Assembly (NCBI GenBank): GCA_963725665.1
Contig: CAVRZA010000001.1
Location: 352,001-416,000 of the forward strand
DNA from: an uncultured Actinomycetes bacterium
Lineage (GTDB): Bacteria; Actinomycetota; Thermoleophilia; UBA2241
DNA length: 64,000 nt
Direction: 5' to 3'
This document shows positions 1 through 64,000 of this stretch, piece by piece. Numbering within the stretch: position 1 is the first letter of the stretch; every line of letters begins with the position of its first letter. A program made the position numbers and the translations under genes. The notes under the pieces were generated by a model. The model ran no database searches. It worked only from the letters and a program-made list of their open reading frames with translations, and was not told the DNA's origin.

Positions 1-989
1 CCTCATCGGCGACCGCGAGGTGCAGGACCTGCCGCCGCGCCGGCGCGACGTGGCTATGGTCTTCCAGAACTACGCCCTCTACCCGCACTACTCCGTCTTC
101 AACAACCTTGCCTTCGGGCTCAAGGAACATCGCGTGACACGCGCCGAGGTCGATCGCCGTGTGCGTGAGATGGCCGCCATGCTGGGTCTTGAGCGGTTGC
201 TTGACCGCAAGCCGGCGCAGCTCTCGGGCGGGCAGAGCCAGCGCGTCGCCATGGGGCGCGCGCTCGTGCGCGACCCGCAGGCCTTCCTGCTCGACGAGCC
301 TCTCTCGAACCTCGACGCCAAGCTGCGCGGCCAGATGCGCTCCGACATCCTCGCCTTGCAGCGCCGGGTGGGCGTGACCAGCCTCTACGTGACGCACGAC
401 CAGTCGGAGGCGATGACGCTGGGCGACCGCATCGCCGTGCTCAACGCCGGTGTGCTACTGCAGCTGGGCACGCCCAGAGGAGGTCTTTCGTCGGCCGCGC
501 AACCTGTTCGTGGCCGCCTTCATGGGTACGCCGTCGATGAACCTGCTGCGCGGGCGGGTCGACGGGGGCGTCCTGCAGGCCGGCGACCTGCGCCTGAGCG
601 TCGCCGGCCTGCAGGACGCCCCCGTCGTCGTCGGCTTCAGACCGGAGGCGCTCGTGCCGGCGAGCCAGGGTGCCGGGCTCCCGGTGACCGACATGGAGGT
701 CGAGCTCGTGGAGGAGCTCGGCAACGAGACGTTGGTTTACGGCGAGATCGCCGGTGAGGTAGCGGCGATCGACATCGACCCTTCGCTGCCAACGCCTCTG
801 CCGGGCTCGCGGGCGCGCATCTGCGCGCGCTTGAGCGGCTTCACCGACGTACGTCCGGGCCAGAAGCTGCCGCTGGCCGTGCGCACAGACAGGGTGCACC
901 TGTTCGAAGCGACCGGCGGCGAGGCGCTGACGCTGCCCTCGCCGCCGGTCGCCCTCGCCGGCTCAGGTGGCGAGGTGAGTCGCCCCTGA
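1..989 (+). CDS. Sugar ABC transporter ATP-binding subunit (MalK/UgpC/MsmX family); 5' truncated by window edge; +1 frameshift near 476
   Basis: [40 protein letters not shown] and YVTHDQ in ORF 20..757. The continuation [23 protein letters not shown] lies in the next frame after acg-ccc-a-gag-gag. Confidence 0.9.
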
Positions 990-1032
990 TGCCTCAAGCT
1001 CTGCCGTGGGGCGGCGTCTCGAGCGGCACGCT

Positions 1033-1062
1033 CGGGGCGGGCGGCCTCGGCCGCCCGCCCCG
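1033..1062. repeat. GC-rich inverted repeat between convergent genes (terminator-like)
   Basis: cggggcgggcggcc-tc-ggccgcccgccccg. Confidence 0.6.
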
Positions 1063-1069
1063 CCCGACC

Positions 1070-3196
1070 TCAATGTGAGTGGTCGCGCGGCCGCTTCGTA
1101 GGCCGGGCCTTCTCCTGCGGCAGCACGCCGAGCTGCTTTCGGCCCCGACTCATCTTCGTCACGTCGACCGTGCCGCGGCCGAAGGCGTCGACGCGGCCCC
1201 AGCGTCCGGGGATGTCGAGCAGGGCCAGGTGGCCGATCCCCTGCGGCAGCGCCGGATCGACGATGAGGTGGTCGCCGGTGGGCTCGAGGCCGAGCATCGT
1301 GCGCAGCAGGAGCAGCGGCGCCCCCGTCGACCAGGCCTGCGGACTGCAGGAGGTCGGGTACTGCACCGGGTACTTCGTCATCTCGCGTGGGTAGCCGCCG
1401 AACGCCTCCGGCAGGCGGCCGGCGAAGAACCCGGCCGCGTCGAGGATGCCGGCCGCGACCCTGGCCGCCTCCTCCTTGAAGCCGTAGCGGCGCAGGCCCC
1501 AGGCGATGAACGAGTTGTCGAACGGCCAAATGGTGCCCACGTGGTAGCCGATCGGGTTGAAGCGACCCTGACCTTCCGCCAGCGTCCGAACGCCCCAGCC
1601 CGAGTACATCGCCGGCGACATCAGGTGCCGCACCACGGCTTTGGCCTTGGACTTGTCGACGATGCCGCTCCAGAGCAGATGGCCGTTGTTCGAGGCCAGG
1701 GCGTCGACCTGCGTACCGTCCGCCTCCAGGGCGAGCGCGAAGTACTGGCCGTCTTGTACCCAGAAGTCGCGGTTGAAGCGGCGCTTGAGGTCGGCGGCCT
1801 CCTTCTCGAGCCGGTCGGCGAAGGCGGGATCCTTCCACACCAGTCTCGCCAGCCTGGCGCCGCGCATCTTGGCGTCGTAGGCGTAGCCCTGCAGCTCGCA
1901 GGTGGCGCGCGGGAACCCGGGCAGCCGCCCGTCGCGGTACGAGATCGAGTCCCAGGAGTCCTTCCAGCACTGGTTCTCGAGGCCGGTCTTCTCGTTGCGT
2001 CGCTTGTAGGAGATGTAGCCGTTGCCCTGCAGGTCGGCGTACTTGTCGATCCAGCTCAAGGCGGCGCGCGCCTGGGCCTCGAGCGAGCGTACCAGCCTCG
2101 CGTCGCCGGTCCAGCGCTCGTACTCGTCGAGCAGCACGACGTACAGCGGCGTGGCGTCGACGGCGCCGTAGTAGGGCGAGTGCGGCCGCTCCTCGAACGC
2201 GGTCATCTCGCCGTAGCGCATCTCGTGCAGGATGCGGCCGGGGTCTTCGTCGCGGAAGTCGTCGAGACGCGAGCCCTGCCAAATGCCCAGGACGACCAGG
2301 GTCGTCGCCGCCAGTTCATGGGTGAACGGCAGGGCCTGCAGGCTGGTGAAGATGCTGTCGCGGCCGAACGCCGTCATGAACCAGGGCAGGCCGGCGGCGG
2401 GCAGGCTGTGTCCCTCCATGGCGGGCGGCGAGAACCGCAGCGCGGCCAGGTCGACGAGACTGCGTTCATAGGTCGACTTCAGCGGGTCCCAGTCGCAATC
2501 GAGGCGCGGCGCTTCTTCGAGCCAACGATCGAGACTGCGTTCCAAATGGGGCCTGGCCCTCTTGGCGCCGCGCTCGTACTTGGTCTGCTCGACGCTCCTC
2601 CCGGCGACACCGAGCGCGGTGACCACGTGGAGGTCCGTCGACCATTGTCCGTGGGGCTCGATGTGGACGGCGAAGCTCAGTCCCTTTTCGTCAACGCTGC
2701 AGGGCGCCGTCGCCGAGATCCATGTCTCGCGATTGTAGGTCTCGCGCTTGTAGCCGAGCACCAGGCGGCCGTCGCCGACGCGCCCATAGTAGTCGCCCTT
2801 CTTCTTCAGGGCGTCCTTGACCTCGAAGAGGTCGGCGAAATCACAGCCGGCCTCGATACGCACGTCGAGGTCGACGGCCTTGTCGTCGTGGTTGAGGATC
2901 GTGAGCTCCTCGTGGAAGCCGTCCCCGACAGCTCGCTGGCGGATCACCGAGAGCTTGGCGTCGATGTACACGGTGCCGGTGCCGGGCACCAGGAAGAAGC
3001 GCGTCTCGAAGTACTGCAGGTCGTCGACCGACAGCGGGTTGAGCCGCTGGCCGTCGATCGTGAGTATCCACTTCGAGAGGTAGCGCGTGTCGAACGAGAA
3101 CAGACCGGTCGGGTCTGTCATCGAGGCCTCGATGTCCCCGCTGCTGTCGCTCACGACGAAGGTGTTGCCGTCGAGGATCTTGACCTCGGCGCTCAT
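1070..3196 (-). CDS. Amylo-alpha-1,6-glucosidase / glycogen debranching (GDE_N) family glycoside hydrolase
   Basis: 708 aa; AAGLPWFMTAFGRDS, PGRILHE, YYGAVDATPL, NQCWKDSWDSI, YHVGTIWPFDN, YPTSCSPQAWS motifs. Confidence 0.9.
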   Translation of the reverse strand: MSAEVKILDGNTFVVSDSSGDIEASMTDPTGLFSFDTRYLSKWILTIDGQRLNPLSVDDLQYFETRFFLVPGTGTVYIDAKLSVIRQRAVGDGFHEELTILNHDDKAVDLDVRIEAGCDFADLFEVKDALKKKGDYYGRVGDGRLVLGYKRETYNRETWISATAPCSVDEKGLSFAVHIEPHGQWSTDLHVVTALGVAGRSVEQTKYERGAKRARPHLERSLDRWLEEAPRLDCDWDPLKSTYERSLVDLAALRFSPPAMEGHSLPAAGLPWFMTAFGRDSIFTSLQALPFTHELAATTLVVLGIWQGSRLDDFRDEDPGRILHEMRYGEMTAFEERPHSPYYGAVDATPLYVVLLDEYERWTGDARLVRSLEAQARAALSWIDKYADLQGNGYISYKRRNEKTGLENQCWKDSWDSISYRDGRLPGFPRATCELQGYAYDAKMRGARLARLVWKDPAFADRLEKEAADLKRRFNRDFWVQDGQYFALALEADGTQVDALASNNGHLLWSGIVDKSKAKAVVRHLMSPAMYSGWGVRTLAEGQGRFNPIGYHVGTIWPFDNSFIAWGLRRYGFKEEAARVAAGILDAAGFFAGRLPEAFGGYPREMTKYPVQYPTSCSPQAWSTGAPLLLLRTMLGLEPTGDHLIVDPALPQGIGHLALLDIPGRWGRVDAFGRGTVDVTKMSRGRKQLGVLPQEKARPTKRPRDHSH

Positions 3197-3567
3197 GTCG
3201 GCCTCCTAGCGTATCCCGCGACTTCCTCCGTGGCGGCGCCGGCCGAGGGAGTGAAGAGGGCCTGGAGTGCGACCAACAGCCGCACCCTGCCCTGGACCGA
3301 GACCAGGCCGCGCAGCACCGCGGCCATCGCGTTCATCTCGCCCCCCAGGATGGCCTCGAAGGTCGCCAGGTCCATGCTGACGACGCAGTCGGCGTCAGCG
3401 CGTTTGTGTGAGACGGTGACGTCTCCCTTCTCGATGGTCACGTACCAGTGCTCGGTCCGTTCGCCGTCCTCCAGGTCGCAGCGGAGGGTCCCGCTCACGG
3501 TGCGCAGCAAGGGTTCGCCCTTCTTCTTGGCCAGGGCCTCGAAGAAGCGCTTGGTGGGTTCGGCCAT
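3193..3567 (-). CDS. SCP2 sterol/lipid-binding domain protein
   Basis: RBS GGAGGA before ATG 3567. ADCVVSMD...GEMNAMAAVLRGLVSVQG matches the SCP2 pattern. ATGA overlap with the GDE gene. Confidence 0.8.
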   Translation of the reverse strand: MAEPTKRFFEALAKKKGEPLLRTVSGTLRCDLEDGERTEHWYVTIEKGDVTVSHKRADADCVVSMDLATFEAILGGEMNAMAAVLRGLVSVQGRVRLLVALQALFTPSAGAATEEVAGYARRPT

Positions 3568-3735
3568 CGCCGTTCCTCCTCCGGTCGTCGTTGATGAGCT
3601 GCCGCTCGTCGCGCTCAGGCATGCCTTCGCACACCCGACGACCCTGTTCGCGACGCGGCAAGTGGCGTGGTCACTGAAGCACAGGCATGTTACCGCACGG
3701 TTAACGGGACTCGCGCAAGCCCCCGTGGAGCGTGT

Positions 3736-4611
3736 ATGTTGTTGCGCGTGACGAGGGAGAGGCCCGCAGATTCGGTGGCGAGATCCGCGGCTACGACGCG
3801 CGTGACGTACGTCGGGCAGGCGACGGTCCTGATCGAGATGGACGGGATGCGCATCCTCACCGACCCGATCCTCAAGCGCTGGGTCGGGCCGTTGCGTCGC
3901 TACGGCCCTCTGCCCGACCCCACGATCCATCACGGCATCGACGTGGTGCTCATCTCGCACCAGCACCTCGACCATCTCGACACCGCGTCGCTGCGGCTGC
4001 TGCCCAAGTCGGCCGTCGTCGTCGGTCCGCCGCTCACGGGCGGGACCGTGCATCGGGTCGGCTTCAAGACAGTGGTCGAGACGCGCCGCGACACGGCGCT
4101 CCACCTCGGCGACCTCGAGATCGTCGCCGTGCACGCCAAGCATACGCGGCGCCGCTGGATCCTCAGTTCACCGACGGAACCGCTGGGCTTCATCATCCAC
4201 GGCTCCACGACGGTCTACTTCGCCGGCGATACCGGCCTCTTCGACGGCATGGAGGACCTGCACGAGCGCATCGACCTCGCCCTGCTGCCCATCGAGACGT
4301 GGGGGGTGCGCCCCCCCGAGGGCAGGCACCTGAGCCCTCGGACTGCCGCTCACGCCCTGACGTTGCTGCAGCCTCGCGTCGCCGTGCCCATCCACTGGGG
4401 CACCCTGTACCTGCCGGGCTCGGCCTACGCCGGCAAGGAGGCCACCTACGCCTGGTTCCAGCACACGAGGAAGCGCCCTGAGGAGTTTGCCTCTCTCGCC
4501 GCCGAGACGGCGCCCGACGTCGAGGTGCGACTGCTTGCGCCGGGTGAGTCGCTCGACCTCGCACAAGCCCACGCGGCGGGCGCGTCGGCGCCGGCTGGGG
4601 ATCAAACCTGA
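3736..4611 (+). CDS. MBL-fold metallo-hydrolase (UlaG/RomA-like); start uncertain
   Basis: ILTDP, ISHQHLDHLD (HxHxDH), YFAGDTG, PIHWGT. Confidence 0.85.
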   Translation: MLLRVTRERPADSVARSAATTRVTYVGQATVLIEMDGMRILTDPILKRWVGPLRRYGPLPDPTIHHGIDVVLISHQHLDHLDTASLRLLPKSAVVVGPPLTGGTVHRVGFKTVVETRRDTALHLGDLEIVAVHAKHTRRRWILSSPTEPLGFIIHGSTTVYFAGDTGLFDGMEDLHERIDLALLPIETWGVRPPEGRHLSPRTAAHALTLLQPRVAVPIHWGTLYLPGSAYAGKEATYAWFQHTRKRPEEFASLAAETAPDVEVRLLAPGESLDLAQAHAAGASAPAGDQT

Positions 4612-4704
4612 TCGCCGGCGACCGTCTGCGGAGTCGCGCCCGACAGCGGACCATTGTAGGATGCCCGGCACACCACCGCCGTCGAGACCAGGAGTGATGA
4701 CCGC

Positions 4705-6195
4705 ATGAGCCTTCTTGCGCCACTGTGGGCGACCACGCTGTTTCGCGTGTTCGGCATCTCTTTGCCGCTTTGGATCGTCGTGCCGCTGCTCGTCTACTGG
4801 GCCGTCGTCATCGTGCTGCTCGTCTACGACAACCGCGAGCCGAGCAGCACGCTCGTCTGGCTCTTCGCCCTGATCTTCCTGCCGGGCATCGGCATCGTCC
4901 TGTTCCTCTTCTTCGGCAGGGACTGGAAGGTGATCACCGCGCGCCGGCACTGGGCCGAAGGATACGTGGCGGCCGTCACGGCGAAGATGCGCCCGGTGTA
5001 CGAGCGCAACGAGGCGACCGACCGGCTGTTCAAGGAGCGATACGGCACCGGTCTCGCCCCCGCCATCTCGGCCACGATCGAGAGGGAGAACGGCTCGCGC
5101 CCCCTGCCCGCCGACAGTGTCGAGATCTTCCCCACCGGGGCGGAGAACTTCGCCCGTCTCGAGCAGGACCTGGCCGCGGCCACGTCCTTCGTCAACATGG
5201 AGTTCTTCATCTGGGAGCAAGACCAGCTCACGGCCAGGCTCACCGCGATCCTGCTCGACCGGCTGGCGGCCGGCGTGGAGGTGCGCCTCCTCTACGACTA
5301 CATGGGCAGCATCAGCCACAAGAAGGATGAGCTGAAGAAGCTCGAGGCGGCGGGCGCCAAAGTGAGTGCCGACGTGACCCAGGTCTTCAAGCTGAACTAC
5401 CGCAATCACCGCAAGATCGTGGTGATCGACGGCACGATCGGCTACACGGGCGGTATGAACTTGGGACAGGAGTACATCGACGGCGGCTTGCGCTTCCCCA
5501 CCTGGCGCGACACGAACATCCGCGTCACCGGACAGGCCGTCGCCGAGCTGCAGAAGCTGTTCGCCATGCGCTGGTTCGAGGACGAGCACGAGGACATCCT
5601 GCAGGACCGTTACCTTCCTCCGGCCCCGGATGAGAGCCTCGACGGGCGCATTCTGACGCAGCTCGTCGCGCATACGATCGAGAGTCCCTGGGAGGCCGGC
5701 CGTCGCGCTCACATGCTCGCCATCTCGCAGGCCGAGCGCACGCTGAAGATCCAGTCGCCCTACTTCGTGCCCGACCCGGGGACCTACGACGCCTTGATCA
5801 ACTCCGCCCTGAGCGGCGTCGACCTGCGCTTCATGATGACCGGTTGGGTCGACAAGAAGCTGCCCTTCTGGGCAGCGCAGACCTACTACGAGCCGCTACT
5901 GCGCGCCGGCGCGCACATCTACCTCTACGAGGCGGGGTTCTTCCACGCCAAGACGATCGCCATCGACTCGACTGTCTGCGCGATCGGGACGATGAACATG
6001 GACATCCGCAGCCTGCGTCTGCACAAGGAGCTCATGGAGTGGATCTACGACACGAAGATCACGCGCCAGCTCGAGGCCATCTTCGAGCGTGACCTCGAGC
6101 AGTGCCGTGAGGTGACGTTGAAGGACGTTGGCTCCGTCGGGCGCTGGCAGCGCTTCCGCAACTCGTTCGCGCGGCTGTTCTCGGCCGAGATCTAG
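4705..6195 (+). CDS. cls: Cardiolipin synthase
   Basis: N-terminal PLDc_N TM hairpin; two HKD motifs (NHRKIVVIDG, FHAKTIAID). Confidence 0.92.
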   Translation: MSLLAPLWATTLFRVFGISLPLWIVVPLLVYWAVVIVLLVYDNREPSSTLVWLFALIFLPGIGIVLFLFFGRDWKVITARRHWAEGYVAAVTAKMRPVYERNEATDRLFKERYGTGLAPAISATIERENGSRPLPADSVEIFPTGAENFARLEQDLAAATSFVNMEFFIWEQDQLTARLTAILLDRLAAGVEVRLLYDYMGSISHKKDELKKLEAAGAKVSADVTQVFKLNYRNHRKIVVIDGTIGYTGGMNLGQEYIDGGLRFPTWRDTNIRVTGQAVAELQKLFAMRWFEDEHEDILQDRYLPPAPDESLDGRILTQLVAHTIESPWEAGRRAHMLAISQAERTLKIQSPYFVPDPGTYDALINSALSGVDLRFMMTGWVDKKLPFWAAQTYYEPLLRAGAHIYLYEAGFFHAKTIAIDSTVCAIGTMNMDIRSLRLHKELMEWIYDTKITRQLEAIFERDLEQCREVTLKDVGSVGRWQRFRNSFARLFSAEI

Positions 6196-6278
6196 AGCAC
6201 TGAGCCGGGGCGGGTTGGCGCCCGCGGCATCGCCGCGGGCGCCGCCAGGCCGATTGGACCGGGGTCCTCTAGACTCGC

Positions 6279-7859
6279 CTAGACGCCGGTCTCGACCTTG
6301 AGCCGGCCGTCCTTGATCGCCTTCTGGACCACCGCGAAGTCTCTCTCCGTCTGGTCGGCGTACGCCTCGGCGAAGTCGGCGAGGGCGAGGTCGAAGCGGT
6401 CGCTCTTGCCCAGGTAGGCGGCGATGGCGATGCGGTCGCCCGAGCGCGCGTGCGCCCGCGCCAGCGTCCAGCCGCAGACGCCGGCGTAGAGGGCGAGACC
6501 GGCAGGGCGCACGTTCTCCGTCGACACCGACCCCTTCATGTCGCGCAGCTGCCGCCAGTAGAAATCGCGGTGCCGCCGCTCCTGAGCCCCGTATCCAGCC
6601 CAGGAAGATGTCGCTGGCCGCCTGCATGAGCCGCTGACCGGCGACGACGCGATGGGCGTGGTTCTGGTAGCGGCTCTTGCCGACGTACGCCTCCATGACC
6701 GACGGGTTGGCCTGCTTGAGCTGCAGGAAGAGGGGATCGCCGTCGTCGCGGCCCAGCAGGAGGACGATGAGGGCGAGCGTGCCCACACTGCCGACGCCGA
6801 CGACCTTCATCGCCATGTCGACGAACTGGTAGCGGTCGACGAGCTCACGGTGGTCTTCCTGGAGGGTCTTGCGATAGTCGGCGAACGCCTTCTTTGCCAC
6901 CCGGTCCAGTTCGGCATCCGCCGGGAGGTGAGCGATGAGCGGTGGGGCGTCGATGATGCGCGGCATCCCGTCGACCGTCTCGGTCAGCTTGTTGAGGGCC
7001 TGGAGGCTGTCGTGAGTGCGGGCCTTGGCGAGGATCTGCTCGGCCGCCTTCGATCTTCACGCCGCGCGCCGTCTTGCGCCAGCTCCAGGACCTCCTCGGC
7101 CGCTACCCTCGAGTAGTAGACGTCGAGGTCGCCCATCGCGGCGTAGCGGTTCATCCAATCGCGGTAGGACCGCACGGCGGCGAGCGCGGCGTCGCGGTTC
7201 TGGGCTGCGGTGAGGCCGGCGTCGCGACCGGCGACGACCACACTCGCTACGAGACGCTTCAGGTCCCACTCCCACGGCCCCGGCAGGGTCTCGTCGAAGT
7301 CGTTCACGTCGAAGAGCAGGGTCCGTTCCGGTGAGGCGAAGACGCCGAAGTTCAGCAGATGAGCGTCGCCGCACGCCTGCACTGTCAGGCCAGAGTTGGG
7401 CGTCGCCGCGAGATCCGAGGCCATAAGCAGCGCGGCCCCGCGGTAGAACGTGAACGGTGACACCGACATGCGGCCCCAGCGGATGGGCACGAGCTCCGGC
7501 ACGCGCGCGGCGTCCTGCGACTGGAGGAGAGCCACGGGGTCGGGCCGGTCGTGGGGTGGGGCCCATCCGGCGTGGCTCGTGCGCGGCACCATCTTGCGGG
7601 CGGCCCTGCCGGCTGCGATATGGTCTTCGGTCGGCGCCCAGCCGACGATCTGGGGGCGGACCGGTCCGGGCGCCCCGGCGACGGCCGCCTCCTCGATAGC
7701 TATGACGCCGGCGACGGCCTCGCCCTGAGCGTCGACCTTGTCTTGGGTCTCTGACTGTGCGACTGCGGTGCCGTCTCCAGTATCGACGGCGGCTTTGGCG
7801 TCCGAGGAGGCCACCGTCACCTTCGCCTTCTTGGCTTTCGTCTTCTTCTTGGCGGCCAT
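6279..7859 (-). CDS. DUF2252 family kinase-like protein, split by two frameshifts (near 7050 and 6580)
   Basis: RWGRMSVSPFTFYRGAA, CGDAHLLNFG, DVNDFDETLPGPWEWDLKRL, KVVGVGSVGT, RDFYWRQLRDMKGS and LARAHARSGD are spread over three frames. RBS AAAGGAG before ATG 7859. Confidence 0.85.
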
Positions 7860-8008
7860 CCACGATCTCCTTTCGGGAAAGAGGATCCGTACGGAGCAGG
7901 CCTGCAAGAGGATCCCGCACGGAGCAGACCTACTATGCCCTGCGGCGGGGCCTGCGGAACGTGCCCATACGAGAGCTGAGGCTGACGCAAGGATCCCTCC
8001 CGACGGCG

Positions 8009-8704
8009 TCATTCTTCGGCTCGGCGCCGCTGCCTTCCCAGGTTGCCCACCAGGAGGGCTACGATGGTGACCAGATAGAGCTGACCCAGCAGCGCTTCGG
8101 TCACGGCCAGCATCCTGCCCAGGTCGCCGCGCGCGGTGAGGTCACCGTAGCCCACCGTCGACATCGTGACGTAGCTGAAGTAGACGTAGTCGATCGCGTT
8201 TCCGGCTCCAGTCTGGGCGAAGAAGGGACCTGCGACCTGACCGATGATCGAGAAGAGGAACGAGAAGAAGAAACCGACGAGCAGGTAGACGCAGAGCGCT
8301 CCGAGGACGGTCCTGACCGTGATCGCGGGATGCTGCACGAGCCGGCGCACGATGACCGCGGGGGCGATCACGGCGAGGCCCGCGGCGACGACGCTGGTCG
8401 TCGCGTGGGCGAACTCCCCACTGCCGAAGGCCGCCGAGAGCGCTGCCAGCAGGAGCGCGGGCGCGAGGAGCCAGGTAGCAAGTCGCAGGACTCGTCGCCG
8501 TACGTTCGAGGCGCGCAGCGTCTCGAGCAGGGTGACGCCTAGCACGACGATCAGGACGATGCGCGACCAGCGGCTGTCGCCGGCGACTGCCAGCAGGATG
8601 ATGGAGGCGATGATGAGGCTCAGCACGAGCCCGTAGCTGTCGAGGGCCCGGTCCAGCCCGCCACGAGGGCGTCGCGTGAGTGAATCAGCCGCCGGCTCGG
8701 TCAT
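8009..8704 (-). CDS. Potassium-channel-like membrane protein (Ion_trans_2)
   Basis: Multiple TM helices and pore motif YFSYVTMSTVGYGD. Confidence 0.85.
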   Translation of the reverse strand: MTEPAADSLTRRPRGGLDRALDSYGLVLSLIIASIILLAVAGDSRWSRIVLIVVLGVTLLETLRASNVRRRVLRLATWLLAPALLLAALSAAFGSGEFAHATTSVVAAGLAVIAPAVIVRRLVQHPAITVRTVLGALCVYLLVGFFFSFLFSIIGQVAGPFFAQTGAGNAIDYVYFSYVTMSTVGYGDLTARGDLGRMLAVTEALLGQLYLVTIVALLVGNLGRQRRRAEE

Positions 8705-8942
8705 GCCGTCTCCTCCAGCGCGTCGTCGGTCGGGGGCTCGGGGCGTGAAGGCTGCGGCGCGGCATTCACGCCCCGAGCGAAGGAGTCCATGAAAACAGTA
8801 CGCCGCGAGGACTGCAACTGAAGGGGCCGTGGGCGACCGCGCGCGGGGTCGCCGGCCCCTCGCGGCGGCGCATGCGCGGCGGGCGCCGCGTTTCTCGGGC
8901 GCTTGCCGCCGGCGTGCACACAGCGCGCCTCTTCAGCGTCTG

Positions 8943-10331
8943 TCAGTCGCCCGCGTCCGCTCGCGTGCCGCAGGCGGCGGCGTACGCGTCGATGACGGTC
9001 AGCACGTGACGGCGGACGAGATCGGCGGGGCCGTCCACGTGCTCGCCGTCATGCAGAGCCGCGTACTCCAACGGCAGGTACTGGCTCAGGAGCGGCGGCG
9101 GGATGCGAGCGTCACCCAGGTTGTCAATGAGTCTCTCGACGGCGTCGCGTACCTGTGGTTCGGCCCAGTAGTAGCGCGCGCGGTCGCTGTAACTGAAGGC
9201 GCGCGCCAGGGCGAGCTCGTTCTCGTCGCCGCTGTAGTAGGCCCGCCAGTGCTCGGGACGTTCGACCATCGCCCGGTCCAGCGTCGCGCGCAGGCGGGAG
9301 GACTCGAGGCCGTGACGCCCTGCGAGCAGGGCGCGCTCGATCTCCTCGAGGGCGAAGAGGGCCTCGCGCACAGCGAAGGTGAGCGCCGGGCCGACCTTGA
9401 GGACGGCGAAGTGGTCCTCGACGAGACGCGCGAGCGAGACCGGCGTCTGGTAGTCGGTGGAGTGCGCCTCAAAGACCAGAGGGTGGCCGGCCGGAGCGAG
9501 CGGCCGCCGCTCGCCGATGAACGACGACAGAGCGGCGGCCGCTCGCGGATCGTACTCGTGCACGACCTGGTCGCCGAACTCCACGCCCGGCTGCACGACC
9601 AGGGCGACCACCCGCCCCCAGGCATCTTCGAGCCCGGCGTCGACGAAGGCCGCGCGCGTGAGCGTCAGGGTGCGCTCGACCTCGGCGACGGTCGTGACGG
9701 CGACGAGCTCGCCGCCCGCCAGCTCGCCGCCCGGCGCGGGCACTTCGGTGCCGACGACGTAGATGGGCGCGGGAGAGCCCTCGGGCAGCTCGCGACGCGC
9801 CTCCTCCGCGACTCGGCAAAGGTCGGCCGCGCGCCGCGTCGCGAGACGCTCGTCGAGGGCCATGTCGTCGCCACCCGGGTCGCCGCCGAGGCGCATGCTG
9901 GCGTCGAGGTGGATCTTCGTGTAGCCGGCCAGCACACAGGCGCGCACGAGCTCGGCTGCCTTGGCCATGGCCACACCAGCGGGCTCGCGCTGCCACGGGT
10001 AAGGGCCGAGATGGTCGCCACCGACGATGAGGCGCGACGGTGCGAGGCCGAGCTCGCCGGCGATCGCCTCGAGGTGGGCGCGAAAGGCGGCCGGCGTCAT
10101 GCCGGTGTAGCCACCGTACTGGTTCACCTGGTTGCAGGTCGACTCGACGCAGAGGACGGTGTCGTCGCGCAGCGCCTGGAGCACGGCGGCTTCCAGGACG
10201 AAACGCTCGGCGGAACAGATCGAGGGCAGGCCCACGCGCGCGCCGGCGAGGTTGGCGGCGACGAGTTCCGGGAGAAGCTCCACGGCGTTAGCGGGGCCGC
10301 CGGCCGCGGGGAGGTCGTGGGCGGTGTCCAT
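8943..10331 (-). CDS. GatZ/KbaZ family protein (tagatose-6-phosphate 4-epimerase / tagatose-bisphosphate aldolase accessory subunit)
   Basis: ESTCNQVNQYGGYTG, GGDHLGP, KIHLDASM, VVQPGVEF, FEAHSTDYQ, LKVGPALTF, FSYSDRARYYW. Confidence 0.92.
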   Translation of the reverse strand: MDTAHDLPAAGGPANAVELLPELVAANLAGARVGLPSICSAERFVLEAAVLQALRDDTVLCVESTCNQVNQYGGYTGMTPAAFRAHLEAIAGELGLAPSRLIVGGDHLGPYPWQREPAGVAMAKAAELVRACVLAGYTKIHLDASMRLGGDPGGDDMALDERLATRRAADLCRVAEEARRELPEGSPAPIYVVGTEVPAPGGELAGGELVAVTTVAEVERTLTLTRAAFVDAGLEDAWGRVVALVVQPGVEFGDQVVHEYDPRAAAALSSFIGERRPLAPAGHPLVFEAHSTDYQTPVSLARLVEDHFAVLKVGPALTFAVREALFALEEIERALLAGRHGLESSRLRATLDRAMVERPEHWRAYYSGDENELALARAFSYSDRARYYWAEPQVRDAVERLIDNLGDARIPPPLLSQYLPLEYAALHDGEHVDGPADLVRRHVLTVIDAYAAACGTRADAGD

Positions 10332-10343
10332 CCGGGGATCCGT

Positions 10344-11354
10344 CTAGGGGCGAGGCGCGGCGCCGGCGGCAGCCAGGGCCTCGTCGAGGGTCGGCTGCCA
10401 GCCGGCGCCGCCGGCGCCGCGCAGCGAGAGAGCGCCGCAGGCGGCGCCGAGGGCGAGGCTCGCCTCGATGTCGCGTCCGGTGAGCCAGCCGGCGAGAAAG
10501 CCGGCGTCGAAGCTGTCGCCGGCGCCGACGCTGTCGGCGACGCCGGCGGTCACGGCCGGTACGCTCGCGAGCCGGCCGTCGACGAGCGCGAGGGCGCCGT
10601 CGGCGCCGCACTTGACGGCAGGCAGTGGTCCCAGTGCCGCCAGATGCCGCATCGCAACGACGATTGGGTCCTCACTCCGCGGAGCCGAGGCGCCGGATCC
10701 CGAGGCTCGACTCCCCGACGACCCCAGCGTGCCGGCCATCGCGAGCGCCTCCTCGCTGTTCGGCAGCAGTATGTCGGTCAGCGGCAACAGGTCGGTCAGG
10801 CCATCCCAACGGTCGGCCGGGTCCCAGTTGGTGTCGAGCGATGTCGTGAGGTCCGCGGCGTGCGCATCCGCGAAGAGGCCGGGCAGCTCGCCGGCGAGCA
10901 GAGGCTGCAAGAAGAACGAGCTCGCGTGCAGGTGGCGCGCGTCGCGCAAGAGTCCGCGGTCGACCATCTCGGCCGTCAGCGCCGGCAGGCAGCCGGGGAA
11001 CGTCAGCATGGCGCGGTCGTTCTCGCGCACGAGGTGCACGGTGAGCCCGGTGGCGAGGCTCCCGTGGGTGACGCAGCCCGAGGTGACGACGCCGCGGGCC
11101 GCCAGCTGCTCGAGCATGAAGTGGCCCGCGGCGTCGTCACCGACGAGAGCCACGAGGGCGGTGCGCAGGCCGAGGCGCGCCGCCCCGCAAGCGAGGATGG
11201 CGGCCGATCCGCCGATGGTGAGCGTGCCGGTGTCGACGAGTTGCTCGACCTGGGCGTAGAAGATCTCCTCTGGGACGCCGCTCACGATGACGTCCGGGTT
11301 GGCGTCGCCGACCACGAGGAGGTCGAGGCGCCGGGACCCAGCCGGCGGCGGCAT
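10344..11354 (-). CDS. PfkB family carbohydrate kinase
   Basis: GGSAAILACGAARLG; DSVGAGDSFDAGF. Confidence 0.9.
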   Translation of the reverse strand: MPPPAGSRRLDLLVVGDANPDVIVSGVPEEIFYAQVEQLVDTGTLTIGGSAAILACGAARLGLRTALVALVGDDAAGHFMLEQLAARGVVTSGCVTHGSLATGLTVHLVRENDRAMLTFPGCLPALTAEMVDRGLLRDARHLHASSFFLQPLLAGELPGLFADAHAADLTTSLDTNWDPADRWDGLTDLLPLTDILLPNSEEALAMAGTLGSSGSRASGSGASAPRSEDPIVVAMRHLAALGPLPAVKCGADGALALVDGRLASVPAVTAGVADSVGAGDSFDAGFLAGWLTGRDIEASLALGAACGALSLRGAGGAGWQPTLDEALAAAGAAPRP

Positions 11355-11408
11355 GCGTCTCACCCGGCTCCCCTCTCAGGCTGCTGTCTGGGACCGCCGT
11401 TCACGCCG

Positions 11409-12701
11409 CTATCGTAGACCCGGCGGGAGCGCCTCGCGGTGGGCTGTAAGCAGCTCGTCGACCATCGCCTCCATCCGCTCGAGCGAAAGCGTGGCTGCGG
11501 CGTTCGGGTCGAGGGCCACCGCCTGGAGCACGTGGTCGCGTCGCTCCTCGAGGGCCGCCTGCACGGCGAGCTCGACGACGTTCAGGAAGGTGCGGTCGAG
11601 GGCGGCGCACTGCGGGGGAAGGTCGCCCACGACGGTCGGCTGCACGCCGGCGCGGTCGACCAGGCAGGGCACCTCGACACAGGCGTCGGCGAGCAGGTTG
11701 GTGATCAGTCCGGCGTTGCGCACGTTGCCGTAGATCGTGCGCTGCTCGCCGGTCACCAGCGAGTGGATGATCAGCGACGCGTACTCCCGGCTGCGCGCGA
11801 TCTCGAACGGCTCGCCGGCCGCCAGCTTGCGCTTCTCCTCGGCGTAGAGCCCCAGGTTCTCCTCGCTGCGGCGGATGTACTCGCCGACGGGGATGCGCAG
11901 GCGCGCGATCTCGTCCTCGTCGTGCATGAACCAGGGCACGTACTCCGCGAAATGCTCGCTCGACTCGGTAGGGAAGTAGCCGAACAGCTTGTAGATCTGC
12001 ACGCGCACGTGACGACCGAGCCCCTCGGGGTCGGCGGCGACGGCCTCGTCGAGCAGGGGGTAGAGGTCCTCGCCGTCGCGCTCCAAGCGCAGGACCCAGC
12101 TCATGTGGTTCACCCCGGCGCCGAGGAAGGTGACTCCTTCCGGCGGCACGCCGACGTACTCGGCGATCTGCCGCGACGTGTTCTGGATTGAGTGGCAGAG
12201 GCCGACGATGCGCTTGTGCGCCGATGCCGTGTAGTAGGCCCAGCAGTTCATGGCCATCGGGTTGGTGTAGTTGAGGAGCCAGGCGTGCGGGCAGAGTTCG
12301 ACGATGTCGCGTCCGATGTCGAGGAAGACGGGGATGCTGCGCAGGGCGCGGAAGACGGCCCCGACGCCCGAGGTGTCGCCGATCGTCTGGCGCAGCCCGT
12401 ACTTCGCCGGGATGTCGAAGTCGAGACGCGTCGCGGCGATGCCGCCGACCTCGATGGTGTTGATGACGAAGTCGGCGCCCTGCAGGGCGCGGCGGCGATC
12501 CAGGTGACTCTCGATACGGGCGTGGGCGCCGACCGCGCCGTTGGTCCAGCGCGCCATGGCCTCGGCCGTCGCGAGCCGTTCCGGATCGATATCGTGGAGG
12601 ACGATCTCGCTCTCGGCGAGCTCGGGGAAGGTCAGGATGTCGCCGAGGAGATTGCGCGTGAACTCGACGCTCCCGGCGCCGATGAAGACGATGCGTGCCA
12701 T
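11409..12701 (-). CDS. melA: Glycoside hydrolase family 4 alpha-galactosidase
   Basis: IVFIGAGSVEF NAD-binding motif; LNYTNPMA, GLCHS, GVNH, TESSEHFAEY. Confidence 0.88.
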   Translation of the reverse strand: MARIVFIGAGSVEFTRNLLGDILTFPELAESEIVLHDIDPERLATAEAMARWTNGAVGAHARIESHLDRRRALQGADFVINTIEVGGIAATRLDFDIPAKYGLRQTIGDTSGVGAVFRALRSIPVFLDIGRDIVELCPHAWLLNYTNPMAMNCWAYYTASAHKRIVGLCHSIQNTSRQIAEYVGVPPEGVTFLGAGVNHMSWVLRLERDGEDLYPLLDEAVAADPEGLGRHVRVQIYKLFGYFPTESSEHFAEYVPWFMHDEDEIARLRIPVGEYIRRSEENLGLYAEEKRKLAAGEPFEIARSREYASLIIHSLVTGEQRTIYGNVRNAGLITNLLADACVEVPCLVDRAGVQPTVVGDLPPQCAALDRTFLNVVELAVQAALEERRDHVLQAVALDPNAAATLSLERMEAMVDELLTAHREALPPGLR

Positions 12702-13003
12702 GCCGCCCCTTGCCCTCGTGTCGCCGTCATCCAGTCGGACGACGAGTCCGTTCGTGAGCGATATTGTCCCAAGGTGGACAAAAGTGAGCAAGCCCCGGAG
12801 GGGAGGCAGTCGCGTCGGCCGCCTACTCTTCCGTTGCCGCGCTCCGGCCGTCCGGCGGAGTGTGACGCTTCCCACCGTTCCGCACGCCTTCTCCGTCACG
12901 TTGCATATCGTGGAAGCTCTACCAGGCAGCCGGACGTTTCACCGGCGACATGCCGGGAATCCCGAAGATGGGAAGGTAGCCCGCGGAGCACAGGAGGGTC
13001 GCC

Positions 13004-13207
13004 ATGGTGACGCTGTCGTGCAAGGACCTCGGCCTAGAGACCTGCGAGTTCATCGCCGAGGCCGAGTCGGAACGTCACGTCGAGAACGTGATGTTCGACC
13101 ACATCCGAGACGAGCACCCAGAGCTGATCGCCGGTGTCACGGACGAGCAGCGCCGCGATCTCACGCACAGGATGCACCTCGCGGTCAAACCGAAGCTGGC
13201 GGCGTGA
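13004..13207 (+). CDS. DUF1059 small metal-binding protein
   Basis: LSCKDLGLETC...HIRDEH pattern; RBS AGGAGG. Confidence 0.75.
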   Translation: MVTLSCKDLGLETCEFIAEAESERHVENVMFDHIRDEHPELIAGVTDEQRRDLTHRMHLAVKPKLAA

Positions 13208-13211
13208 GATG

Positions 13212-13262
13212 ATGGGCGGGGCGGGCGGCGGCCCCGGCGGGGCCGCCGCCCGCCCCGCCCAT
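13212..13262. repeat. 51-nt near-perfect GC palindrome (25-bp arms)
   Basis: atgggcggggcgggcggcggccccg-g-cggggccgccgcccgccccgcccat. Confidence 0.8.
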
Positions 13263-13285
13263 GTCGCAAGGCCGAAAGGACGACC

Positions 13286-13747
13286 GTGAAGTCGCACACC
13301 GTCTACCACACCTTCAGGACCGACGAGCGCCGGGCGTTCGTGCGCATCACCGACCTGGTGCAGGCCGCGGTCGACCAGTCGGGGATCCGCGAGGGCATGG
13401 CGCTGGTCTCGGCCATGCACATCACCGCTGGGGTCTGGGTCAACGACGACGAGCCGGGCATCCAGGCCGACGCGCTGGAGTGGCTCGACAAGCTCGCGCC
13501 GCCGACGTGGAAGGCGCCGGCGAACGAGGTCGCCGAAGCACTCGTGCCGGAGGGAGGCGACTACCGCCACCACCGGAGCGGCGAGGACAACGGCGACGCC
13601 CACCTCAAGAACCTCCTCGTCCACCACCAGGTCATCTTGCCGGTGACTGCCGGTCGTCTCGACCTCGGTCCCTGGCAGGCCGTCTTCTACTGCGAGTTCG
13701 ATGGCCGCCGCGGCAAGCGCCTCATCATCAAGGTCATGGGGGAGTAG
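13286..13747 (+). CDS. YjbQ / UPF0047 family protein
   Basis: [28 protein letters not shown]. Confidence 0.9.
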
Positions 13748-13832
13748 CCGTTGCCGCGCTGCTGGGCGGCACCGCATCTCGCGGCGCCCGCGTGCGGGAG
13801 TCCGGTTCGGCGGTGGTGACGCAGAAGAGCGA

Positions 13833-13872
13833 GCGGGCCGGGCCGGCGCGCGAGCGCGCCGGCCCGGCCCGC
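13833..13872. terminator. Inverted repeat between convergent genes
   Basis: gcgggccgggccggcgcgc-ga-gcgcgccggcccggcccgc. Confidence 0.55.
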
Positions 13873-13911
13873 CCTCAAACAGAGCAGATCAGGTCAGAGC
13901 TGCGCGACACC

Positions 13912-14295
13912 TCACTCGAAGACGTCGCCGTACACCGTGAGCCCGTAGATGATGAGGCCGTAGACGACGAGGTTCACCATCGCCCAGAAGGGGGAGATGC
14001 CGAGGGCGAAGAACCACACCAGCATGCCGATGGAGGCCATGACGATGCCGCCGAACCTGCCGGCGCGACTGCCGCTCAAGATCAGCCAGCCGAGAAGCAT
14101 GCCCACCGCGCCGACGATGATCCAGATCCAGCCCCAGGCCTGCAGGTTGTCGTACAGGTAGGTGCCGTTCTTGAAGTACTCCTTGCGTGCCAGTGCCGCG
14201 ATACCGGAGATGATGTCGAAGCCGCCGACGATGAAGAACCAGATGCCGGCGAACATGGCGTAGTTCGCCCCCTTGCTGCGTGCGTGCTGATCCAT
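13912..14295 (-). CDS. Small four-TM membrane protein (actinobacterial DUF7144-like)
   Basis: RBS AAAGGAG; FAGIWFFIVGGFDIISGIAAL and WGWIWIIVG hydrophobic pattern. Confidence 0.75.
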   Translation of the reverse strand: MDQHARSKGANYAMFAGIWFFIVGGFDIISGIAALARKEYFKNGTYLYDNLQAWGWIWIIVGAVGMLLGWLILSGSRAGRFGGIVMASIGMLVWFFALGISPFWAMVNLVVYGLIIYGLTVYGDVFE

Positions 14296-14532
14296 GGGCT
14301 TGTCTCCTTTGCTGGACGCTTTGCTGTCGCTGTAGTCGACCGGGCTTCGACGGCGGGTGCGCTTCCAAGGCGGGCGCACTCCCGAATCACCGGCCCTGCG
14401 ACGACATGCCTACTATAGCCGTGCTGCCGCCGTCTTATTCATCCTCCGGGAGCAGCTTCCTCTGGGGCGTCTCGCGCGTCGGTGAGCCTCCTGCTACCGC
14501 TCGGTGGGCGTGTCCGCTCTCACCTCGGGGCT

Positions 14533-15817
14533 CTAGCGCACCGGCAGTTCCTCCGCAGCCGCTTCGGCCGCCTTCAGGGCGGCCGTCTCCTCCGCGGGCT
14601 CGGCGGGGCGCCGCCGTGCCCGCAGGAACGGGAACAGCGCCGCTCCGCCGACCCCCGTCAGCGCGACGAGGACGTAGGCCCCCTTCGGCCCTAACGTGTC
14701 CACCGCCATGCCTCCGAAGAGCGGCCCCAGCGCGTAGCCGCTGAGCCACACCAGCGTCCAGCTGCCCATGTAGCGGCCTCTCAGCTCTGGCGGAGCGAGC
14801 CGCGACACCACCGTCGTCGAGATGGGGATGAAGAGCATGACCCCGACACTCACGGCCACGAAGAGCCCGCGCGTTGCCCATCCGAACGGCACCAGCACCG
14901 CCCCTCCGAGACCGACGCCGATGAGGACGCTGGCGCAAGCCATGAGGAGCATCGGTTCGCGCCGGCGCACGAGGCGCACGACGGGGTACTGCAGGAGCGT
15001 TCCGGTCAAGGCATAGAGGGCCAGCAGCCTGCTCCACGACTCGGGCCCCGTGCCCTGCGCCTTCTCGAGCGCGACGGGGAAGATGGACCAGATCTGCCCG
15101 AAGCCGTACAGGGGCAGCAGCGCCGCGAGGCAGAAGAGCAGGAAGCGGCGGTCTCTGAGCACGACGCCGTACCCGCCGAGGGGTTCCCGCCGCCGCTCGA
15201 CGGTCGCCGGCCTAGTCTCCCTGAGCCAGAAGGCGATGATGATGATGAAGACGCAGCAGATCGTGCCACCGAGCAGAAACGACGAGCGAAACGAGGGGTC
15301 GACCACGAGCACCGCGCCGGCCAGGAGCGGACCGACGACCATGCCGGCGTTGACCGCTACTCGCGTGATGCCGAACGCCTCGGTGCGTCGTTCGAAGGAT
15401 GTGAGGTCGGCGACCATGGCGTTGCTCGCAGTCAGGTACATGGGCCACCCGAGCGCGGCTTCCCAGGCAATGAAGGCGACGAGCGGCGTGAGTTCGTGCA
15501 CGAGCCCCAAGGCGAGGTAGAGGGCAGCGCTGCCGGCGACGCCGAGAGCGAGGACGGGGCGGCGCCCCAGTCTGTCGGTGAGTGCGCCGCCGACGATCTG
15601 GAAGGGCAACCCGGCGAACACCGTGAGGCCGAGGATGAGTCCGACGGCGCTCATCGAGACACCCAGCCTGCCGGTCAAGTACAGGGTCTCGAACGGGTAC
15701 GCCGATTCGACGCCCGATCAGGTAGACGAACATCCCCAGCGAGAGCAGCCAGAACTGGGCGGGAAAGGCCCCCGCCTCGCGTCTCGCCCTGTCGGTCAGG
15801 CTCTCGTCCCACCTCAC
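14533..15817 (-). CDS. MFS transporter; +1 frameshift in a GGG run near 15714
   Basis: Motif A GALTDRLGRRP and about 12 TM segments. The N-terminus FPAQFWLLSLGMFVYLIG continues as VESAYPFETLYLTGRLG in the adjacent frame. Confidence 0.85.
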
Positions 15818-15933
15818 GGTCGCGATGCTAGCCCAGCGCCGATCACGAGGCGACCCGGCAGAGCCACCCCGCGCCTCGGCACGTGGTAGGCTGTGCCGTC
15901 TCGGATGCGAGGGGTCACAGACAAAGGGGGACT

Positions 15934-16314
15934 ATGGGCATCCTCATCCGCTTTCTGGTGACGGCTGCCGCGCTGCTCGTGGCGGTGCTCGTCGTGCCCG
16001 GCATCTCGGTCGGGTCCGGCGCGTGGTGGGCCGTCATCGTGATGACGATCGTACTGGCGCTCATCAACGCCATCGTGAAGCCGATCCTGGTCCTGCTGTC
16101 GTGCGGCTGCGTGGTGCTCACGCTCGGTATCTTCCTGCTCTTCATCAACGCCTTCACGCTCTGGTTCTCCTCGTGGATCGCCCAGAACGTGTTCAACGCC
16201 AACTTCGTCGTCGACGGCTTCTGGCCCGCGTTCTGGGGCGGCATCGTCGTCGCAATCGTCTCGTTCTTGCTCAACCTGGTGACCGGCGACGGCGGACGTC
16301 GCCGCCGCGCCTGA
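15934..16314 (+). CDS. YvlD/DUF360 phage-holin-like membrane protein
   Basis: LINAIVKPIL...TLGIFLLFINA...GFWPAFWG. Confidence 0.85.
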   Translation: MGILIRFLVTAAALLVAVLVVPGISVGSGAWWAVIVMTIVLALINAIVKPILVLLSCGCVVLTLGIFLLFINAFTLWFSSWIAQNVFNANFVVDGFWPAFWGGIVVAIVSFLLNLVTGDGGRRRRA

Positions 16315-16320
16315 AGGGAC

Positions 16321-16377
16321 GATGGGGCGGGGCGACGGCGCGTCTCTGCGAGAGACGCGCCGCCGCCCCGCCCCATC
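16321..16377. repeat. 57-nt GC palindrome (27-bp arms, one mismatch) between convergent genes
   Basis: gatggggcggggcgacggcgcgtctct-gcg-agagacgcgccgccgccccgccccatc. Confidence 0.8.
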
Positions 16378-16445
16378 TACGTACCCCCGTCGCGGCGACG
16401 CGCGCGCGGAGCGGGGCCTCTGAAGACTTCGGTGACCCGGCGGGG

Positions 16446-16709
16446 TCACATCTCGCTGCGATGCACCTCCGCGTAGTGCTGCTCTCGAGCGCTCCGGCCG
16501 CGACGGCGCAGGGCGTAGAGCAGAAGCTCCCACGCGACGACGGCCAGCACCATCGTGATGATGAGCATCAGCGAGAGCGGCAGCGTGATCGTGAAGAACA
16601 GGAAGTTGAAGTGGACGCTCCCGGTGTTCTGGAAGATGAAGAACAGGAGCATGATCGCGATCACCGCGGCGATGATCAGTTGCCCCTGGCCGTGCCGTCG
16701 TTGAGCCAT
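16446..16709 (-). CDS. LapA/DUF1049 family small membrane protein
   Basis: FIFQNTGSVHFNFLF between two TM helices; RBS AAGGAG. Confidence 0.8.
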   Translation of the reverse strand: MAQRRHGQGQLIIAAVIAIMLLFFIFQNTGSVHFNFLFFTITLPLSLMLIITMVLAVVAWELLLYALRRRGRSAREQHYAEVHRSEM

Positions 16710-16968
16710 GCCCTCTCCTTCTGCGTCGCCCGCGAGCGCCTCCGCAGGCGGCCTCCCGCGTAGTAGCGGCCGGGTCGTTGCTGCTCGGCTGCCGCCCGCC
16801 GCGGCGCTGTGCGCGGACAGAAACGGCGGAACGGTACAGAGACTTGTCCGACGCCGGCCCGTATTCTCCTTCTTCGCGACGCTCCCTTCGTCACCGGGCT
16901 CGTCGTCCGGGACCAGTGGCCACGGTTTCGTTCCTTGAGGATACGATACCCGTCAGCGAAAGGAGAAC

Positions 16969-18462
16969 GTGGACGAGCTTCTTCTCGGGCTCGACATCGG
17001 CTCGTCGAGCGCCAAGGCGCTGCTGGTGCGCCCCGACGGTTCGATCGTCGCGACCGCAAAGCGCGCGCATGAGATCGCCCGCCCCCAGCCGGGGTGGGCC
17101 GAGCAGGACGCCGACGGCGTGTGGTGGACGGCCGCCGTCTCGCTCACGCGCGAGCTGCTTGCCGCGAGACCGGGCCGCGTCGCCGCCGTCGGGGTCGTCG
17201 GGCTCGGCCCCTGCGTGCTGCCGGCCGACCCCCAAGGCCGGCCACTACGGCCGGCCATCCTCTACGGCATCGATCGCCGCGCCGTCGCCGAGATCGACGA
17301 GCTGAACGATCTGCTGGGCGCCGCGGAGGTCCTGCGGCGCTGCGGCTCGCCGCTCACGACGCAGGCCGTCGGCCCCAAGCTCCTCTGGCTGCGGCGCCGC
17401 GAACCTGCTGTGTGGGAGCGCACGAGGATGCTCTTCGGCGCGACGAGCTATCTCGTGCGCCGCCTCACCGGCGCCTACGTGCTCGACCACCACTCGGCGA
17501 GCCAGTCTGTGCCGCTCTACGACGTACACGAGAACGCCTGGATCGATGAGTGGACGGCCGCGGTCGCGCCAGGGCTGCCGCTGCCCGCGCTCGCCTGGCC
17601 GCAGGACGCCGTGGGTACGGTGAGCGCCGAGGCTGCGGCGGCTACCGGGCTGCCGGAGGGCATCCCGGTCGCCGCCGGCACCATCGACGCCTGGGGCGAG
17701 GCGTTCGGGTCGAGCGTGCGCGCCCTGGGGGACGTGCTGCTCGTGTACGGCACGACGCTTTTCGTGCTCGAAGCGCTGACGTCGGCGCGTCCCGATCCTC
17801 ACCTGTGGAGCACGACGAGCTTCCTGCCGGCGACGAGGAACCTGGCGGCCGGCACGGCCACGGCCGGCGCCCTCTCGGCCTGGTTCCGCCGTCTCATCGG
17901 TGACGTGCCCTTCGAGCAGCTACTCATGGAGGCCGCCGCCGTGCCGGCCGGCGCCGGCGGCCTCGTCGCGCTGCCCTACTTCGCCGGTGAGCGCGCCCCG
18001 CTCTTCGACGCTGACGCGCGGGGCGTGCTGGCCGGCCTCACGTTGGCCCATACGCGGGCTCACGTCTACCGCTCCCTGCTCGAGGGGACGGCGTTCGCGG
18101 TGCGCCACGCGCTCGAGGTGATGGCCGCGGCGGGCGGCAGCCAGCAGCGGTTCCTCTCGGCCGGGGGCGGTACGAGGGGGGGCGGACTGTGGCCGCAGAT
18201 CGTCTCCGATGTCATCGGCAGGCCCCAGGAGCTCCTCGCGGTCGTCGAGGGCGCCGGGTACGGCGCCGCCCTCCTCGCCGGCGTGGCCGCCGGCCTCGTG
18301 CCCTTCGGCAGCGTCTGGAACCGCGGGGAGCGCACCGTCGTGCCCACCGGCGAGACGGCCGACGTGTACGACCGGCTGTATGCGCTCTACCGCGAGCTGT
18401 ACCCCGCGACCCTGACGCAGGTCCACGCGCTCGCCGCGTTGCAGAGCGAGGCGCTCTCGTGA
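16969..18462 (+). CDS. FGGY family carbohydrate kinase (xylulokinase-like)
   Basis: GLDIGSSSAK, PQPGWAEQD, GPKLLWL, LPYFAGERAP. Confidence 0.9.
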   Translation: MDELLLGLDIGSSSAKALLVRPDGSIVATAKRAHEIARPQPGWAEQDADGVWWTAAVSLTRELLAARPGRVAAVGVVGLGPCVLPADPQGRPLRPAILYGIDRRAVAEIDELNDLLGAAEVLRRCGSPLTTQAVGPKLLWLRRREPAVWERTRMLFGATSYLVRRLTGAYVLDHHSASQSVPLYDVHENAWIDEWTAAVAPGLPLPALAWPQDAVGTVSAEAAAATGLPEGIPVAAGTIDAWGEAFGSSVRALGDVLLVYGTTLFVLEALTSARPDPHLWSTTSFLPATRNLAAGTATAGALSAWFRRLIGDVPFEQLLMEAAAVPAGAGGLVALPYFAGERAPLFDADARGVLAGLTLAHTRAHVYRSLLEGTAFAVRHALEVMAAAGGSQQRFLSAGGGTRGGGLWPQIVSDVIGRPQELLAVVEGAGYGAALLAGVAAGLVPFGSVWNRGERTVVPTGETADVYDRLYALYRELYPATLTQVHALAALQSEALS

Positions 18463-18616
18463 GCCGCGCCGTCGACGTCACCCGCGATGCCCAGCCGCAC
18501 TCGAGACGCTGAGTCTGGCGTCTCACTATTCCGCTGACACTAGGATAGGCTGATGCCGTCGCAGGGGCACTCGGCGGCATCATCCGCCGTTTTCATGGCG
18601 ATCGAAAGGGGACCAC

Positions 18617-19144
18617 GTGGCAGAGACCACCGGACGCAGCATGTGGCCGGCCCTCCTCGGGGGCATCGGCCTGCTCGTGCTCGGCATCATCCTTGTAGCG
18701 TGGCCGGGCATCACGCTCGCCACGCTCATCTACCTGTTCGGCTTCTTGATCCTGTTCGCCGGCGGCATGTACGCGATCGCCGCTCTGCTTGGGGCAGCGG
18801 GCCACCGTCTCTGGGGCTTTGTCGGCGGGGCGCTGGCGGCGGTCTTCGGGATTATCATCCTGGTCTGGCCCGGCCTCACGGCGCTGACGCTCATCTACAT
18901 CATCGGCATCTGGGCGCTGGCCGCCGGCGTCTCCGACCTCGTGGGCGTCTTCGCGGCCGATCTGAGCGGCGGTCACCGCGCTCTCCTGGCGGTGGTCGGT
19001 GTCGCCTCGATCCTTTTCGGCATGATCTTCCTCTTCCATCCCGGCGGGGGCGCCCTCGCGTTCCTGTGGGTGATCGGGCTCTACCTCATCGTCATTGGCG
19101 TCCTGAGGATCGGCGGGTCGCTCTTTTCGCGCGCCTCCGGCTAG
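18617..19144 (+). CDS. HdeD/DUF308 membrane protein
   Basis: Repeated GII-LVWPG-T units, six TM segments. Confidence 0.85.
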   Translation: MAETTGRSMWPALLGGIGLLVLGIILVAWPGITLATLIYLFGFLILFAGGMYAIAALLGAAGHRLWGFVGGALAAVFGIIILVWPGLTALTLIYIIGIWALAAGVSDLVGVFAADLSGGHRALLAVVGVASILFGMIFLFHPGGGALAFLWVIGLYLIVIGVLRIGGSLFSRASG

Positions 19145-19288
19145 GGTGACTGGAGAAGGGCCCCTGACAGCGGGGACGAGGAGATGAACTGACGCGGGCG
19201 CGGCCCGCGGGGGGCCTCCTCGTGCGCCCCGCGGGCCGCGCCCGCGTCGTCGGCGCCGCGCCTGCCGGCGCGGCGCCACCCCCCCCAA

Positions 19289-19558
19289 TTAGTCGCGCAG
19301 TGTCGACGCCAGGGCATCGATCTCCTTGGGCGTTCCCCGATCGGCTTTGCTCAGCAGGCGACGCATCAGCTCGAGGAGAGCGGCGTTGGCGTCGTTGACG
19401 GCCTTCACCGCGGTTTCGAGCTCGGCGAGGCCGGCCTCGATCTCGTCCTGGTGGACGGACCAGGGTCCCTGGTCTTCGAGCGGCACCACGGCCATCGGCG
19501 TGCAGGGGCGGACCGCGTGCCATAGGCTCGCTGTCGCTCTATAGGTGTCTGCGTTCAT
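19289..19558 (-). CDS. Hypothetical protein
   Basis: ORF with genome-typical codon usage and a helical C-terminus; no family recognised; start uncertain. Confidence 0.45.
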   Translation of the reverse strand: MNADTYRATASLWHAVRPCTPMAVVPLEDQGPWSVHQDEIEAGLAELETAVKAVNDANAALLELMRRLLSKADRGTPKEIDALASTLRD

Positions 19559-19695
19559 GGAGAAGTCCCCCAGACTCCGTTTCCGTGTTCGCAGGATACA
19601 CCGGGCGCCCGCGGAGGGCCTTCTTTTGCAGGCAGATTGCGTTGTCACGACGGAAAACCAGGGCGGCGGGAGCTACCCGAATGGCGTCGTGGCGC

Positions 19696-20175
19696 CTAGG
19701 TGGAGGCAGGCAGTCGCTTCCAGAACGAGGCCAACGCGGCGAGCTCCTCGGTCTCGAAGGCGCTGAGGAAGAGTCGCCGCACGCCGCGACGGTGAGTCGG
19801 CCGCGCCTCGTCCAGGCGCGCTAGCCCCTCCTCGGTCGCGACGGCGAAGTAGCCGCGCCGGTCGGAGTCGCAGCGCTCGCGGCGCACGAGCCCCGCCGCT
19901 GCCATACGGTCGACGAGGCGGGTGACGCCGCTCGGCGTGAGGAGCACCGAAGTAGAGAGCTCGGCCATGCGCAGCATGCGCCGAGGGGCATCGTCGAGAA
20001 CGACGAGGACGTCATACCACGCGAGCGGCAGACCGTGGCGCTCGCGGAGCTCCGCGTCTAGGTCGCGCACGAGCTCGGCGTGCGCGCGCAGGAAACCGCG
20101 CCATGCGCCGAGCTCGGTGGGGTTGAACCTCGCGCTCGCTGCGGGTTCTGGTTTCGAAAGCCGCTGCTGGGGCAA
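19696..20175 (-). CDS. MarR family transcriptional regulator
   Basis: YDVL...LRMAEL...SGVTRLVDRM...DRRG; RBS AAGGAG before TTG. Confidence 0.9.
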   Translation of the reverse strand: MPQQRLSKPEPAASARFNPTELGAWRGFLRAHAELVRDLDAELRERHGLPLAWYDVLVVLDDAPRRMLRMAELSTSVLLTPSGVTRLVDRMAAAGLVRRERCDSDRRGYFAVATEEGLARLDEARPTHRRGVRRLFLSAFETEELAALASFWKRLPAST

Positions 20176-20278
20176 GCCATCTCCTTGACGCTACAACTAT
20201 ACCTCTACCCGGCCTGGGCTCGTCGCACGCCTCACCACGGCGGGCGAGAGGGCGGCCGGAAAGGGGAGAGGAGAGGGC

Positions 20279-21190
20279 ATGCGGCTGGACGGCATCCATC
20301 ACATCACCGCCATCACCGGCGACGCCCAGCAGGCCATCGACTACTACGGCGGCCTACTGGGTCTGCGCTTCGTCAAGAAGACCGTGAACTTCGACGATCC
20401 CACGGCCTACCACCTCTACTTCGGCGACCAGCAGGGCTCGCCGGGAAGCATCCTCACCTTCTTCGAGTACCCCGGCGCGCCCGTAGGCCGTCCGGGAGCG
20501 GGCATGATCCACCGCCTCGCCTGGCGCGTCGGAGATGGGGCGGCGCTCGACTTCTGGCAGGAGCGGTTGACGAGGGCGGGGGTGCCCGCTCGCCGCAAGG
20601 ACTCTTCATTGCGCTTCAGCGACCCGGAGGGACTCGAGCTCGAGCTTGTCGCTCCCGCCGGCGAAGACCAGCCGCTGCTCGCCGCCGCCGCGACGATCCC
20701 CGAGCGGCATCGTCTGCTGGGGTTCGCTGGAGTGAGGGCCTACGCCGCACGCCCCGAGGGCAGCCCGGATCTGCTCGGCGGCGTCCTCGGCTTCGAGCAG
20801 TCCGGTCGGGAGTGGACGCTGGCCGGCGGGCGGCGCGTCGCCGGCTACGCCTACGACGCGCCGCCCGAGCGCCGCGGGGTGCAAGGCGCCGGCACGGTGC
20901 ACCACATCGCCTGGGCGGTGCGCGACGACGAGCAGGCCGCGTGGCGGCGCCGCCTCGTGGCGGCCGGCGCCGCCGCCACCGAGATCATCGACCGCACCTA
21001 CTTCCGCTCGGTCTACTTCCGCGAGCCGAGCGGCGTGCTTTTCGAGCTCGCCACCTTGGGACCGGGGTTCACAGTGGACGAGCCCATCGAGGTCCTGGGC
21101 GAGGCGCTCAGGCTCCCGGCGCGGTACGAGCCTATGCGCGCGCGTCTCGAGGCAGCCCTGACGCCGCTCGAGACGAGGAGGGCGGCGTGA
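20279..21190 (+). CDS. Ring-cleaving dioxygenase, VOC family (MhqO/MhqE-like)
   Basis: GIHHITAI, VKKTVNFDDP, YHLYFGD, GTVHHIA, DRTYFRSVYFREPSGVLFELAT. Confidence 0.9.
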   Translation: MRLDGIHHITAITGDAQQAIDYYGGLLGLRFVKKTVNFDDPTAYHLYFGDQQGSPGSILTFFEYPGAPVGRPGAGMIHRLAWRVGDGAALDFWQERLTRAGVPARRKDSSLRFSDPEGLELELVAPAGEDQPLLAAAATIPERHRLLGFAGVRAYAARPEGSPDLLGGVLGFEQSGREWTLAGGRRVAGYAYDAPPERRGVQGAGTVHHIAWAVRDDEQAAWRRRLVAAGAAATEIIDRTYFRSVYFREPSGVLFELATLGPGFTVDEPIEVLGEALRLPARYEPMRARLEAALTPLETRRAA

Positions 21191-21831
21191 CGACGCTCCC
21201 GTTCACGATGAGGCCGGCCGTGGGGCGGCCCGAGGGCGCTCTGGTGCTGCTGCACGGGCGGGGCGCCGACGAACACGACCTGCTGCCGCTGCTCGATGAG
21301 CTCGACCCCGACCGGCGCCTCGTCGGGGTCTCACCGGGAGCGCCGCTGCAGCTCGGCGCCGGTCGCCACTGGTACGTGGTGCGCGAGGTCGGGCGTCCCG
21401 ACCGCGACACCTTTTGCGCCGGTTACGAGGCGGCTGCGGCCTGGCTCGACGATCTGCCCGCGCTGACCGGCGTGCCGCTGACGCAGACCGTCGTGGGCGG
21501 CTTCTCGCAGGGAGCCGTCATGTCGTACGCGCTTGCCCTCGGGACCGGCCGTGCGTCGCCGGCCGCGCTGGTGGCTCTCAGCGGCTTCATCCCGCAGGTG
21601 GATGGCTTTACGCTCGACCTCTGGGGCCACCGGGAGGTGCCGGTCGCCATCGGTCACGGCAGTCACGACCGCGTCATCGATGTGGGGTTCGCGCGCGAGG
21701 CGCACGCTCTGCTCTCGGCCGCCGGCCTGAGCGTCCTCTACCACGAGTCGCCGATGGTCCACACGATCGATCCGTCGTTCGCGCGCGAGCTCTCGCGCTG
21801 GTTGTCGCTGAGGCTCGACCTCGCGGCCTGA
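21187..21831 (+). CDS. Phospholipase/carboxylesterase (MhqD-like alpha/beta hydrolase)
   Basis: LLHGRGADE, GGFSQGA, HGSHD, MVH; GTGA overlap with the dioxygenase gene. Confidence 0.85.
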   Translation: MTTLPFTMRPAVGRPEGALVLLHGRGADEHDLLPLLDELDPDRRLVGVSPGAPLQLGAGRHWYVVREVGRPDRDTFCAGYEAAAAWLDDLPALTGVPLTQTVVGGFSQGAVMSYALALGTGRASPAALVALSGFIPQVDGFTLDLWGHREVPVAIGHGSHDRVIDVGFAREAHALLSAAGLSVLYHESPMVHTIDPSFARELSRWLSLRLDLAA

Positions 21832-21838
21832 GACGCTC

Positions 21839-22912
21839 GTGGTCTGGGAGGCGACAAGGGGCTTCTCGTGGCGCGACGGCGAACGGCTGGTGAGGTACGG
21901 TCTCGGCACGCGCCACGAGGTCGTGACGCTGCTGACCGCCCTGCGTCTGACTCCCTTCGTGTTGCTCACCACCCCGCGGTGGGAGGGAGTCCTTGCCCCG
22001 CTGGAGGAGGCGGCGACGGGCACCGTGCTTGTGCCGGGCGACCAGGTGCCCGTCGCCGCCTCCGCCGTGCGCGACGAGCTCGTGCGGGCGGGGACGACCG
22101 GCCTGGCCCTGGTGGCCCTCGGAGGCGGTCGCGTGATCGATGTCGCCAAGGCGCTCGCGGCCGCCGCGGGCGTATCGTGCGCCGCGGTCCCCACGACGCT
22201 GTCGGGCGCCGAGATGACCTCGTTTCACCGGCCGCTGGCGGGAGCACCACCGGCCGCGGGCGTGCGTCCGGCGCTGGTCGTCAGCGATCCGGCGCTCGCG
22301 GCGGGGCAGCCCGCGGCTGCGCGGGCCGCGAGCGCGATGAACGCGCTCGGCCACGCCATGGAGGCGCTCTATGCGCCGGGCGCCAGCCCGGTCTCCGAGC
22401 TGGCCGCGCGGCGCGGCGCGGCGCTCATCGCCCGAGGACTGCCCGTGGGTGAAGTCGGAGCCGGTGGCGGCGAGGGCGAGGAGGGCGCCGAGGGCGAGCG
22501 CGCCGCGCTCGCCCTCGGCGCCCTCCTCGCCGGCTACGCCTTCGGCGCCACGGGCGTCTCGTTGCACCACCTGGTCTGCCAGTCGATCGTGCGCACTGCC
22601 GGCACGCCCCACGCCGAGACCAACGCCGTCATGCTGCCGCACACGGCGGCGCTGATGGCGCGGCGCGAGCCGGCCGCCCTCGGTGCGTTCGCGGCCGCGC
22701 TCGGCGCACGAGGCCCGGATCCCGCGCAAGCCGTGAGCCGTCTGCGGCTGCATGCTGCCGCCACCGGCGTCGCGCGCCTCGCGGACCTGGGGCTGGCACG
22801 CTCCCTGCTCGCGGAGATCGCGACCGTCGCCGCGTCACGTCCCGAGCTGGCGACGGTGGCGCCGCCGCCAGGTCGCGAGGAGCTTCTCGCCCTCCTCGAA
22901 ACTGCCTACTGA
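21839..22912 (+). CDS. Iron-containing alcohol dehydrogenase family protein, maleylacetate reductase-like
   Basis: LGGGRVIDVAK, VPTTLSGAEMT, NALGHAMEALY, LHHLVCQ, PHAETNA. Confidence 0.8.
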   Translation: MVWEATRGFSWRDGERLVRYGLGTRHEVVTLLTALRLTPFVLLTTPRWEGVLAPLEEAATGTVLVPGDQVPVAASAVRDELVRAGTTGLALVALGGGRVIDVAKALAAAAGVSCAAVPTTLSGAEMTSFHRPLAGAPPAAGVRPALVVSDPALAAGQPAAARAASAMNALGHAMEALYAPGASPVSELAARRGAALIARGLPVGEVGAGGGEGEEGAEGERAALALGALLAGYAFGATGVSLHHLVCQSIVRTAGTPHAETNAVMLPHTAALMARREPAALGAFAAALGARGPDPAQAVSRLRLHAAATGVARLADLGLARSLLAEIATVAASRPELATVAPPPGREELLALLETAY

Positions 22913-22932
22913 GGTCGGCCCTCGCGAGAGGC

Positions 22933-23145
22933 TCAAGCGTCCTCGTGGTACTTGAACGAGACCTTCACCCTGGCGCGGTAGGCGGTGACCTTGTTGTCCT
23001 CGATGCGCATGTCCAGCTCGGCGATTTCGGCCACGCGGAGGTCGTCGAGATGCGCAGCAGCGCGTTCGACGGCCTTCTTGGCGGCGTCCTCCCACGAGAG
23101 CTCGCTGGTGCCGATGATCTCGATCACCTTGTAGACACTGTCCAC
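22933..23145 (-). CDS. Dodecin family flavin-binding protein
   Basis: SVYKVIEIIGTS..SWEDA...YRARVKVSFKY; RBS GAGGAGG. Confidence 0.9.
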   Translation of the reverse strand: MDSVYKVIEIIGTSELSWEDAAKKAVERAAAHLDDLRVAEIAELDMRIEDNKVTAYRARVKVSFKYHEDA

Positions 23146-23567
23146 TTCGCCTCCTCGTCCACTGGCGGTTGCTGTTGGGCACATCCTGCCACGTGAACCT
23201 TCCTCTCGTCACGAGGAGCTTCGTTGTTCGCCGCGTGTCGCCCTGCAGGATTGCCACGCGGCACCTGGCCGACCTGATACGGCAGCTCAAGGAGGACGCC
23301 GGCAAGGAGGCGGTCTCGGCGTAGGCCATCGTCTCTCGCGGCGGGCGCCCCGCCGCCGCGTCTCATCGCCGACCGACCTCACCAGGTGCGATCTCCCCGC
23401 GATCCTTGGACGTTCGTCGCGGGGCGACGCCGAGCGGCTCTCGCCGCGTGGCCCGGTCTTGTGAGTCGTCGCGGTTGGTACTAGCGTTCGCGACGAAAGG
23501 GTGCGCCTCTGCGAGAGCGGTGCGCCGCCCGGCTGCGGGAGCCGGAGACACGGAGCCAGGGGGTCAC

Positions 23568-25229
23568 ATGAATCGACGCGCTGTCACCGTCCTCTTCCTC
23601 ACCGGTCTTCTCGTCGCTGCGCTCGCGGTCGCGATGGCCGCGGCGGGCTGCGGTTCGTCCGGCGGCTCCGGCGGCGGCGCGACGCCGAGCGCGGCCGGCA
23701 GCCCCAAGACGGGCGGCACCCTTACGCTCGCCTACCAGTCGGAGCCCGAGACGCTCGATCCGGCCATCGCGTGGAACGTGATCGACTACGGGGGTATCGA
23801 GCACTGCATCTACGAGAGCTTCTTCCGCTACGCCGCCAAGCCGGGCGTGGCCGGGGCTGAGATCGTGCCGGCCATCGCGGCCGCCATGCCGGAGGTCTCG
23901 CCCGACGGCAAGACCTTCACCATCAAGGTGAAGCAGGGTGTCAAGTTCGCTCCGCCGGTCAACCGCGAGGTCACCGCCGACGACTTCAAGTACACCTTCG
24001 AACGCATGATGCGCCTGCCACGCGCGCCGGCGACCTACTTCTACACCGGCGTCGTCGGCGCTGTGGAGTACCAGGCGAAGAAGACCGCGCACATCAGCGG
24101 CTTCGAAGCCGTCGACAAGTACACGGTGCGCATCACGCTCAAGAGCCCCGACCTCTCCTTCCTCAAGGCGCTCACCATGGAGTTCACCGACGTGGTGCCC
24201 AAGGAGTGGGTCGAGAAGTGGGGCGACAAGGACTTCGGGCGGCATCCGCTGGGGACGGGGCCGTTCTACATGACGGAGTGGACGCCGGGTCGCCAGGTCG
24301 TCCTCAAGCGCAACCCCAACTACCGCGACAAGGTGTGGCTGGACGGCGTCACCTACGCCATGTCGTTCACGCCGCAGACGGCCTTCCTCAAGCTCGAGCG
24401 CGGCGAGGTCGACCTGCTGGGCGACAACCTCCCGCCGGCTGATATCCCGCAAGTCATGGCCGACCCGCAATGGAAGGGTAACGTGGCGACCCAGGCCAAG
24501 ATCGCGGTCATGTACTTCTTCATGAACGTCAACTTCAAGCCCTTCGACGACGTGAAGGTGCGCCGGGCGCTCTCCTGGGCCATCAACCGCGACAAGATCG
24601 TGAAGCTCCTCGCCGGCCAGGCGCAGCCCCTCTATCAGGTCTATCCGCCGGGCATGCCCGGCCACCAGGCCGACAAGAAGTGGTACGGCTACGACCCGGC
24701 CAAGGCCAAGCAGCTGCTCGCCGAGGCCGGCTACCCCAACGGCTTCAAGACGACCCTCTACACCGACAACGTCGACCCCGATCCCAAGATGCTGCAGTCG
24801 ATCCAGAACGACCTGGCGGCGGTCGGCGTCAGTGGGTCGATCAAGACGATGAGCAACGACACCTTCTACACGCTCGGCTCTCAGCCGACCAAGTTGAGCG
24901 CCGGCAGCTCGGTCTGGTACATGGACTTCCCCGACCCGGCCGACTGGATCGTGCCCCTGTTCAGCAAGTCGAACACGGTCGAGGGAGGCATGGATTGGAG
25001 CTTCTGGTGGGACCCGAAGGTCGAGGCCATGCTGACTGAAGCGCAGGCGATGACCGACGCGCAAGCGCGCCTCGCGAAGTACGTGGAGATGCAGGCCTAC
25101 ATCATGGACCAGGCGCCTTACGTCACGCTGTACTCGCCCATCACGACGACGATGTTCTCCAAGAACGTGGGCGGCTTCTACCTGCACCCCGTCTACGATT
25201 TCGACCCGCAGAGCTACTGGCGACAGTAG
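23568..25229 (+). CDS. ABC transporter substrate-binding lipoprotein, family 5 (peptide/nickel)
   Basis: Lipobox AAGC, ETLDPA, PLGTGPF, KVRRALSWAINR; no permease genes adjacent. Confidence 0.9.
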   Translation: MNRRAVTVLFLTGLLVAALAVAMAAAGCGSSGGSGGGATPSAAGSPKTGGTLTLAYQSEPETLDPAIAWNVIDYGGIEHCIYESFFRYAAKPGVAGAEIVPAIAAAMPEVSPDGKTFTIKVKQGVKFAPPVNREVTADDFKYTFERMMRLPRAPATYFYTGVVGAVEYQAKKTAHISGFEAVDKYTVRITLKSPDLSFLKALTMEFTDVVPKEWVEKWGDKDFGRHPLGTGPFYMTEWTPGRQVVLKRNPNYRDKVWLDGVTYAMSFTPQTAFLKLERGEVDLLGDNLPPADIPQVMADPQWKGNVATQAKIAVMYFFMNVNFKPFDDVKVRRALSWAINRDKIVKLLAGQAQPLYQVYPPGMPGHQADKKWYGYDPAKAKQLLAEAGYPNGFKTTLYTDNVDPDPKMLQSIQNDLAAVGVSGSIKTMSNDTFYTLGSQPTKLSAGSSVWYMDFPDPADWIVPLFSKSNTVEGGMDWSFWWDPKVEAMLTEAQAMTDAQARLAKYVEMQAYIMDQAPYVTLYSPITTTMFSKNVGGFYLHPVYDFDPQSYWRQ

Positions 25230-25353
25230 GCTCGCAGGTGTCCGCAGTGCAGGCGTTGGCGGGGCGCCGCCCGCGGTCTCACCGTGCCCGCGGGCGGCGC
25301 GCTGGCGGCGGTCGTCGCCCTGCCGCGAGCTGGTTCGACGGCCTGGGGACGGC

Positions 25354-26337
25354 CTATGAGCCAGGGATGAGCAGGCCCATGGTCTCTGTCAGCCGCGCGT
25401 CGAAGTCGTCGGGTAGGTCGTGCCCCAGCCCGGGCACCACCTGGAGGTCACTCGCCACACCGGCGTCGCGCAGAGCGTCGTGCAGCGCGCGCGCATCGTC
25501 GAACGCCTCGTCGGTGTCGCCCACGATCAGGCGGCCGCGCGCTCCGCGCGCGGCCGCCTGATCGAGCGTGCCCAAAGCATCGGGAGCGACGTCGCTCAGC
25601 CCGGTGCCGATGGCCAGGAAGGCTTCGGTCCGCAGGGGTCCGCCCGCCAGCGCCCACGACACCGCGAGCCCGCCGCCCTGGGAGAAGCCCGCGTAGAGGC
25701 TGCGTCGTTCATCGACGCGCCGCCGCTTGTGCAGCGGTGAGAGGGCGCGAGCGACGTCGTCGCGCGCCCTCTCGCGGTCGTCCCAAACGAAGAAGGCGGG
25801 AGTGAGCTCCTGCGACGATTCGGGCACGACCACCGCCAGCCCCGTTCGCGCGGCTGCTCGCCAGGGCTCGACGAAGTCCGCCGTCTGTTCGCCCCAGCCG
25901 TGCAGTGCGACCAGCAGACCGGTGGAGGATCCCGTCGGCGGTGCCCCGGTCTCGGGCGCCCGGGCGGAAAGCAGGACGATCGCGTCCTGCGCGTGGTCGC
26001 CCGTGAGGTGCGCCGCGCGCAGGCGCTGCGACGCGGCGACGACCTCCTGGAGCCCGTCGTCGTCGCGCAGCGGGGCGAGGTCCTCGTCGTCGAGCAGCCA
26101 CTCCTCCGGCCACCAGAGCCCGTCGTCGCTGCCCTCACGCAGCACCGCCAAGGCCTCGTCGGCACGACCGAGGCGGCACAGCGCGCAGGCCATCCAGAAG
26201 GGGATCTCACCCCGTGAAGGAAATCGCCGGCGCAGGGTGTCGGCCTTTGCGAGGGCGCTCTCGTAGCGTCCTTGCGTGAAGAGGCCGAATACGTGTTCGC
26301 GCTGGGCGCGGAAGGTGGTTGAGCGAGCGGGCGGCAC
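25354..26337 (-). CDS. Alpha/beta hydrolase with N-terminal TPR-like helical domain
   Basis: VALHGWG, AGFSQGG, GLGHD; N-terminal FWMACALCRLGRADEAL repeat-like helices. Confidence 0.75.
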   Translation of the reverse strand: MPPARSTTFRAQREHVFGLFTQGRYESALAKADTLRRRFPSRGEIPFWMACALCRLGRADEALAVLREGSDDGLWWPEEWLLDDEDLAPLRDDDGLQEVVAASQRLRAAHLTGDHAQDAIVLLSARAPETGAPPTGSSTGLLVALHGWGEQTADFVEPWRAAARTGLAVVVPESSQELTPAFFVWDDRERARDDVARALSPLHKRRRVDERRSLYAGFSQGGGLAVSWALAGGPLRTEAFLAIGTGLSDVAPDALGTLDQAAARGARGRLIVGDTDEAFDDARALHDALRDAGVASDLQVVPGLGHDLPDDFDARLTETMGLLIPGS

Positions 26338-26441
26338 CGGAACAGCTTACACGCGAACAGGAGGCGAGGCGTCAAGGCCACCTCGTAGCGGGTAGAGTCC
26401 TGGGGAGACGGCCGGGATAGAATGCAGTTCGTCCCGCGGCC

Positions 26442-28193
26442 GTGGCGAACCACGGCGGCGAGCAGGGTGGAGGTATCGAGATCGTGACCGAGCGGACTGA
26501 CACGTCGCCGCTCCCGAGACGCGCTGGGGGCTCGCCGCCCGTCGGCTGGGTCGACACGCCGCCGTTTTTGCGGCGCGTCGCGGCCGGCGCGCGCCGCCTG
26601 GGTCTGGTGTGGCTCGTCCTGCTCCCCGTGGCCGGTATCACCGGGTTGACGCTGCTCCTGCAAGCGTTCGGCATCGTCGGGTGGGACGCGGCCGCGCATC
26701 TGTACAAGATCGCGCTGCTGCGCGACCATCAGTCGATCTTCTGGGACAACAACTGGTACGGCGGCGCCTATCCGGTCATCAGCTACGGCGTCGTGTTCTA
26801 CTACCTGGCGCAATACGTCAGTTACGCCTGGCTGGTCGGCATCTCGACCGGCCTTATGCCCGTGTTCTTCTACCTGTACTGCCGGCGCGTCTACCGCGTG
26901 GAGAGCTACCTGCCCTCCGTGGTCCTGGCGATCGTCCTCGCCTTCTATCTGGCGAACGGGCAGGACCCCTTCCTCTTCGCGATGTCGTTCGTGATGTTGG
27001 GCATGGTCCTCGTCGCCTACGACCGGCCGTTCCTCGCCACGCTGCCTCTCGCGGTGGCGCTCTTCGCCAATCCCCTCGCCATCGTCGTGGCGATCATCTT
27101 CCTTCTCGCGGACTTCGTCGCACGGCCCGAGCGGCGCCGCGTCTACGTCCGGCTCGGCCTCTACATGGCGCCGTTCGTGGTCGCAAAGGTGGTGCTCTTT
27201 GTCCTTTTTGCCGAGGCCAGCTCCTACATCTACTACGCACCGCAGGTGCTGCTGTTCGCCGGTTTCGGCCTCGGGGGGTTCGTCCTTGCCCGTGTCTCGC
27301 GCGATCCCGAGCGGCACGCCAAGGAGGTACTCTTCCTCACCTTCACCGTGTTCGCGGTGGTGACCGGGATGGTGCCGGGCAACCCCCTCGGCGGCAACGT
27401 GGGGCGCATCTTCTTCGTCTTCGGGGTGCCCCTGCTGCTCTCCGTGCGCCAGGTGTACCTGCCGAAGTACGTGGCCGTTCCGGTGATCCTCGGCTTCGCC
27501 GTGGGGCAGGTGGCGGCGCCGACCCAGCACTTCGTGCACGTCGCCGACCTTCCGTCGACGAAGGCCTCGTTCTTCGCGCCGGCGCTGCAGTTTGCCGGGG
27601 AGCACTACGAACCCGGCTACCGGTTCCACGTGGTGGCCCTCGACACGCACTGGGAGGCCTACTACTTCTCGATCAACGACTACCCCATCACCCGCGGGTG
27701 GTTCCGGCAGGAGGACGCCCTGCACAACGCCATCTTCGAGTCGACGTCGTTCACGGCGCGACAGTACGTGGCCTGGCTGCGGAGCATGGGCGTAAAGTAC
27801 GTGTTCCTGCCCAAGGCGCCGCTCGACATCTCCGGGCCCCGTGAGGCTCGTCTCCTCGCCACGACGCCGCAGTTCACGGTGGTCTACGACGGTCCCCGGT
27901 GGGTCGTCTACAGCCTCGCCGACCCCGAGCCCGTCGCGGTCCCGATGGGTCAGGGGGGCGCGATCAAGGTTCTCTACATCGACCACCAGTCGGTGTTCTT
28001 CGACGTCTCACGGGCGGGCTCGTATCTCGTCAAGTTCACCTACACGCCCTACTGGCAGGTGACCGACGGCGTCGGCAGTCTGACCAAGGGCCCGGGAGAC
28101 TTCGTCGTGCTGCACGCTTCGGAACCGGGCTTCTACGGGATGAGGGTGCAGGTCGATCTGGAGTCTTTGGGCCAGGCCGTGCCAAAGCTGTAG
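26442..28193 (+). CDS. Polytopic membrane protein, probable GT-C-like glycosyltransferase/flippase-associated protein
   Basis: More than 10 TM segments, DAAAH...WDNNWYGG loop, C-terminal soluble domain (GWFRQ, GVKYV); start may be GTG 26484. Confidence 0.6.
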   Translation: MANHGGEQGGGIEIVTERTDTSPLPRRAGGSPPVGWVDTPPFLRRVAAGARRLGLVWLVLLPVAGITGLTLLLQAFGIVGWDAAAHLYKIALLRDHQSIFWDNNWYGGAYPVISYGVVFYYLAQYVSYAWLVGISTGLMPVFFYLYCRRVYRVESYLPSVVLAIVLAFYLANGQDPFLFAMSFVMLGMVLVAYDRPFLATLPLAVALFANPLAIVVAIIFLLADFVARPERRRVYVRLGLYMAPFVVAKVVLFVLFAEASSYIYYAPQVLLFAGFGLGGFVLARVSRDPERHAKEVLFLTFTVFAVVTGMVPGNPLGGNVGRIFFVFGVPLLLSVRQVYLPKYVAVPVILGFAVGQVAAPTQHFVHVADLPSTKASFFAPALQFAGEHYEPGYRFHVVALDTHWEAYYFSINDYPITRGWFRQEDALHNAIFESTSFTARQYVAWLRSMGVKYVFLPKAPLDISGPREARLLATTPQFTVVYDGPRWVVYSLADPEPVAVPMGQGGAIKVLYIDHQSVFFDVSRAGSYLVKFTYTPYWQVTDGVGSLTKGPGDFVVLHASEPGFYGMRVQVDLESLGQAVPKL

Positions 28194-28422
28194 ACCGTCG
28201 CGCGTGCGTGCGTGGGGTCCGTGACACGCGTCCCGGGCTACCTGGTGCGCGCGCCTTGCGCTAGACTGGGTACGTAGGTAGAGTCCGGCGTGGGGTGGCC
28301 GTTCTGGCGCTCCAAACGAGCACGATTTGCCGTTTCGGTCGGTCCGCGTTCCGGACGGTCTGCAGAGAGGAACAGTGGCAGCGACCACTGACAGAGCTCC
28401 AGAGTCCAGGGTGGAGGCTTAC

Positions 28423-28791
28423 ATGGCTGATGCAGGGGTGAAGTGGCAGCGCAAGGGTCGGAGCAGAGACCTTACGGGGCTGGGCTGGCTCGAGGCCGAG
28501 ATACTGCGGATCGTGTGGGACAAGGGGCAGGTGACGGTGCGCGACGTCTATGAGGAGCTTCGTCTGCGACGCCGCATCGCCTACACGACCGTCATGAGCG
28601 TTTTGCGCAACCTCGCCGCCAAGAGCCTGCTCGAGCAGGACAAGAGCAAGCCGGCGTACCTCTACACTCCGGCGGTGAGCGACACCGAGGTCGCCGAGGC
28701 GATCCTCGACGCGCTCGTCGACAAGATCATGGGCGGACGCGTCGAGCCTCTGATCGAGTACCTCCAGCAGAAGAAGGCCCAGTCCGCCTGA
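28423..28791 (+). CDS. BlaI/MecI/CopY family transcriptional repressor
   Basis: LEAEILRIVW...TVRDVYE...AYTTVMSVLRNL..K; RBS GGAGG. Confidence 0.9.
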   Translation: MADAGVKWQRKGRSRDLTGLGWLEAEILRIVWDKGQVTVRDVYEELRLRRRIAYTTVMSVLRNLAAKSLLEQDKSKPAYLYTPAVSDTEVAEAILDALVDKIMGGRVEPLIEYLQQKKAQSA

Positions 28792-28801
28792 CGAGACGCT
28801 C

Positions 28802-28852
28802 GCGTGGGGCGCGGCCTCGCCTCTCGGCGAGGCCGCGCCCCACGCTTTTCTT
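28802..28852 (+). terminator. Intrinsic terminator
   Basis: 20-bp stem gcgtggggcgcggcctcgcc / ggcgaggccgcgccccacgc, loop tctc, followed by ttttctt. Confidence 0.8.
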
Positions 28853-28920
28853 CGCGGTCCCCCACCGGAGACGCCCGTGACCGACCCCGTGACCGGCGGC
28901 TGCTGCAGACGCGCCCGGGG

Positions 28921-30348
28921 TCAATCGTAGAAGGCGACCTGCACCTCGACGCCGTACTGGATGATGCGGTCGCGGCCCTCCGCCTTGGCGCGATAGAGCG
29001 CCTTGTCGGCAAGCTCGAAGAGGTCGCTGACCGTCGTCCCATCGCGGGGACAGGTGGCCACGCCACCCGAGATGTTGATGGCCACGTCCGGCGGCAGACC
29101 AAGGCCGGTGTAGCGCGTCTCCCCAAGCGTCCGTCGCAGGCGGTTGGCCATGTGCGTCGCCGCCTCGCCGGGGGTGTTGGGCAGCAGCATGGCGAACTCC
29201 TCGCCGCCGTGTCGCCCGCAGATGTCGCTCTTGCGCACGTGTTGCTGCATGATCGCGGAGACCGTCTGCAGCACGCGGTCGCCCGTCATGTGGCCGTAGG
29301 AGTCGTTGAACGTCTTGAAGTTGTCGATGTCGATCATGACCAGGCTCAGCGGCTGCTGATAGCGCAGGCTGCGATCCAACTCCTCCTCTGCCCGGCTCAT
29401 GAAGTAGCGCCGGTTGTAGAGGCGCGTCAGGTGGTCGGTGACGACCTGGCGCCGGATGCTGTCGTACTTGCGCGCGTTCGAGAGGGCGCTGTGCACGTGG
29501 CCCTGCAACGTCTGCAGCACGGCCGTCGTGACGCGCTCGAAGTTCTCGTTGCTCGTCGCCGTCGCAAGCAGCGCCATGTCGCCGATCGAATCGACCTCGA
29601 AGGGCACGATCACCTGGCTCTTCATGGTCTTGGGGAAGAGCGTGCACGTGTGGTCGTCGGAGCGCACGATCGACTTCTCGATGATGGCCTTGCGCACGGG
29701 GCAGTCGGCGGTGTAGAGGCAGCAATCCGCGCTCACCTCCGGCGCGTGGACGCCGAGTGTGCCCTCGATGTCGAAGCCGCGCGTCTTGGGCTCGAGAAGG
29801 ATCAGGGCCACGAAGTCAGCGTGCAGGAACTGCTTGGCGCGCGCCAGGGCGCGCTCGACGGTCTCGCGGTAGGGCAGGGCGGCGTTGATCTCCTGGCCGA
29901 TCTCCCCCACCTGGACGAGCTGACGGTTGAAGGTGCGCAGACGCACGAGGTCGCTCTCGACCGCCTGCGGTGAGGAGCCCTGCAACTCGGCCTCAGTGAA
30001 GTGGCTGATGATGGTGCTGATCAGGTAGTCGAGCTCGTTGATCTGGTCGCGGTAGCGCGGATCCTCTTGCTCGTAGCGGCTGCCTAGGCGGCGGCGGGAG
30101 CGGCGGATCAGCGAGTTCATGGGCCGATACACCCAGATGTCGAGCACGAGGGTGATGAGGGCGAAGGCGGCGAGGAGCCCGACCACCAGCACGGTCTGTT
30201 GACCCGAGCCGAGCTGGCGCCAGAAGAAGGCGCACAGCACGGCGAGGATGACGACGATCGTACCCGCCGTCTTGATCTGCAAGCTCACGCGGGTGCGCTT
30301 GTTCTGAGGGTCGGTCGTGGGAAGCTCCCTCATCCGCCTGCCAGTCAC
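28921..30348 (-). CDS. Membrane-anchored GAF-GGDEF diguanylate cyclase
   Basis: Two N-terminal TMs; TDHLTRLYNRR, DIDNFKTFNDSYGH, I-site RKSD, active-site GGEEF. Confidence 0.92.
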   Translation of the reverse strand: MTGRRMRELPTTDPQNKRTRVSLQIKTAGTIVVILAVLCAFFWRQLGSGQQTVLVVGLLAAFALITLVLDIWVYRPMNSLIRRSRRRLGSRYEQEDPRYRDQINELDYLISTIISHFTEAELQGSSPQAVESDLVRLRTFNRQLVQVGEIGQEINAALPYRETVERALARAKQFLHADFVALILLEPKTRGFDIEGTLGVHAPEVSADCCLYTADCPVRKAIIEKSIVRSDDHTCTLFPKTMKSQVIVPFEVDSIGDMALLATATSNENFERVTTAVLQTLQGHVHSALSNARKYDSIRRQVVTDHLTRLYNRRYFMSRAEEELDRSLRYQQPLSLVMIDIDNFKTFNDSYGHMTGDRVLQTVSAIMQQHVRKSDICGRHGGEEFAMLLPNTPGEAATHMANRLRRTLGETRYTGLGLPPDVAINISGGVATCPRDGTTVSDLFELADKALYRAKAEGRDRIIQYGVEVQVAFYD

Positions 30349-30433
30349 CTCCGTTATCGGCAGACGCAGGGGAAGGATGAGGGTGGCGAGGCCTTGCGAA
30401 GGAAGCTGGGGGCGCCGGGGCGCGCGCCGCGCG

Positions 30434-30583
30434 CTAGTAGCCGCGCGCCAGGATGCGCCGGTCGCGAGTACGCCGTGGCGTCGCGCGGCGTTCGCCCCGG
30501 CGCCGATCGCGCATGTAGTGCTCGCAGGCGACGCAGAGGGAGTTGCACAGAAGGCGCGTGTCGGTATCGGCCACGCAGATCAT
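30434..30583 (-). CDS. Candidate 49-aa Cys-rich/Arg-rich microprotein (ORF may extend to TTG 30688)
   Basis: MICVADTDTRLLCNSLCVACEHYMRDRRRGERRATPRRTRDRRILARGY; co-oriented between the response regulator and the DGC. Confidence 0.5.
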   Translation of the reverse strand: MICVADTDTRLLCNSLCVACEHYMRDRRRGERRATPRRTRDRRILARGY

Positions 30584-30780
30584 GGCCAGCCTGCCGTCTC
30601 CGTTCCTGTGTCCGTTCGCACCCATAGTCGATCGCGCGTAATCATACTTCTTCGGGCCTCGTTCTCCTGCTGTCGTCTCCTCTGACAACAGGGGATGCGT
30701 GAAACGGACGGGTGTTACGGGCGTAGTCGCAGGAGCTCCGGTCCCGGCGCCGGAGGGGCGCCGACCGGGAAGCGGGCGGT

Positions 30781-31143
30781 CTAGACGTAGCCCTCGATGA
30801 CCGAGAGAACCTGGGCGATGCGGAAAGGCTTTGTGATGTAGCCGTCGATGCCGACGTCGGTGGCGCGCTCCATGTCGGTAGCCATCGCCTTGGCCGAGAG
30901 GCCGACGATGGGGATCTCGCGCGTGGCGTCGTCGGCCTTGAGCTCGCCGACGGCCTCGTACCCGCTCATGACCGGCATCATCATGTCCATGAGGATGAGA
31001 TCGGGGTGGAACTCCTTGGCGAGGTCGACGGCCTCGCGACCGTTCGTCGCCTTGTGCACGTCCCAGCCCTGGGTCTCGAGCGACATCGAGACGATGCTTA
31101 GGATGTCGGGGTCGTCGTCCGCGACTACGATCGTGTGCGCCAT
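30781..31143 (-). CDS. Single-domain response regulator (CheY/DivK-like)
   Basis: VADDD, LILMDMMMP, SAKA, YITKP. Confidence 0.92.
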   Translation of the reverse strand: MAHTIVVADDDPDILSIVSMSLETQGWDVHKATNGREAVDLAKEFHPDLILMDMMMPVMSGYEAVGELKADDATREIPIVGLSAKAMATDMERATDVGIDGYITKPFRIAQVLSVIEGYV

Positions 31144-31157
31144 GTGCCCTTCCGCCT

Positions 31158-32999
31158 TTAGCTTATCTTGCCGGCCGCCAACGGGTCGGCCTGCTGCGTT
31201 GATATCGGCATGGTGAAGATGAAACTGGAGCCCTTGCCGAGCTTGCTCTGCACGCGGATCTCGCCGCCGTGGAGCTCCACCAGCTCCTTCACGATGGTGA
31301 GGCCGAGGCCGGTGCCGCCCTGCATGCGGCTCGCCGACGAGTCGACCTGCGTGAAACGCTGGAAGACGCGGTCGACGTCCTCCTGGCTGATGCCGATGCC
31401 GGTGTCGGTCACCCACATCTCGACGACGTCGCCCTTGGGCCGCGCCTCGACGCTCACGCTGCCGTTCTCGTGCGTGTACTTGATGGCGTTGGTGAGCAGG
31501 TTGAGCAGCACCTGTCCGAACTTGGCCGGGTCAGCCGAGACCGGTGGCAGGTCGGTGGGCAGGAAGGTGGATATCTTGATGCGCTTGTCGGCGGCGCGCG
31601 GCTTGACCACAGGGAGCACGCCGAGCAGGGCGGCACGCAGGTCGACCGGTTCGATGTTGAGCTCCAGGCGCCCGGCCTCGATCTTGGTCAGGTCCAGGAT
31701 GTCGTTGATGAGGTTCAGGAGCGCCTCGCCGTTCTTGAGGATGCTCTCGAGGAAGTTCGTCTGCTTCTCGTTCAGCTCGCCTGTCATGCCCGAGAGCATC
31801 ATGTCGCTGTAGCCGATGATCGAGGTAAGGGGCGTGCGCAGCTCGTGGCTCATGGTGGCGAGGAAGTCGCTCTTGAGCTCGTCGAGGTGCGTGAGGTCGT
31901 CGTTCATCTTGCGCAGCTCGTCGGTGAACTGGATGTTGCGCAGGGCGACGGCGAGCTGGCTGCAGAGCGGGCCCAGCGTCGCGAGCTTCTCGACGTCGAT
32001 GCTGCCGGCGTGTCGGCTGAGCAGGCAGACGCAGCCCAGGTTGCCCTCCTTCGACGCCAGCGGCGCCAGCAGGAGGTCGTGGAACCCGTCCTTCTCGATG
32101 GTCTTGATCAGCAGCGCCGCTCGGGCGCCGTCGCCGATCGAACAGACCCGGACGGCCTGGTCACTGGCCTGTTCGGCCACGCCGATCTCCTTGAGCCGCT
32201 CCACCAGCCCGTCGGTCACGGCTCCCAGCCTGCCGCGTAGCAGGTCCTCGTTCGTGCTCGCACTCCGTACGAGACAGAAGCCGTCCTGCACGTTGACGAG
32301 GTGGGCCAGCTTGGCGATGGCGGCGGGCATGAGATCCTCGACGCTGTGGTGGCGCAAGAAGACCTGGCTGATCTCTTCGATCGTCCGTAGGCGCTCGTTG
32401 CTGGCCCGCACCTTGGTGAGCTGCTCCTCGGCGTCACCCTTCGCATTCCGCAACTCCCCGTTCGTTCTCAAGAGGGCGTGGGAGAGCATGCCGGTGAGCA
32501 GCGCGATAAGGAGGAAGGCGGCTAGGCGGACGCCGAGCGTCTCTTCCGTCCAGGTCACAGGGAAGTGACTGCTGGAGATCGTCGAGTCGTTGACGAGCAC
32601 CCCGGCGCGTTGCAGCGCCCACGTCGCGACGTACAGGCCGCTGCAGGCTGCCGCGGAGACGTAAGCCGCCCACGGCGGCAGAAGCAGGCTGGCGGAGATG
32701 ATGGGCCAGAGGTAGAAGATGGCCACCGAGCTCAAGACCCCACCGGTGTACACGACGCCGGCCGTCACGAGGATGGTGTCGAGCACCACCATGGCGACGG
32801 CGACGCGGGATGCGTAGCCGCGGCGGATGAGGAACAGAAACGGGGCGTTGGCGACCCCGAACACGGCCAGGATGATCACCATCGCCACGGGCACGGCACT
32901 CTTCTCGAGGAACGAGAAGACCACCGCGGCGACGAACGCGGCCAGGCCCAGGATGATCCTCGCCGTCAGGACCTCGTTGAGCTGTCTGCGGACTTCCAA
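31158..32999 (-). CDS. Membrane sensor histidine kinase with GAF-like domain
   Basis: About six TMs; H-box [10 protein letters not shown]-box [10 protein letters not shown]-boxes DTGIGI and GGTGLGL. Confidence 0.92.
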
Positions 33000-33246
33000 A
33001 CGGTCGCCTCTCGTCGGCCGAGTACCAGGCTCGTGTAACCTATTTCGGCACCACGGGGTTAGGGTTTAGCGAAACCTGGGGCGGCGGTGACGGTCTGCTG
33101 CGTGCCGGCCGGGAGTCGTTGGCGGGAGGATCCGGTGCGAGAGAGGGAACGGCAGGAGAAGGCCGCATGGCGGAGAAGGGAAGACCCGCCTCGCGCCGTC
33201 GCGGGCTGCGTGAGGCGTTCTTGTCCGTGAGGAGCTGCCGCACCTG

Positions 33247-34617
33247 ATGTCCATCCCGCGCCTCATCGTCGCCGGCGTCGAGCCGGGTCCGGCCGTCGAC
33301 CTGGTCGCCGGCGCGCTGCTCGTCGGCCTCGGCGAGCAGCGCGCCGTGCGCCCCGTGCTCGTCGGCCTCGACATGTCGCTCTGGCGGCTCGTCTACGATC
33401 TCTCGTCGCGTTCGCCGCGCGCCATCGACCCCGTGCTCTTCTCGCGTGACGCCACGCTCGAGCTCTACGACCGCTGGGCCGGCGATATGGACCTGGTCAT
33501 GTTCATCGCGGCCCGACCCCTCCTTGAGGCCTGGGAAGGGGTCGAGGGCTCCCGCCCCTGTGAGCTTGCCGCGCGGCTCGACGTCCCCGTGGTCCTCGCC
33601 CTCGATGCGCGTGAGCGAGGTGCCAGCGCCGCCGCCGCCGTCTACGGCTCCAAGCTGCTCGCGGGCAAGGTCGACATCGGCGGCATCGTGCTCGTCGGCG
33701 CCGACGACTCGCCGGCATGTCAGGAGCTGGGTGAGGTGCTGCGCCGCGAGGTGAGGCTGCCGCTGCTGGGCAGCGTGCCGCCGCAGCTCACCGAGCAGTT
33801 CATGCGCCAGCACGCCAGCAGTGGGCGCATGCGCACCGTCGGACCGGGTCCGGCGCGCGAGGGCGCGGGCCATCTCTGCGCGGAGGCCGCCGGCTACCTC
33901 GACGTCGACGCCGTCGTGGCCTTGGCCGCCCAGCGAGGCTACCTGCCGGCGCCGCCCCGCCGTCTGCTGGCGGCGCAGCCCAACGCCGGCGGCCTCGCCG
34001 TCGCCGTCGCCTGGGGACCCCCCCTACAGCCTCTCGCGCTCGAGAACGTCGACCTCCTCCAGGCGGCGGGCGTGCGCCTCGTGCCGCTGAACCTGGCGCG
34101 CGACACCGAGATGCCGTCCGACGTCGACGGGCTTCTGTTGCTTGGCCAGCTCGACGAGGGCAGCGTGCAGCCCTTCGCCGAGAACGGCGCGCTCATAGGC
34201 GAACTGCGCGCCGCCGTCGACGAGGGTCTGCCGACCCTCGCCATGGGCGGCGGCGCCCTGTTGCTCCTGCAGCGCTTGGCCGACAGCCGGGGGCGCGGCT
34301 ACGAGCTGCTCGGCCTCGCCCCCGCCGAGGCTGAGCTCATCGAGTCCTACGACAGGCCGCACTACGTCGACGTCTCGGCCACGAGGCAGAACCCCTACGA
34401 CGAGGGGCGGCAGACGATGGTGGAGCTGTTCGACCTCGAGTTCTCGCTCCTCGAGCAGGGCGATTTCGCCTACGAGGTCGAGACCCCGGCCGGCGTGCGT
34501 GCGGAGGGCTTCGTGGTCAAGCGCTGTCTGGCTACGACGCTCTACGGCAGCTTCGTCGCCGACCCGCAGTTCGCAGGCCGGTTCGTCTCGGTCATGCAGC
34601 TCCTGCGGGCGCGCTAG
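33247..34617 (+). CDS. CobB/CbiA (cobyrinate a,c-diamide synthase)-fold protein with degenerate catalytic motifs
   Basis: Scaffold matches CobB (PRLIVAG, ELAARLDVPVVLALDAR, SAAAAVYG, ENVDLLQAAG, DGLLLLG, ELRAAVDEGLP). P-loop GKT and glutaminase ECGG are absent. Confidence 0.7.
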   Translation: MSIPRLIVAGVEPGPAVDLVAGALLVGLGEQRAVRPVLVGLDMSLWRLVYDLSSRSPRAIDPVLFSRDATLELYDRWAGDMDLVMFIAARPLLEAWEGVEGSRPCELAARLDVPVVLALDARERGASAAAAVYGSKLLAGKVDIGGIVLVGADDSPACQELGEVLRREVRLPLLGSVPPQLTEQFMRQHASSGRMRTVGPGPAREGAGHLCAEAAGYLDVDAVVALAAQRGYLPAPPRRLLAAQPNAGGLAVAVAWGPPLQPLALENVDLLQAAGVRLVPLNLARDTEMPSDVDGLLLLGQLDEGSVQPFAENGALIGELRAAVDEGLPTLAMGGGALLLLQRLADSRGRGYELLGLAPAEAELIESYDRPHYVDVSATRQNPYDEGRQTMVELFDLEFSLLEQGDFAYEVETPAGVRAEGFVVKRCLATTLYGSFVADPQFAGRFVSVMQLLRAR

Positions 34618-34654
34618 AAGGGGCTCGGCCGACTCTCATGTACACTCGGCTGCC

Positions 34655-35752
34655 ATGAGACCGCAAAGGCTCGCCCCCGAGGTCTTCGCGCTGCCCGTCG
34701 AACGCATGCGCGAAGGCTACTACTCCGACGCCTACTTCAACTTCTCCAAGGCCGTCCTCGAGCACAACAACCACCACCCGCGCGTCCTCATGCAGGTATT
34801 CCAGAAGCACGAGCGCGCCGTCCTGGGGGGCATGGACGAGGCGCTCGCCATACTCAAGCTGTGCTCGGGACGGCACATGGGGCGCCGCGGCCGCCGCGAG
34901 TGGGTCGACGGCTGGGGGGAGCTGACGGTGCGGGCGCTCTACGACGGCGACGAGATCGAGCCTCTCGAGACGGTCATGACGATCGAGGGCGACTACAGCC
35001 TGTTCTGCAACCTCGAGACCGTGTTCTTGGGCGCCCTCACGCGGCGCACGCTGATCTCGACCAACGTGCGCCGCGTCGTCGCGGCCGCGGCAGGCAAGCC
35101 GATCCTCTTCTTTCCGGCGCGATTCGATCACTACAGGGTGCAGGCCGGCGACGGCTACGCGGCGCACATCGCCGGCGCCATCGGTGTGTCGACCGACGAG
35201 CAGGCGTCGTGGTGGGGCGGCAAGGGCGGCGGGACGGTGCCTCACGGTCTGATCGCGGCCTACGCCGGCGACACGGTCGAGGCGGCGAGGCGCTTCGCCG
35301 ACCTGTACTACCCCGACGTCAACGTCGTGGCCCTGGTCGACTTCGACAACGACTGCGTGGTCACGTCGCTCGCGGTGGCGCGCGCGCTGGGGGAGCGACT
35401 CTGGGGCGTGCGCCTCGACACCGCCGAGACGATGGTCGACAAGGCGCTCTGGTACAGGATGGGGCAGTTCAATCCGACGGGTGTGGCGCCGGAGCTCGTC
35501 TGGGAGGTCCGGCGGGCCCTCGACGGCGAAGGGTTCACGCACGTCAAGATCGTAGTGAGCGGCGGCTTCGACGCCGAGCGTATCCGTGCCTTCGAGAAGC
35601 TGGGTGTGCCCGCCGACGCCTACGGTGTGGGCAGCAGCCTGCTGCGCGGAAAGACCGACTTCACGGCCGACGCGGTGATGCTCGACGGCGAGCCGTGCGC
35701 CAAGGAGGGTCGCATCTACCGGCCCAACCAGCGCCTCGAGCTCGTTCGCTGA
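34655..35752 (+). CDS. Nicotinate phosphoribosyltransferase family protein
   Basis: YSDAYF, FFPARFDH, GTVPHGLI, LVDFDND, GVRLDT, IVVSGGF, YGVGS; TACACT 8 nt upstream of ATG. Confidence 0.85.
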   Translation: MRPQRLAPEVFALPVERMREGYYSDAYFNFSKAVLEHNNHHPRVLMQVFQKHERAVLGGMDEALAILKLCSGRHMGRRGRREWVDGWGELTVRALYDGDEIEPLETVMTIEGDYSLFCNLETVFLGALTRRTLISTNVRRVVAAAAGKPILFFPARFDHYRVQAGDGYAAHIAGAIGVSTDEQASWWGGKGGGTVPHGLIAAYAGDTVEAARRFADLYYPDVNVVALVDFDNDCVVTSLAVARALGERLWGVRLDTAETMVDKALWYRMGQFNPTGVAPELVWEVRRALDGEGFTHVKIVVSGGFDAERIRAFEKLGVPADAYGVGSSLLRGKTDFTADAVMLDGEPCAKEGRIYRPNQRLELVR

Positions 35753-35834
35753 CGGGACGGCGCCTCGCCTTCGCACCTCGGGTGGACGTGCCGTCGACGC
35801 CCGGCCGGTGAGCGGCGTCGGCGACGTAGCGCCG

Positions 35835-36452
35835 TCAGTCCTGGCCGGAGTCCGAGCTCGACGTGCGTCCCTCCATCAGGTCGACGAAGTTCTGCGCCTG
35901 CTTGCCGAGCTTCGACGTGGGGTCGATGGTCGCCGTCTTCTGCCACTCCGCCTTGGCCTGCTCCATGCGCCCCTGTGAGAAGTAGATGATGGCCAGGTCG
36001 TAGTGGGCCTCCTGGAACTTGGGACGCTTCTTCAGCACCCCTTGGATGAGCGACTTCGCTTTGGCGTCGTTGCCGCCGGCGTGGTCGACCATTGCGAGCT
36101 GCACGGTGGCGCCGGGGTCGCCGGGACGCAGACGCAAGGCGCGCACGAACAGCGCTTCGGCCTTGTCGTACTGCTCGCTCATGAAGTACGCCGTGCCCAG
36201 CGCTGTGATCGTCTGCGTGTCGGACGGGTTCTTGTCGAGCTTCGCTTTGAGGGCGGCGATCATCTGGGAGTAGTCAGGGGCCGCCGAGCTGCTCGGGGCG
36301 ATGGAGGGATGGCCCGGAGGGAGAGACGTCGCGTTCGCTGCCGGCTGAGTCGGCGCAGCCGAGCCGGAGTGGTTGGCGGAGCCCACGAAGACGATCACGG
36401 CGGCCACGACGATGGCGCCGGCGATCAAAAGGAGAGCGTAGTTCTTCCTCAA
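35835..36452 (-). CDS. Membrane-anchored TPR protein with LPPGHP motif (CcmI/CycH-like)
   Basis: N-terminal TM, LPPGHP, three TPR-like repeats; RBS AGGAAGGA before TTG 36452. Confidence 0.75.
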   Translation of the reverse strand: MRKNYALLLIAGAIVVAAVIVFVGSANHSGSAAPTQPAANATSLPPGHPSIAPSSSAAPDYSQMIAALKAKLDKNPSDTQTITALGTAYFMSEQYDKAEALFVRALRLRPGDPGATVQLAMVDHAGGNDAKAKSLIQGVLKKRPKFQEAHYDLAIIYFSQGRMEQAKAEWQKTATIDPTSKLGKQAQNFVDLMEGRTSSSDSGQD

Positions 36453-36572
36453 GCGGCGTCCTTCCTCATGAGCTTTGGATCGGGTGGGCGAGCCCAAGTA
36501 TAGCATCGCCGCGCTCAGCGGCCGCGCGCGCCGGGACGCGACGCAGGATCTTGGGCCTCACGCCCGCCCCCG

Positions 36573-36599
36573 CTTAACAGAGCTTAACTGCGTCTTAAC
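36573..36599. promoter_or_regulatory. Three phased CTTAAC direct repeats (candidate OmpR/PhoB-type binding site)
   Basis: CTTAAC at 36573, 36583 and 36594 in a divergent intergenic region. Confidence 0.5.
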
Positions 36600-36730
36600 A
36601 CCAGTGACGGTGGGGGCGCGGCGGCGCGCGTCCTGCTGCGCCCTTTAGCGCGCTGTTGACGCGCGCCGCCGCGCCCCCGTACACTCTATTTCGGACAGGA
36701 ACACTCCTCATCCTCTTCGATCCGGAGGCC

Positions 36731-37150
36731 ATGGGACTGCAGCTGACACGTGGGGGAGAATACGCCGTGAGGGCCATGATGTACCTTGGCCGCCACCCGG
36801 TCGGCCACGTGTCTTCGCTGCACGACATCTGCCGCGAACAGGACGTGCCCGAGAGCTTTCTGGCGAAGATCTTCCAGAGCCTGACGCGCGCCGGCCTCGT
36901 GACCTCCCACCGTGGCGCGCACGGCGGCTTCTCATTGGCGCGGGCGGCCGACGGGATCTCCGTCCGCGACGTCGTCGAGGCCATCGACGGCCCTATCTCG
37001 CTCAACGCCTGCGTCCTCTGGCCCGAGGAGTGCCGTCGCAGCTCCGGCTGCCCCATGCACGCCGTCTGGGAGCGCGCCCAGGAGCGCATGATGAGCGTCC
37101 TCGACGACGTCACCGTCGACGAGCTCGTCGCCCCCGTCCCCGTCGCCTGA
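36731..37150 (+). CDS. Rrf2 family Fe-S transcriptional regulator
   Basis: EYAVRAM, FLAKIFQSL, SHRGAHGGFSLAR, three Cys plus His (ACVLWPEECRRSSGCPMH). Confidence 0.92.
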   Translation: MGLQLTRGGEYAVRAMMYLGRHPVGHVSSLHDICREQDVPESFLAKIFQSLTRAGLVTSHRGAHGGFSLARAADGISVRDVVEAIDGPISLNACVLWPEECRRSSGCPMHAVWERAQERMMSVLDDVTVDELVAPVPVA

Positions 37151-37170
37151 CCCCTTCGCGCGGTCGTCCC

Positions 37171-38154
37171 TTAGACGGCACCGTCCTCGTACCCGAACGG
37201 GTGCGTCTGGAGCCACGCCCACGCGTCGGCGACGGCCTGCTCCAGCCCGAGACGGGGTCGCCAGCCCAGAAGGTCGCCGGCACGGGCGTTGGAGGCGACG
37301 AGGACGGGCGGGTCACCGGGGCGCCGGTCGGCGACCTCGTAACGGGTCGGCCGGCCGGTGACGCGCTCCACCGCACCCAGGACGACGAGGACGGAATCGC
37401 CGGCGCCGGTCCCCAGGTTGACGGCCACGTTGAGAGGAGGCGCGTGCAGGGCCGCGATGTGCGCGTCGGCGAGGTCGACCACGTGCACGTAGTCGCGCAC
37501 GCAGGTGCCGTCGGGCGTCGGGTAGTCGTCGCCGAAGACCTGCAGCGCGGCGCCGTCGCGCGCCGCGCGCAGCGCGATGGGGACCAGGTGGGTCTCGGGG
37601 TCGTGGTCCTCGCCGTAGCCGCGGTCGGCGCCGCAGGCGTTGAAGTAGCGCAAGGCGATGAACGAGAGGCGGCCGCCACTGGTGGCGGCCGCCTCTCGCA
37701 GTACCGCCTCGGCGGCGAGCTTGGTCTCGCCGTAGGGGTTGGTCGGCGCGGTCGCATCGTCTTCATCTATGGGTACCCGGCGCGGCGCGCCGTACACGGC
37801 CGCCGTCGACGAGAAGACCACCCGCTCGACGCCGGTGCCGAGGGCGGCTTCGACCAGCGCCCTTGTCCCTCGAAGGTTGACGTCTGTGTAGCGTTCCGGC
37901 TGCATGACCGACTCCGCTACTTCGGCCAGGGCGGCCATGTGCACGACGGCCCGGCATCCGGCGGCGGCGAGCACGTCGCGCAGGCGCCCGGCGTCGCGCA
38001 CGTCGCCCTCAGCGAACAGGGCCTCTTGTGGGACGGCGGCGCGGTGGCCGCGTGAGAGATCGTCGTAGACCGTCACGTCGTGGCCGGCGGCGGCCAGGCG
38101 GGCGGCGATCACGCTGCCGACATACCCGGCGCCGCCTGTCACGAGGACCTTCAC
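37171..38154 (-). CDS. galE: UDP-glucose 4-epimerase
   Basis: VLVTGGAGYVGS, FSSTAAVYG, YGETK, LRYFNACGA, DGTCVRDYVHV. Confidence 0.92.
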   Translation of the reverse strand: MKVLVTGGAGYVGSVIAARLAAAGHDVTVYDDLSRGHRAAVPQEALFAEGDVRDAGRLRDVLAAAGCRAVVHMAALAEVAESVMQPERYTDVNLRGTRALVEAALGTGVERVVFSSTAAVYGAPRRVPIDEDDATAPTNPYGETKLAAEAVLREAAATSGGRLSFIALRYFNACGADRGYGEDHDPETHLVPIALRAARDGAALQVFGDDYPTPDGTCVRDYVHVVDLADAHIAALHAPPLNVAVNLGTGAGDSVLVVLGAVERVTGRPTRYEVADRRPGDPPVLVASNARAGDLLGWRPRLGLEQAVADAWAWLQTHPFGYEDGAV

Positions 38155-38206
38155 AGCGTCGATGCTATCAGGGTGGCCGGCGGTGAGAGAACCGCGGCGC
38201 AAGCTC

Positions 38207-38224
38207 GCGGCGCGACCGCGCCGC
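38207..38224 (-). promoter_or_regulatory. Candidate bacterial SECIS hairpin
   Basis: On the minus strand, 12 nt after the UGA at 38239-38237: GCGGCGC-GGUC-GCGCCGC. Confidence 0.5.
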
Positions 38225-38230
38225 CTGTCG

Positions 38231-38437
38231 TCATCCTCAGCGGAAGGCCGGGCTGGGGCTCGGCCCGCAGGTCGAGCCCGAAGACGTCGACCCGGTACGC
38301 AGAAAGCTCGTGAACTTCTGCCGCACGGCGCTCGAGCCGCACTCCGGGCAGCGCTTCTCGTCGTCCTTGATGAGGCCCTGGACGTAGAGCTCGAAGGTGC
38401 CGCCGCAATCCATGCACACGAAGTCGTACAATGCCAT
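38231..38437 (-). CDS. FmdB family zinc-ribbon protein; ends at 38237, or at 38231 if the first TGA is selenocysteine
   Basis: MALYDFVCMDCG..FE...CPECGS; tail STCGPSPSPAFR then TGA-GGA-TGA. Confidence 0.85.
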
Positions 38438-38471
38438 GACGCCTCTCCGGGTCCGAGTCGTTGCTTCACGG

Positions 38472-38490
38472 ATACCCCCGGGGGTGGCAT
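38472..38490. promoter_or_regulatory. Candidate CsoR/RcnR-family operator
   Basis: ATACCCCCGGGGGTGGCAT, with a perfect 12-bp palindrome ACCCCCGGGGGT at 38474-38485. Confidence 0.45.
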
Positions 38491-38654
38491 ACCAGGGGGC
38501 GTCGGCGGAGCAAACGCCCGCCTCTGGACGTGCCCGGAGCGATCAGTCGTGCGCCGACTGACCTGCGTCGACGCTGAGGATCGTGGGTCCGGAAACGAAC
38601 GGAGCGCACTCTCCCCGAGGATATGCGGACGGCCCGCTGACGAAGAAGGAGCCT

Positions 38655-39176
38655 GTGGACGGCAAGAAGATCTCGATCATCGTCGCCGCTGGGATCGTCG
38701 CTGTGGCGGCTGTCTGGCTTGCGGCGGCGCAGCCTTGGGCGAGCGGGGCGAGCGCGGGAGCGACCGGGTCGACGGACGGTCAACGGCTTGAGATCGTCGG
38801 TCAAACCCTTGACGGCGCCAGTTTCGACTCGGCAAGCTACGCCGGGCGTCCGGTCGTGGTCAACTTCTTCGCCTCGTGGTGCCCACCGTGCAACAGCGAG
38901 GCTCCCGACCTCGCCGCCTTCGCCAAGGCGCATCCCGAGGTGGCATTCGTCGGGGTCGACGTGAACGACAAGCTGGTGGACGCCAAGGGGTTCGTGGCCA
39001 AATACGGCTTGCCCTTCACGGTCGTCCATGACGCGCAGGGCCAGATCGGGCAGCGCTACGGGGTCGACGGCATCCCCACGACGATGTTCTTCGACAAGAA
39101 CGGCAGGCAGGTCGACGTCGTCGTGGGCGCTACCGACAGGGCGGGGTTCGAGGAGAGGCTCAAGGCGGCGCTCTAG
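38655..39176 (+). CDS. TlpA/ResA family membrane-anchored thioredoxin
   Basis: N-terminal TM; VVNFFASWCPPC; GIPTT. Confidence 0.9.
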   Translation: MDGKKISIIVAAGIVAVAAVWLAAAQPWASGASAGATGSTDGQRLEIVGQTLDGASFDSASYAGRPVVVNFFASWCPPCNSEAPDLAAFAKAHPEVAFVGVDVNDKLVDAKGFVAKYGLPFTVVHDAQGQIGQRYGVDGIPTTMFFDKNGRQVDVVVGATDRAGFEERLKAAL

Positions 39177-39201
39177 CGCCGTCCGTCGCCCAGAAGCAGC
39201 C

Positions 39202-39951
39202 GTGCTCCCCGACCTCTGGGCCTCCGTCTTCGTCGGGGCAACGCGCGTCGAATCGCTCTCGGTGGCGACGGCGCTGCTCGCCTTCGTCGCCGGCCTCGTG
39301 TCTTTCATCTCGCCGTGCGTGCTGCCGCTGCTGCCCGCCTACCTCTCGTACGTCTCGGGTGTGGGCGTCGGGCAGCTCGAAGGCGAGCGCGGCGACGTTC
39401 TCGTCGCCGCGCTCGCCTTCGTCGGGGGGTTCTCGACGGTGTTCGTGCTGTTGGGCGCCGCCGCCGGCGGCATCGGCGGCCTGCTCGTGCGCTTCCGGCC
39501 CGAGCTCACGCTGGCCGCCGGCGTCTTTCTCGTGGTTAGTGGCCTCGTCGTCGCCGGCGTCGTGCGTCTGCCGGGCCTGCATGGCGGCTTCGCGCCGCGC
39601 GCCGGCGGGCTGCCGCGCGCCTTTCTCACGGGCGCGGCCGTCTCCATCGGCTGGACGCCGTGTGTGGGATACGTACTGGGCGGCATCCTCATGCTGGCCG
39701 GCTCGCGGCAGAGCGCCGGCGCCGGCGCGCTCCTGCTGCTCATCTACTCGGCCGGCCTGGGGTTGCCGTTCGTGCTCGCGGCGCTGGCTTGGGGGTGGGT
39801 CTCCGCCCGCACGCGGTGGCTGCGCAGTCACTACCGTCTGGTGCAGACCGTGTCGGGCGCCCTGCTGGCCGCCTTCGGGGTGCTCCTTCTCACCGGCGGC
39901 ATCGATCTGCTCGCCCGTGAGCTGCCGACCTACAGTCCGTTCGGGCTGTAG
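39202..39951 (+). CDS. ccdA: Cytochrome c biogenesis protein CcdA (DsbD transmembrane domain)
   Basis: SFISPCVLPLLPAY, GWTPCVG, YSAGLGLPF. Confidence 0.9.
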   Translation: MLPDLWASVFVGATRVESLSVATALLAFVAGLVSFISPCVLPLLPAYLSYVSGVGVGQLEGERGDVLVAALAFVGGFSTVFVLLGAAAGGIGGLLVRFRPELTLAAGVFLVVSGLVVAGVVRLPGLHGGFAPRAGGLPRAFLTGAAVSIGWTPCVGYVLGGILMLAGSRQSAGAGALLLLIYSAGLGLPFVLAALAWGWVSARTRWLRSHYRLVQTVSGALLAAFGVLLLTGGIDLLARELPTYSPFGL

Positions 39952-40045
39952 CGAGCCGCCTGGCCGCGTCCCGTCTCGAGCCTGAGCGCTTCGAGAAGGC
40001 GTTCGTGCTGCTCGGGCCCGGCCACGGTCACACGCAGGCAGGCTG

Positions 40046-40090
40046 TTGAAAAGGCGACGGACGGTCAGTACTGTACGCCCACCTAGGTGG
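40046..40090 (+). promoter_or_regulatory. Sigma70-type promoter with overlapping palindromes, heading the aminotransferase-AOR-larA-tetR-mttBC cluster
   Basis: TTGAAA (40046-51), 17-nt spacer, TACTGT (40069-74); CAGTACTG and CCACCTAGGTGG palindromes. Confidence 0.6.
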
Positions 40091-40173
40091 ATGACTTTGG
40101 GCGACGCCGCCGCGCGCCGGCCGGATACAGGCCCGGCCGGCGCGCGGCGGCGCTGGGCGAGAACGGAGGAGCC

Positions 40174-41550
40174 ATGACAGGGACCGTGGGCGAGCACGAC
40201 GTTGGCGCTCTCGAGGAGCAGTTCCTCGAGCACCTCTGGCCGCCCTTCACGCAGATGCAGGGCCTCAAGCCGGTTATCATCGAGCGCGGCGAGGGCGCCG
40301 TGGTCTACGACGCGCATGGCAAGCCTTACATCGACGCGTTCGCGAGCCTCTGGACGGTCAACGTGGGGCACGGGCGGCAGGAGATCATCGACGCCGTGGC
40401 TGCCCAGGGCAAGGAGCTCGCCTGTTACCACATGTTCGGCATCGCCAACCCGCCCTCGATCAAGCTGGCGGCCAAGATCGCTGAGCATCTGCCCGGTGAC
40501 CTCAACCACGTCTTCCTCACCCTGGGCGGCGGCGAGGCGGTGGAGACGGCCCTCAAGATCGCGCGCCAGTACTGGCGCAACAGGGGCAAGGGCGGCAAGT
40601 ACATGGTCTTCTACCGCGACCGCGCCTACCACGGCACGACCTTCGGCGTGACGAGCGCGCAGGGTCTGCCGCTCAACCGGCACAAGTTCGAGCCGCTGCT
40701 GCCCGGCTTCGTCAAGCTGGGCGCCCCGTACTGCTACCGCTGCGCCTGGGGCAAGACCTACGGCGAGTGCGCCATCGAGTGCGCAAAGGCCGTGGAGCAG
40801 GAGATTTCCTTCTACGGCGAGGAGAACGTCGGCACGCTACTGGGCGAGACGATGATCGGCACCGGCGGCGTCATCCCGCCGCCCCCGGAGTACTGGCCCC
40901 TGGTGCGCGAGATCTGCGACGCGCACGAGCTGCTGGTCATCAACGACGAGGTCATCACCGGGTTCGGGCGCGGCGGCACCTGGTTCGCATGCACGCAGTT
41001 CGGGAGCAAGCCCGACATGGTGACGATGGCCAAGGGTCTCTCGTCGGGTTACCTCCCTCTCGGCGCCGTCGGGGCCAGCGAAGGGGTGTTCGAGGCCTTC
41101 TTGGGCGAGCCCCTCGAGTTGAAGCAGTTCATGAGCGGTGCCACCTACCAGGGCCACCCGCTCTGCTCCGCCGCCGGCCTCGCCAACCTCGAGATCATCG
41201 AGCGCGAGAACCTGGTCGATCGCTGCCGCGAGCTGGGTCCGTACATGCAGGAGGGGCTGCGCAGCCTGCTCTCGCACGCCATCGTCGGCGATGTGCGCGG
41301 CATCGGCCTCGTGGCTGGCATCGAGTACGTGCAGGACAAGCAGACCAAGGAGTGGTTCCCGCCGGCGATCGGTGCCGCCGGCAAGGTGTTCGCCGAGGCC
41401 TTCCGGCGGGGCGTCTTCGTGCGCCTCCTGGGCGGCGGCAATGTGCACGCTATCGCGCCGCCGTTCATCATCAGTAAGGAGCAGATCGACACCATCGTGA
41501 GCGTGCTCGACGAGTCGATCGGCGTGGTCGAGATGGAGCTGGGCTACTAG
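40174..41550 (+). CDS. Class III PLP-dependent aminotransferase (omega-amine:pyruvate type)
   Basis: SLWTVNVGHG, AYHGTT, DEVITGFGR, TMAKGLSSGYLPLG, TYQGHP. Confidence 0.92.
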   Translation: MTGTVGEHDVGALEEQFLEHLWPPFTQMQGLKPVIIERGEGAVVYDAHGKPYIDAFASLWTVNVGHGRQEIIDAVAAQGKELACYHMFGIANPPSIKLAAKIAEHLPGDLNHVFLTLGGGEAVETALKIARQYWRNRGKGGKYMVFYRDRAYHGTTFGVTSAQGLPLNRHKFEPLLPGFVKLGAPYCYRCAWGKTYGECAIECAKAVEQEISFYGEENVGTLLGETMIGTGGVIPPPPEYWPLVREICDAHELLVINDEVITGFGRGGTWFACTQFGSKPDMVTMAKGLSSGYLPLGAVGASEGVFEAFLGEPLELKQFMSGATYQGHPLCSAAGLANLEIIERENLVDRCRELGPYMQEGLRSLLSHAIVGDVRGIGLVAGIEYVQDKQTKEWFPPAIGAAGKVFAEAFRRGVFVRLLGGGNVHAIAPPFIISKEQIDTIVSVLDESIGVVEMELGY

Positions 41551-41608
41551 CCTCCCTGGGCGGCCAGCTGTCACTCGCGCAGCAGAGCGGAGCAAGAAAG
41601 GAAGAAGG

Positions 41609-43396
41609 ATGGTCCACGTGCTGAGGGTCGACCTGTCGACCCGCACCACTCGTGAGGAGACGCTGCCGGCAGAGCTGACGCGTGACTACATCGGCACGAA
41701 GGGGATCGGCAGCCACCTGCTGCTGCAGGAGGTGGACCCCGGCATCGACCCGCTCGGTCCCGACGCCAAGCTCATCTTCTCGGCCGGCCCCCTCTCGGGG
41801 TCGACCATGCCCGGTACGGACCGCTACGCAGTCTACTTCCTTTCGCCTCTTACGGGAGGTTACGGCGAGGCCTACTCGGGCGGTAAGGTGGCGACGCAGT
41901 TCGCCCGCACCGGCTTCCGTATGGTGGTACTCGAAGGGAAGGCGTCCTCTCCGGTCTTCATCGAGGTCTCCGACGAGAAGGTCGCGATCCACCCGGCGGA
42001 CGATCTCTGGGGACTCGACTGCTACGAGGCCGAGGACCGACTCCTCGAGCGCGTCGGCGTGAGGAACGCCCAGGCCTGCGTGATCGGACCCGCCGGCGAG
42101 AAGCTCGTGCGCTTCGCCTGCATCCAGAACAACCGCACGCACAGCCTCGGGCGCGGCGGATGCGGCGCCGTCATGGGCTCCAAGAACGTCAAGGGGCTCG
42201 TGTTCCACGGCTCGACGAGGCCGGAGGTGGCGCGCCCCGACGAGCTCAAGGCCCTGGTCAAGGAGATGATCGCCAACGGCAAGGACCACCCCAGCGTCGC
42301 GGCCTACAACGCCAAGGGCACGGTGCAGATGGTGCGCCTCACCAACGGGGTCTCGATGTTCCCCACCCGCTACTGGACCAAGGGGCATCTCGACGACTTC
42401 GAGCCGCTCTCAGCCGAGACGATGATGGAGAAGTACAAGGTCGGCAACACGACGTGTCCGCCCTGCTTCATCGCCTGCGGGCACGTCTGCCGGGTGCCAG
42501 ACGGCGAGCTCGCCGGCCTCGAGATCGACGGACCGGAGTACGAGACCATCTTCGCCTTCGGAGGCCTTTGCGAGGTCGTCGACTTCGGCTACGTCATGCT
42601 CTACAACGACATCTGCGATCGCCAGGGCGTCGACACGATGAGCGCCGGCAACCTGTGCGGGCTGGCCATCGAGGCGTCGCGGCGCGGGCTCATCGACGAG
42701 GAGCTCGACTTCGGCGACGCCAAAGGCGTGCAGCGCTTCCTCGAGAAGATGTGCCGCCGCGAGGGCGTCGGCGACCTGTTCGCGGAGGGCATCCTGGCGG
42801 TCCAGAAGGAGCTCGGCCTCGAAAGCGTGGCCGTGCACGTCAAGGGCATGGAGCCGGCGGGCTACGACCCGCGCCGCTCGCGGGGCATGGGCTTAGGCTA
42901 CGTCGTCTCGGCCCGCGGCGCCTGTCACGCGCGGGCGACGTTCATGAAGCCCGAGCTGGCCGGCCTCATCGACATCAACACCACCGTCGGCAAGGGGGCC
43001 ATGTACGTCGACTACGAGGACCGCATGGCGATCCTCGACTGCATGGTCTTCTGCCGCTTCTACCGCGACCTGCTCGAGTGGGAGTTCCTCGCGCGGATCG
43101 TCAACGCCGCGGTGGGCACCGACTACTCCGTCGAGGAGCTGAGAGCCGTCGCCAACCGCATCGTCACCGAGACACACCGCTTCAACGAGCTGCGCGGCAT
43201 CGGTGGGGAGTCAGAGCACCTGCCGGCGTGGATCATCGACAACCCTATCGAGCACCACGACGGTGAGAAGCTGACCATCAGCGAGGAGCAGATGGAGACG
43301 ATGCGCCGCGATTACTATGCGGCGCGCGGCTGGGGCGTCCCCGGGGCTGAGACCCGGGATCGATCGGGCCCGAGAGGGGAGGCGAGACGAGCATGA
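41609..43396 (+). CDS. aor: Aldehyde:ferredoxin oxidoreductase (W/Mo-pterin)
   Basis: IGPAGEKLVRFA, GRGGCGAVMGSKN, CPPCFIACG, GPEYET, AGYDPR, RGACH. Confidence 0.92.
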   Translation: MVHVLRVDLSTRTTREETLPAELTRDYIGTKGIGSHLLLQEVDPGIDPLGPDAKLIFSAGPLSGSTMPGTDRYAVYFLSPLTGGYGEAYSGGKVATQFARTGFRMVVLEGKASSPVFIEVSDEKVAIHPADDLWGLDCYEAEDRLLERVGVRNAQACVIGPAGEKLVRFACIQNNRTHSLGRGGCGAVMGSKNVKGLVFHGSTRPEVARPDELKALVKEMIANGKDHPSVAAYNAKGTVQMVRLTNGVSMFPTRYWTKGHLDDFEPLSAETMMEKYKVGNTTCPPCFIACGHVCRVPDGELAGLEIDGPEYETIFAFGGLCEVVDFGYVMLYNDICDRQGVDTMSAGNLCGLAIEASRRGLIDEELDFGDAKGVQRFLEKMCRREGVGDLFAEGILAVQKELGLESVAVHVKGMEPAGYDPRRSRGMGLGYVVSARGACHARATFMKPELAGLIDINTTVGKGAMYVDYEDRMAILDCMVFCRFYRDLLEWEFLARIVNAAVGTDYSVEELRAVANRIVTETHRFNELRGIGGESEHLPAWIIDNPIEHHDGEKLTISEEQMETMRRDYYAARGWGVPGAETRDRSGPRGEARRA

Positions 43397-44760
43397 GCGG
43401 CGGAACCGGCGGCGGCCTCGTCCGGCTCGCGCTGCCCTACGGGCGCGGCGAGCAGCCGGTCGCCCTGCTCGATGACCGGCTGCTCGCCGTCGTGACGGGG
43501 GTCGCCGGCGCGGGCCAGGACGGCCACGCGGCCGGTGCACCCGACGAGCGCGCCGAGGTCGCTCGCGCGTTGCGCGAGCCGCTCGGCGCGCCGCCGCTCG
43601 CGACGCTGGCTCGGGAGGCGGCGTCAGCCGCCATCGTCGTGAGCGACGTCACGCGGCCCTGTCCGACCGCCCGCTTCTTGCCCGCTCTGCTCGATGAGCT
43701 CGCCGCCGTCGGCGACGAGGCGATCACGGTCATCTTCGCGCTCGGCAGCCATCGGCCGCACACGCGAGAAGAGCAGGAGGAGCTGGTCGGGCGCGAAGTG
43801 CTCGCGCGGGCGCGCGTGCTCGACCTCGACGCCGGCGATTGCACCTACGTGGGCACGACGAGCAGGGGCACGCGCGTGGAGGTCTTCCGTCCGTTCTTGG
43901 AGGCGGAGTTCAAGATCTGCACAGGCAACGTGGAATACCACTACTTCGCCGGCTTCAGCGGCGGGGTCAAAGCGGTCGTGCCCGGTCTCTGCTCGCGGGC
44001 GACGATCCAGGCGAACCACAGCATGATGCTCGCGCCCGCCGCGCGTGCCGGCGTCATCGAGGGCAATCCCGTGCGCGAGGACATCGACGAAGCCGGGGAG
44101 CTTCTCGGCGTCGGCTTTGCGTTCAACGTCGTCCTCGACGGGCGCAAGCGCATCGTGCGCGCCTTCGCCGGGCACCCGACCACGGCCTTCCGGGCCGCCG
44201 CCGCCTTCTACGACGAGCGCTTTGGCGTCACTGTGCCGGCGGCCGCCGACGTCGTGCTCGCCTCTCCCGGCGGCCGCCCCAAGGATATCAACCTCTACCA
44301 GGCGCAGAAGACCCTCGACAACGTGCGCGGCGCGGTGCGCAACGGCGGCGCCGTCATCCTGGTCGCCGAGTGCCCCGAGGGCTTCGGCGAGGCGACGTTC
44401 GAGCGCTGGATGCGCGAGATGACAACGCCGCAGGCGCTGGTCGAGCGCATCCAGCGCGAGTTCGTGCTGGGAGGCCACAAGGCGGCCGCCATCGCCGGCC
44501 TCTTGCGCACCGTCGACGTGTACCTCGTGTCGGCCTTCCCCGACGAGACGGTACGCCGGATGGGAATGACGCCGATGCCCCGCGCGCAGGCGGCGGTCGA
44601 GGCTGCGGCGGCCCGCTACGGGCCCGCCGCCACTTTCCTCGTCGTGCCGGACGGTACCAGGGTGAGCACCAGCGCCCAGGCGGGCAAGATACCGGCCCGG
44701 GCCTCGTCTTCTCCCGGCGCTGCCGCCTCCGAGTCGGTCGAGGCGGGAGCGGGGTCGTAG
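43393..44760 (+). CDS. larA: Nickel-pincer-dependent lactate racemase family (LarA) 2-hydroxyacid racemase/epimerase
   Basis: SDVTRP, ALGSHR, HYFAGFSGGVK, ANH, GNPVRED, DINLYQAQK, AECPEGFG. Confidence 0.88.
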   Translation: MSGGTGGGLVRLALPYGRGEQPVALLDDRLLAVVTGVAGAGQDGHAAGAPDERAEVARALREPLGAPPLATLAREAASAAIVVSDVTRPCPTARFLPALLDELAAVGDEAITVIFALGSHRPHTREEQEELVGREVLARARVLDLDAGDCTYVGTTSRGTRVEVFRPFLEAEFKICTGNVEYHYFAGFSGGVKAVVPGLCSRATIQANHSMMLAPAARAGVIEGNPVREDIDEAGELLGVGFAFNVVLDGRKRIVRAFAGHPTTAFRAAAAFYDERFGVTVPAAADVVLASPGGRPKDINLYQAQKTLDNVRGAVRNGGAVILVAECPEGFGEATFERWMREMTTPQALVERIQREFVLGGHKAAAIAGLLRTVDVYLVSAFPDETVRRMGMTPMPRAQAAVEAAAARYGPAATFLVVPDGTRVSTSAQAGKIPARASSSPGAAASESVEAGAGS

Positions 44761-44889
44761 TGCCCGGGCAGCATAGCGGAGGGCGCCATGGCGGTGAGCG
44801 GCGAGCGAGACGGTGTCGCACGGGCCAGCGAATGAGACGTCTGGCCGCTCAGGGCCGGAGGTCCGACTGGGCGGTGTTCCGCCCGCGCG

Positions 44890-45591
44890 ATGGGAGATGA
44901 GCCTCAAACGATGACGGCGATCAGAAAGTTGGAGAGGGAGCGCGGCGTCAGGGTGCCGTTCGACGACCCGTTCACCAGTCTGCCCGAGACGGCGCAGAGG
45001 ATCCTCGCCGCCGCCTCGAAGCTGCTGGCGAAGCGCGGCTACGAGGCGGTGACGCTCGAGAACGTGGCCCGCGAGGCCGGCGTCAACAAGGCGACCATCC
45101 GCTACAATTTCGGCAACAAGGCCGGGCTGATGACCGCCATCGTCGACGGGCTCATCCACGACGAGTGCCTGCGCATGGCCGCCGACCTCGACACGGTCGA
45201 CCAGGACGACCGGTTGGCCGCGGCGATGGAGGGGATCGGCGGCATGATCGTGAGCGCCGACTCCTTCAAGGGCTTCTTCGAGGTGCTGCCGCACGCCTTC
45301 CGCGACGAGGACTTGCGGGTGCGCCTCTTCGCCCTCTATCGCTGGTGGTACGGGTTGAACCTCAAGTGGCTGGGCTTGCCCGACGAGATCGACGAGGACA
45401 CCAACTACTACATCGTAGGGTTGGCGGAGCTCATCGCCGCCATCCCCGACGGACTCTCGATCCAGGCAGGCCTCGACCCGGGACATTTCGACGTCGCGCG
45501 CCCTCTGGCGGCTCTCGAGCTCCTGCTGCGCAACTCGATGAAGGAGCTGCGAGCCCTGGCCGAGGAGCGCGGCGGACGATCGCCACGGTGA
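44890..45591 (+). CDS. TetR/AcrR family transcriptional regulator
   Basis: RILAAA...GYEAVTLENVAREAGVNKATIRYNFGNK. Confidence 0.9.
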   Translation: MGDEPQTMTAIRKLERERGVRVPFDDPFTSLPETAQRILAAASKLLAKRGYEAVTLENVAREAGVNKATIRYNFGNKAGLMTAIVDGLIHDECLRMAADLDTVDQDDRLAAAMEGIGGMIVSADSFKGFFEVLPHAFRDEDLRVRLFALYRWWYGLNLKWLGLPDEIDEDTNYYIVGLAELIAAIPDGLSIQAGLDPGHFDVARPLAALELLLRNSMKELRALAEERGGRSPR

Positions 45592-45642
45592 CCGGCGAGC
45601 CTCATCACCGCCCACCCTTCCCACCGCGCAAGGAGGTGCCGA

Positions 45643-47130
45643 GTGAGACGAAACCAACACGCCGGGCGCAGGGGTAGCGCCGGCGCGAGCCTCAACCTGC
45701 TGAGCGACGACGACCTCCACGACATCCACCTCGCCACGCTCGAGGTGTTGGGGAGGACCGGCGTCTGGGTGGAGGATGAGGATGCGCGTCGCGTCTTCGC
45801 CAGCGCCGGGGCAGACGTCGACGAGGCCACCGGGGTGGTGAAGATCCCCTCCTACGTGGTGGAGGAGGCGGTACGCTCGGCGCCGCCGAAGTTCGTCGCC
45901 GCCGGGCGCGACCCCGCCAGGGATTTCGTCCTCGAGGCCGACCGCGTCGGCTTCACCAACTTCGGCGAGGGCGTGAAGCTCGTCGACCCGTTCACCGGGG
46001 AGCTGCGCCTGCCGGTCAAACGGGACGTGGCCGACACGGCCCGCGTCGTCGACTACCTCTCTGACGTCGACGTCTACGAGCGGGCCATCACGGCCGAGGA
46101 TGTCCCTCCTGAGAGCGCGCCGCTCCACCAGGCCGAGGCCTGGATGAGCAACACCACGAAGCCGGGCTTCATGGGCCCCATGAACGGCTACTTGCTTGAA
46201 CGGATCGCACAGATGGCCGAGGCCGTGCAGGGAGGCCCCGAGAAGCTACGTCGACGCCCGCTCGTCACCTTCGTGACGTGCCCCGTGAGCCCCTTGAAGC
46301 TCATCCGGGACTGCTGCGAGATCATCATGGGCGCGGCCAGACGTGGTCTCGGGGTGAACATCCTCTCGATGGCCATGGCAGGCGGATCCTCACCGGTCAC
46401 CCTGGCGGGGACCCTCGTCACCCACAACGCCGAGGTCCTGAGCGGCATCACGCTCAACCAGCTCACGAAGAAAGGGTCGCCGGTCGTCTACGGCAGCTCC
46501 ACCACGGCGATGGACCTGCGTTTCGCGGCCGCCTCGGTGGGCTCGCCGGAGTGCGCGCTGATCGGCGCCGCCGTCGCCCAACTGGCGCGCTTCTACCTGC
46601 TCCCCAGCTGGGTCGCCGGTGCGTAGGGGGACACCAAAGTGGTCGATGCCCAGAGCGGGCACGAGAAGACCCTGACCGCCTTGCTGCCAGCGTTGGCAGG
46701 CGCCAACCTGATCTACGGTCTGGGGATGATCGAGTCGGGCATGACCTTCGATTTCGGGCAGCTCGTCATGGACAACGAGTTCGCGCGCATGATCAAGTTC
46801 GCCGTCGGCGGCATCCCGGTGAACGACGAGACGCTGGCTGTGGACGTCATCGCGGAGGTGGGCGCCTTTGGGGACTTCCTCGGCCACGAGCACACGATGA
46901 AGCACATGCGCGAGCAGTCCCCGTCGGCGCTCCTCGACCGGCGCGTGCGCGAGGACTGGGAGGCCTCGGGGTCGACGACCCTCTACGACCGGGCGACCGC
47001 CAAGGCGCGTGAGATCCTCGAAAGCTATCGGCCCGAGCCGCTGCCCGAGAGCGTGGCCGCCGAGATGCGCGACATCATCGCCGACGCCGAGAAGGACCTG
47101 GGCGTGACGACTACCGTGGGGAGGGTGTGA
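45643..47130 (+). CDS. mttB: Pyrrolysine-containing trimethylamine:corrinoid methyltransferase (495 aa, amber codon 328 at 46624-46626)
   Basis: ORFs 45643..46626 and 46639..47130 share a frame and are separated only by TAG. Read-through gives SWVAGA-O-GDTKVVDAQSGHEK, matching the MttB pyrrolysine site. Also SMAMAGGSSPVTLAGTLVTHNAEVL. Confidence 0.93.
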
Positions 47131-47780
47131 TGTCCACCGCAGACTACCAGCGCCTCTCCGAGCTCATCATCGCCGGCGAGATGGAGGGCGCCAAGGCGCT
47201 CACCGAGCAGCTCCTCGCCCAGGGTCTTCCCGGGCGCGAGGTCCTCGATGGCGGCCTTCTGCCCGGCATGGAGGTCGTGGGCGCGCGCATGAAGGCCGGC
47301 GAGTGCTTCATCCCCGAGGTGCTCCTCTCTGCACGCACCATGCAGGGCTGCCTGGACCTCATCAAGCCCCACCTGGCGGCCGGCGACTCAGGCTCGGCCG
47401 GTACGGTGCTCATCGGCACCGTCGAGGGCGACGTGCACGACATCGGCAAGAACCTAGTCGCCATGCTGCTCGAGGGGGCCGGCTTCTCGGTCGTCAACTT
47501 GGGGGCCCAGATCAGCCCCGCCGCCTTCCTTGCCGCCGTTCGCGAGCACTCACCGCAGATCCTCGGCATGAGCGGTCTTCTGACCACCACCATCCCCAAG
47601 ATGGCCGACACCATCAAGCTGCTCAAGGACGAGGGCTTACGAGACGCCGTCAAGGTGATGGTCGGCGGCGCCCCGGTCACGCAGCGCTTCGCCGATGAGA
47701 TCGGCGCCGACGCCTACGGCGCCAACGCCGCCGCCGCCGTGGAGAAGGCCAAGGCGTTGCTGGGGACCCAGAGGGCGTAG
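47130..47780 (+). CDS. mttC: Methyltransferase cognate corrinoid protein
   Basis: FIPEVL cap domain, DVHDIGKNLV B12-binding motif, SGLLTTT, VMVGGAP; TGATG coupling to mttB. Confidence 0.92.
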   Translation: MSTADYQRLSELIIAGEMEGAKALTEQLLAQGLPGREVLDGGLLPGMEVVGARMKAGECFIPEVLLSARTMQGCLDLIKPHLAAGDSGSAGTVLIGTVEGDVHDIGKNLVAMLLEGAGFSVVNLGAQISPAAFLAAVREHSPQILGMSGLLTTTIPKMADTIKLLKDEGLRDAVKVMVGGAPVTQRFADEIGADAYGANAAAAVEKAKALLGTQRA

Positions 47781-47814
47781 GCGGGGGGCTCAGCCCCGGG
47801 AGCTTGCGAGGCGA

Positions 47815-47862
47815 CGGGGCGGGGGCGCTTCTCCCGCGCGCGGGAGAAGCGCCCCCGCCCCG
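47815..47862. repeat. Perfect 48-bp GC palindrome after mttC
   Basis: cggggcgggggcgcttctcccgcg / cgcgggagaagcgcccccgccccg. Confidence 0.85.
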
Positions 47863-47921
47863 CTCCGTGCCCCTCGCCGGCGGCTCTCACTCCTTGCCCT
47901 CCACCCGGTATGCTGGTCGGC

Positions 47922-50840
47922 ATGAGTGCCGTCGCGCTGCCCGATCCGAGCCCGGCCGGCCTCGCCGCCGCGCGCGAGCTTGCGCGGCGCGTGGCCGGGA
48001 GCGTCGACTGGCGACCGCTGACGCGCTGGCTCTACTCCACGGACTCCTCCATCTACCGGGTAGTGCCCGACGCCGTGCTCGTCGCCCGCTCGGTCGACGA
48101 CCTGGCGCTGGCTGCGGCGACGGCCGCCAAGCACGGCGTGCCGCTGGTAGCTCGCGGCGCCGCCACGAGCACCGCGGGGCAGGCCATCGGCGCGGGCATC
48201 GTCATCGACTGCTTCCACCTCGATCGCATCCTCGCCATCGACCCCGAGCGGCGCGTGGCTCGCGTCGAGCCCGGCGTCGTGCAGGCCTCCCTCAACGCTG
48301 CGGCGGCGCGGCACGGTCTCGAGTTCGGCCCCGACACCTCGACCGTCGACCAGGCCACCATCGGCGGCATGGTCGGCAACAACTCGTCGGGCTCGCGCTC
48401 GGTCGTCTACGGCGAGACGGTCGACAAGACGCTGCGCCTGTGTGCGGTGCTGGCCGACGGCAGCGAGGCCACCTTCGGGCCGTGTGAGGGAGACGACCTC
48501 GCCACGGGCCTCGACGGCCCGCGGGCGACGGCGCTAGCCAAGGGGCTTGGCGCGATGCGCGCCCGCTCGCGGTCGCGCATCGCCTCCAGCTTCCCGGAGA
48601 CGCGCCGCCGCTGCTCCGGCTACAGCCTTGACCGCCTCATCGAGCCGCGCCCGAACCTGGCTCGCCTACTGGCCGGCTCTGAGGGGACGCTCGCGCTGTT
48701 CACGGAGATCGAGGTGGAGCTCGACCGCCTGCCGGCGCTGCGTCTGACGGCCGGCCTCTCGTTCCCCACGCTGCGAGCGGCGCTCGACGCGAACCTGCAG
48801 ATCATGACCACCGGTCCCTCGGCCGTGGAGCTCCTCGACCTGGGGCCGCTGCGCCGCGCCCCCATGTTGCGTGGCTACCGTTTGATCGCTCCCCTGCTGG
48901 AGAGCGACGACGAGGCGGTGCTCCTCGTCGAGTACCAGGGGAGCGAGGATGAGGCGCGCGCCGGCCTCGAGCGCCTGCGTTCCGTCGCGGGGGGTCTGGG
49001 AGCGCGCCTGGTCGTCTACTTCGCCGACCCGCGCGCGGTGGCCCAAGCCTGGGAGCTGCGGCGGGCCGTGCTGCCGCTCCTCATGGGTGCGCCCGGCCGG
49101 CGGCGCCCGGCCGGCTTCGTCGAGGACACCGCCGTGGCTCCCGAGAAGCTGGGCGACTTCCTCGACGACTTTCGCCACCTCCTCGCACGGCGCGGCGTCG
49201 AGGCCTCGTTCACCGGGCACGCCTCGGCGGGCTGTCTGCACGTCCGGCCGCTGCTCGACCTCAAGACGGCCGAGGGCGTCGGAGAGCTGGAGGGGATCGC
49301 GCACGCGGTGGGCAAGCTCGTCCTGGAGTATCACGGCTCCCTGTCGGGCGAGCACGGCGACGGCATCGCGCGCTCCTGGTTCAACCCGCAGCTCTTCGGC
49401 CCCGAGCTCTACGCGGAGATGGTCGCCCTCAAGGAGCTCTTCGACCCCGACCGGCTGCTGGCCCCGGGGCGCGTGGTGGAGGGATCGCGGCCGGCCGAGC
49501 ACCTGCGCCTCGGGCCCTCCTACCGGGCACGGGCGCCGTGGCAGCCGCGCCTCGACCACGGCGTCGACGGCGGCTTCGACCTCGCCGTCGAGAGATGCTT
49601 CGGCGCCGGCCTCTGCAAGAAGCTGTCGGGCACCATGTGCCCTCCTGCCGCCGTCACGCGTGACGAGTCTCTCTCCACCCGCGCGCGGGCCAACGTGCTG
49701 CAGGCCCTCCTCGCCGGTGCGTTGCCGGTCGACACGCTGACCAGTGACGAGGTGCGCGAGGTCCTGGGCACCTGTCTCGCCTGTAAGGCGTGCAAGAACG
49801 AGTGCCCGGCCGGGGTGGACATGGCCGCGCTCAAAGCAGAGTGGCTGGCGGAGGTGCGCAGGCGGGAGGGCGTTCCCTTGCTCGCCCGCGGCATCGCCGA
49901 CTTCAGGCTGCTGGCGCGGCTGGCGGCGCCGGTCGCGCCGCTGGTCTCGGCGCTGGGCGCGACCGGCGCCGCCCGCGCCGTGCTCGCTCGCGCCGGGGTG
50001 GCGCGTGAGCGGCCGCTGCCGGTGATCGCGCGGCGGCCGCTCACGCGCCGCGTGCCCGGTCTTCCCGACGGGGATCGCTCCCGTGCGCGCGGCCGTCGGC
50101 GCGTCTACGCGACGAGCCCGACGGCGGCCCCCGAGGTCGTGCTCATGGCCGATTGCTTCGTCGAGCACCAGGAACCCGAGATCGGCGAGGCCTTCGTCCG
50201 TCTGCTCGGGGCGGCCGGCGTGCCGGTCGCCGCCGTCGACGCCGGCTGCTGCGGTCGGACGATGTTGTCGGCGGGGCGGCTCGAGCGGGCGCGCGGTTCA
50301 GCGCGGCGCTGCGCCGCCCGGCTGGCGGAGCACGCCGGAGCAGGGCGCACCGTCGCCTTCGTCGAGCCGAGCTGCCTCTCCATGGCGGTCGACGACTGGG
50401 CGCGCCTTCTACCCGGCGACGGCGACGCCGCCGCCGTCGCCGCCGCGGCGCGCCCGGCGTTGTCGGTGATCGCCGACCTGGCGGCCGCCGGCCGCCTCAC
50501 CTTCGCGGCCGGCGGCCGCGCGCTGCTGCACGCGCACTGCCACGAGAAGGCGCTGTACGGCAGCGACGAGACCGAGCGCGCCCTGCGCGCCGTGCCCGGT
50601 CTGGACCTCGACGTGCTCGACGCCGGCTGCTGTGGCATGTCGGGGGTCTTCGGCTACGAGGCGGAGCACTACGAGCTGAGTGTCGCCATCGCCGAGGATA
50701 GGCTGCTCCCGGCGGTTCGCGCGGCGGGGCCGGAGGTCGCAGTGCTGGCAACCGGCACCTCGTGCCGGGCACAGATCGGCGACCTCGGGCCCCGCCGCGC
50801 CGAGCACCCACTCGTGTTCCTCGCACGGCGCCTGCGTTGA
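47922..50840 (+). CDS. FAD-binding and Fe-S/CCG-domain oxidoreductase (GlcD-GlcF fusion, YdiJ-like 2-hydroxyacid dehydrogenase)
   Basis: ATIGGMVGNNSSG, GSEGTL, HASAGCLH, SGEHGDG, CLACKACKNECP, two CCG motifs. Confidence 0.9.
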   Translation: MSAVALPDPSPAGLAAARELARRVAGSVDWRPLTRWLYSTDSSIYRVVPDAVLVARSVDDLALAAATAAKHGVPLVARGAATSTAGQAIGAGIVIDCFHLDRILAIDPERRVARVEPGVVQASLNAAAARHGLEFGPDTSTVDQATIGGMVGNNSSGSRSVVYGETVDKTLRLCAVLADGSEATFGPCEGDDLATGLDGPRATALAKGLGAMRARSRSRIASSFPETRRRCSGYSLDRLIEPRPNLARLLAGSEGTLALFTEIEVELDRLPALRLTAGLSFPTLRAALDANLQIMTTGPSAVELLDLGPLRRAPMLRGYRLIAPLLESDDEAVLLVEYQGSEDEARAGLERLRSVAGGLGARLVVYFADPRAVAQAWELRRAVLPLLMGAPGRRRPAGFVEDTAVAPEKLGDFLDDFRHLLARRGVEASFTGHASAGCLHVRPLLDLKTAEGVGELEGIAHAVGKLVLEYHGSLSGEHGDGIARSWFNPQLFGPELYAEMVALKELFDPDRLLAPGRVVEGSRPAEHLRLGPSYRARAPWQPRLDHGVDGGFDLAVERCFGAGLCKKLSGTMCPPAAVTRDESLSTRARANVLQALLAGALPVDTLTSDEVREVLGTCLACKACKNECPAGVDMAALKAEWLAEVRRREGVPLLARGIADFRLLARLAAPVAPLVSALGATGAARAVLARAGVARERPLPVIARRPLTRRVPGLPDGDRSRARGRRRVYATSPTAAPEVVLMADCFVEHQEPEIGEAFVRLLGAAGVPVAAVDAGCCGRTMLSAGRLERARGSARRCAARLAEHAGAGRTVAFVEPSCLSMAVDDWARLLPGDGDAAAVAAAARPALSVIADLAAAGRLTFAAGGRALLHAHCHEKALYGSDETERALRAVPGLDLDVLDAGCCGMSGVFGYEAEHYELSVAIAEDRLLPAVRAAGPEVAVLATGTSCRAQIGDLGPRRAEHPLVFLARRLR

Positions 50841-51305
50841 CGCGACTCGCAGCTTGCCGTCGCGTGCGCTCCCGATTCGTCCTCGACCCGCCGATACTCG
50901 ACCCGCCTACCCCCGATGCGCCACCCACGCGCCGATCGAGACCAGGGGGCTCCGAGGAGTGTAGTGTTCCGGGACGTTGTGCAGGAGCGATCCGAGATCA
51001 GGCTAGGACCGTCGTCGTCCACGTAGGGTTGCCCTGGGCCTTGACACGACTCGAGCACCACGAATCCGCCGGCGCCGTTGAATCCGCGGCGAAGAGGCGT
51101 CAACAGGGCAAGTGATCGCCCACTGGTCGCCCGCCAACCTGCCTGCGCGAGGACTACCGGGATCGTCGACCGTCCGGCCGACCGAAACGCCCGGCGATGC
51201 TACGACGCCCGCGAGCTTGACGGATGTAGCCGTCGGCGAGAGCGTGTTGGATGCTTGCCTTTCATGCTTGCTGTGGGCGCACGGCGGACGATGGAGGCCA
51301 TGACC

Positions 51306-52580
51306 ATGAGTGGCAAAGAGATTCGGCTTGGCAAGTACTCACTCGGTGTGGGCGACCGTTTTGGCCATCAGGGCTGTGCGCAGCTGCGCGCCTTTCAGGA
51401 CGCGGCTGCGCACGGCGTGGATGTGGTTCCCTCCTGGAACAAGTCGAACCGTGAGCACGAGACTCTTCGATCGGGACCGGTGAGTGTGCGCAGGGAGGCC
51501 GACGACGCCGTACGCGTCATGGGGTGGGGTGGGCCGTACTTCGTGGACGCCGACCACATCGATCTGGAGACTGTGGACCGCTATCTCGCGCCGTGCGATT
51601 TCTTCACTCTGGATGTGGCGCGCTTGATCGGACGTCGGCCGGAGGCCGGCGCTGTGGGTGCCTTCTTGGCCAGACACGGCGACCTAATGACCGGCATCAC
51701 GATACCAGGCCTCGCCGACCCCGTGCGCATGACGATGGAATTGGCAGCATGGGCCGCATCTCAGTACCTGGCGGCCGTCGCCGAGGCCGGGCGCATATAC
51801 CGTCACGTGGAAGCCGCGAAGGGCGCGGGGACGTTCGTCACCGAGGTGTCGTTGGACGAGACGGAGACACCGCAGAAACCAGCCGAGCTGCTGCTCATCC
51901 TGGCTGCGATCGCCGACGAAGGCATCCCGATACAGACGATCGCGCCGAGGTTTGGCGGACGCTTCAACAAAGGAGTCGACTACGTGGGCGACGCCGCCGC
52001 ATTCGAGGCAGAATTCGCAGACGATGTCGCCGTGGTCACTCACGCCGCCTCAGCCTACGGACTGCCCGAGAACCTCAAACTCAGCGTGCACTCCGGCAGC
52101 GACAAGTTCTCGATCTTCCCGGCCATCCGCCGCGTGCTCAGGAGGTCGGGCGCGGGCGTGCACGTCAAGACGGCTGGCACTACGTGGCTCGAGGAGATCA
52201 TCGGACTTGCGGAGGCGGGCGACGAGGGGCTTGCACTGGCGAAGGACGTCTATGCCGCTGCCCTTGACCGCCGGGAGGAACTCTGCGCCGGCTATGCCAC
52301 CGTCATCGACATCGATCCCGCGCGGCTGCCGTCCCAAAGCGAGGTTCGGTCTTGGAGCTCAGAGCAGTTCGTCGCGGCAGTTCGGCACGACGAGGCCGAT
52401 CCCGCCTACAATGCGAACGTACGTCAACTTCTGCATGTCGGCTACAAGATCGCTGCTTCTATGGGTTCTCGATACACGGATCTGCTCGAGTCTTCCGAAG
52501 ATTCCATTGCGAGGAACGTGACCCAGAACCTCTACGAGCGGCATATAGTGCCACTGTTCTTGCGGGCACAAGCGCCCTGA
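51306..52580 (+). CDS. uxaE: Tagaturonate/fructuronate epimerase family protein
   Basis: SLGVGDRF, WNKSNREH, FVDADHI, FNKGVDY, KLSVHSGSDKFS, HVKTAGTTWLEE; RBS GGAGG. Confidence 0.88.
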   Translation: MSGKEIRLGKYSLGVGDRFGHQGCAQLRAFQDAAAHGVDVVPSWNKSNREHETLRSGPVSVRREADDAVRVMGWGGPYFVDADHIDLETVDRYLAPCDFFTLDVARLIGRRPEAGAVGAFLARHGDLMTGITIPGLADPVRMTMELAAWAASQYLAAVAEAGRIYRHVEAAKGAGTFVTEVSLDETETPQKPAELLLILAAIADEGIPIQTIAPRFGGRFNKGVDYVGDAAAFEAEFADDVAVVTHAASAYGLPENLKLSVHSGSDKFSIFPAIRRVLRRSGAGVHVKTAGTTWLEEIIGLAEAGDEGLALAKDVYAAALDRREELCAGYATVIDIDPARLPSQSEVRSWSSEQFVAAVRHDEADPAYNANVRQLLHVGYKIAASMGSRYTDLLESSEDSIARNVTQNLYERHIVPLFLRAQAP

Positions 52581-52590
52581 AGAGACAGCA

Positions 52591-52755
52591 CAGCCTGCTC
52601 ATTGCCGACGGCAGCGGTTGCTCGAAGGCCACGAGGGTCGGTTGCCAGTGGTGCGCCGCGGCGCTGGCATCGCAGACGCACAGATCGGCGAGCGCCGCGA
52701 GCTTGCGCACGACCGGTGTCTCGGCCCGATCTCCGGGTGAGAGCTCGAGCTTGTT
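52591..52755 (-). pseudogene. Degenerate fragment of an archaeal-type phosphoglycerate kinase
   Basis: VVRKLAALADLCVCDASAAAHHWQPTLVAFEQPLPSAMSRL resembles the PGK motif KLA.LAD..VNDAFAAAHRSQPSLVGF...P...G.L; no recognisable start or remainder. Confidence 0.6.
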
Positions 52756-53138
52756 CAGATACTGTACGGCGGCGGGGCGCAGACGTCCGACCTGCACGGG
52801 GCCAACCCTCAGCAGATCGTGCCGCCGGGCTGCGACCCTGAGCGACGAAGCCGAGTCCACCGCACTAGGCCTCGGTCGCGACGAACTGCAGCAGTCTTGG
52901 CAGGGCGGCGCCTGCGTGCGCAAAGGAGTCGAGAGCTCTCCCGGCGAATGTCGCCCCGGAGGATGCGATACGTCACCCGGCGACGCAACGAGGCATCGGA
53001 CAGCCGCCGTGGCCGCCGAAGTCCGGGGCCAAGGAGAGGCGTGTCGCGCGGCGCTTGAGGGTGGCGAAGCGGGCGAATAGACTGTATGCAGCCGCGGGCG
53101 AACGGTCCCTCGGGACGCACGACTCGCGGCAGGAATCG

Positions 53139-53405
53139 ATGGCTGAAGCGGCATCAGAGCGCAAGAGGCGGGTGGCGAGCGAGCTCGCTATCGACCTCGA
53201 CCTCTGCAAGGCCTGCGGTATCTGCCTCGCCCTCTGTCCCCGCGATGTCTTCGACGCCGACGAGCGCGGCTACCCCGTCGTCGCGCGTCTCGAGGCCTGC
53301 ACCGTCTGTCGCATCTGCGAGTACCACTGCCCCGACTTCGCCATCTCGATCTCGTGGAGGGAGGAGCGGCGGCGCGTCACTGCGGACGACGCCGCGCGCG
53401 GGTGA
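53139..53405 (+). CDS. korD: 2-oxoacid:ferredoxin oxidoreductase delta subunit (2x[4Fe-4S] ferredoxin)
   Basis: CKACGICLALCP and CTVCRICEYHCPDFAI. Confidence 0.88.
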   Translation: MAEAASERKRRVASELAIDLDLCKACGICLALCPRDVFDADERGYPVVARLEACTVCRICEYHCPDFAISISWREERRRVTADDAARG

Positions 53406-54559
53406 TGCCGCAGCCGCGCCGCCTGGTGCAGGGCAACGAAGCGGTCGCCGAGGGGGCCATCGCCGCCGGCGCCCGCTTCTTCGCCGGCTACCCCATCACG
53501 CCCTCGACCGAGATCGCCGAGGTCCTCGCCCGCCGCCTGCCCGCAGTGGGCGGCCACTTCATCCAGATGGAGGACGAGATCGGCTCCATCGCGGCCGTCA
53601 TCGGCGCCTCGCTCGCCGGCACGAAGGCGCTCACCGCGACCTCGGGGCCGGGCTTCTCGCTCATGCAGGAGAGCATCGGTTACGCCGCCATGGCGCAGGT
53701 CCCCTGTGTCATCGTCGACGTCATGCGCGGCGGCCCCTCCACGGGGCTGCCTACGGAGCCCTCGCAGGGAGACGTCATGCAGGCGAGGTGGGGCACCCAC
53801 GGCGAGCACTCCATCATCGCCCTCGTGCCCAGCTCGGTGGCCGAGTGCTTCTCGCTCACCGTCGAAGCCTTCAACCTGGCCGAGCGCTTCCGCAGCCCAG
53901 TCATCATCCTCTCCGACGCCACCGTCGGCCACATGAGAGAGGCGGTGGAGCTGCCGTTGCCGGGTGAGATCATCGTGGTCGACAGGCCCGAGCCCCAGTG
54001 CGCGCCCGACGACGCGGCCTGCCGGATCCCTTCGGACGACGGCATCTACCCTCTCCCGGCGCTCGGCTCGCCGTACAAGCTTCACGTGACGGGCCTCGTC
54101 TACAACCTGGAGAGCGGCGCGCCGAACACGGGTGACGCGCGCGTGGCCCGAGACCTCGGTACCTACATGCGCGAGAAGATCTACCACCACCGCGACGACA
54201 TCGAGCGCGTCGAGGAGCTCGAGATGGAGGACGCCGAGGTGGCGCTCTTCGCCTACGGCTCCGTGGCGCGCTCGGCCAAGGCGGCATTGCGCTGGGGCCG
54301 GCGCCAGGGGGTCAAGGTCGGCCTCGTGCGTCCCATCACGCTGTGGCCCTTCCCCACGGCGGCCGTCGAGCACATGGCCGAGCAGGTGCGCACGGTCATC
54401 GTCCCCGAGATGAACTTAAGACAGATGGCCTGGGAGGTGCAGGCCGCGGTCAAGGGCCGCGCCAAGGTGGTCGACTACGGCCGCGTCGACGGCAAGCTGA
54501 TCCGCCCCGAAGAGATCCAGGACTCTCATCGAGAAGGAGTTCCACTATCACCGCTTTAG
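53405..54559 (+). CDS. korA: 2-oxoacid:ferredoxin oxidoreductase alpha subunit
   Basis: GNEAVA, FAGYPITPSTE, QMEDEI, ATSGPGFSLM, RGGPSTGLPT, VPEMN. Confidence 0.92.
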   Translation: MPQPRRLVQGNEAVAEGAIAAGARFFAGYPITPSTEIAEVLARRLPAVGGHFIQMEDEIGSIAAVIGASLAGTKALTATSGPGFSLMQESIGYAAMAQVPCVIVDVMRGGPSTGLPTEPSQGDVMQARWGTHGEHSIIALVPSSVAECFSLTVEAFNLAERFRSPVIILSDATVGHMREAVELPLPGEIIVVDRPEPQCAPDDAACRIPSDDGIYPLPALGSPYKLHVTGLVYNLESGAPNTGDARVARDLGTYMREKIYHHRDDIERVEELEMEDAEVALFAYGSVARSAKAALRWGRRQGVKVGLVRPITLWPFPTAAVEHMAEQVRTVIVPEMNLRQMAWEVQAAVKGRAKVVDYGRVDGKLIRPEEIQDSHREGVPLSPL

Positions 54560-54615
54560 TTGACGAAGAGCTCCTAGAGGCGCCGCCGCCCAAGGAGTGC
54601 GCGCCGCCGAAGGTC

Positions 54616-55428
54616 GTGCCCCACGCGACGTCCGAGATCAGGGCGCACCTGCGCTCCGCCACGACTCTCTGGTGCGCGGGGTGCTCGAACGGCATCGTCA
54701 CGCGCGCCATCATCGACGCCATCCTCGGTCTTAGGCTCGACAGCGAGAAGCTCGCGCTCATCGCCGGCATCGGCTGCGCCGGGCGCATCACCTCCTATCT
54801 CGACTACTCCACCGTGCACACGGCCCACGGCCGGGCGCTCGCGGTCGCGACTGGCGCCAAGGCCGCCGACCCCAGCCTGCAGATCGTCGTCGTCATGGGC
54901 GACGGCGACTGCGTGGCCATCGGCGGCAACCATCTCATCCACGCCGCGCGGCGCAACATCGATCTCACGGCGATCGTGTTCAACAACTCGATCTACGGCA
55001 TGACCGGCGGCCAGATGAGCCCCACGACCTTCGAGGGCGACCTCTCCACGACGAGTCCCTACGGCAACATCGAGCAGGCCTTCGATATCTGCGAACTGGC
55101 CCGTTCCGCGGGGGCGACCTACGTCGCCCGCGGCACCTCCTGGGCCTACCCGCAGCTGGTCGGCCTGATCGCCGGCGGCCTGGTACACAAGGGCTTCTCC
55201 TTCATCGAGGCGATGGTCGCCTGCCCCACCTACTACGGACGCCAGAACCAGGGCGCCGACCCGGCCGAGATGCTGCGCCGGCAGCGTGACCGCTCGGTGC
55301 CCGTGGCGACCTACAAGCCCGGACATCCTCGTCACCAGGACCGCTACCCCGTCGGCGTGCTCCACCACGCCGAGCGCGAGGAGTACACCGAGGCCTACGC
55401 GGAGGTCCAGCGGCGTGCCCGCTCCTGA
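54616..55428 (+). CDS. korB: 2-oxoacid:ferredoxin oxidoreductase beta subunit (start GTG 54616, or possibly ATC 54547)
   Basis: WCAGC, GIGC, HGRAL, TPP motif GDGD...NNSIYGMTGGQMSPTT. Confidence 0.92.
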   Translation: MPHATSEIRAHLRSATTLWCAGCSNGIVTRAIIDAILGLRLDSEKLALIAGIGCAGRITSYLDYSTVHTAHGRALAVATGAKAADPSLQIVVVMGDGDCVAIGGNHLIHAARRNIDLTAIVFNNSIYGMTGGQMSPTTFEGDLSTTSPYGNIEQAFDICELARSAGATYVARGTSWAYPQLVGLIAGGLVHKGFSFIEAMVACPTYYGRQNQGADPAEMLRRQRDRSVPVATYKPGHPRHQDRYPVGVLHHAEREEYTEAYAEVQRRARS

Positions 55429-56008
55429 CCAAGACGGGAAGGGCAGCGCGGTCGACCGCGGTGCTCGCTACGAGATCCGCCTCTCGGGCTCGGGCGGACA
55501 GGGCCTCATCCTCGCCGCCACGGTGCTCGCCGACGCCGTGGTCGCCTCGGGCAAGGAGGTCCTGCAGACGCAGAGCTACGGTCCCGAGGCGCGTGGGGGA
55601 GCCTCCAAGGCCGAGATCATCGTCTCCGACTCCGAGATCGACTTCCCCGAGGTCACCGCGCCCGATGTGACCCTCTGCCTCTCGCAGGAGGCCTTCGACA
55701 GCTACGCGGCCGAGACGAAGCCGGGCGGCGTGGTCGTGTACGACGAGGGACTTGTCGCTCCCCGGCCGCTCGAAGGGGTGCGCCTCTTCGGCCTGGCCTT
55801 CACCGACCTTGCCGAGCAGAAGCTCGGCAAGGTCGTGGCGGCCAACACGATCGCCCTGGGCGCGTTGCTTGAGGCGACCGGGCTGATGCCCGTCGAGCAG
55901 GTGCGCGACTCCCTGGAGCGGCTCCTGCCGGCGCGCTTCCTCGAGCTCAATCTCCGAGCGCTCGCGCTCGGCGTCGCCGCGTGCGAGCGCGGCGCAGCTT
56001 CCCCGTGA
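55415..56008 (+). CDS. korC: 2-oxoacid:ferredoxin oxidoreductase gamma subunit
   Basis: SGSGGQG, QSYGPEARGG, ANTIALG; RBS GGAGG. Confidence 0.9.
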   Translation: MPAPDQDGKGSAVDRGARYEIRLSGSGGQGLILAATVLADAVVASGKEVLQTQSYGPEARGGASKAEIIVSDSEIDFPEVTAPDVTLCLSQEAFDSYAAETKPGGVVVYDEGLVAPRPLEGVRLFGLAFTDLAEQKLGKVVAANTIALGALLEATGLMPVEQVRDSLERLLPARFLELNLRALALGVAACERGAASP

Positions 56009-56184
56009 ACGTCGTCATCATCGTCACGGGCATCATCGGCCTGGCGGTAGCGGCCTACGCCCTCATCGACCTCGCCATGGCGGCCGGTCCGCGGCGCCGC
56101 CTCCTCGACGTCGCACTCGTCATCGCCGCCGCGGCGGCCACCATCGCGGCGCTCCTCACCTGGGGCGACCGGCTGCTGCAGTAG
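56005..56184 (+). CDS. Small two-TM membrane protein
   Basis: GTGA overlap with korC; two hydrophobic helices. Confidence 0.6.
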   Translation: MNVVIIVTGIIGLAVAAYALIDLAMAAGPRRRLLDVALVIAAAAATIAALLTWGDRLLQ

Positions 56185-56317
56185 TCGCTTCCTCCTAAGG
56201 CGAACGTCCCGCTCTGCCGATACCAGGCCTGTGCCTCCCGCCTGGCGAGCGGGCACGCGGGTATGTCCTGCCCGGCGGGTGGGTTCCCGGGACGATGTTG
56301 GGCGAAGAAGCGAGAGT

Positions 56318-56908
56318 ATGGGAAAGCGCAGGATACTGGTCGTCGACGACAACCCCGACGTCCTCCGCCTCGTCGACGAGGCGCTGACAATGGCCGGCTA
56401 CGAGGTGACGACCGCGGCGTGTGGAGCGGAGGGGGTGAGCAGGGGCGGCATGTGCCTGCCCGATCTCGTCCTGCTCGACATCATGATGCCCGACGCCGAT
56501 GGCTACACGGTTTACGAGCGGCTGCGGGCCAAGCCGACGCCGGGGCTCAACTGCCCCATCATCTTCTTGACGGCCCACAAAGACATCGACCACAAGCTGC
56601 TGGGCTTCCAGAAGGGAGCCGTCGACTACATCACCAAGCCCTTCCACGTCAGGGAGCTGCTCGCTCGCGTGAAGGTGCACCTGCACGAAGTGGAGCCGCC
56701 CTCCGGCGACGTCCCCAACCCGCTGACCGACCGCGAGCGGGAGGTCGTGGCTCTGCTCGCGGGGGGCAAGACCTACAAGCAGGTCGCGCGTGCGCTACGT
56801 CTGTCGCAGAGCACGGTGCGCAATCACCTGCACAACGTCTACCACAAGCTCGACGTGGTCGACCGTGCGCAGGCGGTCATCGTGAGTCGCGACAACGGGT
56901 GGATCTAG
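56318..56908 (+). CDS. Response regulator with C-terminal LuxR-type HTH
   Basis: VVDDN, LLDIMMP, YITKPF, LTDREREV...TVRNHLHNVYHKL. Confidence 0.9.
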   Translation: MGKRRILVVDDNPDVLRLVDEALTMAGYEVTTAACGAEGVSRGGMCLPDLVLLDIMMPDADGYTVYERLRAKPTPGLNCPIIFLTAHKDIDHKLLGFQKGAVDYITKPFHVRELLARVKVHLHEVEPPSGDVPNPLTDREREVVALLAGGKTYKQVARALRLSQSTVRNHLHNVYHKLDVVDRAQAVIVSRDNGWI

Positions 56909-56988
56909 GCGGACGTCGCCGCGGGGCGGCTAGTGCCGGGTGAGGCTGCAGCAGGCTCCGGTCGACCCGAGCGGCGCGCCGTCGACTC

Positions 56989-57252
56989 TCAGGATGCCGA
57001 GAAAGGCCGCTGAGTCTCGAAGGGCATCTCGGGCAGCACCCAGTCGCCGACCGCGCGCCGACGATCGCTGCGGCGACGCTCGGGTAGCACGGCCTGCTCG
57101 ATCGCGCGGCGCTCACCCCAGCGCCGGTCGACGAGGATGGTCACATCGGAGCGACCCGCGTAGCGCCGGCAGAGACGGTCGTAGAAGAATTCCTCCAGAC
57201 CTCTCGGGATGATGATCACTTTCTTCCTCCCGGCCGCTGCCGACTCGCGCAT
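56989..57252 (-). CDS. Small protein with Arg-rich DRR/ERR repeats
   Basis: Strong RBS AGGAGGTG before ATG 57252; VDRRWGERR...ERRRSDRRR. Confidence 0.65.
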   Translation of the reverse strand: MRESAAAGRKKVIIIPRGLEEFFYDRLCRRYAGRSDVTILVDRRWGERRAIEQAVLPERRRSDRRRAVGDWVLPEMPFETQRPFSAS

Positions 57253-57512
57253 GGTCACCTCCTGGGACTCTTGCCTGGCCATGTAGTTCGCGCCGACCGC
57301 CGGCCTCTCCTGCCGCGCGGTGTCCCAGCGACGATGATATCCCCCCGGCCTGGAGCACGTGGAGGACCGCGGGTGACCACGTGGTGTCTGGGCAGGCTAC
57401 AGGCGTCGCCGATTGACGCGGCTGACGCAAGCGGGGCTGCGTGCTCGAAATTCGCGGTGCTAGCGGAAGCGCGCCCGAGTACAATGTGAAAGCCAGCGAC
57501 CTTGGAGCCCCA

Positions 57513-60218
57513 GTGGAGATCCTAGACGCAGTCGATATCGTCGAACTCGCTATCGACGGGCGCATTGTGAGCGCCGCGTCGGGCATGAGCATCCTGCAGG
57601 CCGCGCGTGCCGCCGGCATCGACATCCCCTCGCTCTGTCAGGACGACAGGCTAGAGCCGTTCGCCGCCTGTCGCCTCTGCCTCGTCGAGGTCGAGGGCGC
57701 GCGCGCCCCGCTCGTCTCGTGCGCGACGCCGGTCGCCGAGGCGATGGTGGTCACGACGGAGAGCGATGACCTCGCCGAGACGCGCAGGGTGCTCCTCGAG
57801 CTGCTGCTCTCCGACCACCACAACGACTGCATCATTTGCGATCGCTCCGGGCAGTGCCGTCTGCAGGAGCTGGCCTATCGCTACGGCGTCGGCGAGACTG
57901 GCTTCGGCGGAGAGGAACGCGAGTACCCGGTCCGCGACGACAACCCCTTCGTCGGCTACGACCCAGCCAAGTGCATCCTGTGCGGCCGCTGCGTCGGCAT
58001 CTGCGAGCAGGTGCAGCAGTGCCACGTGCTCGACTTCGCCGAGCGCGGGTTCCCGTCGCTGATCTCGACCTCCTTCGGCCGCTCCATGCTCGAGACCGAG
58101 TGCGAGCTGTGCGGCAACTGCGTCTCGTCTTGTCCTACGGGCGCCCTCTACGACATCCCGAGCAAGCGCGCCGGGCGCACCTGGGACGCGACCGTCGTCG
58201 ACACCGTCTGCCCCTTCTGCGGGTGCGGTTGTCAGGTACAGCTGCACGTGGTCGGCGGGCGTGTGGTACGCGTCACGGCCGACGTGGCCAGGGCGCCGAA
58301 CCACGGCAACCTTTGCGTCAAGGGACGCTATGGCTATTCCTTCATCAACCATCCGGAGCGACTCACGCAGCCACTCATCCGCGTCGACGGCGATCTTGTG
58401 CCGACCGGCTGGGACGAGGCTCTCGAACTCGTCGCCGGGAGGCTGGGGCGCATCAAGGCCGAACACGGCCCCGACGCTCTCGCCGGCTTCGCCTCTGCTC
58501 GCTGTACCAACGAGGAGAACTACCTCTTCCAGAAGCTCATGCGCGCCGTCCTGGGCACGAACAACGTCGATCACTGTGCGCGGCTCTGCCACGCATCGAC
58601 CGTTTCTGGTCTGGCTCAGTCGTTGGGCAGCGGCGCCATGACCAATGGGTTCGGCGACCTCGCGACCTCAGAGGTGGTCCTTGTCATCGGCTCCAACACG
58701 ACCGAGTCGCATCCCATCGGCGCCCTCGCTATCAAGAAGGCCGTGCGAAACGGTGCGCGGCTGATCGTTGCCGACCCGCGCGAGATCGACATCGCGCACC
58801 GCGCCGACCTGCACCTGCAGCTCCGTCCTGGCACGAACGTCGCCCTGCTCGACGGGCTCGCGCACGTGATCGTGACCGAGGGTCTGGTCGACGAGGGGTT
58901 CGTGCGCGAGCGCACGGAGGACTATGAGCTGGTACGCGAGGCCGTGCTGCCCTACACGCCCGAGCTCGTCGAGCAGATCACCGGCGTGGCGGCCGACGAC
59001 GTGCGCCGCGCCGCGCGGATGTACGCGGCGGCGGGCAGCGCGGCGATCGTCTATGCCATGGGCATCACCCAGCACTCGCACGGCACAGAGCACGTCCTCG
59101 CTATCTCGAATCTGGCGCTCTTGACCGGGAACGTGGGCCGACCCGGCACCGGCGTGAACCCCCTGCGCGGCCAGAACAACGTCCAGGGCGCCTGCGACGC
59201 GGGGGCGCTGCCGGACGTCTACTCCGGCTATCAGAAGGTCAGCGACGAGGCGGCGCGGGTGAAGATGAGCGCCGCCTGGGGCGCGGAGCTTCCCGAGGCT
59301 CCGGGCCTCGCCCTGACCGAGGCCGTCAACGCCATGTTCGAGGGCGGTGTCAAGGGCCTCATCGTCATGGGTGAGAACCCGCTCCTCTCCGACCCCGACA
59401 TCACCCACGCCGAGGAGGCTCTCAAGAAGCTCGACTTCCTCGTCGTGCAGGACATCTTCCTCAGCGAGACGGCCAAGCTGGCGGACGTCGTGCTCCCAGC
59501 GACGAGCTTCGCCGAGAAGGACGGTACCTTCACCAACACCGAACGCAAGGTGCAGCGTGTGCGCAAGGCCGTCCAGGCTCCCGGCGAAGCGCGAGCGGAC
59601 TGGGAGATCATCGTCGCCCTCGCCAACCGTCTCGGAGCGACGCCGGCCTGGAGCTACGACGGGCCGGCGTCGATCATGGCCGAGATGGCCGCGCTGACGC
59701 CGTCGTACGGCGGCATCAGCTTCGAGCGCCTCGACCACGACGGCCTCTGCTGGCCCTGCCCGACGCCCGACCATCCCGGCACCCCCATTCTGCACATCGG
59801 TCGCTTCACCCGGGGCCTGGGCAAGTTCTTCCCCGTCGTCTATCAGCCTCCGGCGGAGGAAGCTGGCGAGGAGTACCCTCTGACGTTGACCACCGGCCGG
59901 CTGCTCGAGCACTACCACACGGGGACGATGACGCGTCGCGTGGAGGGTCTCAACGAGCTGGTCCCGACCGGCTTCGTCGAGGTCAACCCCGCCGACGCCG
60001 AACGCCTCGGCGTCGACGACGGCGCGCGGGTGACGCTCGAGACGAGGCGCGGCAGCATCGAGGTGCCGGCGCTCGTGACCGATCGTGTCGACGAGGGCAC
60101 CGTCTTCGTGCCTTTCCACTTCTGGGAATCACCGGCCAACCGACTGACCAACGCGGCCCTGGATCCTGTGGCCAAGATCCCCGAGTTCAAGGTCTGCGCC
60201 TGTCGCCTTCTCGCCTGA
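57513..60218 (+). CDS. fdhF: Formate dehydrogenase alpha subunit with N-terminal Fe-S domains; Cys (not Sec) ligand
   Basis: ACRLCLVE, HHNDCIICDRSGQC, CILCGRC, CPFCGCGC, DHCARLCHAS, PLRGQNNVQGACD; start chosen from TACAAT and GGAG. Confidence 0.92.
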   Translation: MEILDAVDIVELAIDGRIVSAASGMSILQAARAAGIDIPSLCQDDRLEPFAACRLCLVEVEGARAPLVSCATPVAEAMVVTTESDDLAETRRVLLELLLSDHHNDCIICDRSGQCRLQELAYRYGVGETGFGGEEREYPVRDDNPFVGYDPAKCILCGRCVGICEQVQQCHVLDFAERGFPSLISTSFGRSMLETECELCGNCVSSCPTGALYDIPSKRAGRTWDATVVDTVCPFCGCGCQVQLHVVGGRVVRVTADVARAPNHGNLCVKGRYGYSFINHPERLTQPLIRVDGDLVPTGWDEALELVAGRLGRIKAEHGPDALAGFASARCTNEENYLFQKLMRAVLGTNNVDHCARLCHASTVSGLAQSLGSGAMTNGFGDLATSEVVLVIGSNTTESHPIGALAIKKAVRNGARLIVADPREIDIAHRADLHLQLRPGTNVALLDGLAHVIVTEGLVDEGFVRERTEDYELVREAVLPYTPELVEQITGVAADDVRRAARMYAAAGSAAIVYAMGITQHSHGTEHVLAISNLALLTGNVGRPGTGVNPLRGQNNVQGACDAGALPDVYSGYQKVSDEAARVKMSAAWGAELPEAPGLALTEAVNAMFEGGVKGLIVMGENPLLSDPDITHAEEALKKLDFLVVQDIFLSETAKLADVVLPATSFAEKDGTFTNTERKVQRVRKAVQAPGEARADWEIIVALANRLGATPAWSYDGPASIMAEMAALTPSYGGISFERLDHDGLCWPCPTPDHPGTPILHIGRFTRGLGKFFPVVYQPPAEEAGEEYPLTLTTGRLLEHYHTGTMTRRVEGLNELVPTGFVEVNPADAERLGVDDGARVTLETRRGSIEVPALVTDRVDEGTVFVPFHFWESPANRLTNAALDPVAKIPEFKVCACRLLA

Positions 60219-60440
60219 CCGGCGTGAGCGACGACATCGAGCCCGTGACGGGCTCGCGGGCGGCCGCCCGGCTGTCGGTGTACTGGCGCGCCGGCGACGC
60301 CGAGCAGGCGGCCCCTCTCTTCACCGCCGACCGCGTCCGTGGTCACTTCGAGCTTGCCGCCGGATGGGGGCGCTGACGGGCGAGTCTCGCCGCCGTGGGA
60401 GCCTCCGTTTCCGGGCTGTGGCAGCCGGGGTAGGCTCCCC

Positions 60441-61148
60441 TTGATCCCCCTGTACGACGATCTTCCGACGCGGCGCTTCCCGTGGATGACGGTGACGCTG
60501 ATCGTCGCCAACGTGCTCGTCTTCGTCTACGAGCTTCTCCTGAGCGGCGGGGCCGGGGGCCGGCTCGATCTGTTCTTCTTCCGCGCCGGCTTCGTCCCGT
60601 ACGAGCTCACGCACCTCGTCGACGTCCCGCCGGCGGACCTGGTGCCGCCGCCGTTCACCGTGTTCACGGCGATGTTCGTGCACGAAGGATGGCTGCACAT
60701 CATCGGCAACATGCTGTTCCTGTGGATCTTCGGCAACAACGTCGAGGACGCCATGGGCAGGGCCAGGTTCCTGACCTTCTACCTGATGTGCGGGGTCGCG
60801 GCGGCCTATGCCCAGACGGCCGTCCGCCCCGACTCGACCGTCCCCAACATCGGCGCCAGTGGCGCCATAGCCGGGGTCTTGGGCGCCTACATCCTGCTCT
60901 ATCCGCGCGCCCGGGTGCTCACCCTGGTGCCGGTGTTCATCTTCTTCCTGCCCATCATCATGCTCCCCGCGTGGGTGGTCATCGCCGCCTGGTTCGTGCT
61001 GCAGCTCTTCGGTGGCCTGCTGTCGTTGGGAGCTGCCGCCGGCGGTGGTGTAGCCTTCTTCGCACACGTGGGCGGGTTCGTCGCCGGTCTGCTCCTGGTG
61101 GGCCTGTTCGCGCGGCGCAGACCCCGTCCGCGGGGGATCGTGTACTAG
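60441..61148 (+). CDS. Rhomboid family intramembrane serine protease
   Basis: MFVHEGWLHIIGNMLFL, IGASGAIAG, AHVGGF. Confidence 0.92.
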   Translation: MIPLYDDLPTRRFPWMTVTLIVANVLVFVYELLLSGGAGGRLDLFFFRAGFVPYELTHLVDVPPADLVPPPFTVFTAMFVHEGWLHIIGNMLFLWIFGNNVEDAMGRARFLTFYLMCGVAAAYAQTAVRPDSTVPNIGASGAIAGVLGAYILLYPRARVLTLVPVFIFFLPIIMLPAWVVIAAWFVLQLFGGLLSLGAAAGGGVAFFAHVGGFVAGLLLVGLFARRRPRPRGIVY

Positions 61149-61159
61149 AGGAGGATGGA

Positions 61160-61970
61160 GTGAGTCGAACCCCTCGCCGGGCTGGCCGACTACCACACGC
61201 ACTCGCGCTTCTCCGACGGGGAGGGCGAGCTCGACGATGTCGTCGGGCGAGCCCTCGACCTCGGCTTGAGCGAACTGGGGATCTGTGACCACCTGGTGCC
61301 GACGGCGTTCGACGAGCCCGGCTACGGCCTCGACCACGGCCGGCTGGGTGAGTACGTGGCGGCCGTGCGCGCGGCCGCCGCGGCCGCGCCGGGCATCCGC
61401 GTGCTGCTCGGCCTCGAGATCGACTTCATCCCGGGCACCGGGGACGAGATCGTGGCGCTCTTGGACGGCCTTCCGCTCGACTACGCGTTGCTGTCGGTGC
61501 ACCTCGTCGACGGGTTCGACTTCGCCGACGACGGGCTACGCGACGACGAGCGCTGGCGCGACGTCGACGGCATCTTCAGGCGCTACTACGAGCTCATCGC
61601 AGAGGCGGCGTCGTGGGCCCCGCAGCCCGCGGCCGTGGTGGCCCACCCCGACGTCGTGAGCAGGTTCGGGCACGCTCCCTCACGGCAACCCGACGAGGAG
61701 CAGGACACGGCGCTCAGGGCTATCGCCGACGCCGGTCTGGCGCTCGAGCTCAATACCGACGGATGCCGCTGGCCCGGACCGGGCGGTGAGTCGTCACGCC
61801 GGCTTCTGCGCCGCGCCCGCGAGCTGGGCGTCCCTCTGACGCTCGGCTCCGACGCCCACGCGCCACGCGAGGTGGGCGCGGGCTTCGCCGACGCCGTCGG
61901 CGAAGCCCGCGCCGCCGGCTACTCGACCTACCTGCGCCTGTCGGACAGGACGGAGGTGCCGCTGCCGTGA
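61160..61970 (+). CDS. PHP-domain histidinol-phosphatase (HisJ) family protein; probable frameshift just after the GTG start
   Basis: DYHTHSRFSDG, ICDH, GLEID, SVH, AHPD, ELNT, GSDAH. The coding frame is closed by TGA 61161-63, while the RBS fits GTG 61160. Confidence 0.8.
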
Positions 61971-62860
61971 GCCCCGTGGCCGGCAGGCACATGGCCGCCA
62001 TCTTCAACCCCACCGCGGGCGGCGGTCAGTTCCGGCGCGACCTGCCGCTGATTGTCGAGTCCCTCCACAGCCTCGGCTGGGATGTCGCGGAGAAGCCCAC
62101 TGAGGGCGAGGGTCACGCCACCCTGCTGGCGCACGAGGCGCTCGAAGAGGGCGTCGATCGCGTGGTCGTCATCGGCGGCGACGGCACCGTCAACGAGGCG
62201 CTGAACGGTCTCGCCGGAAGCGATGTGCCGCTGGCCATCGTGCCCACCGGCACCGTCAACGTCCTCGCCCTCGAGCTCGGTCTCCCGCTCGATCCCCCAG
62301 ACGCGGTGCGCGTCGCCGCCGAGGCGCGCGCCACGCGCATTGACCTCGGCCTGGCGGGAGAGCGCTACTTCGCCCTCATGGCCGGCGTGGGCTTCGACGC
62401 CGACGTCGTGTCGCGCGTGAGGCCGGTGATGAAACGGGCGCTGAAAGAGCTGGCCTTCGTGCTTCAGGGCCTCACCACGGCCCTCACCGCCGAGCATCCG
62501 CTGGTGCAGGTCGAGTGCGACGACCGCTGCACCGAGGGCTACTTCGTCGTCTTGGGCAACGCGCGCAACTACGGCGGCAGCTTCGGCATAACCCCACTCG
62601 CCGACATGCGCGACGGGTTGCTCGACGTCGTGGTGCTCAAGGACATGGGGTTCTTCAGCGTCGCCCACTACTGGCTGGCCGCACTCCTCAGCGCGCACCT
62701 CCAGCACCCGAAGGTAGAATACTTCCGCACCGCCTCGGCGCGTCTGAGGGTCGCGGAGGGTGACGCCCCGGTGCTCGTGCAGACCGACGGCGAGGTCGCC
62801 GGCCGGCTGCCGCTCGAGTGTCGCGTTGTCCCGGGAGCGCTCAGGATCGTGACCCCCTAG
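61967..62860 (+). CDS. Diacylglycerol kinase family lipid kinase (YegS/BmrU)
   Basis: FNPTAG, GGDGTVNE, PTGTVN, GVGFDA, QTDGE. Confidence 0.9.
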   Translation: MSPVAGRHMAAIFNPTAGGGQFRRDLPLIVESLHSLGWDVAEKPTEGEGHATLLAHEALEEGVDRVVVIGGDGTVNEALNGLAGSDVPLAIVPTGTVNVLALELGLPLDPPDAVRVAAEARATRIDLGLAGERYFALMAGVGFDADVVSRVRPVMKRALKELAFVLQGLTTALTAEHPLVQVECDDRCTEGYFVVLGNARNYGGSFGITPLADMRDGLLDVVVLKDMGFFSVAHYWLAALLSAHLQHPKVEYFRTASARLRVAEGDAPVLVQTDGEVAGRLPLECRVVPGALRIVTP

Positions 62861-62921
62861 GGCCCCGGCACGGCCTCCAGCAGCGGCTGCTCGGTTGCGG
62901 CCGGTCCGCTCGCCCCGAGGT

Positions 62922-63761
62922 TCAGCCTATGGCGATGAGTGCCACGCCGGCCAGCGCGCCGGCAATGCCCGCCTCCTGGTGGCGCGCGATCCTCTCACCG
63001 AGCACCATGCGCGCCAGGATCACCGTCGTGACCGGGAAGAGCGAGGCGATGACGGCGACGATGCTCAGGTAGCCGACGGTGGTCGCTACGGCAAAGAGGC
63101 CCGTGGCTCCCGTGTCGAGTGCTCCGATGCCGACGAGCGCCAGAGCGTCCGCGCCGCGCGTCCTGCGCGCGGGCCGCAGCACAAGGAGCGCGGCCAGGAG
63201 GAGGACGAGGGAGACGATTCGCGCGCCGAGGAGCGCCCAGTAGGGATCGGCTCTTGACGCCGCGTCGAGCCCGGTGAGCATGACGCCACTGCCCAGGGCG
63301 GCGAGCAAGGCGAGCCCCAGGCCGAGGGTGCTCAAGCGCTGTCTTCTCGCGCCGTCACCGCCCGAGACCGCCAGGAGCACCCCGGCCACGGCGATGACCA
63401 TGCCCGCAGCCTGCAGCCCCGACGGACGTTCCCCTTGAGCCAGGCCGACGGCGACCGGGACGACGGGATAGGTCGCTGCGATGGGGGCGACGATGCTCAT
63501 GGGGCCGATGGAGAGTGCCTTGAAGAGGCAGGTGAAGGCAACGATGCTGCCCACGCCCGAGATCAGGACCGGCCAGAGCGGACCGAAGCCGGGGAACGGC
63601 CCTCCCGCAAACATAACGGCGACCACGGCGATCGCGACCCCGCCGACCAGGATGAGGCCCACCACCGACGCGAGGGGGACGCGTCGCGCCCGCAGACCGC
63701 CGAGGAAGTCAGTGCACCCCCAGGCGATGCTGGCCGTGAAAGCAAGCGCGATGGCGGTCAC
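62922..63761 (-). CDS. EamA/DMT family transporter
   Basis: Ten TM segments in two repeats; GPMSIVAP, GERP, GERI. Confidence 0.88.
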   Translation of the reverse strand: MTAIALAFTASIAWGCTDFLGGLRARRVPLASVVGLILVGGVAIAVVAVMFAGGPFPGFGPLWPVLISGVGSIVAFTCLFKALSIGPMSIVAPIAATYPVVPVAVGLAQGERPSGLQAAGMVIAVAGVLLAVSGGDGARRQRLSTLGLGLALLAALGSGVMLTGLDAASRADPYWALLGARIVSLVLLLAALLVLRPARRTRGADALALVGIGALDTGATGLFAVATTVGYLSIVAVIASLFPVTTVILARMVLGERIARHQEAGIAGALAGVALIAIG

Positions 63762-63776
63762 GATGCCGGCGGCTCG

Positions 63777-64000
63777 CTAGAGCTTCATCAACGCCGCCAG
63801 CGAGCGCAGCCGGCTCGCGTACTCCTTGCGTTCCTTCTCGCCGCGTTCCGCCAGCTCCCCCGCCGAGGCCACGGGGACCACGCGGAACGCCGGGCTGTCG
63901 ACGACGCGCAGGTCGAGCGCGTCGCGCGCACCACTGGGCGCCTCGTGGAAGAGCTTGCCGAGCACGAAGTCGGCGGTCTCGCGGCCGATGGGCACGACGT
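63777..64000 (-). CDS. C-terminal part of an unidentified protein, truncated by window edge
   Basis: Open frame from the edge to TAG 63777 with typical codon usage. Confidence 0.55.
   Translation of the reverse strand, partial: VVPIGRETADFVLGKLFHEAPSGARDALDLRVVDSPAFRVVPVASAGELAERGEKERKEYASRLRSLAALMKL

What the first reader, a model, noticed from the sequence alone, without database searches (positions are those of the whole stretch)
40174..50840. Unusual cluster: aminotransferase, AOR, LarA, TetR, Pyl-MttB, MttC, then a FAD/Fe-S dehydrogenase
Seen: seven co-oriented genes with short gaps or overlaps. Established: MttB/MttC remove N-methyl groups onto a corrinoid, class III aminotransferases turn amines into aldehydes, AOR oxidises aldehydes to acids, LarA racemises 2-hydroxyacids, and GlcD/F-type enzymes oxidise them. 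Inference: a possibly undescribed anaerobic route for an N-methylated (hydroxy)amine, namely demethylate, transaminate, oxidise, racemise, oxidise to a 2-oxoacid for nearby KorABCD. If so, this Pyl enzyme may take a larger amine than trimethylamine. I do not recognise this gene combination, but cannot search to confirm novelty.
Basis: partly seen in the sequence, partly recalled or inferred. Interest (0 to 1): 0.75.

Follow-up and report, generated by a model that had tools for sequence, protein, structure and literature searches.

The report
Pyrrolysine methyltransferase beside amine-to-malate genes
In an uncultured soil actinobacterium, a pyrrolysine-containing methylamine demethylase lies in an inserted gene block next to enzymes that probably turn a carnitine-like amine into malate, hinting that such demethylases may act on amines larger than trimethylamine.

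Summary
The seven co-oriented genes are real, and the MttB amber codon sits exactly on the pyrrolysine site. They are not one pathway.

**Backbone genes.** The FAD/Fe-S dehydrogenase and the Kor genes belong to a conserved backbone. In 6 of 8 relatives examined, the DsbD gene directly abuts the FAD/Fe-S gene.

**Insert.** The six genes AT-AOR-LarA-TetR-MttB-MttC (40174-47780) are a lineage-specific insert, bracketed by two strong hairpins.

**AT module in relatives.** Across 44 Thermoleophilia loci, the aminotransferase is followed by:
- an aldehyde oxidiser: accessory GAPDH-II+PGK in 27 of 36 loci, AOR in 2 of 36;
- then a D-malate enzyme: malate-racemase-like LarA in 20 of 31 loci, tartrate/D-malate dehydrogenase-like in 3 of 31.

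It is usually preceded by a non-Pyl MttB (22 of 37). In some genomes a TetR-MtbB-MttB(Pyl)-MttC cassette lies exactly between that gene and the aminotransferase.

**Best reading (inferred).** Stepwise corrinoid-dependent demethylation of a carnitine-type amine gives 4-amino-3-hydroxybutyrate. This is then converted to malate semialdehyde, D-malate and L-malate.

**Supporting imbalance.** In 41 family genomes, Pyl-MtbB occurs in 38 (226 copies) but Pyl-MtmB in only 3.

**Rival.** The MttB is an ordinary TMA enzyme that is merely adjacent. Its sequence is canonical.

**Prior reports.** The scan and a 2023 paper already reported pyrrolysine genes in Actinobacteriota. The gene link described here was not found in print.

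The parts
40105..40152 (+). Terminator-like hairpin (20-bp perfect stem, 8-nt loop) between the DsbD stop (39951) and the aminotransferase start. It marks the left edge of the insert.
   Evidence: (I22) and 56: -79.1 kcal/mol for 40040-40173, z -5.2, 0 of 200 shuffles fold as well. Sequence read.
40174..41550 (+). Class III omega-aminotransferase. Proposed role: primary amine (4-amino-3-hydroxybutyrate type) to aldehyde.
   Evidence: PF00202, E 7e-87. No NCBIfam equivalog reached. Best solved relatives are omega-transaminases, putrescine aminotransferase and GABA transaminase. Orthologs at 63-81% identity occur in 44 Thermoleophilia/Actinomycetota loci.
41609..43396 (+). Tungsten/molybdenum aldehyde:ferredoxin oxidoreductase family protein. 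It occupies the position held by accessory GAPDH-II + PGK in most relatives.
   Evidence: AFOR_N + AFOR_C. Overlaps larA by 4 nt. AT-AOR pairs at 63-65% identity are seen in L085/L145, L102/L141 and L144. GAPOR model scores only 42 bits against a cut-off of 1300.
43393..44760 (+). LarA-superfamily 2-hydroxyacid racemase, closest to malate racemase (MAR2/LarAH6).
   Evidence: Lar_N + LarA_C. NCBIfam LarAH6 malate racemase 477 bits (cut-off 500), versus lactate racemase 325. PDB Mar2 6d6z E 1e-105, versus lactate racemases E 1e-62 or weaker. larC is present in the genome.
44890..45591 (+). TetR-family regulator that travels with the Pyl methyltransferase cassette.
   Evidence: TetR_N E 7e-15; weak BetI-type C-terminal match (E 5.6e-5, below cut-off). 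Orthologs at 70-74% identity head TetR-MtbB-MttB-MttC cassettes in relatives.
45643..47130 (+). Pyrrolysine-type MttB methyltransferase, read through one TAG.
   Evidence: TIGR02369 737 bits (cut-off 525). G110, M249 and Y364 of 7XCL are kept; T111 is Glu.
46624..46626 (+). In-frame amber codon at the pyrrolysine position.
   Evidence: gcg tag ggg. Aligns to X334 of 7xcl.
47127..47780 (+). Cognate corrinoid protein MttC.
   Evidence: B12-binding_2 + B12-binding. GDVHDIG motif. 4-nt overlap with mttB.
47815..47862 (+). Perfect 48-nt palindrome (terminator-like) between mttC and the FAD/Fe-S gene. It marks the right edge of the insert.
   Evidence: (I5) and 56: -94.1 kcal/mol for 47781-47909, z -4.5, 0 of 200 shuffles fold as well.
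47910..50840 (+). YdiJ-like FAD/Fe-S D-2-hydroxyacid dehydrogenase. Judged a backbone neighbour, not part of the module.
   Evidence: Domains. YdiJ model 477 bits (cut-off 1350). At least one match in 20 of 24 family genomes, on other contigs than AT/MttB. Abuts DsbD in 6 of 8 relatives.
51078..52580 (+). Distant UxaE-like (tagaturonate epimerase family) protein. It is a second lineage-specific addition and a possible accessory of the AT-AOR module.
   Evidence: PF16257 E 8e-47. PDB UxaE E 6e-27. No match in any of the 8 backbone loci of relatives. A 65%-identical copy lies between AT and AOR in L102/L141.

Best explanation
The seven genes are two things. The FAD/Fe-S dehydrogenase, with the Kor genes after it, is an old backbone gene of this bacterial family. 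The six genes before it (40174-47780) are a block inserted between dsbD and that dehydrogenase.

The block joins two modules that recur together in this family of uncultured Thermoleophilia.

**Module 1: AT-AOR-LarA.**
1. The aminotransferase converts a primary amine of the type H2N-CH2-CH(OH)-CH2-X to its aldehyde. The best candidate amine is 4-amino-3-hydroxybutyrate, the carbon skeleton of carnitine.
2. AOR oxidises the aldehyde to the 2-hydroxy acid (D-malate). Relatives use an accessory GAPDH-II + PGK pair here, which would also yield ATP.
3. A malate-racemase-like LarA converts D-malate to L-malate.

**Module 2: TetR-MttB(Pyl)-MttC.** This is a corrinoid methyltransferase cassette.

**Most likely overall route.** The two modules serve one oxygen-independent pathway that strips the N-methyl groups from a carnitine-type amine.
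- A non-Pyl MttB takes the quaternary amine.
- The Pyl MttB takes the tertiary amine.
- A Pyl MtbB takes the secondary amine.

In this genome the first and third enzymes are encoded elsewhere. Module 1 then handles the demethylated primary amine.

**Shown here:** the gene families, the Pyl codon and decoding genes, the insertion, the flanking hairpins and the recurrent synteny.

**Inferred:** every substrate, and the coupling of the two modules.
For: **1. Insertion.**
- DsbD abuts the FAD/Fe-S gene in 6 of 8 relatives. In the other 2 the gap is at most 2.4 kb.
- None of the 8 has a match to any of the six block genes between DsbD and the FAD/Fe-S gene.
- Strong hairpins flank the block. The internal spacers have none.

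**2. Conserved AT module, counted over 44 AT-ortholog loci.**
- Of 36 loci with at least 1.5 kb downstream: 27 have GAPDH-II, 2 have AOR, 7 have neither.
- Of 31 loci with at least 5 kb downstream: 20 have LarA, 3 have a TIGR02089 tartrate/D-malate dehydrogenase-like gene, 8 have neither.
- Of 37 loci with at least 1.6 kb upstream: 22 have a non-Pyl MttB directly upstream.

**3. Two unrelated aldehyde oxidisers share one slot.**
- The GAPDH-II + PGK pair is accessory. The 4 relatives checked keep a normal gap-pgk locus elsewhere.
- The own genome has no GAPDH-II match above 100 bits.

**4. Two unrelated D-malate enzymes share the last slot.**
- LarA is closest to Mar2.
- The alternative passes the tartrate dehydrogenase model (472.8 bits; cut-off 470.4).
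- Genus g2 has that gene and no LarA ortholog in 0 of 5 genomes.
- The own genome has LarA and no TTC match over the cut-off.

**5. Published precedent.** The carnitine skeleton gives malic semialdehyde and then specifically D-malate in Acinetobacter baumannii (PMC11353897, abstract read).

**6. The Pyl cassette sits beside the AT module in two different ways.**
- Between the non-Pyl MttB and AT in L100, L105/L057 and L059. L089 shows the same flanks without the cassette.
- After LarA in L063, L070/L123, L095 and the window.
- In L058 and L061 a Pyl MttB directly precedes AT.

**7. Phylogeny.** In a quick tree, 7 of the 8 AT-linked Pyl MttBs fall in one clade of 8 rows (SH-aLRT 91). This clade is separate from a second clade (99) that holds other paralogs of the same genomes.

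**8. Family-wide imbalance over 41 genomes.** Pyl MtbB occurs in 38 genomes, 226 matches in all. Pyl MtmB occurs in 3.

**9. Phyletic pattern.** All 17 family genomes with the AT ortholog also have Pyl MttB.
Against: - The window's MttB passes the TMA-methyltransferase equivalog (737 bits; cut-off 525). It keeps G110, M249, Pyl and Y364. No pocket difference from other bacterial Pyl MttBs was found.
- The window lacks a neighbouring MtbB and non-Pyl MttB. The best non-Pyl ortholog lies on another contig (C2:319465-320886, 55% identity).
- Only 4 of the 44 AT loci hold a Pyl MttB within 10 kb. With 5 or more Pyl MttB genes per genome, some adjacency arises by chance.
- The usual partner of the AT module is a non-Pyl MttB. 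By known chemistry that enzyme removes only one methyl group.
- All evidence comes from one bacterial family, so the loci are not independent.
- The accessory GAPDH-II keeps Arg167/Arg168, the site that binds the phosphate of GAP. Only His194 is changed, to Gln. A phosphorylated aldehyde is therefore not excluded.
- LarA falls just under the malate-racemase cut-off (477 bits; cut-off 500).
- A TetR gene between larA and mttB suggests separate regulation of the two modules.
Confidence: 0.45

Rival explanations
1. Ordinary trimethylamine module next to an unrelated amine module. TetR-MttB-MttC demethylates free TMA only, as in methanogens. AT-AOR-LarA independently degrades an omega-amino hydroxy acid. 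The two lie together because this family gathers amine-catabolic genes in islands, or by chance.
For: - MttB passes TIGR02369 and keeps all named catalytic residues.
- Cassettes of the same ortholog group also occur without the AT nearby: 14 of the 20 loci fetched around the best MttB hits have no AT.
- Only 4 of 44 AT loci hold a Pyl MttB.
- A published study treats Actinobacteriota Pyl mttB/mtbB as TMA/DMA genes (PMC10805028, passages read).
- The TetR gene splits the block into two likely regulatory units.
Against: - The cassette has been placed next to the AT module in two different configurations, once exactly between the non-Pyl MttB and AT.
- The AT-linked MttBs form their own lineage, apart from other paralogs of the same genomes.
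- If only TMA and DMA were substrates, 38 of 41 genomes would make monomethylamine with no Pyl MtmB to use it.
Confidence: 0.35
2. Demethylation, transamination, AOR, LarA acting as a lactate-type racemase, then the FAD/Fe-S dehydrogenase making a 2-oxoacid for KorABC(D).
For: - Co-orientation and short gaps.
- The FAD/Fe-S protein is YdiJ-like, a D-2-hydroxyacid dehydrogenase type that could in principle oxidise D-malate.
Against: - The FAD/Fe-S gene has at least one match in 20 of 24 family genomes, lies on other contigs than AT/MttB, and is present in G007, which has no MttB match at that threshold.
- It abuts DsbD in 6 of 8 relatives, and Kor follows it in 3 of 8 without any of the six block genes.
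- A perfect 48-nt palindrome separates it from mttC.
- LarA is malate-racemase-like, not lactate-racemase-like.
Confidence: 0.05
3. Same logic but a different skeleton. The aminotransferase makes glyceraldehyde-3-phosphate or a sulfonate analogue (sulfolactaldehyde) from a 3-amino-2-hydroxypropyl phosphate or sulfonate. LarA then racemises 3-phosphoglycerate or sulfolactate.
For: - The accessory GAPDH-II and PGK of relatives pass their own family models: NF003251 400 bits (cut-off 185), PF00162 344-360 bits.
- GAPDH-II keeps the GAP-phosphate arginines.
Against: - Both alternative end enzymes point to a C4 dicarboxylate, namely malate racemase and tartrate/D-malate dehydrogenase.
- I know of no natural N-methylated 3-amino-2-hydroxypropyl phosphate (recalled, not searched).
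- 3-Phosphoglycerate made from D-GAP would need no racemase.
Confidence: 0.12

Closest known systems
Methanosarcina barkeri MttB/MttC (PDB 7XCL, 7XCM, 7XCN): pyrrolysine-dependent trimethylamine:corrinoid methyltransferase
   Same: - E 1e-123 over residues 3-484.
- TAG on Pyl334.
- G110, M249 and Y364 are kept.
- The adjacent corrinoid protein has a DxHxxG motif.
   Different: - Bacterial, in a 70% G+C genome.
- Thr111 is Glu.
- Headed by a TetR gene.
- Lies beside an aminotransferase, AOR and LarA instead of mtb/mtm genes.
- Substrate untested.
Non-Pyl MttB-superfamily quaternary-amine demethylases of Eubacterium limosum (MtcB carnitine, MtyB gamma-butyrobetaine, MtpB proline betaine) and MtgB (PDB 2QNE)
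   Same: - Same superfamily.
- Carnitine demethylation to norcarnitine is established for MtcB (PMC8604678 abstract in a search listing; details recalled).
- Relatives of the window place a non-Pyl MttB directly before the aminotransferase.
   Different: - Those systems stop after one demethylation.
- Here a route on to the primary amine and to malate is proposed.
- The window itself has no non-Pyl MttB.
[quoted passage not shown]
   Same: - Same proposed intermediates: malate semialdehyde, then D-malate (PMC11353897, abstract read).
- Genus g2 relatives end the module with a tartrate/D-malate dehydrogenase-like gene.
   Different: - That pathway is oxygen-dependent and releases TMA.
- Here no oxygenase is seen in the locus (CntAB was not searched for).
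- Nitrogen would leave by transamination, after the methyl groups have gone to a corrinoid.
Malate racemase Mar2 / LarAH6 (PDB 6D6Z, 7S91) of the LarA superfamily
   Same: - Best solved relative, E 1e-105.
- Best NCBIfam model.
- Malate racemases form the largest LarA group (PMC11770544, passages read).
   Different: - Scores 477 bits, under the cut-off of 500.
- A context next to AOR and an aminotransferase was not found in the papers searched.
GABA shunt (GABA transaminase + succinate semialdehyde dehydrogenase)
   Same: Works like it: omega-amino acid to semialdehyde to dicarboxylate. The aminotransferase's solved relatives include GABA transaminases.
   Different: - The oxidiser is a ferredoxin-linked AOR (or phosphorylating GAPDH-II + PGK in relatives), not an aldehyde dehydrogenase.
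- A racemase follows, implying a chiral hydroxy acid.

Membership tests
Pyl-dependent trimethylamine methyltransferase MttB (TIGR02369 / PF06253) | Single in-frame UAG at the position of Pyl334 | tested here: met
   TAG at 46624-46626 aligns to X334 of 7xcl.
Pyl-dependent trimethylamine methyltransferase MttB (TIGR02369 / PF06253) | Whole-protein score over the curated equivalog cut-off | tested here: met
   737.4 bits; cut-off 525.
Pyl-dependent trimethylamine methyltransferase MttB (TIGR02369 / PF06253) | Active-site residues named for 7XCL (Gly110-Thr111 cis peptide, Met249, Tyr364) | tested here: inconclusive
   G110, M249 and Y364 are kept. T111 is Glu, as in most bacterial homologs aligned.
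Pyl-dependent trimethylamine methyltransferase MttB (TIGR02369 / PF06253) | Genome encodes pyrrolysine decoding (pylS, pylT) and synthesis genes | tested here: met
   pylS over its cut-off, pylD over its cut-off, tRNA-Pyl(cta) beside pylD. pylB and pylC were not searched here.
Pyl-dependent trimethylamine methyltransferase MttB (TIGR02369 / PF06253) | Trimethylamine is the methyl donor | not testable with these tools
   Needs an enzyme assay. Pocket modelling was not possible because the tools give no coordinates.
Cognate corrinoid protein (MttC type) | B12-binding cap + Rossmann domains with a DxHxxG motif, gene adjacent to the methyltransferase | tested here: met
   PF02607 + PF02310. GDVHDIG. 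4-nt overlap with mttB.
LarA superfamily, malate racemase group (LarAH6/MAR2) | Lar_N and LarA_C domains | tested here: met
LarA superfamily, malate racemase group (LarAH6/MAR2) | Score over the LarAH6 equivalog cut-off | tested here: not met
   477.4 bits; cut-off 500. It is still the best model, ahead of lactate racemase at 325. Mar2 is the best PDB hit.
LarA superfamily, malate racemase group (LarAH6/MAR2) | Nickel-pincer cofactor synthesis genes in the genome | tested here: inconclusive
   larC (PF01969) found at C6:389461-390687. larB and larE were not searched.
Aldehyde:ferredoxin oxidoreductase family | AFOR_N plus AFOR_C domains | tested here: met
   245 and 341 bits. No subfamily assignment: AOR PRK09849 181 bits (cut-off 868), GAPOR 42 bits (cut-off 1300).
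YdiJ-type D-2-hydroxyglutarate dehydrogenase | FAD-binding + FAD-oxidase C + Fe-S/CCG architecture and equivalog score | tested here: not met
   The architecture is present, but the score is 477 bits against a cut-off of 1350. Best described as YdiJ-like only.
Acinetobacter-type carnitine degradation operon | CntAB Rieske oxygenase with malic semialdehyde dehydrogenase and D-malate dehydrogenase | not tested
   No search for CntAB was run. The likeness is in the intermediates only.

The most novel reading that the evidence does not exclude
Pyrrolysine enzymes of this Thermoleophilia family are not confined to tri- and dimethylamine. The cassette MttB and MtbB would demethylate substituted amines: norcarnitine to N-methyl-4-amino-3-hydroxybutyrate, and that to 4-amino-3-hydroxybutyrate.

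Together with a non-Pyl MttB and the AT / aldehyde-oxidiser / D-malate module, this would give a complete, oxygen-independent breakdown of carnitine to malate that releases no TMA. In relatives it would also gain ATP at the aldehyde step, through a recruited GAPDH-II + PGK pair.

The many Pyl MtbB and MttB paralogs per genome would then be a family of substrate-specialised demethylases.
Probability: 0.3. Interest if true: 0.85.

Novelty: new variant of a known kind. Interest (0 to 1): 0.62.

Why it matters
Pyrrolysine is known from only three enzyme families, each assigned one small substrate: mono-, di- or trimethylamine. A soil and peat bacterial lineage carries many Pyl MttB and MtbB paralogs per genome but almost never MtmB. 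Some of those paralogs sit in operons with an aminotransferase and enzymes that lead to D-malate. This makes the question of whether Pyl enzymes have other substrates directly testable, with named candidates.

The result would also affect how TMA and methane precursors are budgeted in wetlands. Complete demethylation of carnitine-type amines would consume them without releasing TMA.

Separately, the swap of AOR for a GAPDH-II + PGK pair, and of LarA for a D-malate dehydrogenase, at fixed positions is a clear case of non-homologous replacement within one pathway.

Tried and rejected
- **RNA evidence.** No RNA holder was listed for window 40100-50000.
- **Promoter and terminator scan of 39000-53500.** It found 0 promoter-like sites. 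It found 6 terminator-like sites, against 3.6 +/- 2.1 in shuffles, so it was not informative. The two flanking hairpins came from the repeat search and folding instead.
- **Flanking repeats.** No convincing direct repeats flank the insert.
- **LarA + FAD/Fe-S as a lactate-utilisation pair.** Dropped, because LarA is malate-racemase-like and the dehydrogenase is a backbone gene.
- **AOR as a GAPOR.** Dropped: 42 bits against a cut-off of 1300.
- **AT + AOR oxidising monomethylamine via formaldehyde.** Dropped, because it gives no role to LarA or the D-malate dehydrogenase-like gene.
- **AT-gap-pgk of relatives as housekeeping glycolysis.** Dropped, because the 4 relatives checked keep a separate type I gap-pgk locus.
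- **The sixth 'TAG' MttB match (C1:36714).** It is covered by a stop-free 476-aa ORF. I therefore count 5 Pyl-type MttB genes in the genome.
- **GAPDH-II phosphate-site check.** Inconclusive: Arg167/Arg168 are kept and His194 is Gln.
- **Pocket comparison.** Limited to the five residues named in PMC9842639. The paper's supplementary alignment was not opened.
- **Tree.** The careful search did not finish, so the quick tree is reported.
- **Literature searches.**
  - 'Thermoleophilia' + 'pyrrolysine': 1 irrelevant paper.
  - 'norcarnitine': 6 papers hold the term and 5 were listed. Judged from titles and abstract openings only, none appears to concern further demethylation.
  - MttB with LarA, malate racemase, AOR or RBG-16-64-13: no paper links them.

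Full report
**What is there.**
- a class III aminotransferase (AT);
- an aldehyde:ferredoxin oxidoreductase (AOR);
- a LarA homolog;
- a TetR regulator;
- MttB in two pieces;
- a corrinoid protein, MttC;
- a 976-aa FAD/Fe-S protein.

The two MttB pieces are one frame interrupted by a single TAG at 46624-46626. That codon aligns with the pyrrolysine of M. barkeri MttB (E 1e-123). The read-through protein passes the NCBIfam equivalog for Pyl-type TMA methyltransferase (737 bits; cut-off 525). The genome has pylS, pylD and a tRNA-Pyl(CUA).

**The organism.**
- The nearest named relatives of the AT gene are uncultured Thermoleophilia/Actinomycetota MAGs.
- The genome holds 31 MTTB-family matches. 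Five are Pyl-type; the sixth 'TAG' match is really a stop-free ORF.
- It also holds 8 Pyl MtbB genes, 1 Pyl MtmB and 12 AOR-family loci.
- It also encodes complex I, a bc1-type complex and a cytochrome oxidase subunit, so it is probably not a strict anaerobe.
- Earlier agents of this scan noted the Pyl genes of this genome.
- Ellenbogen et al. 2023 reported Actinobacteriota MAGs expressing Pyl mttB and mtbB in a thawing peatland and took them to be TMA/DMA genes (PMC10805028, passages read).

**The seven genes are not one unit.**
- I fetched the loci around the orthologs of the FAD/Fe-S gene in 8 family genomes. All share the window's backbone: QRPT-like, TPR, Rrf2, epimerase, thioredoxin, DsbD, FAD/Fe-S, then response regulator, rhomboid, PHP and DAGK. 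KorABC follows the FAD/Fe-S gene in 3 of the 8.
- DsbD abuts the FAD/Fe-S gene in 6 of 8. In the other two the gap is at most 2.4 kb. None of the 8 has a match to AT, AOR, LarA, TetR, MttB or MttC there.
- The FAD/Fe-S gene has at least one match in 20 of 24 family genomes. It lies on other contigs than AT/MttB. It is present in G007, which has no MttB match at that threshold.
- In the window, the six-gene block is bracketed by a 20-bp hairpin (40105-40152) and a perfect 48-nt palindrome (47815-47862). Their regions fold far better than shuffles (z -5.2 and -4.5). The spacers inside the block have no such structure.
- The block is therefore an insert, and the FAD/Fe-S and Kor genes are neighbours by accident of insertion.
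- The UxaE-like gene at 51078-52580 is a second addition, absent from all 8 backbone loci.

**The AT-AOR-LarA part is a conserved module with interchangeable parts.** A scan of one genome per species found 50 loci. Of these, 44 hold an AT ortholog at 63-81% identity, nearly all titled Thermoleophilia, Actinomycetes or Actinomycetota; one short contig is titled Deltaproteobacteria. Counting only loci with enough flanking DNA:
- The gene after AT is an archaeal-type GAPDH-II followed by a PGK in 27 of 36, an AOR in 2 of 36, and neither in 7.
- Further downstream lies a LarA ortholog in 20 of 31, a tartrate/D-malate dehydrogenase-like gene in 3 of 31, and neither in 8.
- A non-Pyl MttB lies directly upstream in 22 of 37.

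The GAPDH-II + PGK pair is accessory. The 4 relatives checked also have a normal type I gap-pgk locus. The window's genome has no GAPDH-II at all. AT-AOR pairs like the window's occur in three other genomes (L085/L145, L102/L141, L144).

Two unrelated ways of oxidising an aldehyde share one slot. This indicates that the slot's job is to oxidise the aldehyde the aminotransferase makes.

**What the aldehyde probably is.**
- The LarA is much closer to malate racemase Mar2 (357 bits) than to lactate racemases (214 bits or less). It nearly reaches the LarAH6 malate-racemase model (477 bits; cut-off 500).
- Where LarA is missing, as in genus g2 (0 of 5 genomes), the gene after PGK passes the tartrate dehydrogenase model, the family of decarboxylating D-malate dehydrogenases (472.8 bits; cut-off 470.4).
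- The window's genome has LarA and no such dehydrogenase.
- Two unrelated D-malate enzymes in the last slot point to D-malate as the product. That implies malate semialdehyde as the aldehyde and 4-amino-3-hydroxybutyrate as the amine.
- The AT's solved relatives are omega-transaminases, including GABA transaminases.
- This amine is the carbon skeleton of carnitine. In A. baumannii, carnitine yields malic semialdehyde and then specifically D-malate (PMC11353897, abstract).
- Malate semialdehyde also resembles GAP, with a carboxylate in place of the phosphate ester. That would explain recruitment of a GAPDH and a PGK. This last point is my inference.
- GAPDH-II keeps the two arginines that bind the phosphate of GAP and changes only His194 to Gln. 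A phosphorylated substrate therefore cannot be excluded.

**How the Pyl cassette relates to it.** In relatives the window's TetR and MttB orthologs belong to a cassette TetR-MtbB(Pyl)-MttB(Pyl)-MttC. The cassette lies next to the AT module in two different ways:
- Between the non-Pyl MttB and AT, in L100, L105/L057 and L059. L089 has the same flanks, including the D-malate dehydrogenase-like gene, but no cassette.
- After LarA, in L063, L070/L123, L095 and, without MtbB, in the window.

In two further genomes a Pyl MttB directly precedes AT (L058, L061).

The order in the first type is non-Pyl MttB, MtbB and MttB, AT, aldehyde oxidiser, D-malate enzyme. This is the gene set expected if a quaternary amine is demethylated three times and then transaminated.

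In a quick tree, 7 of the 8 AT-linked Pyl MttBs fall in one clade of 8 rows (SH-aLRT 91). That clade is separate from a well-supported clade holding other paralogs of the same genomes. The window's copy pairs with L054 outside it, on weakly resolved branches.

Across 41 family genomes, Pyl MtbB is found in 38, with 226 matches in all. Pyl MtmB is found in only 3. If these enzymes used only TMA and DMA, nearly all genomes would end at monomethylamine.

All 17 family genomes with the AT ortholog also have Pyl MttB. Of the 7 without it, 3 have no Pyl-type MttB match.

**What speaks against coupling.**
- The window's MttB looks canonical. It keeps G110, M249 and Y364. Its Glu at position 111 is shared by most bacterial homologs.
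- Other paralogs of the family do replace the 'invariant' G110 (FAEG, FDEG, FSEG), but not this one.
- Only 4 of 44 AT loci carry a Pyl MttB within 10 kb.
- The window has neither MtbB nor a non-Pyl MttB nearby.
- A TetR gene splits the block into two likely regulatory units.
- All loci come from one family.
- No expression data could be obtained.

I therefore put the coupled-pathway reading at about 0.45 and the 'ordinary TMA cassette next door' reading at about 0.35.

**Novelty.** Pyl mttB in this phylum is already in print. The families are all known. I found no paper linking MttB-superfamily genes with LarA, malate racemase or AOR. Judged from titles and abstract openings only, none of the 5 listed 'norcarnitine' papers (6 hold the term) appears to concern further demethylation of norcarnitine. 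The searched library does not cover most subscription journals.

The finding is best described as a new variant of known kinds. It is a modular 'methylated amine to malate' locus with non-homologous replacements at two steps. It also gives a concrete, testable candidate for a non-methylamine substrate of a pyrrolysine enzyme.

Noticed in passing
Family-wide (41 genomes of the window's family; own genome C3:245990-247345 is the Pyl mtmB): Pyl MtbB occurs in 38 of 41 genomes (226 matches at E <= 1e-100, up to 11 per genome). Pyl MtmB occurs in only 3 of 41. The rest have only non-Pyl MtmB homologs or none.
   Followed up: partly
Own genome C2:361193-362677, C2:287857-289323, C1:21688-23157; L064 (G013): Several Pyl-type MttB paralogs replace Gly110, which PMC9842639 reports as 100% conserved. 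They read FAEG, FDEG or FSEG; others keep the glycine but read FGEA instead of FGxG. This may indicate divergent active sites in paralogs other than the window's.
   Followed up: no
Own genome C11:228084-233382 (L081:8084-13382): A 686-aa AOR overlaps by 4 nt a non-Pyl MttB, which is followed by an aromatic-amino-acid-lyase family gene. This is another AOR/MttB pairing, possibly for a betaine of an aromatic amino acid.
   Followed up: no
Own genome C6:441945-454061 (L080): The AOR paralog closest to the window's (62% identity) sits next to alanine dehydrogenase. That fits pyruvate-dependent transamination. Nearby are a PucR regulator, a creatininase-family gene and a non-Pyl MttB.
   Followed up: no
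window 47910-56008 and L132-L134: The YdiJ-like FAD/Fe-S dehydrogenase is directly followed by 2-oxoacid:ferredoxin oxidoreductase genes in 3 of 8 relatives. This may form a D-2-hydroxyglutarate to 2-oxoglutarate to succinyl-CoA pair.
   Followed up: partly
window 5896-8012, minus strand: Two adjacent ORFs match consecutive parts of DUF2252: profile positions 1-149 and 179-309. This looks like a frameshifted or split gene.
   Followed up: no
window 8943-12899, minus strand: GatZ/KbaZ-like, PfkB kinase and GH4 glycosidase genes lie in a row. This is a tagatose-type sugar locus.
   Followed up: no
L146 (G014:C1:205500-225400): The same module (SBP, S15 hydrolase, non-Pyl MttB..., GAPDH-II, PGK, LarA) carries a different aminotransferase, only 31% identical, in the AT slot. 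This is a third non-homologous or paralogous replacement.
   Followed up: no
Own genome, many loci: TAG is a common ordinary stop codon in this genome: many well-supported ORFs end in TAG. Pyrrolysine insertion must therefore compete with termination.
   Followed up: no

Follow-up and report, generated by a model that had tools for sequence, protein, structure and literature searches.

A predicted pyrrolysine-containing trimethylamine methyltransferase in a Thermoleophilia bacterium that keeps UAG as a common stop, and a candidate mRNA signal around pyrrolysine codons

Introduction

A methyltransferase gene cut by an in-frame TAG raises the question of whether this codon is a lesion or is read as pyrrolysine (Pyl), and, if it is read, how the cell tells it from the UAG codons that end other genes. 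Both questions are posed by an mttB gene found in a stretch of 64,000 nucleotides (here called the window; positions 352,001 to 416,000 of contig CAVRZA010000001.1, assembly GCA_963725665.1) from an uncultured, anaerobic member of the phylum Actinomycetota. The use of Pyl in this phylum has already been published, and the gene described here adds another case. PylRS was listed in two Actinobacteria (PMC9630628), and the Actinobacteriota genomes from Stordalen Mire, which share the trait and the phylum with our host, express Pyl-mttB and mtbB (PMC10805028); the supplement of the latter report includes the genus Bog-752, which corresponds to UBA2241 of the Thermoleophilia. The surprise at an actinobacterial Pyl gene implied in a preliminary description of this locus was overrated, given that both findings are published. 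The passages of these two papers that were available do not deal with how Pyl is distributed over the family, which pyl genes are present, how stop codons are used or which codons surround the TAG. Likewise, a literature search, with subscription journals and bioRxiv supplements outside its scope, returned neither family-wide Pyl use in Thermoleophilia nor a description of the hairpin presented below.

The mttB gene and its in-frame TAG

On the forward strand, mttB starts with a GTG at 45643 that is preceded by a strong ribosome-binding site (45630..45637). Translation with table 11 gives 327 residues, ended by a TAG at 46624..46626; when this codon is read through, a protein of 495 residues is obtained that stops at a TGA (47128..47130). 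This is the only in-frame TAG of the gene (45643..47130), codon 328, in the context VAGA-TAG-GDTKVVDAQSGHEK, and the read-through translation upholds the single frame across it that had been claimed previously. On TIGR02369 (cut-off 525), the read-through protein reaches a whole-protein score of 737 bits, and it aligns end to end with MttB of Methanosarcina barkeri (E 1e-123 against 7xcm). In this alignment the TAG falls on the residue X (Pyl) of PDB entries 7xcl and 7xcn and on the K of 7xcm, i.e., on the Pyl334 column, where, unlike the non-Pyl members of the MttB superfamily (MtgB type), the window gene has no sense codon. Residues G108, M243, Y358 and G366 correspond to G110, M249, Y364 and G372 of the M. 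barkeri protein, of which G110 and Y364 were termed fully conserved in MttB (PMC9842639), while T111 is replaced by a glutamate (E109). The two systems are also alike in protein length and in the presence of a cognate corrinoid protein (7XCL, 7XCM, 7XCN; PMC9842639).

The gene for this corrinoid protein, mttC (47130..47780, forward strand), encodes 216 residues with a DxHxxG motif and both B12 domains (PF02310/PF02607), although its score on TIGR02370 (184 bits) lies under the cut-off of 215. Its ATG shares the last base of the mttB read-through stop, in agreement with the coupled corrinoid gene described earlier; from this overlap, translation of mttC would be coupled to the ribosomes that have moved past the UAG. 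The mttC gene itself ends at a true TAG (47778..47780). At third codon positions, mttB has a GC content of 0.91 and mttC one of 0.92, close to the genome median of 0.90, and therefore codon use can be considered native, as was first noted from the letters of the sequence.

A pseudogene, produced by a nonsense mutation or by an assembly error, has to be weighed at this point, since 37% of the genes of this genome normally end in TAG and some contamination of the assembly (5%) is estimated. Nevertheless, the second half of the gene is intact, its GC3 is native, the TAG is present in all five MttB paralogues of the genome, and the genome has a full pyl set with conserved synteny. TIGR02369 is matched above the cut-off in 84 of 89 genomes of the family and TIGR02368 (MtbB) in 85 of 89, and in these family-wide searches for mttB and mtbB the TAG is in frame in every match listed; from this it follows that the TAG of mttB is due neither to chance nor to a sequencing error. 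No change of the TAG was detected among the matches listed in contigs of relatives at 80% likeness. The sequencing runs listed for this DNA include none of RNA and contain it only in small shares. A sense codon here had been named beforehand as evidence against Pyl, and the TAG is preserved in the homologues throughout the family. The position of the TAG on the Pyl column, the complete pyl set and the family-wide TAG refute the pseudogene, to which we assign a negligible probability. Hence mttB is very likely a real trimethylamine methyltransferase gene, with an internal TAG that is predicted to code for pyrrolysine.

The pyrrolysine machinery of the genome

The genome (3.73 Mb in 12 contigs, 97.5% complete, with a contamination estimate of 5.0%) was searched for the pyl genes, as the preliminary description had advised, and all six were found on contig C6: pylSc (296212), pylSn (298890), the group formed by pylB, pylC and pylD (343829-347028), and pylT directly behind pylD. 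The five proteins are above their NCBIfam cut-offs. The tRNA gene, which carries a CUA anticodon and folds into a cloverleaf, was identified with ARAGORN and by folding; an Rfam search at the gathering threshold around it gave no match, and a tRNA search of the window gave none. It has been pointed out that pyl genes alone are insufficient as proof of code expansion (PMC12626013). In this genome they are accompanied by 14 genes with a TAG at the Pyl site of their own family, i.e., five mttB, eight mtbB and one mtmB. One of the eight mtbB has only 398 residues and is apparently frameshifted; four of the eight were scanned, and those four pass TIGR02368. The other 26 of the 31 MttB-like matches (the class of 24-37% identity) have no internal stop. 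When further Pyl proteins were sought genome-wide by the coding score past TAG codons, mostly adjacent in-frame genes were recovered. With the six pyl genes and a TAG on the Pyl column, the proposal that this organism uses Pyl for methylamine demethylation gains support, and Pyl decoding by the host appears highly probable from the gene content.

The host resembles the known bacteria with a split PylRS, such as Acetohalobium arabaticum, Desulfitobacterium hafniense, Bilophila and marine Deltaproteobacteria (PMC11467909, PMC7593587, PMC8318568, PMC1976440), in having separate genes for PylSn and PylSc, in the frequent use of UAG as a stop, and in combining Pyl with selenocysteine; tRNA-Sec, SelB and a GrdB-type reductase are also encoded in its genome. 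It differs from them in its family, which is actinobacterial, has a high GC content and carries pylSc in nearly all of its members, and its 14 Pyl genes compare with eight described for the Olavius symbiont (PMC1976440).

Host and spread across the class

The actinobacterial origin that was suspected from the sequence is confirmed by the marker genes, whose nearest named records place the host in the class Thermoleophilia: the 16S rRNA is 97% identical to that of genome L009 (uncultured Actinomycetes), and for the first 600 residues of RpoB the identity is 89% with L009 and 85% with L010 (uncultured Thermoleophilia), and it falls to 69% with two other families belonging to this class. UBA2241 is a conjectured name for its lineage there. 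In a survey of 400 genomes of the class, pylSc was found in 73 of the 79 genomes of the host's own family. One other family has it in 9 of 61 genomes, and none of the 260 genomes from ten more families carries it. MtmB is less widespread, with matches at E 1e-100 in 13 of 89 family genomes and a TAG in 12 of the 15 matches listed. Most of the 30 loci compared keep the gene order amidase, pylSc, corrinoid gene.

A quick tree with 48 proteins groups the 17 Pyl-MttB of the family in one clade (SH-aLRT 100) and places the copies of the second family among those of Bacillota. This topology suggests that Pyl-MttB was gained once, long ago, in the host's family and was duplicated afterwards, with a separate gain in the second family. 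In two small genomes, G005 and G017 (98% complete), the genes have been lost together: pylSc, pylB and mtbB are missing, and all of their MttB are TAG-less. On the other hand, in genome G113 (93% complete) mttB and mtbB bear the TAG, yet pylSc and pylB have no match, probably due to a missing contig.

Methylamine metabolism and the substrate of MttB

Part of the route that would take up the methyl groups is encoded elsewhere in the genome, where the Wood-Ljungdahl genes that the preliminary description proposed to look for are present. Contig C2 carries a cluster with an acsE-like gene, cooC, an activase gene, acsC, acsD, acsB and cooS; CooS, AcsB, AcsD and AcsC are above their cut-offs, the acsE-like methyltransferase is just below, and cooC, with no match at E 1e-30, was named from its sequence. 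The genes fhs, folD and metF are located elsewhere. The search for RamA, also proposed at the outset, covered two activase candidates, and no RamA was found above the cut-off among them: they reach 117 and 124 on TIGR04270 (RamA; cut-off 500) and 648 and 409 on AcsV (cut-off 800), which indicates that both are of the AcsV/RACo type. In these respects the host departs from M. barkeri, in that it is a bacterium, its scanned activases are AcsV/RACo-type instead of RamA, and the methyl acceptor would be tetrahydrofolate and not coenzyme M.

According to the established chemistry of these gene products, PylB, PylC and PylD would convert lysine to Pyl, and the split PylSn/PylSc would charge tRNA-Pyl(CUA) with it. 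At codon 328 the ribosome would then insert Pyl, while release factor 1 competes for the same codon. In the finished enzyme Pyl would activate trimethylamine, whose methyl group would be transferred to the cobalt of the coupled MttC, from there to tetrahydrofolate, and through the Wood-Ljungdahl pathway to acetyl-CoA or CO2. Dimethylamine and monomethylamine would be handled by the amber-bearing MtbB and MtmB copies, and the mtmB-mtmC genes adjoin an ammonium transporter gene. A route from trimethylamine through dimethylamine and monomethylamine to ammonium is therefore likely on the basis of the gene content, with its flux, its corrinoid:tetrahydrofolate enzyme and the substrates of the individual paralogues deduced from the sequences.

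The identity of the amine used by the window copy deserves separate consideration. Given that T111 is replaced by a glutamate and that the five MttB paralogues share only 52-64% identity, trimethylamine can only be assigned by inference; it is probably the substrate. It could also be that Pyl is present and this paralogue takes another tertiary or N-methylated amine, the 14 Pyl enzymes having diversified. The expansion of the five MttB and eight MtbB paralogues (50-71% identity) within the family fits such a diversification, as do the residue change and the genes upstream of mttB, which encode an aminotransferase, an aldehyde oxidoreductase and a racemase. However, MttB is above the equivalog cut-off and retains G110, M249, Y364 and G372; a glutamate at the position of E109 is also the commonest residue in the Pyl-MttB of Bacillota (19/30); and in relatives the counterparts of the window gene are clustered with mtbB and mttC. 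A different amine is for these reasons considered rather unlikely.

Directly upstream of mttB, on the same strand, a gene for a TetR-family protein (44890..45591; PF00440) was identified, and a second TetR, a paralogue with 43% identity, is encoded upstream of an mtbB copy. Similar neighborhoods of tetR with mttB or mtbB occur in L051, L066, L076 and L278, and it is probable from this arrangement that the window TetR acts as a local regulator. A sigma-70 promoter and a sense-strand terminator were looked for, and none was found.

UAG is still a common stop codon

In this genome TAG ends 1102 of the 2967 genes (37%) called with our own gene caller (genes of at least 100 residues). Where the gene end was confirmed by an orthologue terminating within five residues, TAG was the stop in 93 of 195 cases, and opposite the TAG the orthologue stops with TGA or TAA in 63 of 104 pairs. 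The genes that end with TAG include tuf (EF-Tu), fusA, rpoA, rpoC, rplA and rplJ (named from sequence), and also pylSc, pylSn, pylD and mttC. Back-up stops are not commoner after TAG than after TGA. This share is above that of the Pyl archaea, where TAG makes up 1-27% of the stops with a median of 5% (PMC12626013), and the archaeal type of code in which every TAG means Pyl is not matched by the host. From these counts, UAG would have two meanings in one cell, a stop in more than 1000 genes and Pyl in about 14.

A depletion of TAG in Pyl-positive kin was considered and is not seen: in samples of 120-200 kb, TAG ends 56/149, 39/156 and 30/80 genes in three pylSc-positive genomes and 29/147, 36/152, 26/108 and 33/108 in four pylSc-negative ones, numbers that are too few to claim enrichment. 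Autoregulation through the TAG that ends pyl genes was also rejected, since at the same place the stops of pylSc are TAG in 19 cases, TGA in 12 and TAA in two. A hairpin-like match after pylSn lies inside the 3% background.

Rare codons around the pyrrolysine codons

The coexistence of both meanings draws attention to the mRNA around the Pyl codons. Codon alignment revealed a conserved 5' context in mttB, formed by Gly GGT and Ala GCG (46618..46623). In a set of 52 distinct mttB sequences (45 from the family or two named near kin, five from the second family and two from Bacillota), mostly rare codons are found at just three of the 495 internal columns: -2 (GGT in 45/52), +23 (TTG in 47/52) and +24 (GCA in 51/52). 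Likewise, the mtbB genes (n=60) have TTG or TTA at -1 in 59/60 and GGA at +26 in 60/60, with a weaker site at +39, and in mtmB the codon before the TAG is a TTG or TTA leucine in 11/11. When the same dipeptides are encoded elsewhere in the genome and in the genes, the signature codons are used at 4-10%, and leucine before true TAG stops is encoded by TTG in 14/94; this dipeptide codon use rules out codon-pair bias or avoidance of the palindrome GCCGGC as the cause.

These positions, fixed on the family, were tried out of sample on Bacillota, the phylum to which the Eubacteriales genome L011 belongs and in which mttB was found in 23 and mtbB in 15 of 301 genomes, with 30 loci each and a GC3 from 0.27 to 0.79. 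Rows more than 90% alike were removed, and the expectation was taken from each gene's own codon use. In mtbB, TTG at -1 was present in 26/26 (5.3 expected), GGA at +26 in 25/28 (6.1 expected) and CTG in 22/26 (6.9 expected); in mttB, GCA was present in 19/26 (7.3 expected) and TTG in 14/26 (4.7 expected). These results demonstrate that the mRNA around Pyl codons is under selection. The printed mutagenesis primer of M. barkeri has GCC instead of GCA at the alanine that matches +24 (PMC9842639), a single hint that the mttB of this archaeon may do without the loop A.

A hairpin downstream of the pyrrolysine codon

The rare codons TTG (+23) and GCA (+24) of the window gene are the basis of a small mRNA hairpin (46692..46707, forward strand; +66 to +81 after the TAG), a candidate read-through element with six base pairs and an AGGC tetraloop. 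It belongs to the best and the centroid folds of the window, and in mttB it takes the form of six pairs around an A-G-G-N loop. In mtbB, whose product is not homologous to MttB (PMC9842639), a hairpin of seven pairs is located at +71 to +88 around an A-G-A-Y loop; an A-G-R-N loop hairpin at about 66-88 nt after the TAG is thus common to both. A weaker hairpin of mtbB, closer to the TAG (+14 to +26), is paired at 78.5%.

Compensatory changes, on both sides of the pairs, were counted in 13 cells for mttB (4.8 in shuffled sets) and 57 for mtbB (20.5), with none of 500 shuffles as high; the pair counts included 50 mttB and 55 mtbB whose relatedness inflates the measures, and in these same sets the pairs that show two-sided changes were not more numerous than in shuffles. 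A simple descriptor drawn from these same genes, whose kin are not independent, detects the hairpin downstream of 13 of the 14 Pyl TAGs. The corresponding counts are 32 of 1097 for true TAG stops and 33 of 1709 for TGA stops. Among relatives, the hairpin is present in mttB in 41/41, 5/5 and, for Bacillota, 19/33, and in mtbB in 56/56, 1/1 and 25/30; synonymous recoding of the relatives' genes leaves it in 0.6-14%. The 5' context and the hairpin together occur in no other gene of the genome, as judged with our own rough gene caller. The hairpin is absent from mtmB (0/12), where another small hairpin lies at about +88 to +102, and from 14 of the 33 mttB of Bacillota. It is also absent in three close homologues whose Pyl site is occupied by a sense codon, two of which nest inside the Pyl clade of the quick tree.

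Larger structures were not supported. A region of 161 nt of the window folds no better than shuffles (z 0.31), which speaks against a large stable PYLIS; RNAalifold returned no structure for the mixed mttB set and three pairs for mtbB. Earlier, no common RNA structure was found in bacterial Pyl genes and further searches were asked for (PMC1976440), and another study gave a structure for mtbB and none common in mttB (PMC3639795). The Rfam elements are PYLIS_1 (RF01982, mtmB), PYLIS_2 (RF02509, mtbB) and PYLIS_3 (RF02510, mttB). The window reaches 68.1 bits on PYLIS_3 (gathering 38), a model that also passes TAG-less homologues at 62 and 64 bits. PYLIS_2 already draws the distal mtbB hairpin and the structure of PYLIS_3 does not include the mttB one; the shared A-G-R-N loop, the spacing and the fixed 5' codon do not appear in the available passages of PMC3639795. 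With regard to SECIS-like traits, a conserved structure with covariation tied to the recoded codon is present in mttB and mtbB, and its presence in all the recoded genes of the host fails in one of 14 (13/14).

From these observations a mechanism can be outlined in which Pyl-tRNA and release factor 1 would compete at every UAG, pyl expression would probably be controlled by the substrate, as in A. arabaticum (PMC11467909), and the 5' codons plus the hairpin would tilt the competition at the methyltransferase UAGs through a bound factor or slowed termination. A direct role of the signature in raising Pyl read-through is a tentative reading, held at slightly under even chances. By the same measure, it may be proposed with reserve that a two-part mRNA signal, composed of fixed P-site and E-site codons and an A-G-R-N hairpin about 70-80 nt downstream, marks Pyl codons in bacteria in which UAG is still a frequent stop. 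This signal may perhaps have arisen in two non-homologous enzyme families and be common to Actinomycetota and Bacillota, and the reader of such a bacterial Pyl insertion signal could possibly be an unknown factor or PylSn.

The main rival to a role in read-through is that the signature protects or regulates the transcript. Here Pyl would be inserted without any site-specific signal, as modelled on A. arabaticum and Methanosarcina acetivorans, at a level set by the supply of Pyl-tRNA and by methylamine-induced pyl expression, and the codons and the hairpin would protect the transcript after early termination (from Rho or RNases), bind a regulator or pace translation. This explanation is held to be just as possible as a direct role. 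In A. arabaticum trimethylamine switches the pyl genes on (PMC11467909); it has been stated that Pyl needs no insertion element (PMC13663744), and a supply-and-demand model with no known targeting mechanism for the Pyl UAG was put forward (PMC12626013, PMC13663744). The TetR paralogues beside mttB and mtbB point to substrate control, and the hairpin, missing in mtmB and in many mttB of Bacillota, has its loop far beyond the footprint of a ribosome at the UAG, too distant downstream for direct contact with the decoding ribosome. On the other hand, the constraint is limited to the codons that adjoin the TAG and the following 40, in two non-homologous families, it includes the P-site codon itself, and homologues that have lost the TAG no longer show it. 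In addition, untargeted suppression would be costly, as TAG ends tuf, fusA, rpoA and rpoC without back-up stops.

Implications

What is new here is that 37% TAG stops coexist with 14 Pyl genes, and that a signature of codons and a hairpin extends over two phyla and two enzyme families. This signature makes the discrimination between Pyl UAG and stop UAG in bacteria directly testable: owing to the extreme codon bias of the family, the selected synonymous sites stand out and define the exact mutations to test. If the signal is true, it would aid site-specific amber suppression in genetic code expansion, and this family of Thermoleophilia as a whole would offer its clearest case in nature. Annotation with table 11 splits all these Pyl genes. 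With pylSc in 73 of 79 genomes, most of them with several Pyl methyltransferases, this family could rival methanogens for methylamines.

TAG stops and amber-interrupted frames

In the genome under study, TAG stops are followed by in-frame neighbours at two loci: rplQ lies directly 3' of the TAG of rpoA (contig C2:113743-115035), and rplP four codons past that of rpsC (C2:102903-104093); at both, fusion proteins would be expected if read-through were untargeted. Two further frames are interrupted by amber codons. The first is a tyrosine-integrase-like frame (C1:513200-514500, locus L106) with two in-frame TAGs and without a frameshift or any other stop; for neither TAG was the small mRNA hairpin of mttB and mtbB called 3' of it. 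This frame may be either a pseudogene or, by analogy with Methanosarcina transposases, a gene whose ambers are tolerated by Pyl read-through. The second, a VWA-like gene remnant (C11:71800-72063) that is frameshifted and also carries a TAG in frame, is probably a pseudogene.

Loss of the Pyl site in relatives

The MttB proteins of two other genomes (L216 in G103 and L235 in G487) fall inside the Pyl clade; their Pyl site is occupied by Ala or His, and their genes have lost the hairpin. These are natural revertants that would be useful controls. Two near-complete, small family members (G005 and G017, 1.7-1.8 Mb) show the joint loss of the pyl genes and every Pyl methyltransferase, and in G047 pylSc and one mtbB are retained; no mttB match was found in this genome.

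Methyltransferase repertoire and the mttB neighbourhood

TAG-less MtmB-family homologues (C11:266038, C4:197061 and C4:222297; L207 and L210), 27-29% to the Pyl copy of MtmB and each adjoined by a corrinoid gene, are predicted non-Pyl MtmB-like methyltransferases. With about 25 non-Pyl MttB-superfamily genes (26/31 MttB-like matches) and 13 corrinoid proteins, the methyltransferase repertoire of this genome is very large; in some relatives, candidates number up to 101. Near mtbB-mtbC, a gene that by its sequence resembles a pterin-binding methyltransferase (C3:264225-265028) is a candidate corrinoid:THF methyltransferase.

In the window, genes for a class III aminotransferase, an aldehyde ferredoxin oxidoreductase and a LarA-family racemase (40087-44760) lie upstream of mttB, and one for a YdiJ-like FAD/Fe-S dehydrogenase (47922-50840) downstream, all on the mttB strand; together they possibly form an amine catabolic stretch. 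Positions 53354-60218 encode subunits of 2-oxoacid:ferredoxin oxidoreductase and the alpha subunit of a formate dehydrogenase; the latter exceeds the TIGR01591 cut-off score and has no internal TGA.

The pyl region

A radical SAM gene (C6:297996-298874, L007) lies between the corrinoid gene and pylSn; many members of the family keep it there, with 70-75% identity. Between pylSn and pylBCD are glycine/sarcosine/betaine reductase genes (C6:318800-322600, L008; PF07355, PF09338). Their GrdB domain ends at a TGA. Given the tRNA-Sec and SelB genes on C11, the proteins of this organism are likely built from 22 amino acids; the predicted betaine reductase could supply trimethylamine.
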